Source: Nostoc sp. PCC 7120 = FACHB-418 (lineage in GTDB: Bacteria > Cyanobacteriota > Cyanobacteriia > Cyanobacteriales > Nostocaceae). From it: a stretch of DNA of 32,000 bases. The translations under genes and the position numbers were made by a program. The stretch covers positions 6,060,001-6,092,000 of the forward strand of contig NC_003272.1 in NCBI RefSeq assembly GCF_000009705.1, read 5' to 3'. Below, in pieces: positions 1-32,000 of the stretch. The notes under the pieces were generated by a model. It made no database searches. It was not told where the DNA came from and saw nothing but the letters and a program-made list of their open reading frames with translations. Within the stretch, counting starts at the first letter, position 1, and the number at the start of each line of letters is the position of its first letter.

Positions 1-2
1 TT

Positions 3-593
3 TTATTCAGCACTTGAACTCAGCATAGCTGCCATTTTAGGAAGTAAAGCCGCAAAAGCTTTACCGCGATGACTGACAGATTTTTTCAGTTCTGGTGTCA
101 TCTCCGCAAAGGTTAATTGCTTTTCGGGAACGTAAAAAATTGGGTCATATCCGAAACCACCGCTACCAAGGGGTGCATGGAGAATTTCGCCACGACAAAT
201 ACCTTCTGCTTGCAGGGCGATCGCTCCATCAGGAGAGGCGATCGCTACTACACAGACAAATTGTGCTTGTCGGTTAACTTCACTACCTAATTCCTTCAGT
301 AACCGAGAAATTCTTTCCCCATCAGTTTTACCATAACGAGCAGAATACACCCCCGGAAGACCATTGAGGGCATCCACTTGTAAACCAGAGTCATCAGCGA
401 TCGCCCAGTTCCCTGTAGCTTTAGCAACCTCTGAGGCTTTGAGACAAGCATTAGAAGCAAAGGTATCACCTGTCTCTTCCACTTCTAATTCTGTCGGCTT
501 CAGAGTTAATTCCCAATCGGTGTTGGCGAGGTAAGCCTGCATTTCCCGCAGCTTACCTGCATTACTTGTAGCTACTATGAGGATTTTAGTCAT
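3..593 (-). CDS. rdgB: RdgB/HAM1-family non-canonical purine NTP pyrophosphatase (dITP/XTP pyrophosphatase)
   Basis: 196-aa ORF with an ATG start. Family motifs are present: N-terminal IVATSNAGKLREM, FGYDPIF and SHRGKA near the C-terminus. The size is typical for the family. Confidence 0.9.
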   Translation of the reverse strand: MTKILIVATSNAGKLREMQAYLANTDWELTLKPTELEVEETGDTFASNACLKASEVAKATGNWAIADDSGLQVDALNGLPGVYSARYGKTDGERISRLLKELGSEVNRQAQFVCVVAIASPDGAIALQAEGICRGEILHAPLGSGGFGYDPIFYVPEKQLTFAEMTPELKKSVSHRGKAFAALLPKMAAMLSSSAE

Positions 594-595
594 TA

Positions 596-637
596 GTCAA
601 CGGTCAACAGTTAACAGTCAACAGTCAACAGTCAAAA
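596..637. repeat. STRR-type heptanucleotide tandem repeat, six units (GTCAACG GTCAACA GTTAACA GTCAACA GTCAACA GTCAAAA), a permutation of CAACAGT
   Basis: Read directly from the sequence in the spacer between rdgB and the phosphohexomutase gene. CAACAGT is one of the short tandemly repeated repetitive (STRR) heptamers described in heterocystous cyanobacteria. Confidence 0.85.
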
Positions 638-668
638 CACCTTTGAACTATTGACTATTAACTAAATT

Positions 669-2105
669 TTACTCTGCCCAGTGTTTTGCCCAAGCAAGAG
701 TTTGATGAACTTGTTTCAGGGTAGAGGCTTCGCAGTAAAGGCGTAATACTGGTTCTGTGCCACTAAAGCGAATCATTAACCAGCTATTATCTACCAGGCG
801 GTATTTGTAGCCGTCGATGGTGTTGCAATCAATTACTGCTTTACCTGCAATTTCAGTTAAGGGTTGGCTTTGTAGTTGTTGTAAAAGACGCGCTCTTACG
901 TCCATGCTAGCTAAGGGTAAATCGATGCGATCGTAAGCAGAGGAAAAGCCTGTTTGCTCTTGCAACTGACGATAATAATCTCCTAAATCTAACCCAGATT
1001 CAACGATCGCCTCTAAGACATACAAGGCTGATAGTAAAGCGTCCCGTTCTGGTATGTGGCTACCGTAACCAATTCCCCCCGATTCTTCACCACCTAACAG
1101 CACTGGTGCAGCTAACATTCTGTCAGCAATATATTTATAACCAACGGCTGTTTCAAATATTGATAAGTTATGTAGGGCGGCTACCTTAGGAATTAAATCA
1201 GAACCACTCACAGTTTTGACGATTTCCCCTGTAAAGTTGCGTCTTTGAGTCAAGTGGTCAATGAGGATGGGGATTAAAATTTGGGAACTCAAAAAGTTAG
1301 CATTTCCATCTACAGCAGCGATGCGATCGCAGTCACCATCAAAAACTAACCCTACAGATAAACTAGATGGATTTGTTTCTCGGTGGTTGCGGATAGTCTC
1401 AAATAACAGGGAAAGGTATTTGGGCAAGGGTTCCGGCGCGCCACCACCAAATAAAGGATCGCGATCGCTATTTATTTCCTGTACCCGTTCGCCCAATAAT
1501 CGCCCCAAGCCTGTTGCTGCTGCGCCGTGCATCACATCAGCAAACACCGTCAGTTCACCAGAGGCGATCGCTTTGCGAATTTTGGCAATATCAACTTTGC
1601 CTTCTAAACCCTGGGTATAACTAGGCCAAGGGTCAAATTTTTCTAACTTACCAGGAGTAGCGGCGGGTGGTACTCCTGTTGATAATAATGCTTCTACATC
1701 TTTTGTGACTTCTGGCGATACCGAACCACCAAAATAACCTTTAACTTTTAATCCTAAATAAGCTCCTGGATTATGACTAGCTGTAATAACTAGCGCCCCC
1801 AAAGCATTGAGTTGTTTTGCAGCCCAACTAAATGCAGGAGTTGGCGCATAGCCTTCACTGAGCAAAACATCAAATCCGACAGCAGTGACCGCATCGGCCA
1901 CAGCACGGGCAAAATCTTCTGCCATAAATCGGCGATCGTAACCGACTATAATTGTTCGGCTGCCTACTGTCGAGTAATAAGTATCATATAATACTTTTGC
2001 TGCAACTGGCGCAACTAAAGCTAGGCGTTCAAAGGTAAACTCGTCACCAATCACACCCCGCCAGCCGTCTGTACCAAATTTGATAGAGCTAGCTATAACT
2101 GGCAT
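669..2105 (-). CDS. alpha-D-phosphohexomutase family protein (phosphoglucomutase/phosphomannomutase type)
   Basis: 478-aa ORF. It carries the catalytic phosphoserine loop TASHNPGAYLG, the metal-binding loop FDGDCDR and the sugar-binding loop GGEESGG. ATG start at 2105 is preceded by GGAGGA (reverse complement of 2112-2120). Substrate specificity cannot be read from the sequence. Confidence 0.9.
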   Translation of the reverse strand: MPVIASSIKFGTDGWRGVIGDEFTFERLALVAPVAAKVLYDTYYSTVGSRTIIVGYDRRFMAEDFARAVADAVTAVGFDVLLSEGYAPTPAFSWAAKQLNALGALVITASHNPGAYLGLKVKGYFGGSVSPEVTKDVEALLSTGVPPAATPGKLEKFDPWPSYTQGLEGKVDIAKIRKAIASGELTVFADVMHGAAATGLGRLLGERVQEINSDRDPLFGGGAPEPLPKYLSLLFETIRNHRETNPSSLSVGLVFDGDCDRIAAVDGNANFLSSQILIPILIDHLTQRRNFTGEIVKTVSGSDLIPKVAALHNLSIFETAVGYKYIADRMLAAPVLLGGEESGGIGYGSHIPERDALLSALYVLEAIVESGLDLGDYYRQLQEQTGFSSAYDRIDLPLASMDVRARLLQQLQSQPLTEIAGKAVIDCNTIDGYKYRLVDNSWLMIRFSGTEPVLRLYCEASTLKQVHQTLAWAKHWAE

Positions 2106-2289
2106 TAGATTATCCTCCGTCTACACCTGAGGATTCTAGCATTTGTACAGTCACTCAAGTAACAAAAGAGGCAGACCATATGGTGCAGAATGCAGGGAGC
2201 AATTGCGGATGAGTACAGATGTATTTAGAGATGTTGCACTGCAACGTCTTTAATCTTATATTCGTATCAATATAGACATAAATATTAAT

Positions 2290-2317
2290 AATCCTTAATA
2301 GAATACTATTAAGGATT
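2290..2317 (-). terminator. perfect 12-bp inverted repeat hairpin (AATCCTTAATAG aata CTATTAAGGATT), a candidate terminator of the ParM-like operon or a protein-binding palindrome
   Basis: Read directly. It lies about 43 nt downstream of the stop of the 162-aa ORF. On the minus strand it is followed by A/T-rich sequence (ATTAATATTTAT). The stem is AT-rich, so terminator strength is uncertain. Confidence 0.4.
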
Positions 2318-2359
2318 GATAGCCATAGTTTATAAATGGCTGACAATTATGTTTTTCCG

Positions 2360-2848
2360 TTAAAAATCATCTAGATATTGACTTAAGCGACTAATAACGG
2401 GGTCAACTTCTTCTGTTGACTCAACAGCATAATTAGCAGGGTTTACGACATCTGCTGCTGGTACTGATTGGGGCGGAGAGTAAACCACAGGTCGCTCTGT
2501 CACCACAATTGCGAGGTGCGCCAGTTGTTGCGTCAACTGCAAAATCTGGCGCTCAAGTGATTCCAAGCGATTAGATTCCTTGGCAAAAAAACGTTCCTCA
2601 AGGTCAGCTAGTTGACGTTGCAGTTCATCGATTTTTTGTTCAACCGGCTCTGTTGTAGTTGTTCTGAGAGCTGGTTTTACAGATTCCGGTACGCATAGAG
2701 CTTGCCACAAAGCTTCTTTGCAGAGGTCGCTAAAGGTCTTTTCCGGTTGTTTTTCTAGATAGTTTTCTACAACCGCTAATAAGCTTTCATCAGCGACTTC
2801 TGGGTTGAACGTAACCGATTTAACTACTTTTTTTGACCATTGGAACAT
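2360..2848 (-). CDS. hypothetical protein with a putative N-terminal ribbon-helix-helix-like segment, a central coiled coil and an acidic C-terminal tail (ParR-like adaptor candidate)
   Basis: 162-aa ORF. Its ATG lies 5 nt after the stop of the upstream ParM-like gene, suggesting translational coupling. The N-terminus KSVTFNPEV / ESLLAVVENYLEK / TFSDLCKEALWQAL fits a strand-helix-helix pattern by eye. The heptad-like stretch is EQKIDELQRQLADLEERFFAKESNRLESLERQILQLTQQLAHL. The tail is EEVDPVISRLSQYLDDF. I recognise no family with certainty. Confidence 0.6.
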   Translation of the reverse strand: MFQWSKKVVKSVTFNPEVADESLLAVVENYLEKQPEKTFSDLCKEALWQALCVPESVKPALRTTTTEPVEQKIDELQRQLADLEERFFAKESNRLESLERQILQLTQQLAHLAIVVTERPVVYSPPQSVPAADVVNPANYAVESTEEVDPVISRLSQYLDDF

Positions 2849-2853
2849 TCGTT

Positions 2854-4005
2854 TTAAGCCCTAGCAGCACGATTGGAGGATAATTGGGCCTCTCCATAAA
2901 TATACTGCCCCAAGGCGTTCGCTTGTCTAGAAGGAGCAGCTAAGTGGGCGCTAATCTGGGCATCCTTAAGTAGACGTTGTACATCTTCCCAGAAAAATTC
3001 GCCACCACCACCAGTGATAATCACATCGGTGACACGTTCTGGCAACCAAGCCAACACACGACTGCAAATTTCTCGTGAAAATTGCTCTATCAAGTTGGGC
3101 AGAGAATCATCTAGATTTGTTGGTTTACTAGCACCTTTAGGACGATAAAAGCGTTCGCCTTTGGGTTTGTTGACAGCAGAAATTAAGGCCAAAGACTGAC
3201 TATCTGCACCATCAATTTCGGCAGCTACTAATTCATAGAACTTGTTCATGCCAAAATCTTCACTCTTAGAAGCACCGCGTGCAAAGCGGAAATTATCTAC
3301 CATCAATAAATCAATAGTTTGATGCCCAATATCAACAATTGCTGTGGAGATTTTTGTAAAATCGGGGCTAGCACCACCTTTTTTAGGTTGAGCTTCCGAC
3401 CAGAGAAGACTACCATAGCCTTCTGGCATTACCCAAACCTTGGTGATATTCAAAGATACAGATTCACCTCGAAAATTGAGAACATGAGGCCCGGTGACTT
3501 GGCTAGTTAACTGTGCTTTTTCCCTTTCAAATTGCTCCAACGAGAGAAAAGGTAGACCAAGTACAACAGAAATTTCATCTTTGAGTTTGAAGTAGCCAGC
3601 ACTAGCCAGTACCTTAATTAGTGCATCTTCTACTTTAGATTGACCGACTCCCAAATTAGCCCCAAAGTCTGCTGCTAATTGACCAACGGCATAGCCTTTG
3701 CCTTGATATTCCAACCACAAATCCATTAACGGGTCAGTAGCACGGGCTTCAAAAACGCCCCCGCGTACTTGTTCTATTGACATTTGCTTGACGTTGGCGG
3801 GTACGAACACAACGTTATTGGGTTCGCGTCCGACACAGGTTTTTGTGGAAGTTCTGCCTAAGTCAACACTGAGAATCGATTTGCTCGAACCATTATTTGG
3901 CTTGTTGTTGGCTGGAGCGGCATTGATTGGGGTAGATGCTGACACTCTGTTTAAAGGGATGGCAGCAGCATTCATTGGAGTAGCGGCGGAAGGTTGGTCT
4001 GTCAT
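2854..4005 (-). CDS. ParM/StbA-like actin-fold (ASKHA) ATPase
   Basis: 383-aa ORF with an ATG preceded by GAGGAA. Actin-fold nucleotide-binding motifs occur in the canonical order: phosphate-1 SVDLGRTSTK, phosphate-2 VDIGHQTIDL and adenosine motif VIITGGGGEFF. About 45 aa of Ala/Pro/Asn-rich low-complexity extension precedes the fold. Confidence 0.75.
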   Translation of the reverse strand: MTDQPSAATPMNAAAIPLNRVSASTPINAAPANNKPNNGSSKSILSVDLGRTSTKTCVGREPNNVVFVPANVKQMSIEQVRGGVFEARATDPLMDLWLEYQGKGYAVGQLAADFGANLGVGQSKVEDALIKVLASAGYFKLKDEISVVLGLPFLSLEQFEREKAQLTSQVTGPHVLNFRGESVSLNITKVWVMPEGYGSLLWSEAQPKKGGASPDFTKISTAIVDIGHQTIDLLMVDNFRFARGASKSEDFGMNKFYELVAAEIDGADSQSLALISAVNKPKGERFYRPKGASKPTNLDDSLPNLIEQFSREICSRVLAWLPERVTDVIITGGGGEFFWEDVQRLLKDAQISAHLAAPSRQANALGQYIYGEAQLSSNRAARA

Positions 4006-4226
4006 AAAATTCCTCGTGCTTACTTACCTGTAAAAAGTTATCATGCCCGTCGTACAAACATGGGGGATACCAGAATTTCTGAGTTTCGTCAAGTGTAGCT
4101 ATAAATACGCCAAATTTTAAAATTTTAGTAAAATTTAGGCGATCGCTTCTTCAGCATTATTTGGCATAGTGTAGGCGAATTTTTACCAGATGTAACCCCC
4201 AGTTGTAAACAAAAAAGAACTTTGCT

Positions 4227-4844
4227 TCAAATTCTGGTGTTTCTAAGCTTACGTTTGACTGCCCAGAGTACAAACACCAGAAATAAAGCCCCTAGTACAA
4301 TTTTGGATACAGGGGCAAGGTACTTATCCACAAGTTCATACTGACTACCTAAAAGATACCCTGAGTATGTTAACAAACCAACCCAGGCGGCGCTACCTAA
4401 AGTTGTATAAAATAGAAAAGGTAGCAAGGGCATATTACTGACCCCTGCCGGTACGGAAATTAAAGTCCGAACTCCCGGAATCAGACGACCCATGAAAACC
4501 GCCTTGTTACCTTGAGAGTCAAACCAGCGCTTTGCTTTGGTTATATCTTTGCTAGATACACTAATCCACTTGCCATATTTATCTGCTAAATATCGTAAAC
4601 GCTGTTCACCCAAAAACTTCCCTGGATAATACCAGATAAGTGCGCCAATTGTAGAACCTAAAAGTCCAGCAATAAACACACCTATGATGTTCAGTCTTGA
4701 GCCTGGCAAGTTGGCTGTGTAACCGGCCAATGGCATGATTAATTCTGAAGGAATTGGCGGAAACAGGTTCTCTACAAACATTAAAAGACCAATTCCCCAA
4801 TAACCCAGAGATTCAATAATATTTTTTATCCAGTCGGATGACAT
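4227..4844 (-). CDS. DedA (SNARE-associated/VTT) family membrane protein
   Basis: 205-aa hydrophobic ORF with the DedA signature region FVENLFPPIPSELIMPLAGY and GRLIPGVRTLISVPAG. Confidence 0.85.
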   Translation of the reverse strand: MSSDWIKNIIESLGYWGIGLLMFVENLFPPIPSELIMPLAGYTANLPGSRLNIIGVFIAGLLGSTIGALIWYYPGKFLGEQRLRYLADKYGKWISVSSKDITKAKRWFDSQGNKAVFMGRLIPGVRTLISVPAGVSNMPLLPFLFYTTLGSAAWVGLLTYSGYLLGSQYELVDKYLAPVSKIVLGALFLVFVLWAVKRKLRNTRI

Positions 4845-5124
4845 CTTTTGGGACTGTTGTATTATTTTAGTTGCTAAGTTTAACTCTAGTTTTAGTAAAA
4901 CTTAACAATTTTCCCTTCTTCAAGGTAACAAATTAGGGTCTGGATAGTAAGAGTCTAGCACCAGATGTAGGCTTTTTCGCATGGGTAAAAACGGCTAACG
5001 GTTACTTACTCAATATGTAAGATTAATAACCATGAGCCAAGCATTATAGCCGTCTGACAATTGAAATTCTAATTTTTTAGCTGCGTCAACAGTATGATTT
5101 TATGGCTTAGGCTGATATGCACTG

Positions 5125-5169
5125 AAAAAGCAGAGGGGTGAAGACCTAGACTAAGTATTCGCCTCTGCT
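5125..5169 (-). terminator. rho-independent terminator candidate downstream of the Gfo/Idh/MocA gene
   Basis: On the minus strand, AGCAGAGG ... CCTCTGCT forms an 8-bp GC-rich stem, extendable with a bulge. It is followed directly by TTTTT and starts 13 nt after the stop codon at 5182. The loop is rather long. Confidence 0.55.
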
Positions 5170-5181
5170 CCCTTACTTCAT

Positions 5182-6282
5182 TTATATGCTTTGAGTCAGT
5201 GATTGTACCCTTGATTCTGATTGCCAGTCTAACGGGTTCCATACCCGCTCTTCTAAAGCCATTTGCTCAATTAAACTTGCTAATCTGAGGGCTTTAAGAG
5301 CTTGTTCACCACCCACAGAAGGTTGATTCCCACCGTGTACACAGTTGACAAAATGCTCAAGCTCTGCACTCAAGGGTTGAACGTTAGTAGTATAAACTTT
5401 CTCAATTAAACCATCTTGCCTGTAATGGCGATGGTCATTTACTGAGCTAGCAGCAGTTTGACGGTGTATCAAAATTTCGTTTTTGAGAAAATCTGCTTCA
5501 GTGAAAGAGTTTTTACAATGGGCAACTATGCGACGGATTTTTCGATGAGTCACTTTGCTGGCAGTTAGAGTTGCAACGATCCCATTAGCAAACCCTAGAG
5601 TTGCAGTCACATAATCCAAATAGCCAGAGTCTAAGGCGCGAGTTCCACTGGCAGTTAATTTTGTTACTGGTGAAGCAGCCAATTCTAGCAGTAAATCAAT
5701 ATCATGGATCATTAAATCCAGCACGACTGAAACATCATTGGCGCGGTCTGAGTAAGGACTCATGCGGTGAGCTTCTAGTGCGAGAACTTCTTCAGTTTTC
5801 ATCACTTTGCTCAGTTCTCTAAAAGCTGGGTTGAAGCGCTCAATATGCCCAACTTGGAGGATACATTGAGACTCGGCGGCAGCATTGACAAGTGATTCTG
5901 CTTCAGAAATACTAGCAGCGATCGGCTTTTCAATTAAAACGTGAATTCCCGCTAACAAACAGTTGATGCCTACAGCATAGTGTAAGCGAGTGGGAACAGC
6001 TATGCACACAGCTTCCACATGGGGAAGCAGGTCACAGTAATCTTCGAAAAACCGCACTTTGTATTTACTAGCGGTTTCTAGGCCTCGTTCGACGTTGATG
6101 TCGGAAACACCAACTAGTTCAACATCTTTCATTGAACTGAGTACACGGGTGTGATGTTGTCCCATGTTACCTACGCCGATTACGCCTACGCGTATCGGTC
6201 GTGGCTGGTTGCGCTGTGTATGTGAATTTGGTTCTGCCACTGACATGCTATTTTGCACTATTGTTCTCTCCTCAACCACCAA
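5182..6282 (-). CDS. Gfo/Idh/MocA family NAD(P)-dependent oxidoreductase
   Basis: The N-terminal Rossmann motif IRVGVIGVGNMGQHH and the EKP motif (LIEKPIA) are typical of the family. The ORF-track start at 6282 is a TTG. A GTG at 6258 (GAGGAG 9 nt upstream) or the ATG at 6246 are alternative starts. Confidence 0.85.
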   Translation of the reverse strand: MVVEERTIVQNSMSVAEPNSHTQRNQPRPIRVGVIGVGNMGQHHTRVLSSMKDVELVGVSDINVERGLETASKYKVRFFEDYCDLLPHVEAVCIAVPTRLHYAVGINCLLAGIHVLIEKPIAASISEAESLVNAAAESQCILQVGHIERFNPAFRELSKVMKTEEVLALEAHRMSPYSDRANDVSVVLDLMIHDIDLLLELAASPVTKLTASGTRALDSGYLDYVTATLGFANGIVATLTASKVTHRKIRRIVAHCKNSFTEADFLKNEILIHRQTAASSVNDHRHYRQDGLIEKVYTTNVQPLSAELEHFVNCVHGGNQPSVGGEQALKALRLASLIEQMALEERVWNPLDWQSESRVQSLTQSI

Positions 6283-6868
6283 ACTTAGAGACGCTATGGC
6301 CTTTGGCTTTTATACTAAACAGCCAGTACAGCCAGTTATGATCCGTCTAAAACCATCCAGATGGTAACATAGAGGCCTTGTTTATGAAGAATTTCAAAGT
6401 TTGTAATCAGTTCCCGTAATCTAGATGTCTTTTGTTGGGACATTTCTAGATTTCTGGTTTGCGTGTGCTTTTCAAAGCACAGCTTATGTATTTTTATTTA
6501 CGCATAATCACCCATGTATACTCTAAGTAGTTATCTTCTCAATCTTTTTAGGTAGTCTAGTAGTTTGATGAGTAATTAATAATTTCATTGTTAGTAAAAT
6601 CACTAATTAATATAAATAATACACGGAGATGAACAAATAAAAAAATATTTATGGAAAATTGTCTGAACGAATTTACTCAGATAATTTTTGCATAATAATT
6701 GTCATTATTTGCAGATTTATTCTTCTATTTTTATGGAGATAGGGAAATGGAGAGTAAGGAGTGAAGACAATATATTTTTGAAACTTGGTTGTGGGCTTTT
6801 ACCCATAGTTGTCTGGCTATTGCTAGCAGGGTGATCGAGTAATTAACTATCCAAAATTTGGAACTTAA

Positions 6869-7558
6869 ATGAAAGCTGTCATTTTATTATCTGGGGGATT
6901 AGACTCTTCCACAATTTTGTACCAAGCAAAAGCCGATGGTTGTGAATGTTATTCTATTTCTTTTGATTACCAGCAGCGACATCGACGAGAGCTGCACTCA
7001 GCTTTTTTGGTGGCGCAGACCGCAGGAATAGTACAACATCAAGTTATCAATTTTGACCTCCGGCTTTGGGGTGGTTCAGCATTAACCGATGACAATATCG
7101 ATTTACCGCAAGAACGTTCCCTAGATGCCATGTCACAAAATATTCCTGTTACCTACGTACCAGCACGAAATACAATTTTTTTAAGTTTTGCTTTGGCTTA
7201 TGCTGAAGCGATCGCCGCACAGCGAGTTTATATAGGAGTCAATGCCCTAGATTATTCAGGATATCCTGACTGTCGTCCTGACTATATCGAGGCGATGCAG
7301 GAAGTTTTCCGTCTGGGAACCAAACAAGGACGGGAGGGTCAACCCATTAACATTGTTGCTCCCTTGATTAATTTGAAAAAAACCGAAATTATTCAACTAG
7401 GCAATCAATTAGGCGTTCCCTGGAACTTAACTTGGTCATGTTATGCGGGTGGTGATGTTGCTTGCGGTGTCTGTGATTCTTGCCGCTTACGCCTAGCAGC
7501 TTTCGCAGAGTTAGGGTTAGAAGATCCGCTTCCTTATGCTTACTTGAAAGGGGTGTAG
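6869..7558 (+). CDS. queC: 7-cyano-7-deazaguanine (preQ0) synthase
   Basis: 229-aa ORF with the PP-loop LLSGGLDSST at the N-terminus and the C-terminal Zn-binding Cys cluster CYAGGDVACGVCDSCRLR. Length and layout are typical of QueC. Confidence 0.93.
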   Translation: MKAVILLSGGLDSSTILYQAKADGCECYSISFDYQQRHRRELHSAFLVAQTAGIVQHQVINFDLRLWGGSALTDDNIDLPQERSLDAMSQNIPVTYVPARNTIFLSFALAYAEAIAAQRVYIGVNALDYSGYPDCRPDYIEAMQEVFRLGTKQGREGQPINIVAPLINLKKTEIIQLGNQLGVPWNLTWSCYAGGDVACGVCDSCRLRLAAFAELGLEDPLPYAYLKGV

Positions 7559-7584
7559 GGGTTTAAGGGTATAAGGGTGTAGGG
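7550..7584. repeat. degenerate G-rich 7-9-mer tandem repeat (GGGGTGTA GGGGTTTAA GGGTATAA GGGTGTA GGG)
   Basis: Read directly. It overlaps the last codons and the stop of queC and extends into the spacer. It resembles STRR-type repeats but is irregular. Confidence 0.4.
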
Positions 7585-7653
7585 AAAAGATATTTTTCTG
7601 GTTTGGCGGTGAAACTTGTTTTATTGGGACTGTCTCATAAAAGTCTCTGATCC

Positions 7654-9003
7654 CTAACCCAAGCGCCGCAGTTGAATCTGATGCAGCCTCGGCCCATCAA
7701 CGGAGACTATTGTAAATTCGATGTTGTCGTAGCAGAAAATTTCGCCTTTTATGGGCATTTTTTGCAATTGATAAAGTAAGAAGCCAGCTAGGGTCTGATA
7801 TTGTCTTGTTAAGGGTAAATTCAGGTGCAAGACTTCGTTCAGGTCTTCTAAGTTAACCTGGGCTTGCACTAAAAATGTTTCCTGGTCTAACATCTGAATC
7901 AGCAAGTCTTCACTGCTTGAGGTTTCGCCAGCGTTGCCGATAATTTCCGCAATGACATCTTGGATGGTCACTAGTCCTACAGTACCGCCAAATTCATCTA
8001 CTACTATGACCATTGCAGGCTTTTCTTGCTGCATCATAGGTAATAGTTCGCTGAGGGGGGTATGTTCCGGTACAAACCGCACTGGACGCATCCAAGGTTG
8101 AATTTGGGTTTCTAGAGATAACTTACCGATCGCCAAGGGGTTAGCTAAATCTCTAAAATAAACAATACCGCGAATGTCATCTAAGGATTCGCCAATCACG
8201 GGGTAACGTGAATGTCCGGTGGCTGTCATTTGTTGGAGCAAGTTTTGGAAGTTAGCATCTTTAGATAGAGCAATAATGCCATTGCGGGGAATCATCACAT
8301 CTTGTGCTGTGACATCACCAAACTCAAAGATGTTATTAAGCAGTTCCCTCTCTGCCATCTCCAAACCAGTAGATTCTCTCTCTGTAGAGATAATTAACTG
8401 TAATTCTTCTGGTGTTACTGGTGGTCGCCAGCTTTGACCTGTATATTCAACGCCAAATAGCCGCAGCAGATAACTAGTGGATTGGTTGAGAATCCAGATA
8501 AAGGGACGGAAAAAACGCACGATCGCTTTTATAGCAGGCCCCAAAAAACGCGCTAGCTGTTCTGAGTACAGCATGGCGACTGATTTTGGACACAGTTCAC
8601 CTAACACAATCTGTAGATAGGCGATCAAGAAAAAGGCAATGGGAATTGACAGAGAATGAGCAACAAAATGATTCACATTGGCGGGTAATGGCCAGGATTT
8701 TATCCACCAACGCATGACTACAGCAATGGAACTTTCGCCAATCCAACCCACGGCTAAACTAGAGAGGGTGATACCTAATTGGGTTGTTGATAACACTCGA
8801 TCAATGTTGCGCTGTAGTGACTCAACTGCGATCGCCTGAATATCCCCAGATTGAACTAACTGATGAATGCGCGATCGCCTAACAGTTACGATGGAAAACT
8901 CGGCTGTGACAAAAAAAGCATTAATCACAATCAGCAGCAGTACTGATAGCAACCGCAGCCCCACATCTGTCAAACTCAAATTAGAAAATTCATTCACCGC
9001 CAA
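7654..9003 (-). CDS. CNNM(DUF21)-CBS pair-CorC/HlyC domain protein (hemolysin-family / putative divalent-cation transport protein)
   Basis: 449-aa ORF. It has an N-terminal multi-pass membrane domain with the characteristic NAFFVTAEFSIV segment, a central CBS-like region and a C-terminal CorC_HlyC-like tail. The start in the ORF track is a TTG, so the exact start is uncertain by a few codons. Confidence 0.85.
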   Translation of the reverse strand: MAVNEFSNLSLTDVGLRLLSVLLLIVINAFFVTAEFSIVTVRRSRIHQLVQSGDIQAIAVESLQRNIDRVLSTTQLGITLSSLAVGWIGESSIAVVMRWWIKSWPLPANVNHFVAHSLSIPIAFFLIAYLQIVLGELCPKSVAMLYSEQLARFLGPAIKAIVRFFRPFIWILNQSTSYLLRLFGVEYTGQSWRPPVTPEELQLIISTERESTGLEMAERELLNNIFEFGDVTAQDVMIPRNGIIALSKDANFQNLLQQMTATGHSRYPVIGESLDDIRGIVYFRDLANPLAIGKLSLETQIQPWMRPVRFVPEHTPLSELLPMMQQEKPAMVIVVDEFGGTVGLVTIQDVIAEIIGNAGETSSSEDLLIQMLDQETFLVQAQVNLEDLNEVLHLNLPLTRQYQTLAGFLLYQLQKMPIKGEIFCYDNIEFTIVSVDGPRLHQIQLRRLG

Positions 9004-9025
9004 AGTTTTTGCAAAATTTATGATG

Positions 9026-9140
9026 TTGGGGATTGGCTATTGGGGATTGGGTATTGGGTATTGGTTACTGGGTACTGGGGATTGGGGATGGAATTTATCC
9101 CCTGCTTCCCCTGCTTCCCCTGCTTCCTAGTCCCCAGTCC
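9026..9140. repeat. compound short tandem repeat: nine heptamers (TTGGGGA/TTGGGTA/CTGGGGA, complement of the STRR CCCCAGT type) followed by 3 x CCCCTGCTT and a terminal CCCCAGT unit
   Basis: Heptamer phase read directly at 9026-9088. The nonamer repeats lie at 9099-9125 and CCCCAGT at 9132-9138. The block fills the spacer between two co-directional minus-strand genes. Confidence 0.8.
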
Positions 9141-9842
9141 CTACTTATCTACAGGAATATTTGTGACTTCTAGCTTCAGTTTTTGATCGGGATAATCTGT
9201 AAGAGCAAGAGATACTTTTTTAACATCATCAAGTAAAGCCGTAGGGATGCTGATTGTACCAGTAAACGCCGGGCCGTTGGCAGGTAAATCTGCTGGCAAA
9301 CCTTCTGTACTAGCACTGAGAGTTCTACCCTTGTCGTCGGTGACATCTAAAAAGCTATACAAAAAGCGGACAGAATCAGCGCCTTTGTTCTGCATTTTTA
9401 CTTTTAGTAGTAAATCACCACCAGAGTAACGAGCAGATTGTACCGCTAAAGATACGCCTTGATTCTCGGCACTAACGGGAAAACCTGGTTGGAGTTTTTC
9501 CGTTACGACTTCTGGGGGTTTTTCTTCTGGTTTCTGCTTCTTGCCGTTGATATCCTCTTCGTCTTCATCCAGTTTTTCGGATTTAGCAACTTTAGATTTA
9601 CCTTCGATACGGGACTTAACAATTTTTAATATTTCTTCTTCTTTTAAAAAGGTCGTGGCACCTGCTTGGGAGTTATTTGCTTTACTGCTAGCAAACTTGC
9701 TAGTGGGGCGGCCATCTGGGGTAGTTACGCCTTTGAGGGCGGAACTACCCAAGTCAAATCCCAAAAATGCGCTCACAGAGCCTGCTCCTAACATTAGGAA
9801 TAACAAAATCAAAGTAAGAAGTACAGTAGAATTTATTCTCAT
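9141..9842 (-). CDS. hypothetical exported or membrane-anchored protein with a Lys/Glu-rich linker and a C-terminal beta-rich domain
   Basis: The N-terminal hydrophobic signal or anchor is MRINSTVLLTLILLFLMLGAGSVSA. The charged linker is KSEKLDEDEEDINGKKQKPEEKPPE. The start is placed at the first ATG (9842), because the ORF-track start at 9851 is a TTG. No family was recognised. Confidence 0.55.
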   Translation of the reverse strand: MRINSTVLLTLILLFLMLGAGSVSAFLGFDLGSSALKGVTTPDGRPTSKFASSKANNSQAGATTFLKEEEILKIVKSRIEGKSKVAKSEKLDEDEEDINGKKQKPEEKPPEVVTEKLQPGFPVSAENQGVSLAVQSARYSGGDLLLKVKMQNKGADSVRFLYSFLDVTDDKGRTLSASTEGLPADLPANGPAFTGTISIPTALLDDVKKVSLALTDYPDQKLKLEVTNIPVDK

Positions 9843-10046
9843 TGCTGACAAGCGATTGCAGAAGAATGCTGGTCTATATTAGCTGGTCTATGTTAAGAGT
9901 GTTGAAGCTGTCTGCCTCAATCCTTAACATAACTCAATTAATCATAGTTCCCACTATTCCATAATTAAATGATGTAGTATAAAAATCTAATAAATTATCT
10001 TAGAAGGTACACAAGCTTTACACTCTAAGATACAATTGTAAACTAA

Positions 10047-10119
10047 CCAGGGTTGGCCGAGCGGTTGAGGCAGCGAACTCATAATTCGCCCAAGGCAGGT
10101 TCAACTCCTGCACCCTGGA
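10047..10119 (+). tRNA. tRNA with a CAU anticodon, either tRNA-Ile2 (lysidine type, favoured) or elongator tRNA-Met
   Basis: A 73-nt cloverleaf folded by hand. Acceptor CCAGGGT/ACCCTGG (7 bp), D arm GCC(G)...(A)GGC, anticodon stem GCGAA/TTCGC with loop CTCATAA, 5-nt variable loop, T arm GCAGG TTCAACT CCTGC, discriminator A, no encoded CCA. It lacks the initiator features of three G-C pairs closing the anticodon stem and a 1:72 mismatch. The D arm, anticodon-loop context and T loop resemble plastid trnI-CAU as I recall it. A TACAAT box at 10031-10036 could be its -10 element. Confidence 0.85.
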
Positions 10120-10135
10120 TTTTTCAAAATTCAAT

Positions 10136-10166
10136 AGTCAAAGGTCAAGAGGTTTGACTTTTGACT
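10136..10166. terminator. 13-bp stem hairpin (AGTCAAAGGTCAA gaggt TTGACTTTTGACT) between the tRNA and a convergent gene, a possible bidirectional terminator
   Basis: Read directly. The stem has twelve Watson-Crick pairs plus one G-U. On the minus strand it is followed by ATTGAATTTTGAAAAA. The stem is AT-rich and lacks a clean U-tract. Confidence 0.4.
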
Positions 10167-10193
10167 ATCAGTTATGAACTTTGGCGAGTTATA

Positions 10194-10628
10194 TTAACGA
10201 GGTAGTGCTGTTTCAAACCGGAATTCCGTCCCCATCCTCAACTTGTTGGCATTCATTTGCGGGGACATGAGTAAGGATGTACCGTAGGGGTTAGGTAAAT
10301 CTGGTGTCCGCAGATAGGGATCATTCATGGATTGTTGAACGAGAACATCTCTGTAGAGAGTGTTAACTAATTCGGCATCACGGGCAATTTCATTTTCTGG
10401 GAAGGAATTGCGAAAACCAGAACCAGAACCCAAAAATGCGTCTAACTGCCGTTTGGGGGTGCTGTTTTCGTAGAAGTTGCGATCGTGGCGAAAGTAAGCT
10501 CGCTCAAATACATCATTTGTGCTTTCATAATTGGGGGTTGCTGTTTCGGCAGTCGCCACAGCAGGAAAAGCTATAGCCGTAGCTAATAGCACTAAAAAAC
10601 CACTGAGGGGTCTAAGTTTTATACCCAT
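10194..10628 (-). CDS. hypothetical secreted protein
   Basis: 144-aa ORF with an ATG preceded by GAGGAG. It has a clear Sec-type signal peptide, LVLLATAIAFPAVATA followed by ETA. No family was recognised. Confidence 0.6.
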   Translation of the reverse strand: MGIKLRPLSGFLVLLATAIAFPAVATAETATPNYESTNDVFERAYFRHDRNFYENSTPKRQLDAFLGSGSGFRNSFPENEIARDAELVNTLYRDVLVQQSMNDPYLRTPDLPNPYGTSLLMSPQMNANKLRMGTEFRFETALPR

Positions 10629-10729
10629 CTTTTTTACTCCTCAATTTTTGGGCAAATCTTCATTTATGCTTAATTTCAGAACTCCCATGAGTTCAACCTT
10701 TGGTGTAGCACAACTTTTACTGTTTTGTA

Positions 10730-11350
10730 ATGACGTATTCTACTGAAAGCCTTGCCCAGTCAGATATTTGGCCAGCCACTGCTGATGTATCTACTCTGCG
10801 GCGAAAACTGCTGGATTTACTTTGTCAACTTGCTTATAAAGAGGGTGATTTCGTTCTCTCGTCTGGACAGCCTAGCTCATACTATATAAATGGCAAACAA
10901 GTGACATTGCATCCCCAAGGTGCTTTGGCAATTGGTCGCATTCTTTTATCACTGTTACCTTCAGATACTCAAGCGGTAGCTGGTTTAACATTAGGGGCTG
11001 ATCCAATTGTGACAGCTGTGAGTGTGGTTTCTGCGTATGAAAATCGACCAATACCAGCTTTGATTATTCGCAAAGAAGCTAAAGGTCATGGGACTAAGGC
11101 TTATATTGAAGGCCCCAATTTACCAGAGGGTGCAAAGGTGGTGGTTTTGGAAGATGTGGTGACGACTGGACAATCCGCCATGAAAGCTGTTGACCGACTG
11201 AGGGCTGCTGGTTATGTTGTTGATGAGGTCATTTCATTAGTGGATAGACAGCAAGGGGGGGCTGAATTTTATCAGTCGGTTGGTTTGAAGTTTGAGGCGG
11301 TGTTTACAATTATGGATCTTCAACAAAGGTATCAGGAATTAGGTAATTAG
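10730..11350 (+). CDS. pyrE: orotate phosphoribosyltransferase
   Basis: 206-aa ORF with the PRPP-binding motif VVVLEDVVTTGQS and the flexible-loop region RKEAKGHGT. Size and layout are typical of PyrE. Confidence 0.9.
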   Translation: MTYSTESLAQSDIWPATADVSTLRRKLLDLLCQLAYKEGDFVLSSGQPSSYYINGKQVTLHPQGALAIGRILLSLLPSDTQAVAGLTLGADPIVTAVSVVSAYENRPIPALIIRKEAKGHGTKAYIEGPNLPEGAKVVVLEDVVTTGQSAMKAVDRLRAAGYVVDEVISLVDRQQGGAEFYQSVGLKFEAVFTIMDLQQRYQELGN

Positions 11351-11379
11351 CGGAGGTATGGAGGAATGGCGCGCCTGAT

Positions 11380-14300
11380 TTACCTTCCTTTCTCCTCCAC
11401 TATTAGTTTCATTTCCGCAGTGCGTCCAAATTCTTCTGGTGCATATTGCAGATGAACTTCCGCACCAGGCCAGGAAAAAGTCCCAGGAGTAACAGAACGT
11501 ACCAAATAATGGAGGCTGTAGACTCCTGGTTCTAGATGGTCGGCATAGGCGATAATGCGATCGCTATAAATATTCCTAAAACCCAGTTCCCAGCTATCGG
11601 CTTTTGCTTGTAATGCGGCGGTGGTAGTTTGGAAACTCGCGTCAACGGCTTCTAAACCTGCTGGTAAGGGGTCTTTAATTACTAGATGATCTACAGGGCG
11701 ATCAACGATGATTTCTAAACCAATATCAAACACTTGTCCGAGGGCTAAAGTCAAGGGTTGATCGAGGGCGTAAATTCCTGTTTTTCGTAAAATTCTCTTT
11801 GCATTTACTTGACTTATTTCTCGTGTTATGCGTAAGCCGTTGAAGCGTCCTGGTTGATTTCCTTGCAGGCGATAGTTATAAGCAACCAAGTAGTGTAGAG
11901 TTCCATTACCTGATTTTTGTAGCGTTAAATCATGACGGCCACGGGGTAATTGATTCATCGGTACACTTAACTGGAGGCTGGGATTTTTATAGCCTGTAAA
12001 GCGATTTTCTCCTAACTTTCTCCCGGCTAACTGCACTGTGGCAACAAAATTAGGTGGCGTGGGTTGTAGTTGACCATATTCTACTAATGCTGTTAGTGCT
12101 TGGGCATTATTATAGTCAGTTTGCCATGTACCATCCCGGCGTAGTGCCAGCAGACTTTGGAGTAATTTATCTATGATTTCCGGTTTACTTTGTTTGGCGA
12201 TAAATAAGCGTAAAGCTTGCGCTTGTGCTGTGGTTGGTGAACTCATCCATCCCCAACTAGGTGGTAAACTAACAACTGCTGTGCGTCCAGTTTCAGATAT
12301 GTTTTGTTGCAGCTTGTTTACTAATTGCTGAGATTCATCTTGCCATTCTGGAAATTGAGATAAGTATCGCGCTAGTTTAATTTGAGTGACTAAATCAAAG
12401 TTGTTACGTTGTTCATAAATATCTGTTAGGAAGGTGTTGCGTTTATCTCCCAGTTCTGATAACGCTATTAAAGCATTAAGTTGTAGTTGCCTTTTGCATA
12501 GTTGCTGTTTGCAAAAATCATATTCTCCGGGGTTGGCGAGAACTTTTTGCAAATAGGTTTTGAGGCGAGATAGCATTCCCGTATCAACTAAATTGGGGAA
12601 GACTTGACTGGCTTTCACTAAGGATTCAACAGAATAAGCAGAAACCCAAGGGTCTGATTTTTCTTGTCCAGGGAAAGCCGCAAAACCACCATCAGAGATT
12701 TGTAGTTTTTGCAATTTTTCGACTGCTAAATTTGCCTGTTGTCTAGAGTTAAATTCAGCAAATGTTTGACCATATTTTTGGGCAATAGTTTGCAGATTAG
12801 TCGCAATGATTAATTGACTTGCAGATGGTTCTGTGAATGGCAAATCATTATCTGTTAATACTTGTTTTGCTGGTGCTTTAATTTCGGGAATCAAAGTACT
12901 CGCCAACTGAATATCTAAACCGCCAGCTTCGGGAAAGGTATTTTTATCAACATTTAAGGGAATCTTGATTTGTTTTTGGCTGACACCAGTCTCAACTATT
13001 TGTTCAGTAATTTCCAATGGCTTGACTTGCAAAGGTAATTCAAAAGCATCGGCTGTACCATTTAGTTGAGTGGTGAAGCGAACTTTACCAACTCCCACAC
13101 TATCCGCCACCATTGGGAAGCGATAGGCTTGAGTTGCAGATTCAGCTTGGGTTTGCAACGTAGTAGTTGTCGGATTTTTACTGTTAAACTTCACAGCCCC
13201 GCTAATTTCACCGTTAATTGAGAGATTTCCTGTATTTCCGGTGTTATTAGTTACGGATAAACCAGCGAGGATGCGATCGCCTGGACGGACAAATTGTGGC
13301 AAGATGGCATTACTTAGTAGTGGTTTGGTGGTGATAAATGTCGCGTCTCCATTGCCAAAACGCAGGTTTCCATCTGTAGCCACAGCCATCACACGCCAAG
13401 TAGTCAAATCATCTGGTAATTTGACGGTTATCTGTGCATTACCGCTAGCATCGGTCAGAACAGAACCGTTGTAGTAAGCTAAGGGTTGAAAGTCGGTGCG
13501 GGTGCGAGTATTTGCTGCACCTGTGGAGAAGCCACCACCGTAACCCCAGCCTTTAGGTTTTGCGACATCTTGCGGTTGTAATATCACATCTGGACGGTTA
13601 TCAGTAAAGCGGGTAGATATTGGCTGTTCTGCATAAACAGTATCTACTAAATTCGGCGGACGATAACCAGAAAGTTGCAGTACCGCCTCATTTACCACCA
13701 TGACTGTTAACTGTCCTTTGGTGGGATTACCTTGATTGTCCTTCACTTCCAGTTGGATTGTTTCCTCTGCACCAGGTTCTAGTGATGCTTGTGCTGGCTT
13801 AACTTGCAGTTTTAAATATTTATCTTCCAGGTTAACTTTAAAAGGAGTAAAGCCAATTTTTACCAAGTTATCTAAACTTCCTACTTCCACTTGGTTAATA
13901 GGTTTACCTTGTCTAACTAACACAGCTTCAACGGCTGCATTTGGTAGCATTTCTGGCGTAACCCGAAACTGAATTTGTGGTGCGCTACCCTGTACTTTGG
14001 TAATTTGTTGATAAATGGGTTTATCTTTAATCACTGCAAAGTATAATTCTGCATCTGCATAGGGAGATTGAATTAAGGCGGTAGCAGTTTCACCAGCTTT
14101 ATACTCTTTTTTATCTAACTTAACTTCTAAAACATCTTTATCTCGCGTACCCCAAAAGACTGCATTTCCTCCAGTTACCCAAATTTGTGAATCTGTAGCA
14201 CCTAATTCATTTTTGGCATCACTAAAATTAACTCTAATTCGATATGTACCAGATTCAGGTGGGGTTAAATTTACCGATTGCGGATTACTAGTAGATGTAA

Positions 14301-17100
14301 TTTCTGTTTGGGCGACTGTTTTATATTCAACTTGATTTTTTGGCGTTTGGCTACCTTCTACCAATTGAGTGACGCTGCTGTATTTTATCTGTTGCAATTC
14401 CAGTCGGACTCGTTGACCTGTGATTAGTTTTCCAGTAGGGTCAGCAATAATCACTTCAATGGGAAAAGCCTTACCTGCATCAGCAATAAAATTACTTTTT
14501 AAACCGATTAAACGATTACTTGGTAAAGCTGTAAAACTTTGAGAATTGGCTACAGAAAGATTAGAGACATCAGCAACTTGTACATCTACTCGATAAGTCA
14601 TAGGATATGGTAAATCTTTAGCCACATTTACCATTTGGCTACTTTTATCATTACCATCTAACTGAGAATTACTTTGCAATACATCACTAGATATAGTGGG
14701 GGCTTCTTCCGGCCAAAACCATTGGCGACCAAAAGTAAACTCTTCCCAACCTTTAGGGATAAAATTAGCTTGTTGACGAGTAATAAAATATTTCGCTTCT
14801 CCACCTTCTACAGGCGCACCAAATAAATAATTGCTTGTAGCATTAATATCAACATCATCGCCAATATAAGCAAACTCTTTATCTAGCTTGACTTCGACTT
14901 TAAAATTAGGTGGTTTGAACTCAGCCACCCGAAATTCTCCAGAAATTTCCAGACCATTCTTGCCTTTAGCTTGAATTGTGTAGTAGCCTAAGCCTTGAGT
15001 TTTATTGATGGGCATTTCTAAAGAAAATGTCCCAAACTCATTTGTAGTTTGTGTCCCTAAACTGGTCTTTTGTCCATCAGGATTTACCAACGTTATTTGG
15101 TAGTCAGCGTTTTTATCTTGCTGTATGACACCATTTTGTAAGTAATCAGCAAAACCAGTAAACCAAGCTTTTTCTCCTGATTGATACAACTGTCTATCTG
15201 AAAAAATTACTCCCCTTGATTCCGGTTTATTCCCTTGCCAACCTGCATCAATACCATATCCATAAACACCGCTATATTCTTCAGTTCTAGTAAATGCCCA
15301 ATCTTCCTTTTCACTGGCAATTACTAATAATTCTGGTGATTTAATAGAATTTTGACTACCAGCAGTGCATTGCTGTAATGCTTCACGATTAACTCTAAAA
15401 GTCCCATTTTCATCGGTTTTACCTGTCGCACAAGGTACAGGTTCAGGGCGAGATTTTGCTTGCAATTTTGATTGATAAATTTCTATAACAGCCGCTTTTA
15501 CTGGCGCACCATCTGTTAAATGATTCACCCGAATTAATCCCGATTCAGGAAACCATTGACTAAATACACCCAAATTAGTCAATTCCACCAAACCATAAGT
15601 CGTAGGTTCTCGCCACAACTCTTTACCATTTTCCTGATATTTATTAGTACGGGCTTGGACTCCATAAGCTAACATTCCCGTCTTAGCGTTGATTTTTTCT
15701 CGCAAAGGTACAGTTACATCAACTGACTGATTTTTCTTACCTGATACCTGGAAGCTTTTCCATTCAGCAGGTTTTGGTAATAAATCATTACCGTAGTTAA
15801 AATAAACCAAATCTGTTGGTTTAACTACTCGATAAGCAGCCTGATATTTAGATTCTGGTAAATTTACAGTACTAATATTTAACCGTAAATCTTTACCTGC
15901 GGGAAAAATATTCAAGTCTGAGGGAACCCAGATATCCCCTGCTAAATCTCCAGTATCATATTTAAGTGAAACAGGTTTACCTAAAGTCTGTCCAAACTTA
16001 TCTTGGAGATTTTCGCCGATAGTAATTGTATAAGTCTTAGCTGGTTCTAAGGCATAAGGATTAATCCCGATAATTCTATCTTCATCATTAACTTGTAAAA
16101 GTCGAGAAATATCTTTTGGTGCTGGGTTAATTTTAATATTGGTTTTAGCTGATTCAGCCACCAATATATTATTAAATTCTAACTGCGGACTACCTTTAAT
16201 AAATCTTCCATAAGTTCCCCCTGCATCTGGTTGTCCATAAAAGTTAATTTTTTGAAAAGCCAAAGGCGAATAAGTTGACAACTTACTAACAAATTCTCTA
16301 TCTGTAACTAGGTTGCCATAAGCAGGACGTATTCCCGGAGAGAATACTAAACGGTAACGAGTAGCTGTTTTCAGATTTTTTTGAGGTCTGAGATTATAAA
16401 TCCAATTACGTGCTGAAGGGTCAAATTTCTTGAGAGGTTCTTCCTTATCTAGAGGTTTTTCTTCCTTGTTTAAGGTTACTTGGAAACGCAAACCCTCATT
16501 TTTACCTTCTGGGATTAGCTGTAAATGTTCTTGTACAGAAGCTAAATCTAGTTCTACATTAGATGTAAATTGTAACTTTGGCTGTAAATCAATAGGTTCA
16601 GCATCAGCTTTCTCAATCGGATTCACACCGGGTAAATTTGTTAAATTGATAGATTGAGTATTAAAAGTCCAAGATAAATCTTTGTCTAAACGATGATTTT
16701 TTAAATCTGCTAAACCTGCTTTGAGAGTAACTTGTAATCTTGTGGCTATTGGCAATGCTTTATCAGCTTGAAAACCTACCATGCGCGGTGTCAAAAAACG
16801 AAATTGTCCCGGTAATGGCGGCCAAAGGGCAAACTTTTGTAATAACTGCTGTTGTTCTGGACTGTCTAGACTTTCAACTGGTATTAAAGCCTCTTTAAAA
16901 CGAATACGGATTTGGTTCAGAGGTTGGGCTTCTCCGATGGGACTAATTTGTTCAATCCAGTCCGGTAATTTTGGCGGTGTGAGTGGGGAAACTGCTGGTA
17001 ATGGTTCCCTACCTGAGTTGATACCAAAAAAATTACATCCCCCTATTCCTAACACCAACGTTAGAACAATAAAACACCGTATACAGACTCTAATAATCAT
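11380..17100 (-). CDS. bacterial alpha-2-macroglobulin family lipoprotein (YfhM/ECAM-like architecture, no CxEQ thioester motif)
   Basis: 1906-aa ORF. The N-terminal signal peptide has a lipobox-like LGIGGC. Macroglobulin-family hallmarks include LPDDLTTWRVMAVATD, FVRPGD, the TED-like ISDGGFAAFPG and the C-terminal DPLPAGLEAVD. The size matches bacterial A2Ms and the gene is divergent from pbpC. Cysteines occur only in the signal region, PVPCATG, QQCTAG and DFCKQQLCKR. Confidence 0.9.
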   Translation of the reverse strand: MIIRVCIRCFIVLTLVLGIGGCNFFGINSGREPLPAVSPLTPPKLPDWIEQISPIGEAQPLNQIRIRFKEALIPVESLDSPEQQQLLQKFALWPPLPGQFRFLTPRMVGFQADKALPIATRLQVTLKAGLADLKNHRLDKDLSWTFNTQSINLTNLPGVNPIEKADAEPIDLQPKLQFTSNVELDLASVQEHLQLIPEGKNEGLRFQVTLNKEEKPLDKEEPLKKFDPSARNWIYNLRPQKNLKTATRYRLVFSPGIRPAYGNLVTDREFVSKLSTYSPLAFQKINFYGQPDAGGTYGRFIKGSPQLEFNNILVAESAKTNIKINPAPKDISRLLQVNDEDRIIGINPYALEPAKTYTITIGENLQDKFGQTLGKPVSLKYDTGDLAGDIWVPSDLNIFPAGKDLRLNISTVNLPESKYQAAYRVVKPTDLVYFNYGNDLLPKPAEWKSFQVSGKKNQSVDVTVPLREKINAKTGMLAYGVQARTNKYQENGKELWREPTTYGLVELTNLGVFSQWFPESGLIRVNHLTDGAPVKAAVIEIYQSKLQAKSRPEPVPCATGKTDENGTFRVNREALQQCTAGSQNSIKSPELLVIASEKEDWAFTRTEEYSGVYGYGIDAGWQGNKPESRGVIFSDRQLYQSGEKAWFTGFADYLQNGVIQQDKNADYQITLVNPDGQKTSLGTQTTNEFGTFSLEMPINKTQGLGYYTIQAKGKNGLEISGEFRVAEFKPPNFKVEVKLDKEFAYIGDDVDINATSNYLFGAPVEGGEAKYFITRQQANFIPKGWEEFTFGRQWFWPEEAPTISSDVLQSNSQLDGNDKSSQMVNVAKDLPYPMTYRVDVQVADVSNLSVANSQSFTALPSNRLIGLKSNFIADAGKAFPIEVIIADPTGKLITGQRVRLELQQIKYSSVTQLVEGSQTPKNQVEYKTVAQTEITSTSNPQSVNLTPPESGTYRIRVNFSDAKNELGATDSQIWVTGGNAVFWGTRDKDVLEVKLDKKEYKAGETATALIQSPYADAELYFAVIKDKPIYQQITKVQGSAPQIQFRVTPEMLPNAAVEAVLVRQGKPINQVEVGSLDNLVKIGFTPFKVNLEDKYLKLQVKPAQASLEPGAEETIQLEVKDNQGNPTKGQLTVMVVNEAVLQLSGYRPPNLVDTVYAEQPISTRFTDNRPDVILQPQDVAKPKGWGYGGGFSTGAANTRTRTDFQPLAYYNGSVLTDASGNAQITVKLPDDLTTWRVMAVATDGNLRFGNGDATFITTKPLLSNAILPQFVRPGDRILAGLSVTNNTGNTGNLSINGEISGAVKFNSKNPTTTTLQTQAESATQAYRFPMVADSVGVGKVRFTTQLNGTADAFELPLQVKPLEITEQIVETGVSQKQIKIPLNVDKNTFPEAGGLDIQLASTLIPEIKAPAKQVLTDNDLPFTEPSASQLIIATNLQTIAQKYGQTFAEFNSRQQANLAVEKLQKLQISDGGFAAFPGQEKSDPWVSAYSVESLVKASQVFPNLVDTGMLSRLKTYLQKVLANPGEYDFCKQQLCKRQLQLNALIALSELGDKRNTFLTDIYEQRNNFDLVTQIKLARYLSQFPEWQDESQQLVNKLQQNISETGRTAVVSLPPSWGWMSSPTTAQAQALRLFIAKQSKPEIIDKLLQSLLALRRDGTWQTDYNNAQALTALVEYGQLQPTPPNFVATVQLAGRKLGENRFTGYKNPSLQLSVPMNQLPRGRHDLTLQKSGNGTLHYLVAYNYRLQGNQPGRFNGLRITREISQVNAKRILRKTGIYALDQPLTLALGQVFDIGLEIIVDRPVDHLVIKDPLPAGLEAVDASFQTTTAALQAKADSWELGFRNIYSDRIIAYADHLEPGVYSLHYLVRSVTPGTFSWPGAEVHLQYAPEEFGRTAEMKLIVEEKGR

Positions 17101-17380
17101 ATTTTTATAAATTTAAGATTAAAAATTACAGCAACTAGTCTCATCCCACCTCTCTTAAAATCTGCGCCCCTCCGCGCCAACCCCCACACTCCTTTGGATT
17201 TAAAAATCAAAATTTATTTACATAGATAACCAATCAAAAGCAGTAATTCCAAAAAACAACTACAATTCTTAACTATGAATTATTTTTAATTTTATTATTA
17301 AGGAATAGACATACTTACTGATGTAGATATCATCGCCACGGCAAAATTAAAGTAAATTCTCTTAAACAGGGTACTCCCTG

Positions 17381-19672
17381 ATGCAATTCATATCTCTATC
17401 GCTTACCAGAATGCGGCACACTAGTAAGGTGATCATAGCTGTGCTGCTAATATGCTTATTAATCCGCTTGATACCTTATTTTGCGCCGATTCGTGCTGTA
17501 GATATTGCCCAAAATCAACTAGCAATGCAATTTAGCGATCGCAATGGGCTACCATTAGGAACAATACTCACCCGTGACCAAGAGCATACATCAGTAGTAC
17601 CACTAAATCAGATTTCGCCCCAATTTATCCAAGCTATTTTAGCCGCCGAAGATGGTAGTTTTTATCATCATGGGGCTTTGGACTTGAAAGCAATTGTCCG
17701 CGCCATCAAAGAAGCTATCCACGCCAAAAAAATTGTTTCCGGCGCTTCCACGATTACCATGCAGTTAGCGCGGATGTTAGAACCAGTACCCCGCAACCTG
17801 TCAGGGAAAATGCAGGAGATTTGGTTAGCGTGGCGGTTAGCAGCCGGGATGAACAAGAATGAAATCCTCTCTGCATACATCAATCGCTTGCCCATGGGAG
17901 GGAATATATATGGTGTAGAAGCAGCAGCCCGTACTTATTTTTCCATCCCAGCCAGTGAATTAAATCTTGCCCAAGCTAGTTTGTTAGCTGCCATTCCTAA
18001 TAACCCCACCTACTTTAACCCTTACGAACATTGGGAACGACTGAAGCAACGACAAAAATACGTCCTCAATCGTATGGTACAAGAAGGGTATGTGAGCAAA
18101 GACACAGCATATCGCACATCCTCAGAAAAAGTTGTGTTTCAGTCCAACCAGCGAGGAATTATCGCCGCACCACACTTTTTATTTTGGTTAGCTAATCAAA
18201 TTCCCCCCACTCCTGCTGACACAAATCAATCAGTTATCCACACAACTATCAATCGTCCTTTGCAGCAATTTGTCGAAGCACAAGTACAGCAGGTAATTTC
18301 TACTCTTTCCGCCAATAACGTTCATGATGCAGCCGCACTAGTAATTGACAACCACACAGGGGAAGTTTTAGCTTACGTCGGTTCACCGGATTACTTTAAT
18401 CAAGCCCAACTGGGACGCAATGACGGAGTGCAAGCCCTACGTCAACCAGGTTCTACCCTGAAGCCATTTGTCTATGAATTAGCATTAGAAAAGCGGTTAA
18501 TTCGCCCAAATACTATTTTGGCAGATGTCCCGACCCATTACGCCATCCCCGGCGCACAACTCTACAGCCCAACGGATTATACCGAAAACTTTCTTGGGCC
18601 TGTGCGGGTACGCATCGCCTTAGCCAATTCCCTCAATATACCAGCCGTACGCGTCTTGGAAAAAGTGAGTGTACCAACTTTCCTAGAACGTCTACATCAA
18701 CTGGGATTTGTCCATCTAAAACAAACCCCAGAATACTATGGCTTAGGTTTAACCCTGGGTAGTGGTGAAGTTAGCCTCTGGGAACTAGCCCAAGCCTACC
18801 TGACTATAGCAAGACAAGGACAACCCGCCCCCCTCATTACCACCCTTCCCCAGTCTCCAGTCCCCCATCATACCCAACCCCCAAACCCCACCATCTGGCA
18901 ATTAATCACCAACATCCTCAGCGACAGCCATGCTCGTGCTACAGCCTTCGGTGTAGATTCAGTATTAAACTTACCATTCCCCGTGGCTGTGAAAACCGGT
19001 ACATCTTCCAACTATCGTGACACTTGGACAGTCGGCTTTACCACTGATTACACCGTCGCTACCTGGGTAGGTAACTTTAACGGTGAACCCATGCGTCAAG
19101 TTTCCGGGGTGACAGGCGCAGCACCCTTGTGGAATCGGATTATGTTACATCTGCACGAATATCAAGAACCAGCCAGTTTTCTCACTCCAGCAGGTTTATT
19201 GCAACTACCAATCTGTGCAGTTTCTGGGTTACGTCCCACACCAGACTGTACTTCAGTGGTGCAAGAATATTTCTATCCCGAAGATAAAACTAGCTACGAA
19301 AGGGACACTCAGTTTACATTACCACCAGAGTATAACGAGTGGTTAGCCACGCAACAGCGATCGCAGTTTACCTCTAGCAGCCTGAGAATTTTATCTCCTC
19401 ATGAAGGCGATGTATTCTTAGTGTATCCAGGTGAAGAAACACAACAAAAATTAGAATTTAAGTTAATAGGAAATAACTCTACACCTATAGAGTGGTGGCT
19501 CAACGGTGAAAAATTGAACACCCAGTCAGCTAATTCCTTATTTTGGTCGCTGCGTCCTGGTAACTGGACTTTAGAGGCGAGAAGCGGTGAAATGAGCGAT
19601 AAGGTAAAATTCCAGGTGAAACGGGCAAGTATTAAACCGACACGTAGGGGTTTCTCGATTGGTAATTCTTAA
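17381..19672 (+). CDS. pbpC: penicillin-binding protein 1C (bifunctional GT51 glycosyltransferase / transpeptidase)
   Basis: 763-aa ORF. GT51 motifs are EDGSFYHHGALD and GASTITMQLAR. Transpeptidase motifs are STLK (SxxK), SLN (SxN) and KTGTS (KTG). The C-terminal extension is typical of PBP1C, and the gene sits next to an alpha-2-macroglobulin gene. The start could alternatively be the Met at 17411. Confidence 0.9.
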   Translation: MQFISLSLTRMRHTSKVIIAVLLICLLIRLIPYFAPIRAVDIAQNQLAMQFSDRNGLPLGTILTRDQEHTSVVPLNQISPQFIQAILAAEDGSFYHHGALDLKAIVRAIKEAIHAKKIVSGASTITMQLARMLEPVPRNLSGKMQEIWLAWRLAAGMNKNEILSAYINRLPMGGNIYGVEAAARTYFSIPASELNLAQASLLAAIPNNPTYFNPYEHWERLKQRQKYVLNRMVQEGYVSKDTAYRTSSEKVVFQSNQRGIIAAPHFLFWLANQIPPTPADTNQSVIHTTINRPLQQFVEAQVQQVISTLSANNVHDAAALVIDNHTGEVLAYVGSPDYFNQAQLGRNDGVQALRQPGSTLKPFVYELALEKRLIRPNTILADVPTHYAIPGAQLYSPTDYTENFLGPVRVRIALANSLNIPAVRVLEKVSVPTFLERLHQLGFVHLKQTPEYYGLGLTLGSGEVSLWELAQAYLTIARQGQPAPLITTLPQSPVPHHTQPPNPTIWQLITNILSDSHARATAFGVDSVLNLPFPVAVKTGTSSNYRDTWTVGFTTDYTVATWVGNFNGEPMRQVSGVTGAAPLWNRIMLHLHEYQEPASFLTPAGLLQLPICAVSGLRPTPDCTSVVQEYFYPEDKTSYERDTQFTLPPEYNEWLATQQRSQFTSSSLRILSPHEGDVFLVYPGEETQQKLEFKLIGNNSTPIEWWLNGEKLNTQSANSLFWSLRPGNWTLEARSGEMSDKVKFQVKRASIKPTRRGFSIGNS

Positions 19673-19687
19673 CTGTGAAAGAAATTT

Positions 19688-20410
19688 CTAAAGCCTACCC
19701 CCTATTCTGAAAAATTTCCCCTGACGATACCAGCTATGTAGTTGTGCTGGTGCTACACCAAGTAAATAAGCAATAATCACGACTTGATTAATCAGCGTAG
19801 TTTGAAAAACTCCCCTCTGTAACCATCTCCGTCCAGAGGTTATTACTGCTACACCCAAAACAGTAATTTTCCCAATGTGCTTTAAACGTCTCATGAGTTC
19901 AAAGTCTTCCATTATGGGCAATTCAGAAAAACCACCAACTTTCTCAAATACCGCCTTTGTCATAAAAATTGCCTGATCTCCATAGGGCATTTGGAAAAAA
20001 TGCGATCGCCAATACACCCCTTTTTCTACCCAGCGCAAACCTGCCAAGTCTGCATCTATCCGCAACGCAAAGGCGCCAGCCACCACCCCAGGCTGTTGTA
20101 ACGCGGCGCGAATCATTTCATCAAAACCAACAGGTAAACGCGTATCTGCATGGAGAAACAACAAAATTTCACCAGCAGCCAGCGCCGCACCGGTGTTCAT
20201 TTGCACCGCCCGACCAGGAGACGAGGAGATAACTTTTACACCTAAAGATTGAGCGATCGCCACTGTATCATCTTGTGAGCCGCCATCAACAACAATGACT
20301 TCTATATTTACACTAGGTTGAGTGGTGGCAATAGTTTGTTGAATATTACCCACCTCATTTAATGTCGGGATAATAATAGAAATTTTAATATTTTTCAAAT
20401 TTTGCTCCAT
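19688..20410 (-). CDS. family 2 glycosyltransferase (GT-A fold), specific function unknown
   Basis: 240-aa ORF with N-terminal ISIIIPTLNE and VVDGGSQDDT (DxD-type) motifs typical of small GT2 enzymes. It is convergent with pbpC with a 15-bp gap. Confidence 0.8.
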   Translation of the reverse strand: MEQNLKNIKISIIIPTLNEVGNIQQTIATTQPSVNIEVIVVDGGSQDDTVAIAQSLGVKVISSSPGRAVQMNTGAALAAGEILLFLHADTRLPVGFDEMIRAALQQPGVVAGAFALRIDADLAGLRWVEKGVYWRSHFFQMPYGDQAIFMTKAVFEKVGGFSELPIMEDFELMRRLKHIGKITVLGVAVITSGRRWLQRGVFQTTLINQVVIIAYLLGVAPAQLHSWYRQGKFFRIGGRL

Positions 20411-20670
20411 GATTACCTGTACTAAATTCCTTACCCAGAATTATTCATGTCACATTACCAACTTAAACAAATAATATTAAATCTTTTAGATCTGATATCA
20501 GTTGATAAATTATTCCAACCAAGATTAGCAACAGTTATAAGTCGAGTTTTATATATATTTAGTTATAAAAAACAGCCTTAAAAAGATATAATTTTACATT
20601 AAATAATTCTACTCTAGAAATGTATGTACAGTTTTATATGAGGTTGCACATAATATAAAATTCATTGATT

Positions 20671-20700
20671 TATCCGCGTCTATCTGCGTGCATCTGCGTT
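20671..20700. repeat. three tandem 10-bp units (TATCCGCGTC TATCTGCGTG CATCTGCGTT) upstream of dapL
   Basis: Read directly. The 10-bp periodicity is exact, and the block lies 86-115 bp upstream of the dapL ATG within an otherwise AT-rich spacer. Confidence 0.6.
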
Positions 20701-20785
20701 CAATTATTATCGACATAGGATTCTATACAGCTTCATATTAATTTGGTATAAGCTATTTTAGCTAGGCAATTTTTTCATCTCTACT

Positions 20786-22021
20786 ATGGCAACTATTAAC
20801 GACAACTACCTCAAACTGAAAGCAGGCTACCTATTTCCCGAAATTGCGCGGCGGGTAAATGCCTTTGCCGAAGCCAACCCTGATGCTAAGATTATTCGCT
20901 TAGGTATTGGTGATGTCACCGAACCATTGCCAGCAGCTTGCCGATCTGCCATGATTCAAGCAGTGGAAGAAATGGGCGATCGCTCTTCTTTTAAAGGTTA
21001 CGGCCCAGAACAAGGTTATGCTTGGTTACGGGAGAAAATTGCCACCCAAGATTTTCAAGCGCGGGGTGCAGATGTAGACGCTGCCGAAATCTTCATTTCC
21101 GACGGCTCTAAGTGCGATACAGGCAACATTCTCGATATTTTTGGTGATAATAACATCATTGCTGTTACCGACCCAGTTTATCCTGTGTATGTAGACACTA
21201 ATGTCATGGCGGGACATACTGGCGCGGCTAATGAGAAAGGTGAGTTTGAGGGTTTAGTTTATTTACCTGTCACCGCAGAAAATAACTTCACCGCAGAAAT
21301 TCCTTCCCAAAAAGTAGACTTAATTTATCTCTGCTTCCCCAATAACCCCACAGGTGCAACCGCCACCAAAGAACATCTCCAAGCGTGGGTAGACTATGCC
21401 AAAGCACATAACTCAATTATCTTCTTTGATGCTGCCTACGAATCTTATATCACAGACCCATCCCTACCCCATTCTATCTACGAAATTGAAGGAGCCAGAG
21501 AAGTAGCGATCGAGTTTCGTTCCTTCTCCAAGAATGCAGGCTTCACAGGTACTCGTTGCGCCTTAACCGTCGTACCCAAAACCCTAAAAGCCAAAGCCGC
21601 CGATGGTTCCGATGTGGAACTGTGGAAACTATGGAACCGTCGCCAGTCTACCAAGTTCAATGGTGTATCTTACATAGTGCAACGGGGAGCCGAAGCTGTC
21701 TACTCCGAAGCCGGACAAGCCCAAGTTAAAGCACTGGTTAGCTTCTACTTAGATAATGCCAAAATCATCCGCGAAAAACTTACAGCCGCAGGCTTATCAG
21801 TATATGGTGGTGTAAATGCACCTTACGTTTGGGTAAAAACACCCAATGGTCTTTCCAGTTGGGATTTCTTCGATCAGCTATTGCAAACCGTCAACGTAGT
21901 CGGAACACCTGGTTCTGGTTTCGGTGCAGCTGGTGAAGGCTACTTCCGTGTTTCCGCATTTAACAGCAGGGAGAATGTGGAGGAGGCAATGAAGCGAATT
22001 ACTGAGAAGTTTAAACTCTAA
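20786..22021 (+). CDS. dapL: LL-diaminopimelate aminotransferase
   Basis: 411-aa ORF. The N-terminus [21 protein letters not shown] is characteristic of DapL-type aminotransferases. The PLP-lysine region is [13 protein letters not shown]. Fold-type I aminotransferase length. Confidence 0.92.
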
Positions 22022-22029
22022 GAAATCAA

Positions 22030-22046
22030 GGTGGGTAATGCCCACC
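22030..22046 (+). terminator. short GC hairpin (GGTGGG taatg CCCACC) just after the dapL stop
   Basis: Read directly, 9 nt after the stop codon. There is no immediate T-run (CATCTCTTAAAATTTT follows), so it is weak as an intrinsic terminator. Confidence 0.35.
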
Positions 22047-22133
22047 CATCTCTTAAAATTTTAGAATTAAGGACTGCCACATTCTTTTTTCAAATTGGTA
22101 CTATTTTGATTTGGTTAGAGTCATGACAAAGCA

Positions 22134-24623
22134 CTAAAGTTCACTTTTGGCAAGAGATGCACAGGTGAATGACGGTTGCACACCTGTAGGAGATTTAGCG
22201 GCAAAAAGCTCAATTTTTCCTTGGGCGTTACGATGCCAAGATGTAGCGTGGACAAAAACTTTTGGAGATTCAAGTATTTGGGCTTGTAAAGCTGGCGTTT
22301 TGTGGAATGCAGAGATATCGCGGATGTCAGACCAAGGGCGATCGCTCCTCACTTCCTGCATAGGATTTTGTGGGACACCACCCCGTCCTGTAGCGACAAA
22401 ACTACTATTATTAGTATTAGAACAGCCTGTAGCAATTTGTTGGGATGAGTCTGAGAGATTTGTTGGTAAATCTATTAAACCAGAATTAGGATCAATGCCA
22501 ACATTATTAATTTGGACTGTACCACTAACACTGAATTGGGAACTTGCGGTAATATCATTGCTCAAAACCTCTCTTGGATTGAGAAGATTACGGTACTCCA
22601 AACCGATAATTCCCTGAGTTGTGATTTGAATATTGCCCCCCTTTCCTTGTACGGCGTTGGCAATAATGTCACTATTTTCTAGACCAATCACAATGGGAGA
22701 GTTAATATTAATGTTGCCACCATTGCCATTACTACCTGCTTCGGCATTGATCAAGCTACCACGACGCATCAATAATACATCCCGCAGTTGCAGATTGATA
22801 TTGCCCCCCTCTCCAGCTTTTTTAGATGCTAGGATACTTGCATTATTGTCAAGTTTGAGGACGTTGGCATTAATTTGCAGAGTACCAGCCGTACCCAAAC
22901 CAGAATTTTCTACAAAAACCGTTGCCCCATTGGTAACATTCAAAACAGGAGTGTTTATGGTGGTGTTACCTGCATTAGCACGGGAAATTTGGGCAAATGT
23001 ACCAAAAGGACGCACAGCCGTACCGATATAGCTGGGATTGTTTGCATCCTTTACGCCATTTACATCAATCGATTCGGAAGCATTAATATTGAGTACACCA
23101 GCATTACCTAAAATTATGCTAGAAGCAGACACTCTCCCGCCAGCTTGCACTGACAATTTACGAGTATCAATCGCCAAATTTCCCGCATTACCAGACCCAA
23201 ATGTGGCAGTAGAGATGAGACTAAAATAAAAACCAGTGGGAGTTCCAGTGTTATTTACTTCAATAGTATCCGCCTTCACCGTCACATCACCCCCACTACC
23301 CACACCATAGGGTCTGGCTGCTATATTTCCCCCAGCTAAAACAGACAGCTTTTGAGTAGAGACAGAAATATTGCCGCCTTTCCCGCCTGCATAGGAAGCA
23401 GCTAATATTTGACTAACTGCTCGAAAGGCTGAAGGATCACCAACTGCAAAACCATTAACCCGCGTTTCATCGGTGTTGACGATAATATTGCCCCCTGATG
23501 CTGTGCTGAAAGTCCGGTTATAAATATAACCACCCTGATCAATATTCAATCGTGGAGTGTTAATGATAATATTCCCCGCCGCACCCAAGGCTGTACTTTC
23601 ATTCACTAAACTGCTAGAACTTTGAAAATCAGGCGACTTGCCAGTAATTTCTAAAAACTCTGAAGCATCAACAGCAATATCACCAGCTGTCTTTTGACTG
23701 CGATTTTGTACTAATATCATCGAGCCATCGCGGATACTGACTCGTTTTCCCTGGATATGGATGGCTCCTCCACTTTCCCCATTTAAATCCCGTGTCGATG
23801 CTAAGGCTCGTTGGGTGATTTGAATATTGCCAAAACTGGGAACTTGAGAATACTGGAAGGCAAATCCTTGCGGAGTAGAATTGAGAATCACATTGCCATT
23901 AGTCACACCACCCAATTCTATTAGTCCTCCTGGTGCAGAGAGCAGTCCGCCATCTAAGGCAATATCTTTGCCTAATAACGCTAGTGTTTTCCCTGGTTGT
24001 AGTTGTAATCCTCTGGAATTGAGATTTAGTCCAGAAACTTGCACTGAGTCACTTAATTGGGCATTATGTCCTGTACCTTGAACTGTAATCCCTCCTTGAT
24101 TACTACCAAATTGCAACCCAACAGGTACATTCATGGTTAACAAGGGGGATGTGTTGGTGTCTGTGCTACTAAATTTACTCCCATCCGCAAATGTAATAGT
24201 CTCAGCAGTTGTCCCGACAAATGATCCACCAATATTTAAACTGGCATGAGAACCAAAAATTATTCCTGTGGGGTTAAGTAAAAATAGATTGGCGCTGCCA
24301 TTAGTTTGAATCAAACCATCAATATTGGAAACATTACCACCAGTCACACGACTAAAAATATTTTGAATACTTGTAGGATTGTCAAATAATACAGAATCAC
24401 TTGTAGGGATAGAGAACTGACTAAAACTATGAAATAAATTATTGCCGACACGAGTACCGTTGGTAATGTTGTAAATATTACTTCCATTCACGGAAGTAGT
24501 GGCAGTAACAGAAGTATTGAGGGTATTATCTTGAGTTACTTGGGCATGAACACTATTGTTACAAACAGCAGATAAACAGATTACACTAAGCACGCCAAAC
24601 CCAACAAAAGTTAATTTCATCAA
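22134..24623 (-). CDS. TpsA-like exoprotein, paralog 1: filamentous-haemagglutinin N-terminal (TPS) domain, beta-helix repeats and a conserved C-terminal module
   Basis: 829 aa. The signal peptide ends in VHAQV. TPS-domain motifs are GNNLFHSFSQFSI and ANLFLLNPTGIIFG. Gly/Asn-rich repeats include GGNI.I and GNAGN. The C-terminal module is shared with the three neighbours. Confidence 0.88.
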   Translation of the reverse strand: MMKLTFVGFGVLSVICLSAVCNNSVHAQVTQDNTLNTSVTATTSVNGSNIYNITNGTRVGNNLFHSFSQFSIPTSDSVLFDNPTSIQNIFSRVTGGNVSNIDGLIQTNGSANLFLLNPTGIIFGSHASLNIGGSFVGTTAETITFADGSKFSSTDTNTSPLLTMNVPVGLQFGSNQGGITVQGTGHNAQLSDSVQVSGLNLNSRGLQLQPGKTLALLGKDIALDGGLLSAPGGLIELGGVTNGNVILNSTPQGFAFQYSQVPSFGNIQITQRALASTRDLNGESGGAIHIQGKRVSIRDGSMILVQNRSQKTAGDIAVDASEFLEITGKSPDFQSSSSLVNESTALGAAGNIIINTPRLNIDQGGYIYNRTFSTASGGNIIVNTDETRVNGFAVGDPSAFRAVSQILAASYAGGKGGNISVSTQKLSVLAGGNIAARPYGVGSGGDVTVKADTIEVNNTGTPTGFYFSLISTATFGSGNAGNLAIDTRKLSVQAGGRVSASSIILGNAGVLNINASESIDVNGVKDANNPSYIGTAVRPFGTFAQISRANAGNTTINTPVLNVTNGATVFVENSGLGTAGTLQINANVLKLDNNASILASKKAGEGGNINLQLRDVLLMRRGSLINAEAGSNGNGGNININSPIVIGLENSDIIANAVQGKGGNIQITTQGIIGLEYRNLLNPREVLSNDITASSQFSVSGTVQINNVGIDPNSGLIDLPTNLSDSSQQIATGCSNTNNSSFVATGRGGVPQNPMQEVRSDRPWSDIRDISAFHKTPALQAQILESPKVFVHATSWHRNAQGKIELFAAKSPTGVQPSFTCASLAKSEL

Positions 24624-24683
24624 TCAAGTTCTTGTTTTTATTACGTATCTATTGTTCCCAATTGAGTAAATTTGTAACGTTAA

Positions 24684-27161
24684 TTAATTTTCGGCTACAG
24701 CAGCACAGGTTAAGGCTGTTTGCATCTGCGAAGGGGATTTAGCTGCAACCAACTCTATTTTGCCTTGGGCATTACGTCGCCAGAAAGTAGCTTGTAAAAG
24801 GAATTTTGGGGATTTCGGTGTTTGGGCCTGTACTGGTTGTGTTGTATGGTATGCAGAGAGATCGCGGATATCAGACCAAGTGCGATCGCTCCTCAATTCC
24901 TGAGAAGGATTTTGTGGTATCCCACCCCGTCCTGTAGCGACAAAACTACTACCTTGGTTGACATCACAACCACTAGCAATTTGTTGAGATGAATCACTGA
25001 GATTTGCTGGTAGTTCAATTAAACCAGAATTGGGGTCAACACCAACATTATTAATTTCCACATTGCCGTTGAGATTGAATTGAGAACTGGCGGTAATATC
25101 ATTGGTGAGGTCATCTTTGGGGGTGAGGGTGTTACGAAATTCTAGACCAATAATGCCTTGGGTAGTGATGTCGATATTGCCACCATTTCCTTGCACTGCA
25201 TTGGCAATGATATCGCTATTTTCTAGACCAATCACATTGGGTGAGTTAATGTTAATGTTGCCACCATTGCCATTACTACCTGCTTCGGCATTGATAAAGC
25301 TACCTTGACGCATCAATAATACATCCCGCAGTTGTAGATTGATGTTACCGCCTTCCCCTGCTTTTGTAGATGCCGAAAGACTACCACCATTGTCAAGATG
25401 TAAGGTGTTTGCGTTAATTCTTAAAGTGCCGGCATCACCTAGAATCTGGTTTTGGGTAAAAACTTGTCCCTGGTTGCGAACGGTTAATTGAGGCGTATTG
25501 ATGGTGATATTACCGGCTTTGGCAGTAGAGTTGCTATTATTACTGATACCAGAAGTTGTAAACACAGTTAATGGACGGGCGATCGCTCCAATATAGCTAG
25601 GATTTTGTGGGTCTTTGATTCCATTTACATCAATTGATTCAGTGGCATTAATCGTCAGGTTGCCAGCGTTGCCAAAGTTTACAGTCGAAACTGAAACTAA
25701 ACCGCCATCTTGAATCGACAGTTTGCGCGTATTAAGCTGAAGATTGCCAGCATTCCCAGAGCCAAAAGTATTAGCTGATAACAGACTAATTAAATAAGAC
25801 CCTGGGAGGGTATTTAAGCTTGATATATCAACAGTGTCAGCACTGATTTTAACGTTGCCACCATTACCTGTAAGAAAGCTTCTCGTACCGACATTACCAC
25901 CACCAAAAATTGACAGGCGATCGCTAGAAAGCAATAAATCTCCACTTTGACCTTTACCATAAGTTGCAGCCATCAGCACGCCAAATATCGGATTAGCACT
26001 AGGATTCCCCGGTTGAATCCCACCCACTAAAACTTCATTGGCTTTAACTACGACATTACCACTGGGTGCTGAACTATAGGTACGGTTAATCATGATCGCA
26101 CCTCGATCAATGGTGAGTTTTGGGGTGATAATAGCAATATTTCCTGCTGCTCCTGCTTGCAGAGTTTCATTGACGATACCACTGGAACTTTGAAAGTTTG
26201 AGGACATACCTATCACTTGCAACGACTCTGTGGCATTGATTGTAATATCACCCGCAGTCTGGCTACCGAGATTTTGTACTACCACCAAAGAACCGTCTTG
26301 AAGACTGATTTGTTTTCCCTGAACTTGTATTGCGCCTGGAATGATGCCACGCACAGATGCTATAGCACGTCGGCTCATTTGAATATCACCAAAGCTATAG
26401 TTGTCACGAGGATAGCTCAGGGTGAATGCTGAAGAATCGACATTGATATTGACATCGCCTTGATTGACGCTTCCCAGTTCAATGCGTCCTCCTGGTGCGG
26501 ACAGAAAGCTCCCATTGAGGACAAGATTACCACCAACCAAAGCTAGTGTTTTTCCAGATGATAGCTGTAACCCATCGGTACTGGTTAATCCCGAAATCGG
26601 AGATATACCATTTAATATGTGATTGTTTCCTGTTCCCTCAACAGAAATAGTTCCTGGATTGCCGCCAAACTGTAATCCGATTGGGACACTCATAGTCAAT
26701 AAAGGAGTTGTATTGGTTTTAACTCCGCTAAATTCTGTCCCATCAGCAAACTTAATACTATTGGCTGTTGTACCAATAAACGAACCACCAATATTCAAAC
26801 TGGCATCTTTACCAAATATGATTCCACTAGGGTTGAGTAAAAATAAATTTGCAGTACCGTTAGCTTGAATTAAACCATCAATGTTGGAAACACTACCACC
26901 AGTCACACGGCTAAAAATATTTTGGATATCTGGGGCATTGTCGAAGAGTGCAGAACCTTTACTGGGAATAGAAAATTGACTGAAACTGTGAAACAGATTG
27001 TTCCCGACGCGATTCCCATTGATAATGGTGAAATCATTACCACTTTGAGAGACTTCAGTGTTGAGAGTGCTGTCAGGAATGACTTGGGCATTAACACTGC
27101 TGCAAGTTGAACATATTAAGATTCCGCCAATTAAACCAAAGCAACCAGAAGTTACTTTCAT
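24684..27161 (-). CDS. TpsA-like exoprotein, paralog 2
   Basis: 825 aa. The signal peptide ends in VNAQV. Motifs GNNLFHSFSQFSI and ANLFLLNPSGIIFG are present, with beta-helix repeats and the conserved C-terminal module (AGEGGNINLQLRDVLLMR ... GRGGIPQNP ... TCAAV). Confidence 0.88.
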   Translation of the reverse strand: MKVTSGCFGLIGGILICSTCSSVNAQVIPDSTLNTEVSQSGNDFTIINGNRVGNNLFHSFSQFSIPSKGSALFDNAPDIQNIFSRVTGGSVSNIDGLIQANGTANLFLLNPSGIIFGKDASLNIGGSFIGTTANSIKFADGTEFSGVKTNTTPLLTMSVPIGLQFGGNPGTISVEGTGNNHILNGISPISGLTSTDGLQLSSGKTLALVGGNLVLNGSFLSAPGGRIELGSVNQGDVNINVDSSAFTLSYPRDNYSFGDIQMSRRAIASVRGIIPGAIQVQGKQISLQDGSLVVVQNLGSQTAGDITINATESLQVIGMSSNFQSSSGIVNETLQAGAAGNIAIITPKLTIDRGAIMINRTYSSAPSGNVVVKANEVLVGGIQPGNPSANPIFGVLMAATYGKGQSGDLLLSSDRLSIFGGGNVGTRSFLTGNGGNVKISADTVDISSLNTLPGSYLISLLSANTFGSGNAGNLQLNTRKLSIQDGGLVSVSTVNFGNAGNLTINATESIDVNGIKDPQNPSYIGAIARPLTVFTTSGISNNSNSTAKAGNITINTPQLTVRNQGQVFTQNQILGDAGTLRINANTLHLDNGGSLSASTKAGEGGNINLQLRDVLLMRQGSFINAEAGSNGNGGNININSPNVIGLENSDIIANAVQGNGGNIDITTQGIIGLEFRNTLTPKDDLTNDITASSQFNLNGNVEINNVGVDPNSGLIELPANLSDSSQQIASGCDVNQGSSFVATGRGGIPQNPSQELRSDRTWSDIRDLSAYHTTQPVQAQTPKSPKFLLQATFWRRNAQGKIELVAAKSPSQMQTALTCAAVAEN

Positions 27162-27241
27162 TACCCCAACTCCATTAAAATTGTAGCCTTAGGATGCCCT
27201 GAATATTTTTTTACTAACGCTTCAAGTGAACTGCTTAAAAC

Positions 27242-29689
27242 TTAACTTTGAGACACCGCAGCACAGGTTAATAGTTGTTGCACCTGAGCAGAAGATTTAT
27301 CTGCAACTATCTCAATTTTGCCGTCAGTATTGCGATGCCAAGATGTAGCTTGCACAAGAGTTTGTGGAGGTGTTGGTATTTGGGCCTTGACTTCGTTGAT
27401 TTTCCTATATGCAGAGATATCGCGGATGTCTGACCAAGTGCGATCGCTCCTCACTTCCAGAGTAGGATTTTGCGGCACACCACCCCGTCCTGTAGCTACA
27501 AAACTACTATTATTAGCATTAGAACAGCCTGTAGCAATTTGTTGGGATGGATCGGTGACATTGGCGGGTAGTTCTACTAAACCTGAATTGGGATCAACAC
27601 CAACATTATTAACTTGTACTGTGCCATTCACCCCAAACTGTGAACTGGCAGTAATATCGTTTTCTGGTGTCAGTTGGGGGCGAAACTTCAGGCCAAAAAT
27701 ACCTTGAGTTGTAATTTGAATGTTACCACCGCGACCTGTGACTGCATTAGCCATAATATCACTGTTGTTAAATCCGACAATAACTGGCGAATTAATCATA
27801 ATATTGCCACCATCTCCTGAACCTAAAGCTGTTCCTATAATCAAACTCTGATCTCGAAGAATGAGCGCGTTTGTGTGGATATTCATATCACCACCTTGTC
27901 CTGAAGCTGTAAAACTCGCTAAAAACCCCTTATTTAACTCCACCATTTCAGTATTGATGTTCAGTGCGCCTGCATTCCCAATTCCATAGTTACCAGTATT
28001 AATTCTGGCTTCGTCACTAATTTTGAGGATAGGAGTATTGACAGTTACCTGTCCGGAAGAGCCTCTGGGAATTTCGCTCACATTTGATAATTGGGTATAA
28101 TAATTAGCCGTCAAAGAGCCAACAGTTGAAGAAATATTACTACCATAGGGAACACTTGGTGATCGACCACTTATATTAATGGATTCCGTCGCATTGACAG
28201 TCAAATCACCGGCATTACCTACTCCAAGACTGGCAGTAGTTACACTACCGCTTTCCTTGATTGTGAGTGTGCGAGTATTTAGTCTCAGTTTTCCAGCATT
28301 ACCACCACGTCCAATAGTAGTGTTAGAAATAATACTAGGAATACTGATGGGCGTTGCTCCAATGACATTTACATGAGCGGCATCAATTGTAACTGTACCA
28401 CTCGTACCAAGTCCAAAAGTTGTGGAGCCGAGATAACCACCATCCAACACAGATAAATTCTGTGTTGCGACTATCACATCACCAGCTTTCCCTGTAGAGA
28501 ATGTGAGTGTTCCAATTGCTGCATAGACTGAAGGGTCGGTAGAAATGTAACCATTGACATTCAAATTAGAGGTTGTGATGTTGATATAACCACTATCGGC
28601 AGATTTATAATTACGGTTAGCAACTACCGCACCGTTGTTAACACTTAAATTTGGTGTGACAACGCTAATATTACCACTCCTACCACTGCTGACGGCCTCG
28701 TTGATTATGCTGGTACGGATTTTCAAGTCAGTAGTCGCACCAGATAATTTCAGAGTATCAGAGGCGAACACATAAATATCTCCACCCTTTTGAATTCCTC
28801 GGTTCTGCACCCATAATACAGAGCCATCTGTGAGGCTAACTGTGCGACCTTGTACTTGAATAGAACCTGCATTGATACCATTGACATTCACAAGCGATCG
28901 CTCTGTAAAATCAATATCACCAAATGTAGAAGTTTTTTGATAATCCAGGTTAAATCCTTGACTGACTCTATTGAGTGTAACTTCACCTTCAGTTACACCA
29001 CCGAGTTCAACTCGTCCCTGGGGAGCAAACAAAATCCCACCATTCAGGTCAATAGAAGAACCCACAAGTGCTAATGTACGTCCCGATTTCACGGCCAAAT
29101 TAGTCTCTAATACTGTAGGAACATAGGGTGTGATCAGTGGATTTTGAGAGGTCAGATGATGTCCAGTTCCTTGTAAGGCAATCTTTCCTGAGTTTTGACC
29201 AAGCTGTAAGCCTATTGGTACACTCATAGTTAACAATGGCGACTGACTGAGCTTCGTTGCACTAAATTCTGTTCCATCAGCAAATTTAATAGTATTGGCA
29301 GTTGTGGCGACAAAAGAACCACCAATACTCAAACTGGTATTTTTGCCAAAAATAATCCCAGCAGGGTTGATTAAAAACAAGTTGGCATTACCCTTAGCAC
29401 TAATTTCACCATCAATGTGAGAAATATTGCCACCAGTCACCCGACTAAAAATGTTTTGAATATCAGTAGCATTGTCAAATGATACAGAACTACCTGGGGG
29501 AATAGAGAACTGACTAAAGCTATGAAATAAATTGTTGCCGACCTGAATGCCGTTTGTAATGCTGTAATTACTATCCACAACAGTGCCAAGGGTGTTATCA
29601 GAAGTTACTTGTGCATAAACACCATTGTTATTAACAGCAGATAAACAAATTGCACTCAGTATAACAAAGCCAACAAAAGCGAATTTCAT
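27242..29689 (-). CDS. TpsA-like exoprotein, paralog 3
   Basis: 815 aa. The signal peptide ends in VYAQV. Motifs GNNLFHSFSQFSI and ANLFLINPAGIIFG are present, with beta-helix repeats and the C-terminal module (GRGGVPQNP, WSDIRDIS, TSWHRN, TCAAV). Confidence 0.88.
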   Translation of the reverse strand: MKFAFVGFVILSAICLSAVNNNGVYAQVTSDNTLGTVVDSNYSITNGIQVGNNLFHSFSQFSIPPGSSVSFDNATDIQNIFSRVTGGNISHIDGEISAKGNANLFLINPAGIIFGKNTSLSIGGSFVATTANTIKFADGTEFSATKLSQSPLLTMSVPIGLQLGQNSGKIALQGTGHHLTSQNPLITPYVPTVLETNLAVKSGRTLALVGSSIDLNGGILFAPQGRVELGGVTEGEVTLNRVSQGFNLDYQKTSTFGDIDFTERSLVNVNGINAGSIQVQGRTVSLTDGSVLWVQNRGIQKGGDIYVFASDTLKLSGATTDLKIRTSIINEAVSSGRSGNISVVTPNLSVNNGAVVANRNYKSADSGYINITTSNLNVNGYISTDPSVYAAIGTLTFSTGKAGDVIVATQNLSVLDGGYLGSTTFGLGTSGTVTIDAAHVNVIGATPISIPSIISNTTIGRGGNAGKLRLNTRTLTIKESGSVTTASLGVGNAGDLTVNATESINISGRSPSVPYGSNISSTVGSLTANYYTQLSNVSEIPRGSSGQVTVNTPILKISDEARINTGNYGIGNAGALNINTEMVELNKGFLASFTASGQGGDMNIHTNALILRDQSLIIGTALGSGDGGNIMINSPVIVGFNNSDIMANAVTGRGGNIQITTQGIFGLKFRPQLTPENDITASSQFGVNGTVQVNNVGVDPNSGLVELPANVTDPSQQIATGCSNANNSSFVATGRGGVPQNPTLEVRSDRTWSDIRDISAYRKINEVKAQIPTPPQTLVQATSWHRNTDGKIEIVADKSSAQVQQLLTCAAVSQS

Positions 29690-29741
29690 TAGTCTAGTTC
29701 TTGTTTCTATTACGTATATATTATTCCCAGCTTAGTAAACT

Positions 29742-32000
29742 TTACAACATTAATTTATTTTGAGGTACAGATGCACAGGTTAAGGCTGTTTGTACCTGAG
29801 TCGGAGATTGATTGGCAGTTAATTCAATTTTGCCGTTAGCATTACGTCGCCAGGAATTAGCTTGCAGCAGTAATTCTGGAGATTTTGGTGTTTGTGCTTG
29901 TACTTGTACTAATTCTGTTTTGTGGAATGCAGAGATATCGCGGATGTCTGACCAAGTGCGATCGCTCCTCATTTCCTGCATAGGATTTTGTGGCACACCA
30001 CCCTTGCCTGTGGCAACAAAGCTACTACCAGTATTATTAGAACAACCACTAGCGATTTGTTGAGATGGGTCGGTGAGATTTTCTGATAATTCTACTAACC
30101 CAGAATTTGGATCGACACCAATATTATTTATTTGCACAGTGCCATTGACATTGAATTGGGAACTAGCAGTAATGTCATTTGTCAAAACTTCTCTAGGATT
30201 GAGAAGATTGCGATACTGCAACCCAATGATTCCCTGAGTTGCAATATGAATATTACCGCCCCTTCCTTGGACGGCATTGGCAATAACATCACTGTTTTCT
30301 AAACCGACAATATTTGGGGCTGTAATTTTAATATTACCGCCATTACCAACTGCCTCTGCACTGATGAAACTGCCATTACGCATCAGTAAGACATCGCGCA
30401 CTTGCAGATCAATATTACCTCCTTCGCCTGCATTGGCTTCAGAACGAAGTTTGCTAGCTAGATCCAACTTCAAATAATTAGCCTGAATGAGCATATTGCC
30501 GGCATTTCCTGTGCCTTTGCCGCTAACTACAATTTCGGTGCGATCGCTAAGACTCAAATCTTTTGTCGTTACATATACGGAACCCGCAACACCAGGGCCT
30601 GTAGAGGAGGCATACAACCCACTTGGGCCAGTAGCATCCAGAGAGTAAAGCAGTTGCCCACTTGGTACTTGACTCACACCTGCAATATTGATGGAATTGG
30701 CTTGAATAGCAATATTTCCGGCTTTACCATAGGTTTCAGTTGAGGTGGAAATTCGCCCTCCGTCCAGTAAGTTGAGCTTACCAACATTAAAAGTAATGTC
30801 GCCACCTTGTCCCTGACCCAGACTAATCAGTTTGTCAGTAGAGAAATCGTAGTTACCATTTGTTGATGCGAAAAATCGTGTGGCAACTCCAGTTGACGAA
30901 CTGCCACCCAAAATTACTTCGTCAGCATTAACAATAATGTTACCTGATGTACCTTCACCATAAGTACCAGTCCGAATACCAGGGCCGTTTAAGACCTCTA
31001 GTTTACCGACATTGAGAATTATATCTCCACCCCTACCTGTGGCAAATTCACGGATACTGGTACTCATCCCCGTCAAAAATGCAGGTTCACCTGTTGCAGT
31101 TTCACCTGTCACACTTAAGTTCTTGGCTGTGACAATAATATTGCCACCATCACCAGTTCCTCTAGCAGTAGCGCGTAATTCACCACCGTCCCGAATATTG
31201 ACTTGGGTGGCATCAATCGTGACATTACCACCTCGACCTTGGGAACCATTCATCGTATTAGATGCTAGTGTACTGACGCTAAATCGCTGCTTTGTCGGCG
31301 CATGGATGGCTTCCCCAATCACATTAACAGTTGTAGCTTTAACTGTAATATTGCCGGAATCTCCAATTCCATTGGTACGGGTGTTAATTTGTGCGCCATT
31401 TAAAACACTAAGAAGAGGTGTTTCAATTGTTATATCACCACCCCGTCCCCTAGCTGTTGGTTGAGAGTGAGTAGCAATTGCAGTGTTAGAAAGGGATGAG
31501 CGACCAATAAGTTCAAGGGATTCAGAGGCTTTGACTAGAATACCTTGTCCTGAACTTGTGCCTAAAGTGTGGGAAGTGATAGTTGAAGAACCAGACAAAG
31601 TTATTTTTTGCCCATGGAGAGCGATCGCCCCACCTTGGTTTCCACTGGTATCAACCTTGGCTACATTGCTAAAGTTAATATCTTGGAACTGAGCCACAGT
31701 ATTGAAATCTAAGCTGAATCCAGTAGTGTTTGCAGACAGTCCCACAATATTATTTGCTGCAACGCTCCCTAATTCAACTCTGCCATCGGTAGCAGTAATT
31801 GTACTCTGGTCAAAAGTTAAGTTATTTCCTACTAGTGCAAATGTGTTTCTCGCGGGAATTGCTAATTTTGACCCATAAACGTTAATTGAACTGGGACTGC
31901 TGCCCATTTGCAAACCAATCGGCACGCTCAAGGTGAGTAAAGCTGAATCCAGTGGACTTGTAGCACTAAACTTAAATCCATCAGCAAATTTAATACTTTC
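29742..32000 (-). CDS. TpsA-like exoprotein, paralog 4 (5' end lies beyond the window edge)
   Basis: The reading frame stays open to position 32000. The bases upstream of the ORF-track start translate to ESIKFADGFKFSATSPLDSALLT. The ORF-track Met at 31931 is a TTG inside the motif LSVPIGLQ, which aligns at about residue 160 of paralogs 1-3. The gene is therefore N-terminally truncated by the window and is longer than its neighbours. Confidence 0.85.
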   Translation of the reverse strand, partial: ESIKFADGFKFSATSPLDSALLTLSVPIGLQMGSSPSSINVYGSKLAIPARNTFALVGNNLTFDQSTITATDGRVELGSVAANNIVGLSANTTGFSLDFNTVAQFQDINFSNVAKVDTSGNQGGAIALHGQKITLSGSSTITSHTLGTSSGQGILVKASESLELIGRSSLSNTAIATHSQPTARGRGGDITIETPLLSVLNGAQINTRTNGIGDSGNITVKATTVNVIGEAIHAPTKQRFSVSTLASNTMNGSQGRGGNVTIDATQVNIRDGGELRATARGTGDGGNIIVTAKNLSVTGETATGEPAFLTGMSTSIREFATGRGGDIILNVGKLEVLNGPGIRTGTYGEGTSGNIIVNADEVILGGSSSTGVATRFFASTNGNYDFSTDKLISLGQGQGGDITFNVGKLNLLDGGRISTSTETYGKAGNIAIQANSINIAGVSQVPSGQLLYSLDATGPSGLYASSTGPGVAGSVYVTTKDLSLSDRTEIVVSGKGTGNAGNMLIQANYLKLDLASKLRSEANAGEGGNIDLQVRDVLLMRNGSFISAEAVGNGGNIKITAPNIVGLENSDVIANAVQGRGGNIHIATQGIIGLQYRNLLNPREVLTNDITASSQFNVNGTVQINNIGVDPNSGLVELSENLTDPSQQIASGCSNNTGSSFVATGKGGVPQNPMQEMRSDRTWSDIRDISAFHKTELVQVQAQTPKSPELLLQANSWRRNANGKIELTANQSPTQVQTALTCASVPQNKLML

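Follow-up and report, generated by a model that had tools for sequence, protein, structure and literature searches.

The corM and corR genes and their products

The window, a 32,000-nt stretch of the Anabaena/Nostoc sp. PCC 7120 chromosome (contig NC_003272.1, positions 6,060,001 to 6,092,000), carries two adjacent open reading frames (ORFs) on the minus strand. The first, at 2854 to 4005, opens with ATG and encodes 383 amino acids; its TAA stop codon is followed by a 5-nt gap (AACGA) and then by the ATG of a 162-amino-acid ORF at 2360 to 2848, an arrangement already reported in a preliminary description made from the sequence alone and confirmed here. The larger protein was identical at 383 of 383 residues to CorM in PDB 9RMI and matched the NCBIfam FcmB equivalog NF052678 with 746.4 bits (cut-off, 300 bits) over aa 1 to 375, covering profile positions 1 to 373 of 373. 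The smaller protein matched the FcmC equivalog NF052682 with 235.7 bits (cut-off, 90 bits) over aa 5 to 162, covering profile positions 1 to 159 of 159. The exact CorM sequence was found on the 6,413,771-bp (6.41-Mb) PCC 7120 chromosome, with the shorter, older annotation all5091 as a member of its cluster, and the exact CorR sequence on the same chromosome as BAB76789.1, which is all5090; the corresponding RefSeq proteins are WP_044522477.1 and WP_010999216.1. Almost certainly, the locus is the corM-corR operon (also fcmB-fcmC, all5091-all5090) of this strain, a plasmid-derived type II module that now serves as a cortical cytoskeleton, in which corM encodes a ParM-derived actin-like ATPase forming cortical filaments and corR a ParR-derived membrane adaptor of CorM. 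PADLOC defense models returned nothing meaningful for either protein.

Pfam identified ALP_N (E value, 1.1e−18; aa 47 to 198) and MreB-like_C (E value, 1.3e−08; aa 223 to 340) domains in CorM. The three actin-fold motifs read from the sequence earlier were found in the expected order, with the phosphate-1 motif DLGRTSTK (aa 48 to 55; 3841 to 3864, minus strand) inside the ALP_N match and the phosphate-2 motif DIGHQTID (aa 225 to 232; 3310 to 3333, minus strand) and adenosine motif ITGGGGEF (aa 330 to 337; 2995 to 3018, minus strand) inside the MreB-like_C match. The Ala/Pro/Asn-rich N-terminal extension that had been noted was also borne out: aa 1 to 40 (3886 to 4005, minus strand) form an intrinsically disordered region with nine Ala, seven Asn, and six Pro residues, preceding the ALP_N match. 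According to the preprint on CorMR of Anabaena sp. PCC 7120 (Springstein et al., bioRxiv 10.1101/2025.06.27.661541; PDB 9RMI), which is the main mechanistic source used here, this region lacks cryo-EM density, CorM without it shows increased ATPase activity and pelleting, and its deletion produces a mutant phenotype. Across the Nostocales loci CorM is 87 to 99% identical, and the first, second, and third codon positions of corM are conserved at 92%, 96%, and 59%, respectively, the pattern of purifying selection.

The AF2 monomer model of CorR has low overall confidence (pLDDT, 60) and predicts a strand region, two helices, a long helix, a disordered linker, and a C-terminal helix. The first 10 residues (MFQWSKKVVK; 2819 to 2848, minus strand) make up a cationic amphipathic helix (hydrophobic moment, 0.58; net charge, +3; shuffle P = 0.044) that is invariant in 27/27 diverse homologues, with the modeled helix at aa 6 to 11. 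This helix, overlooked in the preliminary description, is the membrane anchor, as CorR lacking aa 1 to 10 no longer binds vesicles in co-sedimentation assays (bioRxiv 10.1101/2025.06.27.661541). It is followed by an RHH-like domain (aa 11 to 54; 2687 to 2818, minus strand) that is highly conserved among homologues and consists of a strand-forming segment, VTFNP, and two helices (aa 21 to 33 and 39 to 52; pLDDT, about 70 to 76). The earlier proposal of an RHH-like N terminus is compatible with the AF2 topology and agrees with the preprint, which predicts an (RHH)2 protein from an AlphaFold3 dimer, but sequence and fold searches did not confirm it: Pfam contained no RHH match for CorR, a profile of the N-terminal domain gave none among PDB sequences, and Foldseek with the low-confidence monomer model (pLDDT, 60) returned no meaningful match and no solved RHH protein. 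The fold is accordingly given here as predicted, from topology and the published dimer model.

The long helix at aa 66 to 117 (2498 to 2653, minus strand; "H5a" in the preprint) was modeled with a pLDDT of 75 to 84. It corresponds to the heptad coiled coil proposed earlier; coiled-coil Pfam matches were only weak and the a/d register was modest (60% hydrophobic versus a 40% background). The linker that follows (aa 118 to 148; 2405 to 2497, minus strand) differs in length and sequence among homologues, with indels, and has a pLDDT of <50 for aa 119 to 147. The protein ends in an acidic amphipathic helix, DPVISRLSQYLDDF (aa 149 to 162; 2363 to 2404, minus strand; "H5b"), whose character had been recognized correctly; it is nearly invariant among homologues, helical in the AF2 model from aa 150 to 161, and has a hydrophobic moment of 0.57 to 0.68 and a net charge of −2 (shuffle P = 0.011). 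It is the CorM-binding peptide: CorR lacking aa 150 to 162 fails to recruit CorM, and binding of the C-terminal helix to CorM was shown by two-hybrid and co-pelleting assays (bioRxiv 10.1101/2025.06.27.661541). The boundaries of the published deletions (aa 1 to 10 and aa 150 to 162) coincide with the conserved termini found here.

Gene neighborhood and non-coding DNA

The pair lies, as described previously, between a DedA/VTT-domain gene (PF09335; 4227 to 4844), upstream of corM, and a phosphogluco/phosphomannomutase gene (669 to 2105), downstream of corR. Further neighbors encode Ham1, GFO/IDH/MocA, QueC, and CNNM/CorC proteins; no mobile-element genes were found near corMR, and the context is one of syntenic housekeeping genes. 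In 80/80 related Nostocales loci corR came immediately after corM, gene order and spacing were unchanged, and both ORFs were intact, so the pair is not a chance arrangement of ORFs. The DedA/VTT gene was retained in 77 to 78 of the 80 loci. A functional link between DedA and CorMR through lipid-carrier recycling was considered and rejected, since the neighboring genes farther out, taken as a control, were retained as often (GFO in 78/80 and QueC in 74/80) and three loci without DedA still have GFO-corM-corR; the adjacency of DedA and corM is attributed to shared descent.

Approximately 190 nt immediately 5′ of corM are strongly conserved. In an alignment of 79 distinct Nostocales sequences, most columns of the region at 4006 to 4200 (minus strand) were ≥90% conserved; the region is a putative promoter and 5′ leader. 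Conservation resolved it into block A (4137 to 4200), with a GTTACA-17-TACACT arrangement and a HIP1 GCGATCGC site, a variable spacer (4118 to 4136), and block B (4006 to 4117), with GTATTTATAGCTAC and the Shine-Dalgarno sequence GAGGA, all on the minus strand. Identity between loci is ∼79% in the blocks, compared with 59% for third codon positions of corM and 39% for the sequence downstream of corR.

Several candidate functions for this region were examined and set aside. Rfam searches for a structured RNA or riboswitch were empty both at the gathering threshold and at E values up to 1; RNAalifold gave −1.57 kcal/mol with zero covarying pairs, and the single-sequence fold had a z-score of −0.30. 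The consensus for NtcA binding is GTA-N8-TAC, which GTATTTATAGCTAC in block B fits. This pattern occurs in the window at chance frequency (6 observed versus 6.13 expected) and no canonical TAN3T box is present 22 nt downstream of GTATTTATAGCTAC, so an NtcA site there was not accepted and is recorded as a lead only. No multi-copy direct-repeat family resembling parC iterons was identified between 3900 and 4900, and the only upstream tandem repeat reported by TRF was AAATTTTA in two copies; the preprint likewise describes corMR as free of parC-like repeats (bioRxiv 10.1101/2025.06.27.661541). Downstream of corR, a consensus scan matched the pattern of a terminator-like hairpin with a 12-bp stem and a T-rich tail (2290 to 2317, minus strand).

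CorM relatives outside the window

The CorM family is sharply bounded: 16 of 1.84 billion representative sequences matched at E values of <1e−30, and the next ParMs were at 25 to 30% identity. CorR had 442 homologues, and the named ones among the matches listed were from Nostocales or other cyanobacteria. Database entries for the clade are named "ParM/StbA family protein" and "plasmid segregation centromere-binding protein ParR," names that are functionally misleading for CorM and CorR. The divergent CorM relatives P0176, P0182, and P0190 (44%, 32%, and 30% identity, respectively) were considered as Oscillatoriales CorMR and rejected; their surroundings are unrelated and look mobile, neither CorR nor DedA is present there, and they belong to other ParM-like lineages.

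CorM paralogues with 71 to 80% identity to CorM of the window are present in four plasmid records from Nostocales, and corR is missing from all four. Three of these records were examined; in each, the reading frame continues at least 143 codons upstream of the RefSeq start, and this extension encodes a Gly/Ala-rich hydrophobic (transmembrane-like) segment and then a coiled coil, in-frame with the actin domain. Purifying selection acts on the extension (dN/dS, 0.20). A standalone gene for the anchor part also occurs, in a recurrent accessory module where it follows an unknown protein of ∼335 aa; the place of the third partner can alternatively be taken by a dynamin-like GTPase or by a WD40/TPR protein. 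CorR showed no similarity to the anchor of the plasmid paralogues (E value, 0.85), and tblastn identified no CorR match among 72,556 plasmid records. It is conceivable, on balance somewhat doubtful, that the CorM lineage extends beyond the chromosome and that some of its members do without CorR. If functional, the plasmid paralogues would form actin filaments with a direct membrane anchor, and membrane tethering would have been solved independently a second time.

Role of CorMR and comparison with known systems

The CorMR system is already known from two 2025 studies, the preprint cited above and independent work on FcmB/FcmC of Nostoc punctiforme (Nguyen et al., mSphere 2025, PMC12645912); the novelty implied in the preliminary description therefore fails. 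In the preprint (bioRxiv 10.1101/2025.06.27.661541; PDB 9RMI), CorM polymerization depends on ATP and yields double filaments that are antiparallel, unstaggered, and dynamically unstable; MinC clears them from the cell poles and from the plane of division. Cells become swollen and round, with their DNA distributed normally, when corMR, corR, or either end of CorR is deleted. In N. punctiforme, FcmBC forms membrane-bound circumferential filaments, FcmB and FcmC interact, and loss leads to the same rounded-cell phenotype (PMC12645912). Nucleoid distribution is normal in deletion mutants of both species (bioRxiv 10.1101/2025.06.27.661541, PMC12645912).

In this reading, an ancestor of the filamentous cyanobacteria took a type II (ParMR) plasmid-partition module into its chromosome. 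CorR holds the membrane through its N-terminal amphipathic helix (aa 1 to 10) and recruits CorM through its C-terminal helix (aa 150 to 162), and the CorM filaments at the membrane control cell shape as a cortical cytoskeleton. Both papers suggest, from the MreB-like phenotype, that the filaments may guide peptidoglycan synthesis.

A working type II (ParMRC) system for segregating the chromosome or a plasmid would have CorR binding a centromere via its RHH domain and CorM filaments pushing DNA copies apart. CorM does belong to the ParM/Alp superfamily, with weak ParM and PRTRC-D NCBIfam matches, databases still call the two proteins ParM and ParR, and CorR retains an RHH-like N-terminal layout together with a ParR-like C-terminal ParM-binding helix. 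However, the ParM equivalog PRK13917 scored 59.6 bits on CorM, far under its cut-off of 417, and neither the present searches nor the preprint identified an iteron or centromere-like repeat array upstream of corM. The nucleoids of mutants in two species are normally distributed, and the filaments are cortical and membrane-bound, without attachment to DNA. In electrophoretic mobility shift assays CorR bound neither the corMR promoter nor R1 parC (bioRxiv 10.1101/2025.06.27.661541), and these were the only two DNA fragments covered. CorR is a membrane adaptor and not the DNA-binding adaptor envisaged earlier, with DNA binding excluded for those two fragments, and there is a slim chance that its RHH-like domain still binds some other chromosomal site. 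A segregation role for the pair as a whole is very improbable.

Decay is a poorer explanation still. A plasmid partition cassette that had been integrated and was now degenerating without a cellular role would agree with the plasmid ancestry of the system and with the presence of ParM genes at 24 to 29% identity on many cyanobacterial plasmids, yet both ORFs are intact in every one of the 80 Nostocales loci, CorM shows the identity and codon pattern of purifying selection given above, the CorR termini are invariant, the context is syntenic and without mobile-element genes, and deletions have phenotypes in two species. Conservation and the knockout phenotypes in effect refute it, and we assign it a negligible probability. 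Hardly any weight at all attaches to an ASKHA-fold enzyme or chaperone that does not polymerize, such as a sugar kinase or a protein of the Hsp70 or PilM type, lying by chance beside a coiled-coil protein. The ASKHA motifs are common to the whole superfamily, but the Pfam matches are to the Alp/ParM-type ALP_N and an actin-like C-terminal domain, and none is to a kinase, Hsp70, or PilM family; the FcmB equivalog was matched, and CorM is identical to the protein of the 9RMI cryo-EM filament structure. The cortical cytoskeleton is the reading retained, and the preference in the preliminary description for a host cytoskeletal role over plasmid partition has been shown experimentally in the two papers. 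Working from sequence alone, its author had the architecture and the functional class right; the ParMR-like architecture agrees with the ALP_N match and with published binding of CorM by the CorR C-terminal helix, and gene co-occurrence and synteny, suggested as a check, held across the Nostocales loci.

In multicellular cyanobacteria, CorMR/FcmBC is a case of plasmid DNA-segregation machinery turned into a cytoskeleton for cell shape. Genetics, reconstitution, and a cryo-EM structure have already established this conversion, and the window adds no new biology to it; it offers two small leads, the conserved region upstream of corMR and the plasmid-borne CorM paralogues with an anchor, mis-annotated as short ParMs. 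CorMR of Anabaena sp. PCC 7120 is the same locus as that in the window, with no difference in the genes and a CorR of the same length; the preprint does not discuss the conserved upstream non-coding blocks, and anchor-fused plasmid paralogues are described in neither paper. FcmB/FcmC of N. punctiforme is the orthologous pair, alike in gene order, chromosomal location, and rounded-cell phenotype and differing in species and names.

The R1 ParMRC system also consists of an actin-like ATPase gene followed by a small adaptor gene whose product binds the actin through its C-terminal helix, and it shares ancestry and dynamic instability of filaments with CorMR at only about 20 to 30% identity (24 to 29% between CorM and plasmid ParMs). 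Unlike R1 ParMRC, corMR is chromosomal and has no parC; CorR binds membrane but not the DNA tested, with an amphipathic helix, a long helix, and a linker in addition; CorM carries the 40-aa disordered region, assembles into antiparallel filaments where those of R1 are polar, and takes ATP as its sole nucleotide. AlfA and Alp7A are likewise plasmid-borne DNA-segregation actins with DNA-binding adaptors. MreB shares with CorM the actin fold, membrane-associated antiparallel double filaments around the circumference, and rounding of cells when either is lost. CorM is nonetheless not an MreB paralogue but derives from the plasmid-partition clade in the published phylogeny, and no FcmB-MreB interaction was detected (PMC12645912). 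No MreB model was among the NCBIfam matches of CorM, and the sole MreB-related Pfam match was to a generic "archaeal actin homologue MreB-like" C-terminal domain. In contrast to those of MreB, CorM filaments are twisted and show dynamic instability, and a separate adaptor holds them at the membrane.

Identity and organization of the corM-corR pair

Two adjacent ORFs on the minus strand, each with an ATG start in the ORF listing, were identified as corM (383 aa; positions 2854 to 4005) and corR (162 aa; 2360 to 2848). The larger product matched the chains named CorM in PDB entry 9RMI at every one of its 383 residues. The NCBIfam equivalogs "Filament morphology actin-like protein FcmB" and "Filament morphology membrane protein FcmC" scored 746.4 bits for CorM (cut-off, 300) and 235.7 bits for CorR (cut-off, 90), respectively. 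An exact-sequence look-up of both proteins returned a cluster including BAB76789.1 (all5090) and the truncated older all5091 of Nostoc sp. PCC 7120; the window therefore covers all5091-all5090 on the chromosome of Anabaena/Nostoc PCC 7120. Five nucleotides (AACGA) separate the TAA stop codon of corM from the corR ATG. CorM carried the motifs DLGRTSTK (aa 48 to 55), DIGHQTID (aa 225 to 232), and ITGGGGEF (aa 330 to 337) behind an Ala/Asn/Pro-rich segment (aa 1 to 40), and CorR ended in the acidic tail DPVISRLSQYLDDF (aa 149 to 162), all as set out in the preliminary description of this DNA. Pfam matches to ALP_N (1.1e−18) and MreB-like_C (1.3e−08) placed CorM with the Alp/ParM-type actins; for CorR, Pfam returned only sub-threshold coiled-coil noise. 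Many databases still label CorR as "plasmid segregation centromere-binding protein ParR."

The original annotation of all5091 (GenBank accession number BAB76790.1) is 318 aa in length and starts 65 codons downstream, which would cost the protein its phosphate-1 motif, DLGRTSTK. The correct start is that of the 383-aa form, which has GAGGA ahead of it and is adopted by both RefSeq and PDB 9RMI. A search of 1.84 billion 50%-identity representatives identified only 16 proteins with E values below 1e−30, and beyond the CorM cluster and close paralogues, identity dropped to the 25 to 30% of ordinary ParM proteins.

The pair is already known, as the system was published in two independent 2025 studies. 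Springstein et al. (bioRxiv 10.1101/2025.06.27.661541) reported it as a chromosomal ParMR pair in Anabaena; CorM has a 40-aa disordered N-terminal region, hydrolyzes ATP, and by cryo-EM forms left-handed double filaments that are antiparallel and unstaggered. MinC competes with CorR and depolymerizes CorM at the poles, deletion of the pair gave enlarged, rounded cells with normal DNA distribution, and guidance of peptidoglycan synthesis by CorMR was proposed (same preprint). The orthologues FcmB and FcmC were obtained by transposon mutagenesis of Nostoc punctiforme, where mutants lost their rod shape and FcmB formed circumferential, membrane-bound filaments dependent on FcmC (Nguyen et al., mSphere 2025, PMC12645912). 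In that study, FcmB interacted with FcmC, no FcmB-MreB interaction was detected, and both genes were present in filamentous and not in unicellular cyanobacteria. In addition, all5091 was included in a gene table of the "Filament Formation" section of an older comparative paper (Stucken et al. 2010), and all5090 was listed as a clade signature protein (Gupta and Mathews 2010). The role first proposed for the pair, in the host cytoskeleton rather than plasmid partition, is borne out by the experiments of both 2025 studies, and identity to the 9RMI filament protein confirms that the large ORF encodes a polymerizing actin rather than a member of another ASKHA family.

Termini, fold, and DNA binding of CorR

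Scanning one genome per species gave 498 stretches with CorM relatives, from which the best 80 loci, all Nostocales-like, were compared. A CorR homologue lay directly after CorM, with unchanged spacing, in all 80 of these best loci, so the two genes do co-occur in other genomes. Across 27 diverse homologues, the N terminus (MFQWSKKVVK.VTFNP) and C terminus (DP.ISRLS..LDDF) of CorR were invariant or nearly so, and the stretch from approximately aa 118 to 147 varied in both length and sequence. This conservation pattern fits a protein with two functional termini and a spacer between them. The N-terminal 11 residues had a hydrophobic moment of 0.58 and a net charge of +3; for the C-terminal helix, these values were 0.57 to 0.68 and −2. 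Experimentally, the first 10 residues of CorR contain an amphipathic helix by which it binds vesicles, residues 150 to 162 serve to recruit CorM, and loss of either terminus has the phenotype of the full deletion (bioRxiv 10.1101/2025.06.27.661541). The preliminary description was thus correct in assigning actin docking to the acidic C-terminal helix of a small adaptor partnering a ParM-like actin, and had overlooked the membrane-binding helix at the opposite end.

It had also likened CorR to a DNA-binding adaptor, an analogy that fails for the DNA tested: in EMSA, CorR shifted neither the corMR promoter nor R1 parC, and parC-like repeats are absent at the Anabaena pair (bioRxiv 10.1101/2025.06.27.661541). 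No iteron family was identified in the 221-nt region upstream of corM, where the sole tandem repeat was AAATTTTA x2. The preprint describes CorR as a ribbon-helix-helix (RHH)-type adaptor without helices H3 and H4 and with H5 split (bioRxiv 10.1101/2025.06.27.661541). The AF2 monomer, of low confidence (mean pLDDT, 60), placed helices at aa 21 to 33 and 39 to 52 after the conserved VTFNP, an arrangement compatible with a predicted beta-alpha-alpha unit whose strand would pair only in the dimer. A CorR N-terminal-domain profile matched no RHH proteins among PDB sequences, and Foldseek with the low-confidence monomer model returned no meaningful match. As these searches gave no independent confirmation, the RHH assignment, while compatible with the predicted topology, rests on that topology and the AlphaFold3 dimer of the preprint.

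Genomic neighborhood and the conserved region upstream of corM

Genes flanking the pair encode a DedA/VTT-domain protein, a phosphogluco/phosphomannomutase, Ham1, a GFO/IDH/MocA oxidoreductase, QueC, and a CNNM/CorC transporter; no mobile-element genes were found near corM-corR, and the DedA and phosphohexomutase genes on either side are those originally named. The DedA gene (4227 to 4844, minus strand) lies directly upstream of corM and was retained there in 77 to 78 of the 80 Nostocales loci. A functional partnership between DedA and corMR, which this retention suggested, was nevertheless rejected, since genes further out were equally retained (GFO, 78/80; QueC, 74/80) and three loci lacked DedA yet carried GFO-corM-corR. 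The adjacency therefore reflects shared synteny, not specific linkage. Divergent CorM relatives (30 to 44% identity) occurred in unrelated contexts without CorR and allowed no test outside the Nostocales. On one cyanobacterial MAG contig (L088, JAAHGI010000054.1; 3163 to 5808), a 368-aa CorM relative with 44% identity precedes, by 224 nt, a protein of 158 aa that is acidic at its N terminus, helical in the middle, and equipped with a transmembrane segment at its C terminus. With its tail anchor, this protein has a layout of opposite polarity to that of CorR and may be another membrane adaptor of a ParM-like actin.

A non-coding region of ∼190 nt upstream of corM (4006 to 4200, minus strand) was strongly conserved, with most columns at least 90% conserved across 79 distinct Nostocales sequences. 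Its two blocks averaged 79% identity in a fast alignment, compared with 59% for corM third codon positions and 39% for the intergenic sequence downstream of corR. Block A (4137 to 4200) and block B (4006 to 4117) are split by a variable spacer (4118 to 4136) that carries insertions in some genomes. Block A contains sigma-70-like hexamers (GTTACA-17-TACACT) and the palindrome GCGATCGC, the cyanobacterial HIP1 repeat. Block B contains an invariant GTATTT.TAGCTAC (GTA-N8-TAC; 4095 to 4108), a pattern found at chance frequency in the window, and extends to the Shine-Dalgarno sequence of corM. No RNA structure or Rfam signal was identified in 4006 to 4200, so the region is likely a conserved promoter or operator together with a leader. 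Both 2025 studies leave this conservation unreported and mention only that the promoter is toxic in E. coli, where it is active (bioRxiv 10.1101/2025.06.27.661541; PMC12645912).

Elsewhere in the window, a 1,906-aa bacterial alpha-2-macroglobulin with MG2, bait region, A2M, and bMG10 domains (11380 to 17100, minus strand) is encoded divergently from a class A penicillin-binding protein gene with a PBP1C-type C-terminal domain (BiPBP_C; 17381 to 19672, plus strand). This pair (11380 to 19672) is presumably the well-known A2M-PBP1C pairing, and nothing in evidence here links it to corMR. Four tandem paralogues (829, 825, 815, and 729 aa; 22134 to 31931, minus strand) each have an N-terminal two-partner-secretion (TPS), haemagglutinin-like domain. 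In the fourth, the TPS match begins only at position 136 of the profile, which may mean a misplaced start or a truncated gene; a search of the window revealed no transporter partner for the four. Intergenic heptanucleotide arrays were located at 595 to 635 (AGTCAAC x5.9) and 9026 to 9086 (TTGGGTA x8.7), the former being a rotated form of CAACAGT, an STRR-type heptamer known from Anabaena/Nostoc.

Plasmid-borne CorM paralogues and putative anchor modules

Using tblastn against 72,556 plasmids, a paralogue 71 to 80% identical to CorM aa 45 to 377 was identified in four Nostocales records; CorR had no match among the same plasmids, and no CorR-like gene follows the paralogues. In the three examined (L081, NZ_CP026684, 3494 to 5020; L082, NZ_CP043059, 3140 to 5041; L083, NC_007410, 3512 to 5041), the frame was open for at least 143 codons ahead of the start chosen by RefSeq, so that the proteins would be 508, 509, and 633 aa long where RefSeq annotates ParM/StbA proteins of 356 to 368 aa. 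Each encodes, in frame, a Gly/Ala-rich hydrophobic N-terminal segment (Kyte-Doolittle, 2.0 to 2.4 over 19 residues), a coiled coil of variable length, and the actin domain. The extension is under purifying selection (dN/dS, 0.20 versus 0.24 for the actin core), shares no similarity with CorR, and is present in two full-length fusion proteins (627 and 499 aa) already called in the representative library.

The extension alone had 29 homologues of 111 to 245 aa, some of which matched YtxH weakly. These standalone anchor homologues are usually preceded by a conserved unknown protein of ∼335 to 375 aa; followed by a dynamin-like GTPase, a WD40/TPR protein, a split CorM-like actin gene, or nothing; and often adjoin toxin-antitoxin genes. 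Five loci illustrate such modules, with anchor genes of 150 to 245 aa (L084, 3979 to 7844; L086, 3948 to 7156; L092, 4001 to 5519; L093, 2971 to 4534; L094, 2839 to 4639). PADLOC matches were all weak and involved PDC-M09, a candidate system, and LeoBC. These loci may represent an uncharacterized accessory or defense-like module.

The CorM clade has been described as chromosome-only (bioRxiv 10.1101/2025.06.27.661541), and the origin of FcmB/FcmC was traced to a plasmid-partition actin clade (PMC12645912); plasmid CorM fusions are mentioned in neither study. Judging from its predicted layout, the fused extension may provide a CorM-type actin with a second, adaptor-free membrane tether.

Follow-up and report, generated by a model that had tools for sequence, protein, structure and literature searches.

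Four tpsA genes at the end of a tpsB-(tpsA)9 array in Nostoc sp. PCC 7120: a probable multi-substrate type Vb secretion locus with a conserved two-cysteine tail

Background

Next to the gene tpsB2 (all5116) of Nostoc sp. PCC 7120 there are reportedly some 11 ORFs annotated as TpsA-like, and the transcription of tpsB2 is reported to be independent of theirs. The All5116 operon has been named as a cyanobacterial two-partner secretion (TPS) transporter with multiple substrate copies, and six hemagglutinin-like substrates, All5110-All5115, are listed for it (Arnold, Zeth & Linke 2010, PMC2878562). Both TpsB proteins of this strain were studied by Ngo et al. (2021, J Bacteriol 203), and the summary of that work in the supplement of PMC10811720 gives envelope and antibiotic phenotypes for the tpsB mutants, together with proposed substrates. 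The locus analysed here is the same all5116 (tpsB2)/tpsA cluster, for which current calls give nine intact tpsA genes against the six substrates of the 2010 text.

Amongst the systems described in other bacteria, HMW1/HMW1B of Haemophilus influenzae resembles the Nostoc locus in its TpsA β-helix, in the structural class of its TPS domain (PDB 2odl) and in a C-terminal Cys pair, which reportedly tethers the adhesin to the transporter. However, both Cys of HMW1 fall in the last 20 residues whereas the Nostoc pair is about 87 residues apart in a module of 120 aa, HMW1 is the one substrate of its transporter and has a glycosyltransferase partner, and its similarity to the Nostoc TpsA is confined to the TPS domain. 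In Bordetella, FhaB/FhaC likewise combines one TpsB with more than one TpsA (FhaS being the second substrate) and offers a TPS fold match (1rwr); the C-terminal segment of FhaB stays periplasmic and is removed by proteases. FhaB is, nevertheless, about 3600 aa long, with Fil_haemagg repeats and an unrelated prodomain, and the system has two substrates against nine here.

The best sequence and structure matches are to HxuA/HxuB and EtpA/EtpB, and HxuA, a β-helix of about 900 aa, is of similar size, but the heme, hemopexin or flagellin context of these systems is absent here, their C-termini are unrelated and their loci are single-substrate ones. CdiB-CdiA-CdiI loci of contact-dependent inhibition (CDI) also pair a TpsB with a TPS-domain passenger; the CDI tip, however, is a variable toxin accompanied by immunity genes, whereas the Nostoc tip is conserved and there is no space for immunity genes.

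Results and discussion

Organisation of the array and its transporter gene

The window, which is the whole stretch of 32,000 nucleotides that was analysed, carries the last four genes (A6-A9) of an array of nine tpsA paralogs, and their features are collected in Table 1. The original prediction, made from the window, described four consecutive minus-strand ORFs of 829, 825, 815 and more than 750 aa with gaps of 60, 80 and 52 bp, the fourth being cut by the window edge, and regarded the copies as intact and the host as a filamentous cyanobacterium. The ORF calls reproduce these lengths and the same ORF-based spacers, no internal stop (0) occurs in the window copies, the fourth gene is complete in the full contig, and the DNA is of the PCC 7120 lineage.

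The same prediction held that the layout fits neither canonical tpsB-tpsA pairs nor CDI loci, and the lack of a TPS layout did not survive the extension of the locus beyond the window edge. The upstream sequence was read from a public PCC 7120-lineage contig that differs from the window by 1 base in 14759, and the gene calls on it give the full locus as tpsB followed by nine intact tpsA paralogs, all on the same strand and all nine with open frames. The tpsB gene encodes 588 aa and the genes A1-A9 encode 913, 917, 816, 832, 961, 885, 815, 825 and 828 aa; from tpsB-A1 through A8-A9 the spacers measure 176, 62, 66, 94, 88, 91, 52, 80 and 63 bp. TpsB matches the Pfam families ShlB (7.6e-33) and POTRA_2 (3.2e-24), and shows a loop-6 VRGY at residue 481, FIDIG at 520 and a C-terminal Phe. 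Since the array is headed by this ShlB/FhaC-type tpsB and extends to nine tpsA genes, its layout is tpsB-(tpsA)9 and not a partnerless one; as read from the sequence, the locus is one of type Vb (two-partner) secretion with one transporter gene and many candidate substrates. The earlier remark that the subfamily is without a characterised function holds for the TpsA proteins. The array itself is not undescribed: the locus is published (PMC2878562), and tandem arrays of this TpsA family are common in filamentous cyanobacteria.

Inside the array, scans for Rfam families, tRNAs and terminators gave no RNA element, and the terminator scan gave no site in any inter-paralog spacer comparable to the hairpin that follows the last tpsA.

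The old locus tags do not correspond one-to-one to the current genes. The published FurC box of all5105 falls at 27029-27047, within the full-length coding sequence of A8 at about codons 39-44, and places all5105 on the eighth gene. Probably this box is no regulatory site and stems from an older annotation in which the N-terminus was too short.

Table 1. Features of the tpsA array, with positions counted from the first letter of the window (aa positions for protein parts)
Feature	Position	Strand	Evidence or remark
tpsA A6 (gene 6 of 9, 885 aa in full), its last 752 codons	29742..32000	-	ORF runs through window end; Pfam TPS 2.5e-21 on the truncated part
A6 start and signal peptide	outside window edge	-	full 885-aa gene in public contigs
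tpsA A7, 815 aa	27242..29689	-	ORF, TPS matches, AF2, Foldseek
tpsA A7 parts	aa: signal peptide 1-26; TPS domain ~26-278; β-helix to ~695; conserved tail 698-815		
tpsA A8, 825 aa, probably all5105	24684..27161	-	ORF, TPS matches, published FurC box position
tpsA A9, last gene of the array	22134..24623	-	829 aa from TTG 24623; 828 aa from ATG 24620 (public records)
A7 tail, aa 698-815, with C722 and C809	27245..27598	-	alignment, Cys count
A8 tail, equivalent	~24687-25040	-	
A9 tail, equivalent	~22137-22490	-	
A6 tail, equivalent	~29745-30107	-	
J-Box-like extended -10 GGGAATAAT	29720..29728	-	52-bp A6-A7 spacer, 39 nt upstream of A7 ATG
J-Box-like element GGGCATCCT	27191..27199	-	80-bp A7-A8 spacer, 38 nt upstream of A8 ATG
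J-Box-like element GGGAACAAT	24651..24659	-	A8-A9 spacer, 39 nt upstream of A9 ATG
Terminator-like GC-rich hairpin with T-rich tail	22029..22047	-	3' of last tpsA, facing convergent aminotransferase gene

Passenger proteins

All four window proteins match the Pfam TPS family (PF05860), the three complete ones at E-values of 1.6e-66, 1.7e-68 and 1.5e-72 and with scores far over the gathering score; these three also match TIGR01901. The TPS motifs GNNLFHSFSQFS and LFL(L/I)NPxGIIFG are present in the window paralogs, and all nine paralogs of the array keep the N, P, G and I of LNPxGI. A signal peptide was recognised by eye in all nine: its n-region carries K/R, its core is hydrophobic, and the A|QV junction does not vary. 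The TPS domain and the Sec signal peptides of the original prediction are thereby upheld, whereas the filamentous hemagglutinin repeats that an HMM search might have added were not matched: Fil_haemagg and Fil_haemagg_2 are absent, and Pfam at E <= 0.01 gives TPS alone for all four window proteins.

The AF2 model of A7 has a mean pLDDT of 81 (476/815 residues at >=90) and forms a β-helix over residues 30-695. Its top Foldseek matches, at a probability of 1.00, are EtpA, HxuA, HMW1, FHA and HpmA, which are all TpsA proteins, and in a PDB profile search the matches were limited to the TPS domains of HxuA, EtpA and HMW1. On the basis of this model, mature TpsA is predicted to be a cysteine-free right-handed β-helix of about 650 residues followed by a conserved tail of about 120 residues, in agreement with the β-helix anticipated earlier, and the alignment bears out the shared C-terminal module.

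Identity among the nine paralogs is 68 % in the TPS core, 32 % in the centre, 63 % in the last rungs and 67 % in the tail (last 135 columns). These values bear on the alternative that the array belongs to a CdiBAI-like system of contact-dependent inhibition, or encodes cytolysins, with toxin modules present as orphans; the TPS domain and TpsB would supply the same secretion chassis in that case. As the C-terminus is conserved relative to the centre, and is not a polymorphic toxin, as the spacers of 52-94 bp leave no space for immunity genes, and as these proteins, of 815-961 aa, have no Pfam match to FHA repeats, pretoxins or toxins, we consider a locus of this kind very improbable.

The C-terminal tail and the fate of the passengers

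In all nine mature paralogs there are exactly two Cys, both within the tail, and the same two-Cys pattern is found in 135/144 family members from 79 loci, with a Cys spacing of 81-119 residues. The tail matches 3952 representative clusters (50 % identity), always at the extreme C-terminus, and each of the long tail matches that were checked (7/7) also carries a TPS domain. Basic and Gly residues are invariant in its motifs, TGRGG.P.NP and RSDR. Sequence searches of the tail in Pfam, NCBIfam and PDB returned no match; Neocarzinostatin, at an E-value of 0.007, was sub-threshold and under the family cutoff and was rejected. The pLDDT of the tail in the AF2 model is below 50 and no fold is given, so a fold search on it is not meaningful.

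We propose that all nine TpsA proteins may cross the outer membrane via the one TpsB, possibly also via the second TpsB of the strain, and that their common TPS domain would be what the POTRA domains of TpsB recognise. The Cys pair of the tail would then form a periplasmic disulfide loop, unable to pass the pore. Because such a loop could not pass, the tail may either be a stopper that tethers the helix to the cell surface in the manner of HMW1 or be a pro-segment that is removed in the manner of FhaB. As to HMW1-type anchoring, a conserved Cys pair is present in the tail, but with a spacing and context other than those of HMW1. If each TpsB tethered one TpsA, the stoichiometry would be tight with nine substrates, and this would count against the explanation that we favour. 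In the pro-segment variant the tail would be cut off, and elsewhere in cyanobacteria an adjacent exported TPR-CHAT protease could do the cutting. Either way, we infer that the passengers are surface or secreted β-helix proteins, probably tethered or processed via the tail.

A related alternative is that the passengers are released exoproteins. The tail would then serve in the periplasm as a pro-segment or as an intramolecular chaperone, a protease would cut it off, and the helices would be shed to the sheath, the exopolysaccharide or the medium; candidates for the cutter are Deg/Ctp proteases and a CHAT-type enzyme whose gene lies elsewhere in the PCC 7120 genome. A CHAT gene directly adjoins a tpsA, on its downstream side, in 29/80 loci of the family elsewhere in cyanobacteria, and the TPR-CHAT proteins among these neighbours have signal-peptide-like N-termini, which argues for release, as do the invariant motifs of the tail and the precedent of Bordetella FhaB. 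The summary in PMC10811720 reports changed envelope properties for the tpsB mutants, and these too are consistent with it. A CHAT gene had also been suggested as a partner to be looked for past position 32000; there the gene calls revealed tpsB but no CHAT gene at the PCC 7120 array locus, although CHAT is apt for the family. Against release count the absence of a CHAT gene from this locus and the outcome of full-text searches on all5105-all5116 and on the Anabaena exoproteome and hemagglutinins, which yielded no exoproteome report of the array proteins. We regard release, with its predicted cleavage, as a rather unlikely alternative to the multi-substrate locus with a stopper or pro-segment tail.

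Promoter-like elements upstream of the tpsA genes

Every tpsA gene of the array (9/9) has the motif GGGnAnnnT ahead of its ATG, at a distance of 38-43 nt, and tpsB is without it. Across Nostocales loci it is found upstream of 45/83 tpsA genes, 0/9 tpsB genes and 3/227 other ORFs. By sequence match, the boxes of the array fit the SigJ J-Box consensus, GGGaAtacT (PMC6495340). In an overexpressor of sigJ (alr0277), all5113, an ORF of the array, was marginally up (2.07 +/- 1.01-fold), the other array ORFs being outside the table. Against a hormogonium link, the few 'filamentous hemagglutinin' genes among those listed from N. punctiforme hormogonium RNA-seq, which may or may not belong to the present subfamily, are flat or repressed.

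Each tpsA may thus possess its own SigJ-type promoter (J-Box), besides any transcription as a single operon. With such per-gene SigJ-type promoters, we propose that the array would belong to a SigJ envelope, desiccation or hormogonium-like programme.

Mosaic centres and strain comparison

The central β-helix types are discrete and are common to different genera at 90-96 % nucleotide identity, with the ends more diverged; between genera, dS is 0.15-0.5 for the centres, 0.3-1.7 for the ends and 1.0-1.2 for tpsB. For 6/9 paralogs (A1-A4, A8 and A9) the best match changes by region. One strain with 99.2 % flank identity diverges from a breakpoint within the TPS-coding part of A6, and the contigs with an identical aminotransferase gene all show the same A6-A9 layout, with no further strain variants among them. 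These patterns suggest that centres may be reshuffled between arrays and genera via recombination in the conserved ends, and the variable centres would then be alternative surface or binding modules, kept as discrete conserved types.

The same observations could be read as a variable surface repertoire, in which alternative coats with their own promoters are expressed only in part at any one time, and in which phage, grazer or kin-recognition pressure drives their diversity and cassette exchange. The promoter-like box before every tpsA, the exchange of discrete central types across genera and the difference in array content between strains that are 99.2 % identical are consistent with such a repertoire, and alr1906, another TpsA of PCC 7120, had the sole mutation in a phage-resistant substrain. 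However, the centres are under purifying (omega 0.15-0.32) and not diversifying selection, the nine promoter boxes are all alike, and neither invertible elements nor silent cassettes nor recent gene conversion were found, nucleotide identity between paralogs being 76 % or less. We therefore regard a variable repertoire as improbable.

Among themselves the paralogs are 43-60 % identical, whereas the counterparts in other genera are 77-88 % identical, and omega between orthologs is 0.13-0.33. Recent amplification or concerted evolution was rejected, as the highest nucleotide identity of any paralog pair in the genome is 76 %. Decaying or redundant amplification, with pseudogenes or recent duplicates that lack individual function, might be suspected from the split genes in some public copies (L085, L002), but these splits are runs of N in metagenome-derived scaffolds and not frameshifts. 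Along with the nine intact frames, the close counterparts in other genera and the low omega values, this makes decay scarcely credible. Taken together, the conserved C-terminus, the tight spacers, the intact frames, the purifying selection and the limited identity between paralogs rule out CDI toxins, pseudogenes and recent amplification.

Conclusions

Our main reading, to which we assign a probability of roughly 0.6, is that the four window genes are the sixth to ninth tpsA of a type Vb locus in which one TpsB exports nine TpsA proteins, with a tail acting as stopper or pro-segment, SigJ-type promoters and reshuffled centres. Only tentatively do we suggest that these arrays are the form which a separate cyanobacterial branch of type Vb secretion takes in Nostocaceae. 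Such a branch would be marked by a disulfide-locked tail on thousands of TpsA proteins, a dedicated exported TPR-CHAT (caspase-like) protease partner in many lineages, a promoter for the group-3 sigma factor SigJ before each gene in Nostocales, and central β-helix types that pass between genera through recombination in the conserved export and anchor ends. If this is so, a single transporter would display reshufflable surface modules in a stress or motility envelope programme. Being a published and ordinary multi-substrate TPS locus, the array is no discovery in itself. The passenger family is very large, with more than 7000 close homologues, and is functionally unassigned; the Cys-pair tail, the J-Boxes, the CHAT linkage and the cassette-like centres provide handles on it in a tractable strain, and could help to reveal the role of TPS systems in cyanobacteria, whether in the integrity of the envelope, in adhesion or the sheath, in desiccation or in interaction with phages.

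Genes of the window and organization of the complete locus

Four tandem open reading frames occupy the end of the window, the complete ones encoding proteins of 829 (828 if counted from the ATG), 825 and 815 aa, and the fourth, with 752 codons in the window, staying open across its edge; the spacers among them are 60, 80 and 52 bp. This reading bears out the tandem layout, sizes and gaps of the original prediction, and the TPS domain, whose motifs were noted there for the first three proteins, is confirmed in all four by Pfam PF05860 (TPS secretion domain; E-values of 1.6e-66, 1.7e-68 and 1.5e-72, and 2.5e-21 for the truncated frame) and by TIGR01901 in the three complete ones. The Fil_haemagg repeat families, for which a search had been suggested, were unmatched in the four window proteins, TPS being the only Pfam family. 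The window differs from contig RSCN01000014.1 (assembly GCA_003990585.1) by 1 base in 14759, and its proteins are present too in Anabaena/Nostoc sp. (FACHB-709, PCC 7120 lineage).

Contig look-ups revealed that the locus continues upstream of the window, where a tpsB, which the original prediction had suggested looking for, was found: a gene whose 588-aa product combines POTRA_2, ShlB and Omp85 domains with the VRGY motif of loop 6, a FIDIG motif and a C-terminal Phe. Past a gap of 176 bp and in the same orientation come nine genes for TPS-domain proteins, here called A1-A9 (913, 917, 816, 832, 961, 885, 815, 825 and 828 aa), with intervening gaps of 62, 66, 94, 88, 91, 52, 80 and 63 bp in order. 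Of these, A7-A9 lie wholly in the window, which also takes in the 3' part of A6. The suggested CHAT (caspase-like protease domain) partner is absent from the PCC 7120 locus, and neither an immunity-like ORF nor a match to an RNA family is seen in the array. With its single transporter gene and nine passenger genes, each of the latter intact and bearing the features that define TPS, this is a type Vb secretion locus. The earlier view that the layout fits no TPS pattern is not supported, as a tpsB with many tpsA genes behind it enlarges the canonical pair and does not depart from it. A CDI or toxin locus is ruled out by the conserved C-terminus together with the lack of immunity genes. Pseudogenes are likewise ruled out, as all nine reading frames are intact, those of the window in keeping with the original prediction, and the apparent splits of tpsB and tpsA genes in two public copies (the JGI metagenome-derived contigs L085 and L002) reflect short N runs in the scaffolds and not mutations.

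On the upstream side of tpsB are genes for a zinc alcohol dehydrogenase and for glycosyltransferases, and A9 is followed by a convergent aminotransferase gene and by genes for a GT2, a PBP1C and a bacterial alpha-2-macroglobulin. The alpha-2-macroglobulin gene (1906 aa, minus strand) is divergent from the PBP1C-type penicillin-binding protein gene (763 aa) at window 11380-19672, two genes away from the array; the two make up the usual A2M-PbpC pair of the periplasm. The window further contains a chromosomal actin-like protein gene (2854-4005, minus strand; Pfam ALP_N and MreB-like_C), which precedes a 162-aa ORF for which no family was matched (2360-2848, minus strand), and intergenic repeat sites at 595-635, 9026-9086 and 9098-9127, comprising the tandem heptamers AGTCAAC (x5.9) and TTGGGTA (x8.7) and the nonamer TCCCCTGCT (x3.3). 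These short repeats belong to the STRR kind, which is common in heterocystous cyanobacteria.

Coordinates of features in and around the tpsA arrays (window positions unless a locus is named)
Feature	Position	Strand	Basis or remark
Four tandem ORFs	22134-32000	minus	ORF reading
J-Box-like element upstream of A9	24651-24659	minus	motif GGGnAnnnT
J-Box-like element upstream of A8	27191-27199	minus	motif GGGnAnnnT
J-Box-like element upstream of A7	29720-29728	minus	motif GGGnAnnnT
Terminator-like site after A9	22047-22029	minus	terminator scan
L084/L083 breakpoint	L083 ~18546; outside the window, a short way upstream of its position 32000		inside TPS-coding A6
Adjacent CHAT genes	L018 11775-14429; L024 12222-15014; L028 11754-14444; L027 12413-15031; L033 15019-17598		also in 24 further loci

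Passenger architecture and the conserved tail

The nine paralogs, whose signal peptides all end ...A|QV on sequence reading, are mutually 43-56% identical over their length. Region by region, pairwise identity reaches 68% for the TPS core, 63% for the last rungs and 67% for the final ~135 columns; the central helix stands at 32% and shows large insertions and deletions as well. An AlphaFold2 model of A7 (alignment of 86 sequences; mean pLDDT 81, at least 90 at 476 of 815 residues) shows an unbroken beta-helix over residues ~30-695, for which Foldseek retrieved EtpA, HxuA, HMW1, FHA and HpmA from the PDB; matches of a PDB sequence profile search were confined to the TPS domains of HxuA, EtpA and HMW1. 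The tail, comprising the last ~120 residues, is modelled at pLDDT below 50 although it is among the most conserved parts.

No Pfam family was matched by the tail. Its consensus across orders, SDITASS..G..GTV.IN....DP.SGLVELP.N..D.S.QIA.GC.....S.F..TGRGGLP.NP...L.....W.D.R, is followed by a variable linker and then by EATGW..N..G.VELVA and a final C. Every mature paralog (9/9) has exactly two Cys, both within the tail and 87-89 residues apart; similarly, among 144 members of the family drawn from 79 cyanobacterial loci, 135 have a Cys-free passenger and two Cys in the last 135 residues. A profile built from the four window tails matched 3952 representative clusters (E <= 1e-3), in every case at the very C-terminal end, and the seven long matches inspected all carried an N-terminal TPS domain and no other domain.

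A single paralog as query retrieves more than 7000 homologues, variously annotated as S-layer family, filamentous hemagglutinin N-terminal domain or two-partner secretion domain protein. The architecture of N-terminal TPS domain and C-terminal tail was found in 79 loci of Nostocales, Oscillatoriales, Leptolyngbya-like and Pseudanabaena-like forms, Spirulina and Pleurocapsales, where tandem arrays of 2-6 or more tpsA genes are common; arrays headed by tpsB include those of Nodularia (6 tpsA), Nostoc P2090 (5), Calothrix (4) and Crinalium (3). Of 80 loci, 35 have a CHAT-domain gene no more than 10 kb away, and in 29 it is directly adjacent, mostly just past the last tpsA. The adjacent CHAT proteins inspected are of TPR-CHAT or CHAT-CHASE2 types, the former with signal-peptide-like N-termini.

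All nine TpsA proteins are with high confidence predicted to be exported by TpsB through their common TPS domain. The Cys-free helices would, with moderate confidence, be the exported, surface-exposed parts, and the variable centres alternative binding or surface modules. The obligatory Cys pair of the tail may form a periplasmic disulfide loop unable to pass the pore. By analogy, the tail could either tether the helix as in HMW1 or be a pro-segment cut off by a protease as in FhaB, the odds being nearly balanced; exported CHAT enzymes are candidate tail-removing proteases in other lineages.

Promoter-like boxes

The motif GGGnAnnnT lies 38-43 nt before the ATG of every tpsA, the tpsB-A1 spacer included, those of A1-A6 being located in the spacers of L083, a PCC 7120-lineage copy of the locus. 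A TGTTA box is found ~16 nt further upstream, and the pair is kept across Nostocales arrays (consensus of 39 spacers, tgTta-N16-GGGAAyyaTAaaT) but is missing in front of tpsB; the GGGnAnnnT box recurs at equal distance in the arrays of Nodularia, Nostoc, Tolypothrix, Calothrix, Rivularia and Anabaena cylindrica, and is absent in arrays outside Nostocales. Within Nostocales loci, 45 of 83 tpsA genes have it in front of them, as do none of 9 tpsB and 3 of 227 other ORFs. Nostocaceae arrays with these boxes, PCC 7120 included, have no adjacent CHAT gene. In the A3-A4 spacer, outside the window (L083 12452-12545), a direct duplication of ~27 bp, TTGTGGGAAACCTAAG[T/C]ATAAAGTTG, gives two J-Box-like copies.

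In sequence, the box fits the J-Box GGGaAtacT, which was defined in Nostoc punctiforme as the extended -10 region of promoters that depend on SigJ (PMC6495340). The terminator scan found no terminator-like site in any inter-paralog spacer and one after A9. Each tpsA gene may have its own SigJ-type promoter separate from tpsB, a reading to which we give an even chance. On sigJ overexpression in Anabaena 7120, all5113, an ORF of the locus, rose 2.07 +/- 1.01-fold, which gives weak support; none of the few 'filamentous hemagglutinin' genes visible in the N. punctiforme hormogonium data, whose membership in this subfamily is uncertain, was induced.

Evolution and mosaicism

Every PCC 7120 paralog is closer to a gene of another genus than to the copies of its own genome; for A1-A4, A6 and A7, relatives in another genus are 77-88% identical versus 43-60% within the genome. 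Gene order is not kept between arrays, and no PCC 7120 pair exceeds 76% nucleotide identity, so recent gene conversion is excluded. The tpsA genes are mosaics. The centres of A3 and A2 share 90-96% nucleotide identity (dS ~0.15) with Nodularia and Nostoc P2090; in the same comparison, the TPS- and tail-coding ends share 67-83% (dS 0.3-0.6) and the neighbouring tpsB has a dS of 1.0-1.2. A composite of the PCC 7120-lineage copies L083 and L001, compared with L004 (Nodularia), L007 (Nostoc P2090) and L005 (N. parmelioides), gave dS values of ~0.15-0.26 for centres, at 90-96% nucleotide identity, and of 0.5-1.2 for ends and tpsB.

In A1, A2, A3, A4, A8 and A9, the best match of the centre differs from that of the N- or C-terminal end. 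For most paralogs the centre identity drops from 76-93% for the best match to ~30-60% for the second-best, and the centres are therefore largely discrete types. A further strain, L084 (GCA_014696735.1), is 99.2% identical to L083 over 18.5 kb and colinear until 436 nt into A6, within the TPS-coding part; past this point its tpsA paralogs are different ones, of 795 and 819 aa where L083 has 885 and 815 aa. From these comparisons, we read recombination in the conserved ends as the process that would move and reshuffle central modules, between genera too.

A phase-variable or alternative coat repertoire is possible; the omega values, 0.13-0.33 throughout and therefore indicating purifying selection, and the uniform promoter boxes speak against it. 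For a heteromeric fibre of passengers there is no evidence either way.

Relation to previous work

The array itself is already known from earlier literature on the locus; it is real, correctly observed and of a known kind. The 2021 abstract of Ngo and colleagues is said to identify tpsB2 as all5116, adjoining ~11 annotated TpsA-like ORFs, and tpsB2 is reportedly transcribed independently of them. Old locus tags have no one-to-one mapping to the nine current genes. Functional data were absent when the All5116 operon was described by Arnold et al. 2010 (PMC2878562). According to the summary of Ngo et al. in the supplement of PMC10811720, tpsB mutants have normal heterocysts, lowered growth without combined nitrogen and changed antibiotic sensitivity. 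Full-text literature searches for all5105-all5116 retrieved no functional study of the TpsA passengers. Another TpsA of PCC 7120, alr1906, carried the sole mutation of a phage-resistant substrain.

A FurC (PerR) box predicted 122 nt upstream of all5105 (PMC10406281) maps to window 27029-27047, which falls within the coding sequence of full-length A8, at codons ~39-44. This implies that the old annotation of all5105 took an internal GTG as its start; the site probably has no regulatory role. The interest of the locus lies in its uncharacterised family-wide features, which are testable in PCC 7120.

Follow-up and report, generated by a model that had tools for sequence, protein, structure and literature searches.

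Mosaic structure of a tandem TpsA gene array in Nostoc sp. PCC 7120, with end modules and central cassettes of different history

An 11-gene tpsA array behind one tpsB

The window analysed here is a stretch of 32,000 nucleotides from Nostoc/Anabaena sp. PCC 7120, the principal model strain among filamentous cyanobacteria. From 22134 to 32000 its minus strand holds four tandem, co-directional TpsA-type ORFs, P1–P4:

22134-24623 (ORF), minus strand: P1, TpsA-type gene; 22134..24620 when read from the ATG at 24620, probably the true start, which gives 828 aa
24684..27161, minus strand: P2, TpsA-type gene, 825 aa
27242..29689, minus strand: P3, TpsA-type gene, 815 aa
29742..32000, minus strand, continuing past the window end: P4, TpsA-type gene; full protein 885 aa, its N-terminal 133 codons outside the window

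These genes, probably all5105 (P1), all5106 (P2), all5107 (P3) and all5108 (P4), are the promoter-distal end of an 11-gene tandem tpsA array of ~30 kb behind a single tpsB, all5116. The array was matched to PCC 7120 all5110/all5111 by identity, and the exact P2 protein is present on 22 contigs, PCC 7120-like assemblies among them. An earlier note on this DNA had given the extent of the feature as 22134-30440, which begins with P1 but cuts through P4, a gene that runs past 32000. All 11 tpsA copies are full ORFs with a signal peptide and a TPS domain, the part recognised by the TpsB transporter. The transporter gene lies directly upstream of the first tpsA:

L011/L012 2434-4200, outside the window: tpsB, with profile matches to PF08479, PF03865 and PF01103

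Its 588-aa product combines POTRA_2 (PF08479), ShlB (PF03865) and Omp85 (PF01103) domains. Judged by its sequence, the array is a type Vb (two-partner) secretion locus, for which TpsB-dependent export is predicted. Arnold et al. 2010 (PMC2878562) named all5116 and mentioned the operon in passing; besides that mention, the literature on the array's locus tags came to one microarray line and one predicted binding site.

Each gene consists of three modules, a conserved 5' module with the signal peptide and TPS domain, a type-specific central β-helix cassette and a conserved 3' module, which in P1 lie as follows:

about 24171-24620, minus strand: P1 5' module (signal peptide and conserved TPS core)
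about 22836-24170, minus strand: P1 central β-helix cassette, type-specific
22134-22835, minus strand: P1 conserved 3' module (final helix coils and tail)

The Pfam TPS family (PF05860) matches P1–P3 at E values of 1.5e-72 to 1.6e-66 (1.6e-66 for P1) and the truncated P4 at 2.5e-21, and matches to TIGR01901 (adhes_NPXG; E about 1e-25 to 1e-27) mark an NPNG/NPxG-type TPS secretion domain. An AF2 model of P1 (mean pLDDT 77) predicts a right-handed β-helix over residues about 30-700, with HxuA, EtpA, HMW1, FHA and HpmA as Foldseek neighbours in the PDB (E down to 7e-10), followed by a tail (708-828) below pLDDT 50. This conserved 3' tail of about 120 residues contains two invariant cysteines; it matches no Pfam family and takes no confident fold in the model. 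In a PDB sequence search with full-length P1 the TPS domain alone was matched, and the tail is thus without a solved homologue.

The spacers between the genes carry short promoter-like motifs, and a hairpin marks the 3' end of P1:

24621..24683, minus strand: upstream spacer of P1; J-box-like GGGAACAAT occupies 24651-24659, 30 nt from the ATG
27162..27241, minus strand: upstream spacer of P2; GGGCATCCT, J-box-like but degenerate, occupies 27191-27199, 29 nt from the ATG
29690..29741, minus strand: upstream spacer of P3; J-box-like GGGAATAAT occupies 29720-29728, 30 nt from the ATG
22029..22047, unstranded: G+C-rich hairpin between convergent P1 and dapL; no other gene boundary in the window's array part has a terminator-like site

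A motif fitting GGGNANNNT precedes the start codon of P1, P2 and P3 by 29-30 nt. Of the 11 array genes, 10-11 have it in the equivalent position, as do most genes in the other genomes, and it is also frequent inside genes. Promoter and terminator scans were not above chance, the hairpin 3' of P1 excepted. The J-box, with consensus GGGaAtacT, is a SigJ-dependent extended -10 element (PMC6495340).

Near-identical tracts among P1–P4

Sliding-window identity along P1–P4 is far from uniform. Direct comparison and a maximal-segment scan on the codon alignment gave the following tracts, all of them ungapped, in frame and compared directly on raw coordinates:

22672..22799, minus strand: P1~P2 tract, P1 copy; final β-helix coils (GGNINLQLRDVLLMR...NGNGGNININSP)
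25216..25343, minus strand: P1~P2 tract, P2 copy; P1-type sequence inside P2
22307..22447, minus strand: P1~P3 tract, P1 copy; tail module (...SSFVATGRGGVPQNP..RSDR.WSDIRDISA)
27409..27549, minus strand: P1~P3 tract, P3 copy; its first 45 nt (27409-27453) identical to P4 29927-29971
29917..30003, minus strand: P1~P4 tract, P4 copy; matches P1 22297-22383 and includes the 45-nt P3-identical stretch 29927-29971

The P1~P2 tract, for which about 8 differences in 128 positions had been estimated, has 7/128 mismatches by count (22672-22799 against 25216-25343), and the centres of the same two genes are, as that estimate was accompanied by saying, strongly diverged (nucleotide identity about 0.52-0.68, pS 0.68). 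The P2 copy is 0.94-0.95 identical to 7120_P1 and Ali_P1 and 0.76 identical to four other P2 orthologues; in a tree of this segment the clade of 7120_P1, 7120_P2, Cro_P2 and Ali_P1 has 98% bootstrap, and the type-P1 and type-P2 groups have 0%. The P1~P3 tract has 9/141 mismatches, its identity of 0.936 exceeding the maximum of 0.872 to any sequence of five other genomes (bootstrap 0.97-0.99). The P1~P4 tract has 4/87, an identity of 0.954 against at most 0.897 to sequences of the same five genomes, which set the reach of the between-genome comparison, donors beyond them being possible. P3 and P4 differ at 0/45 positions over their common stretch, and outside the window the tails of two further array genes, G5 and X819, share an identical stretch of 161 nt. 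The AGEGGNINLQLRDVLLMR block was found in P1, P2 and P4 and is absent from P3, as first described.

Recombination between the paralogues, as proposed in the earlier note, is supported in the 3' module by permutation tests and segment trees. Along the 3' part, quartet-informative sites of the same topology lie in clusters, and a PHI-type test of the 3' module gave 1/1000 permutations for the four genes and 0/1000 for the 11 paralogues; on the synonymously saturated centre the same test was not significant. GENECONV-type permutation of polymorphic sites gave p<0.0005 for both P1-P2 and P1-P3, and several further pairs among the 11 paralogues were also significant. For P1-P4 the value was 0.086, which makes that tract suggestive only, and P2-P4 (p=0.70) and P3-P4 were not significant. 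Trees built from different segments are strongly incongruent between the centre and the ends.

Synonymous sites follow the same pattern. P1 and P2, with a pS of 0.68 in the centre, have one of 0.33 in alignment columns 691-745, and tail pS is 0.36-0.50 for all P1–P4 pairs against about 0.7 in the centre, the tracts being short and sited in the most conserved coding stretches, where constraint too lowers divergence.

Cassettes and ends across genomes

Every one of P1, P2, P3 and P4 has orthologues in other genera whose centres are about 0.84-0.97 identical in nucleotides, against about 0.45-0.6 for paralogues, and the order of the array genes varies between genomes. Because the cassettes are synonymously saturated (paralogue centres are about 45-60% identical) and closer orthologues of each type occur in other Nostocales genera, the paralogues are ancient. 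Orthologous arrays had been named as a place to look for shuffling, and there the cassettes group by type across genomes and the ends do not. Neighbour-joining trees of the centre recover each cassette type as monophyletic at 100% bootstrap; for the tail the figure is 0%, and for the 5' end it is 0% for all types but P4. Orthologues are 0.84 and paralogues 0.45 identical in the centre, and tails are all alike, at 0.76/0.69 for orthologues, 0.78/0.69 for paralogues and 0.76/0.68 for unrelated pairs. In the 5' end tree the four genes of Cronbergia group together at 100%; they have 5' ends 98-100% and 3' ends 93-98% identical around unrelated centres, and a 6-residue insertion in the tail tracks genome, not cassette type.

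Between orthologues the direction of synonymous divergence is reversed. P2 and its Cronbergia orthologue differ at pS 0.067 in the centre, 0.74 at the 5' end and 0.40 at the 3' end, and the orthologue pairs of P3, P4, G5, G8 and G9 show the same reversed direction. PCC 7120 and Cronbergia UHCC 0137 have about 97% nucleotide identity in the P2 cassette, whose ends in the latter are Cronbergia-specific; tpsB is 71% identical between the two (pS 0.65), the sole non-array divergence baseline and one that covers Cronbergia only. An ORF on another contig (L022) was first taken for dapL and proved not to be, which left tpsB in that role. When the P2 cassette by itself was the query of a protein search, the matches were limited to short or partial proteins and did not include the known orthologues.

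We favour, at a probability of roughly 0.8, the reading that this is a TpsA array of ancient paralogues made mosaic by short tracts recombined between end modules, together with exchange of cassettes between genomes. Homologous recombination (gene conversion) would have carried tracts of 45-213 nt from the end module of one paralogue to that of another, and the end modules would thereby have acquired histories uncoupled from the cassettes they flank. The conserved ends may also double as homology arms that move whole cassettes between genomes, as suggested by one clear case, the P2 cassette. The mechanism, direction and timing of these exchanges we infer from the patterns described above. More tentatively, at what we would put at about one chance in three, the 5' (TPS-domain) and 3' (tail) modules could be portable arms through which Nostocales genera exchange cassettes, the arrays being horizontally reshuffled, strain-specific repertoires of secreted or surface β-helix specificities, each gene maybe with its own SigJ-type promoter. 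If so, such promoters would tie the repertoire to a hormogonium or desiccation programme.

A different origin for the mosaic would be import, the cassettes or genes having arrived by horizontal transfer together with their ends, or having recombined with foreign DNA; the shared tracts would then stem from exchange between genomes, in place of conversion among the tandem copies of this array. The P1~P2 tract, common to Ali_P1 and Cro_P2 at 0.92-0.96, is compatible with this; as it is equally close in two other genomes, its exchange need not have taken place inside the PCC 7120 array. The 97% identity of the P2 cassette to its Cronbergia counterpart, beside 71% for tpsB, points the same way, as do the wide differences in pS among cassettes within one genome pair. 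However, in the P1~P3 and P1~P4 tracts the partner within the genome is closer than any sequence in the five other genomes, and both the 161-nt identity of G5 and X819 and the homogenised Cronbergia ends are most simply explained by local events. We consider import unlikely, at perhaps one chance in five.

The earlier note had gone further and derived the four genes from duplication of a two-gene unit, P1-P2 giving P3-P4, later overprinted by conversion tracts. Several of the resemblances behind that proposal are real. The spacers at 24624-24683 and 29690-29741 do share the reported motif; over the spacer and the opening 90 nt of the gene, P1 and P3 agree at 114/~142 aligned positions; and P1 and P3 are alike in signal peptide and TSWHRN tail. 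P2 and P4 have WRRNA and QTALTCA in common at the protein level, and in favour of a duplicated two-gene unit the 11 array genes have signal peptides of loosely two kinds, in partial alternation. Yet these P1~P3 and P2~P4 likenesses are confined to short terminal stretches, and they gain partners outside the window (G7, X795 and X819) once all 11 paralogues are included. The spacer upstream of P1 resembles that of G7 as well as that of P3, and the 5' end of P1, signal-peptide region included, is nearest to G7 (0.87, against 0.80 for P3). The P2-P4 tail pairing, visible in protein, is not significant in DNA, where these tails are no closer than those of other genomes. The centre pairs P1 with P2: 102 informative sites there separate P1 and P2 from P3 and P4, against 66 for P1 and P3 from P2 and P4, and 59 for P1 and P4 from P2 and P3. 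Amino-acid identity agrees, at 61% for P1-P2 and 47-51% for every other pair (0.51 for both P1-P3 and P2-P4). Far closer orthologues of P1–P4 also lie in other genera, with the gene order altered there. Descent from a duplicated pair is improbable, at under one chance in ten.

Still less probable is that selection only is at work, the ends being alike through strong purifying selection on the TPS domain and tail, without recombination. The near-identical tracts do fall in the most conserved protein motifs, where pN is low. However, they are specific to gene pairs at sites where the paralogues vary; pS is reduced in tracts and tails along with pN; segment trees are incongruent at high bootstrap; and the tail indel follows genome. 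Orthologues also resemble each other less in the conserved ends than they do in the variable centre, a result that purifying selection could not give by itself. The ORFs antisense to the tails show no consistency from one paralogue to the next, and an overlapping gene therefore offers no explanation for synonymous constraint.

That the tracts are products of chimeric repeat assembly or misalignment is very improbable: array repeats do mislead assemblers (GCA_003990585.1 and JGI 3300029221 have a collapsed loop, and contig L006 is possibly chimeric), but several independent assemblies agree with the window at >=99.98% across P1–P4, and the tracts, ungapped and in frame, were read from raw coordinates.

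Such misassembly bears on the claim that recombination is ongoing. The number of tpsA genes is 9 in GCA_003990585.1 and two JGI assemblies, and 11 in GCA_014696735.1 and the reference; the difference is exactly 5,013 bp, with its junction inside the 161-bp stretch identical in the G5 and X819 tails. A recent unequal crossover that deleted two genes was ruled out, as the same assemblies hold an orphan contig with both "missing" genes (5,012 or 4,997 bp, RSCN01000087.1 among them), which maps exactly onto the loop of a collapsed repeat. Because the apparent 5-kb two-gene deletion is an assembly collapse at the 161-bp repeat, recombination cannot be called ongoing from it; across the array all PCC 7120-like assemblies agree to 99.98% or better and show no between-strain event. 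The array's repeats mislead short-read assembly, and one public assembly of PCC 7120 acquired a false two-gene "deletion" in this way. L006, from an ENA metagenome, is a clean P4::P3 chimera (393 P4-type then 165 P3-type sites) that switches inside the 45-nt P3/P4-identical stretch; it may represent either a genuine deletion or a join made by the assembler, and was kept out of the evidence.

Comparison with known systems

The array resembles two-partner TpsA/TpsB systems such as FHA/FhaC, HMW1, HxuA, EtpA and ShlA/HpmA in signal peptide, TPS domain and long right-handed β-helix, and in the ShlB/POTRA transporter gene that heads the locus. Unlike these, PCC 7120 has, as read from its sequence, one tpsB for 11 tandem full-length tpsA genes. 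Its array proteins are short (about 800-960 aa) beside the named TpsA proteins, from which the conserved two-cysteine tail of about 120 residues also sets them apart.

Exchange of modules through conserved flanks has precedents. In contact-dependent inhibition and the Neisseria tpsA/tpsC loci, recombination in conserved sequence swaps a variable module, and arrays of alternative modules lie in one locus; the variable module is a C-terminal toxin with an immunity gene downstream, and the spare cassettes are truncated and silent. Compared with these loci by description, the PCC 7120 array differs in that the variable part is the central β-helix, the C-terminus is conserved and all copies are complete. 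A toxin–immunity layout of the CdiA/CdiB/CdiI type was not found: the conserved C-terminus has no Pfam match, and the spacers of 52-95 nt contain no ORF and leave no room for immunity genes. Nor were silent cassettes of the pilE/pilS type seen, all 11 copies being complete and each preceded by a similar promoter-like motif.

Further parallels are families with segmental gene conversion or concerted evolution, known in Neisseria opa, Helicobacter babA/babB and Haemophilus hmw1A/hmw2A. Like them, the array has short pair-specific tracts, incongruent segment trees and ends homogenised within a genome. Unlike them, its homogenisation is weak and patchy, its clearest signal is the decoupling of ends and cassettes across genera, and neither phase- or antigenic-variation machinery nor a host-immune context is evident at the locus. 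Whole-gene trees of this TpsA array family will mislead. Modular genes with old cassette types spread across genera and recombining ends provide a framework for experiments and annotation. Segmental recombination is a familiar route for surface-protein families, and the PCC 7120 array is a clean, if unsurprising, case of it.

The tpsA array

The four window genes, P1 to P4, are TpsA-type open reading frames that share one direction (22134-32000, minus strand):

22134-24623, minus strand: P1, TpsA-type ORF; likelier start, the ATG at 24620
24684-27161, minus strand: P2, TpsA-type ORF
27242-29689, minus strand: P3, TpsA-type ORF
29742 to >32000, minus strand: P4, TpsA-type ORF, cut at the window end

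The mechanical P1 ORF opens with TTG (24621-24623); judged from the sequence, the ATG one codon later, giving MKLTFVGF... as in the paralogues' starts, is the likelier initiation codon. All four genes carry the PF05860 TPS domain (E down to 1.5e-72), and TIGR01901 also matched. An AlphaFold2 model of P1, with 50 family members as input, consists of an unbroken beta-helix spanning residues ~30-700 and a conserved, low-confidence stretch of about 120 final residues; among solved structures, its nearest neighbours are all TpsA proteins, namely HxuA, EtpA, HMW1, FHA and HpmA.

We assembled the full locus by three upstream look-ups and then joined the retrieved loci. It begins with one tpsB (588 aa, POTRA + ShlB), continues with 11 tpsA genes in tandem, in the order G9, G8, G7, G6, G5, X795, X819, P4, P3, P2, P1, and terminates at a hairpin common to the P1 end and the convergent dapL gene. 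X795 is BAB76809.1, G5 is all5111 and G7 is all5113; the window genes probably correspond, judged from their place in the array, to all5105-all5108. All5116 has been named as transporter and All5110-All5115 as putative substrates (Arnold et al. 2010, PMC2878562). By testable criteria the array genes encode TpsA proteins with a TpsB partner, and their secretion itself is a prediction.

J-box-like motifs, resembling the SigJ extended -10 consensus GGGaAtacT (PMC6495340), lie on the minus strand at 24651-24659, 27191-27199 and 29720-29728, 29-30 nt before the ATG of P1, P2 and P3. The equivalent site is occupied in 10-11 of the 11 PCC 7120 array genes and in most array genes of other genomes, which suggests a candidate SigJ-type promoter for each array gene. 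Overexpression of sigJ raised all5113 2.07-fold (PMC2779892). Elsewhere in the window, a gene for a 1,906-aa bacterial alpha-2-macroglobulin (11380-17100, minus strand) is the divergent neighbour of a penicillin-binding protein 1C gene (17381-19672, plus strand), a pairing already known in bacteria.

Mosaic tracts in the conserved 3' module

The earlier note described patchy near-identity among the four genes, and identity along them is indeed strongly non-uniform. Sliding-window values of about 0.45-0.65 in the centre rise to 0.94 for P1-P2 (alignment columns 706-735), 0.83 for P1-P4 (columns 751-780) and 0.92 for P1-P3 (around column 826). The particular similarities it quoted are also present: its P1/P2 tract differs at 7 of 128 positions, its motif occurs in both spacers preceding P1 and P3, and the AGEGGNINLQLRDVLLMR block is found in P1, P2 and P4 and absent from P3. 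A maximal-segment scan of all 11 paralogues returned 14 tracts of 45-213 nt, all inside the last ~230 codons. Those within the window, re-verified against raw coordinates, are:

22672-22799 and 25216-25343, minus strand: P1-P2 tract, 128 nt, 7 mismatches
22307-22447 and 27409-27549, minus strand: P1-P3 tract, 141 nt, 9 mismatches
22297-22383 and 29917-30003, minus strand: P1-P4 tract, 87 nt, 4 mismatches
27409-27453 and 29927-29971, minus strand: P3-P4 tract, 45 nt, 0 mismatches

Synonymous sites have reached saturation in the centre (pS about 0.68-0.76), and pS is lower in the tracts and tail: 0.33 for P1-P2 over columns 691-745, and 0.36-0.50 in the tail for all pairs of the four genes. Quartet-informative sites are grouped by topology along the 3' part, and trees built from different segments are incongruent. 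A GENECONV-type test, in which the order of polymorphic sites was permuted, gave p<0.0005 for P1-P2 and for P1-P3; P1-P4 (p=0.086) was suggestive only, and P3-P4 (p=0.29) was not significant. In a PHI-type permutation test the 3' module gave 1/1000 with the four genes and 0/1000 with all 11 paralogues, the 5' module gave 50/1000 and 9/1000, and the saturated centre no signal. That the conserved end modules have recombined with one another is well supported. The proposed pairing of the P2 and P4 tails is visible in protein, but corresponds to no significant DNA tract (p=0.70), and tails from other genomes are equally close.

The tail itself (P1 residues about 708-828, window 22134-22500, and its equivalents in P2-P4) is strongly conserved across the family, with two invariant cysteines, the motif SSFVATGRGG.PQNP and pLDDT <50. 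It matched no Pfam family, and a PDB sequence search matched the TPS domain alone. In 11/11 PCC 7120 paralogues the HIP1 octamer GCGATCGC encodes the invariant S-D-R within the RSDRxW motif of the tail (window 22338-22345, 24882-24889, 27440-27447 and 29958-29965), and it falls within most tail tracts. Long plus-strand antisense ORFs cover the tails of P1 and P3 (22147-22617, 22633-23031 and 27318-27707), and those over P2 and P4 are short; all begin with TTG and look like by-products of codon composition, not genes.

Separate histories of ends and centres

One P2 scan of species-representative genomes turned up five with usable arrays: Cronbergia UHCC 0137, Trichormus M33_DOE_039, Anabaena WFMT, Aliinostoc HNIBRCY26 and Calothrix membranacea FACHB-236. 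In them P1, P2, P3, P4, G5, G8, G9 and X819 have clear orthologues at 76-87% amino-acid identity, in a gene order that differs from genome to genome; the array paralogues are far older than the genera sharing them. Mean nucleotide identity in the centre is 0.84 for orthologues and 0.45 for paralogues. No such difference exists in the tail: values are 0.76/0.69 for orthologues, 0.78/0.69 for paralogues of one genome and 0.76/0.68 for unrelated pairs, and the three classes are indistinguishable. Neighbour-joining bootstraps recover every cassette type as monophyletic in the centre (100%) and none in the tail (0%) or, P4 excepted, in the first 140 codons (0%). A 6-residue tail insertion (RSD-VYNGLHL-RTWSD) occurs in 4/4 Cronbergia and 5/6 Anabaena WFMT genes, which lack the HIP1 octamer because this genome-specific insertion splits the motif; it is absent from all genes of the remaining four genomes, regardless of cassette type.

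Between PCC 7120 P2 and Cronbergia P2, pS is 0.067 in the centre, 0.74 at the 5' end and 0.40 at the 3' end, and the P3, P4, G5, G8 and G9 orthologue pairs likewise have ends more diverged than the centre. As orthologues are less alike in their conserved ends than in their variable centre, purifying selection could not have produced the pattern; decoupled histories of ends and centres can.

In the segment containing the P1-P2 tract, PCC 7120 P1 and P2, Cronbergia P2 and Aliinostoc P1 form a clade (98%). Over the tract, P2 has an identity of 0.94-0.95 with P1-type genes and of only 0.76 with four other P2 orthologues, an indication that P1-type sequence entered the P2 lineage. Because Cronbergia P2 shares the tract, the event predates its split from PCC 7120 P2. 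The P1-P3 and P1-P4 tracts have closer partners within the genome (0.936 and 0.954) than in any sequence of the five others (<=0.872 and <=0.897).

The suggestion that P1-P2 and P3-P4 are copies of one two-gene unit is not supported. The centre groups P1 with P2 (102 informative sites versus 66 and 59; amino-acid identity 61%, the remaining pairs 47-51%). At the 5' end, where P1 had been paired with P3, its closest relative among the 11 paralogues is G7, and further tract partners of the window genes lie outside the window.

The three-module architecture is most clearly visible in Cronbergia, whose four tandem tpsA genes (contig L017, 9890-21472) have overlapping stop and start codons. Like ends surround unrelated centres: 5' ends are 98-100% identical, all opening MRALAKLTKGIAK..., and 3' ends 93-98%. 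One centre is 95-100% identical to that of PCC 7120 P2 and another 89-98% to that of G5. At 97% identity between PCC 7120 and Cronbergia, against only 71% (pS 0.65) for the adjacent tpsB, the one baseline gene, the P2 cassette appears to have moved recently, by horizontal transfer, into a gene frame already resident, the crossovers lying near codons 140-180 and 710-780. Some of the mosaic may have arisen by exchange between genomes, not conversion inside the PCC 7120 array.

Recent change and known systems

That recombination is ongoing, as had been proposed, is not shown: PCC 7120-like assemblies are >=99.98% identical over the array, and their sole structural difference, the unverified contig L006 aside, is artefactual. 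Some assemblies have nine genes instead of 11, a difference of exactly 5,013 bp with its junction in a 161-bp perfect repeat of the G5 and X819 tails. We considered a fresh unequal crossover and rejected it, as an orphan contig carries both missing genes; the nine-gene assemblies hold such contigs of the same length (L030, RSCN01000087.1, and L031). The nine-gene array is an assembly collapse in GCA_003990585.1 and JGI 3300029221, where short-read assemblers skip the two-gene loop because two paralogue tails share the repeat. L006 (ENA ERZ926316, 4,072 bp), a metagenome contig, is a clean P4::P3 chimera, with 393 P4-type sites followed by 165 P3-type and the switch inside the 45-nt identical P3-P4 stretch; it matches window 29773-30870 joined to 24281-27813, and is either a real variant with the P3 body deleted or an assembler join.

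Unlike CDI-type loci, the array has a conserved C-terminus without a toxin domain and spacers of 52-95 nt, too short for immunity genes, and so is not of that type; nor is it a silent-cassette system, because all copies are complete. The pattern resembles that of segmental gene conversion in multigene families of surface proteins, a familiar evolutionary theme. Less ordinary are the large number of genes and the way cassettes appear to have moved between genera via conserved arms.
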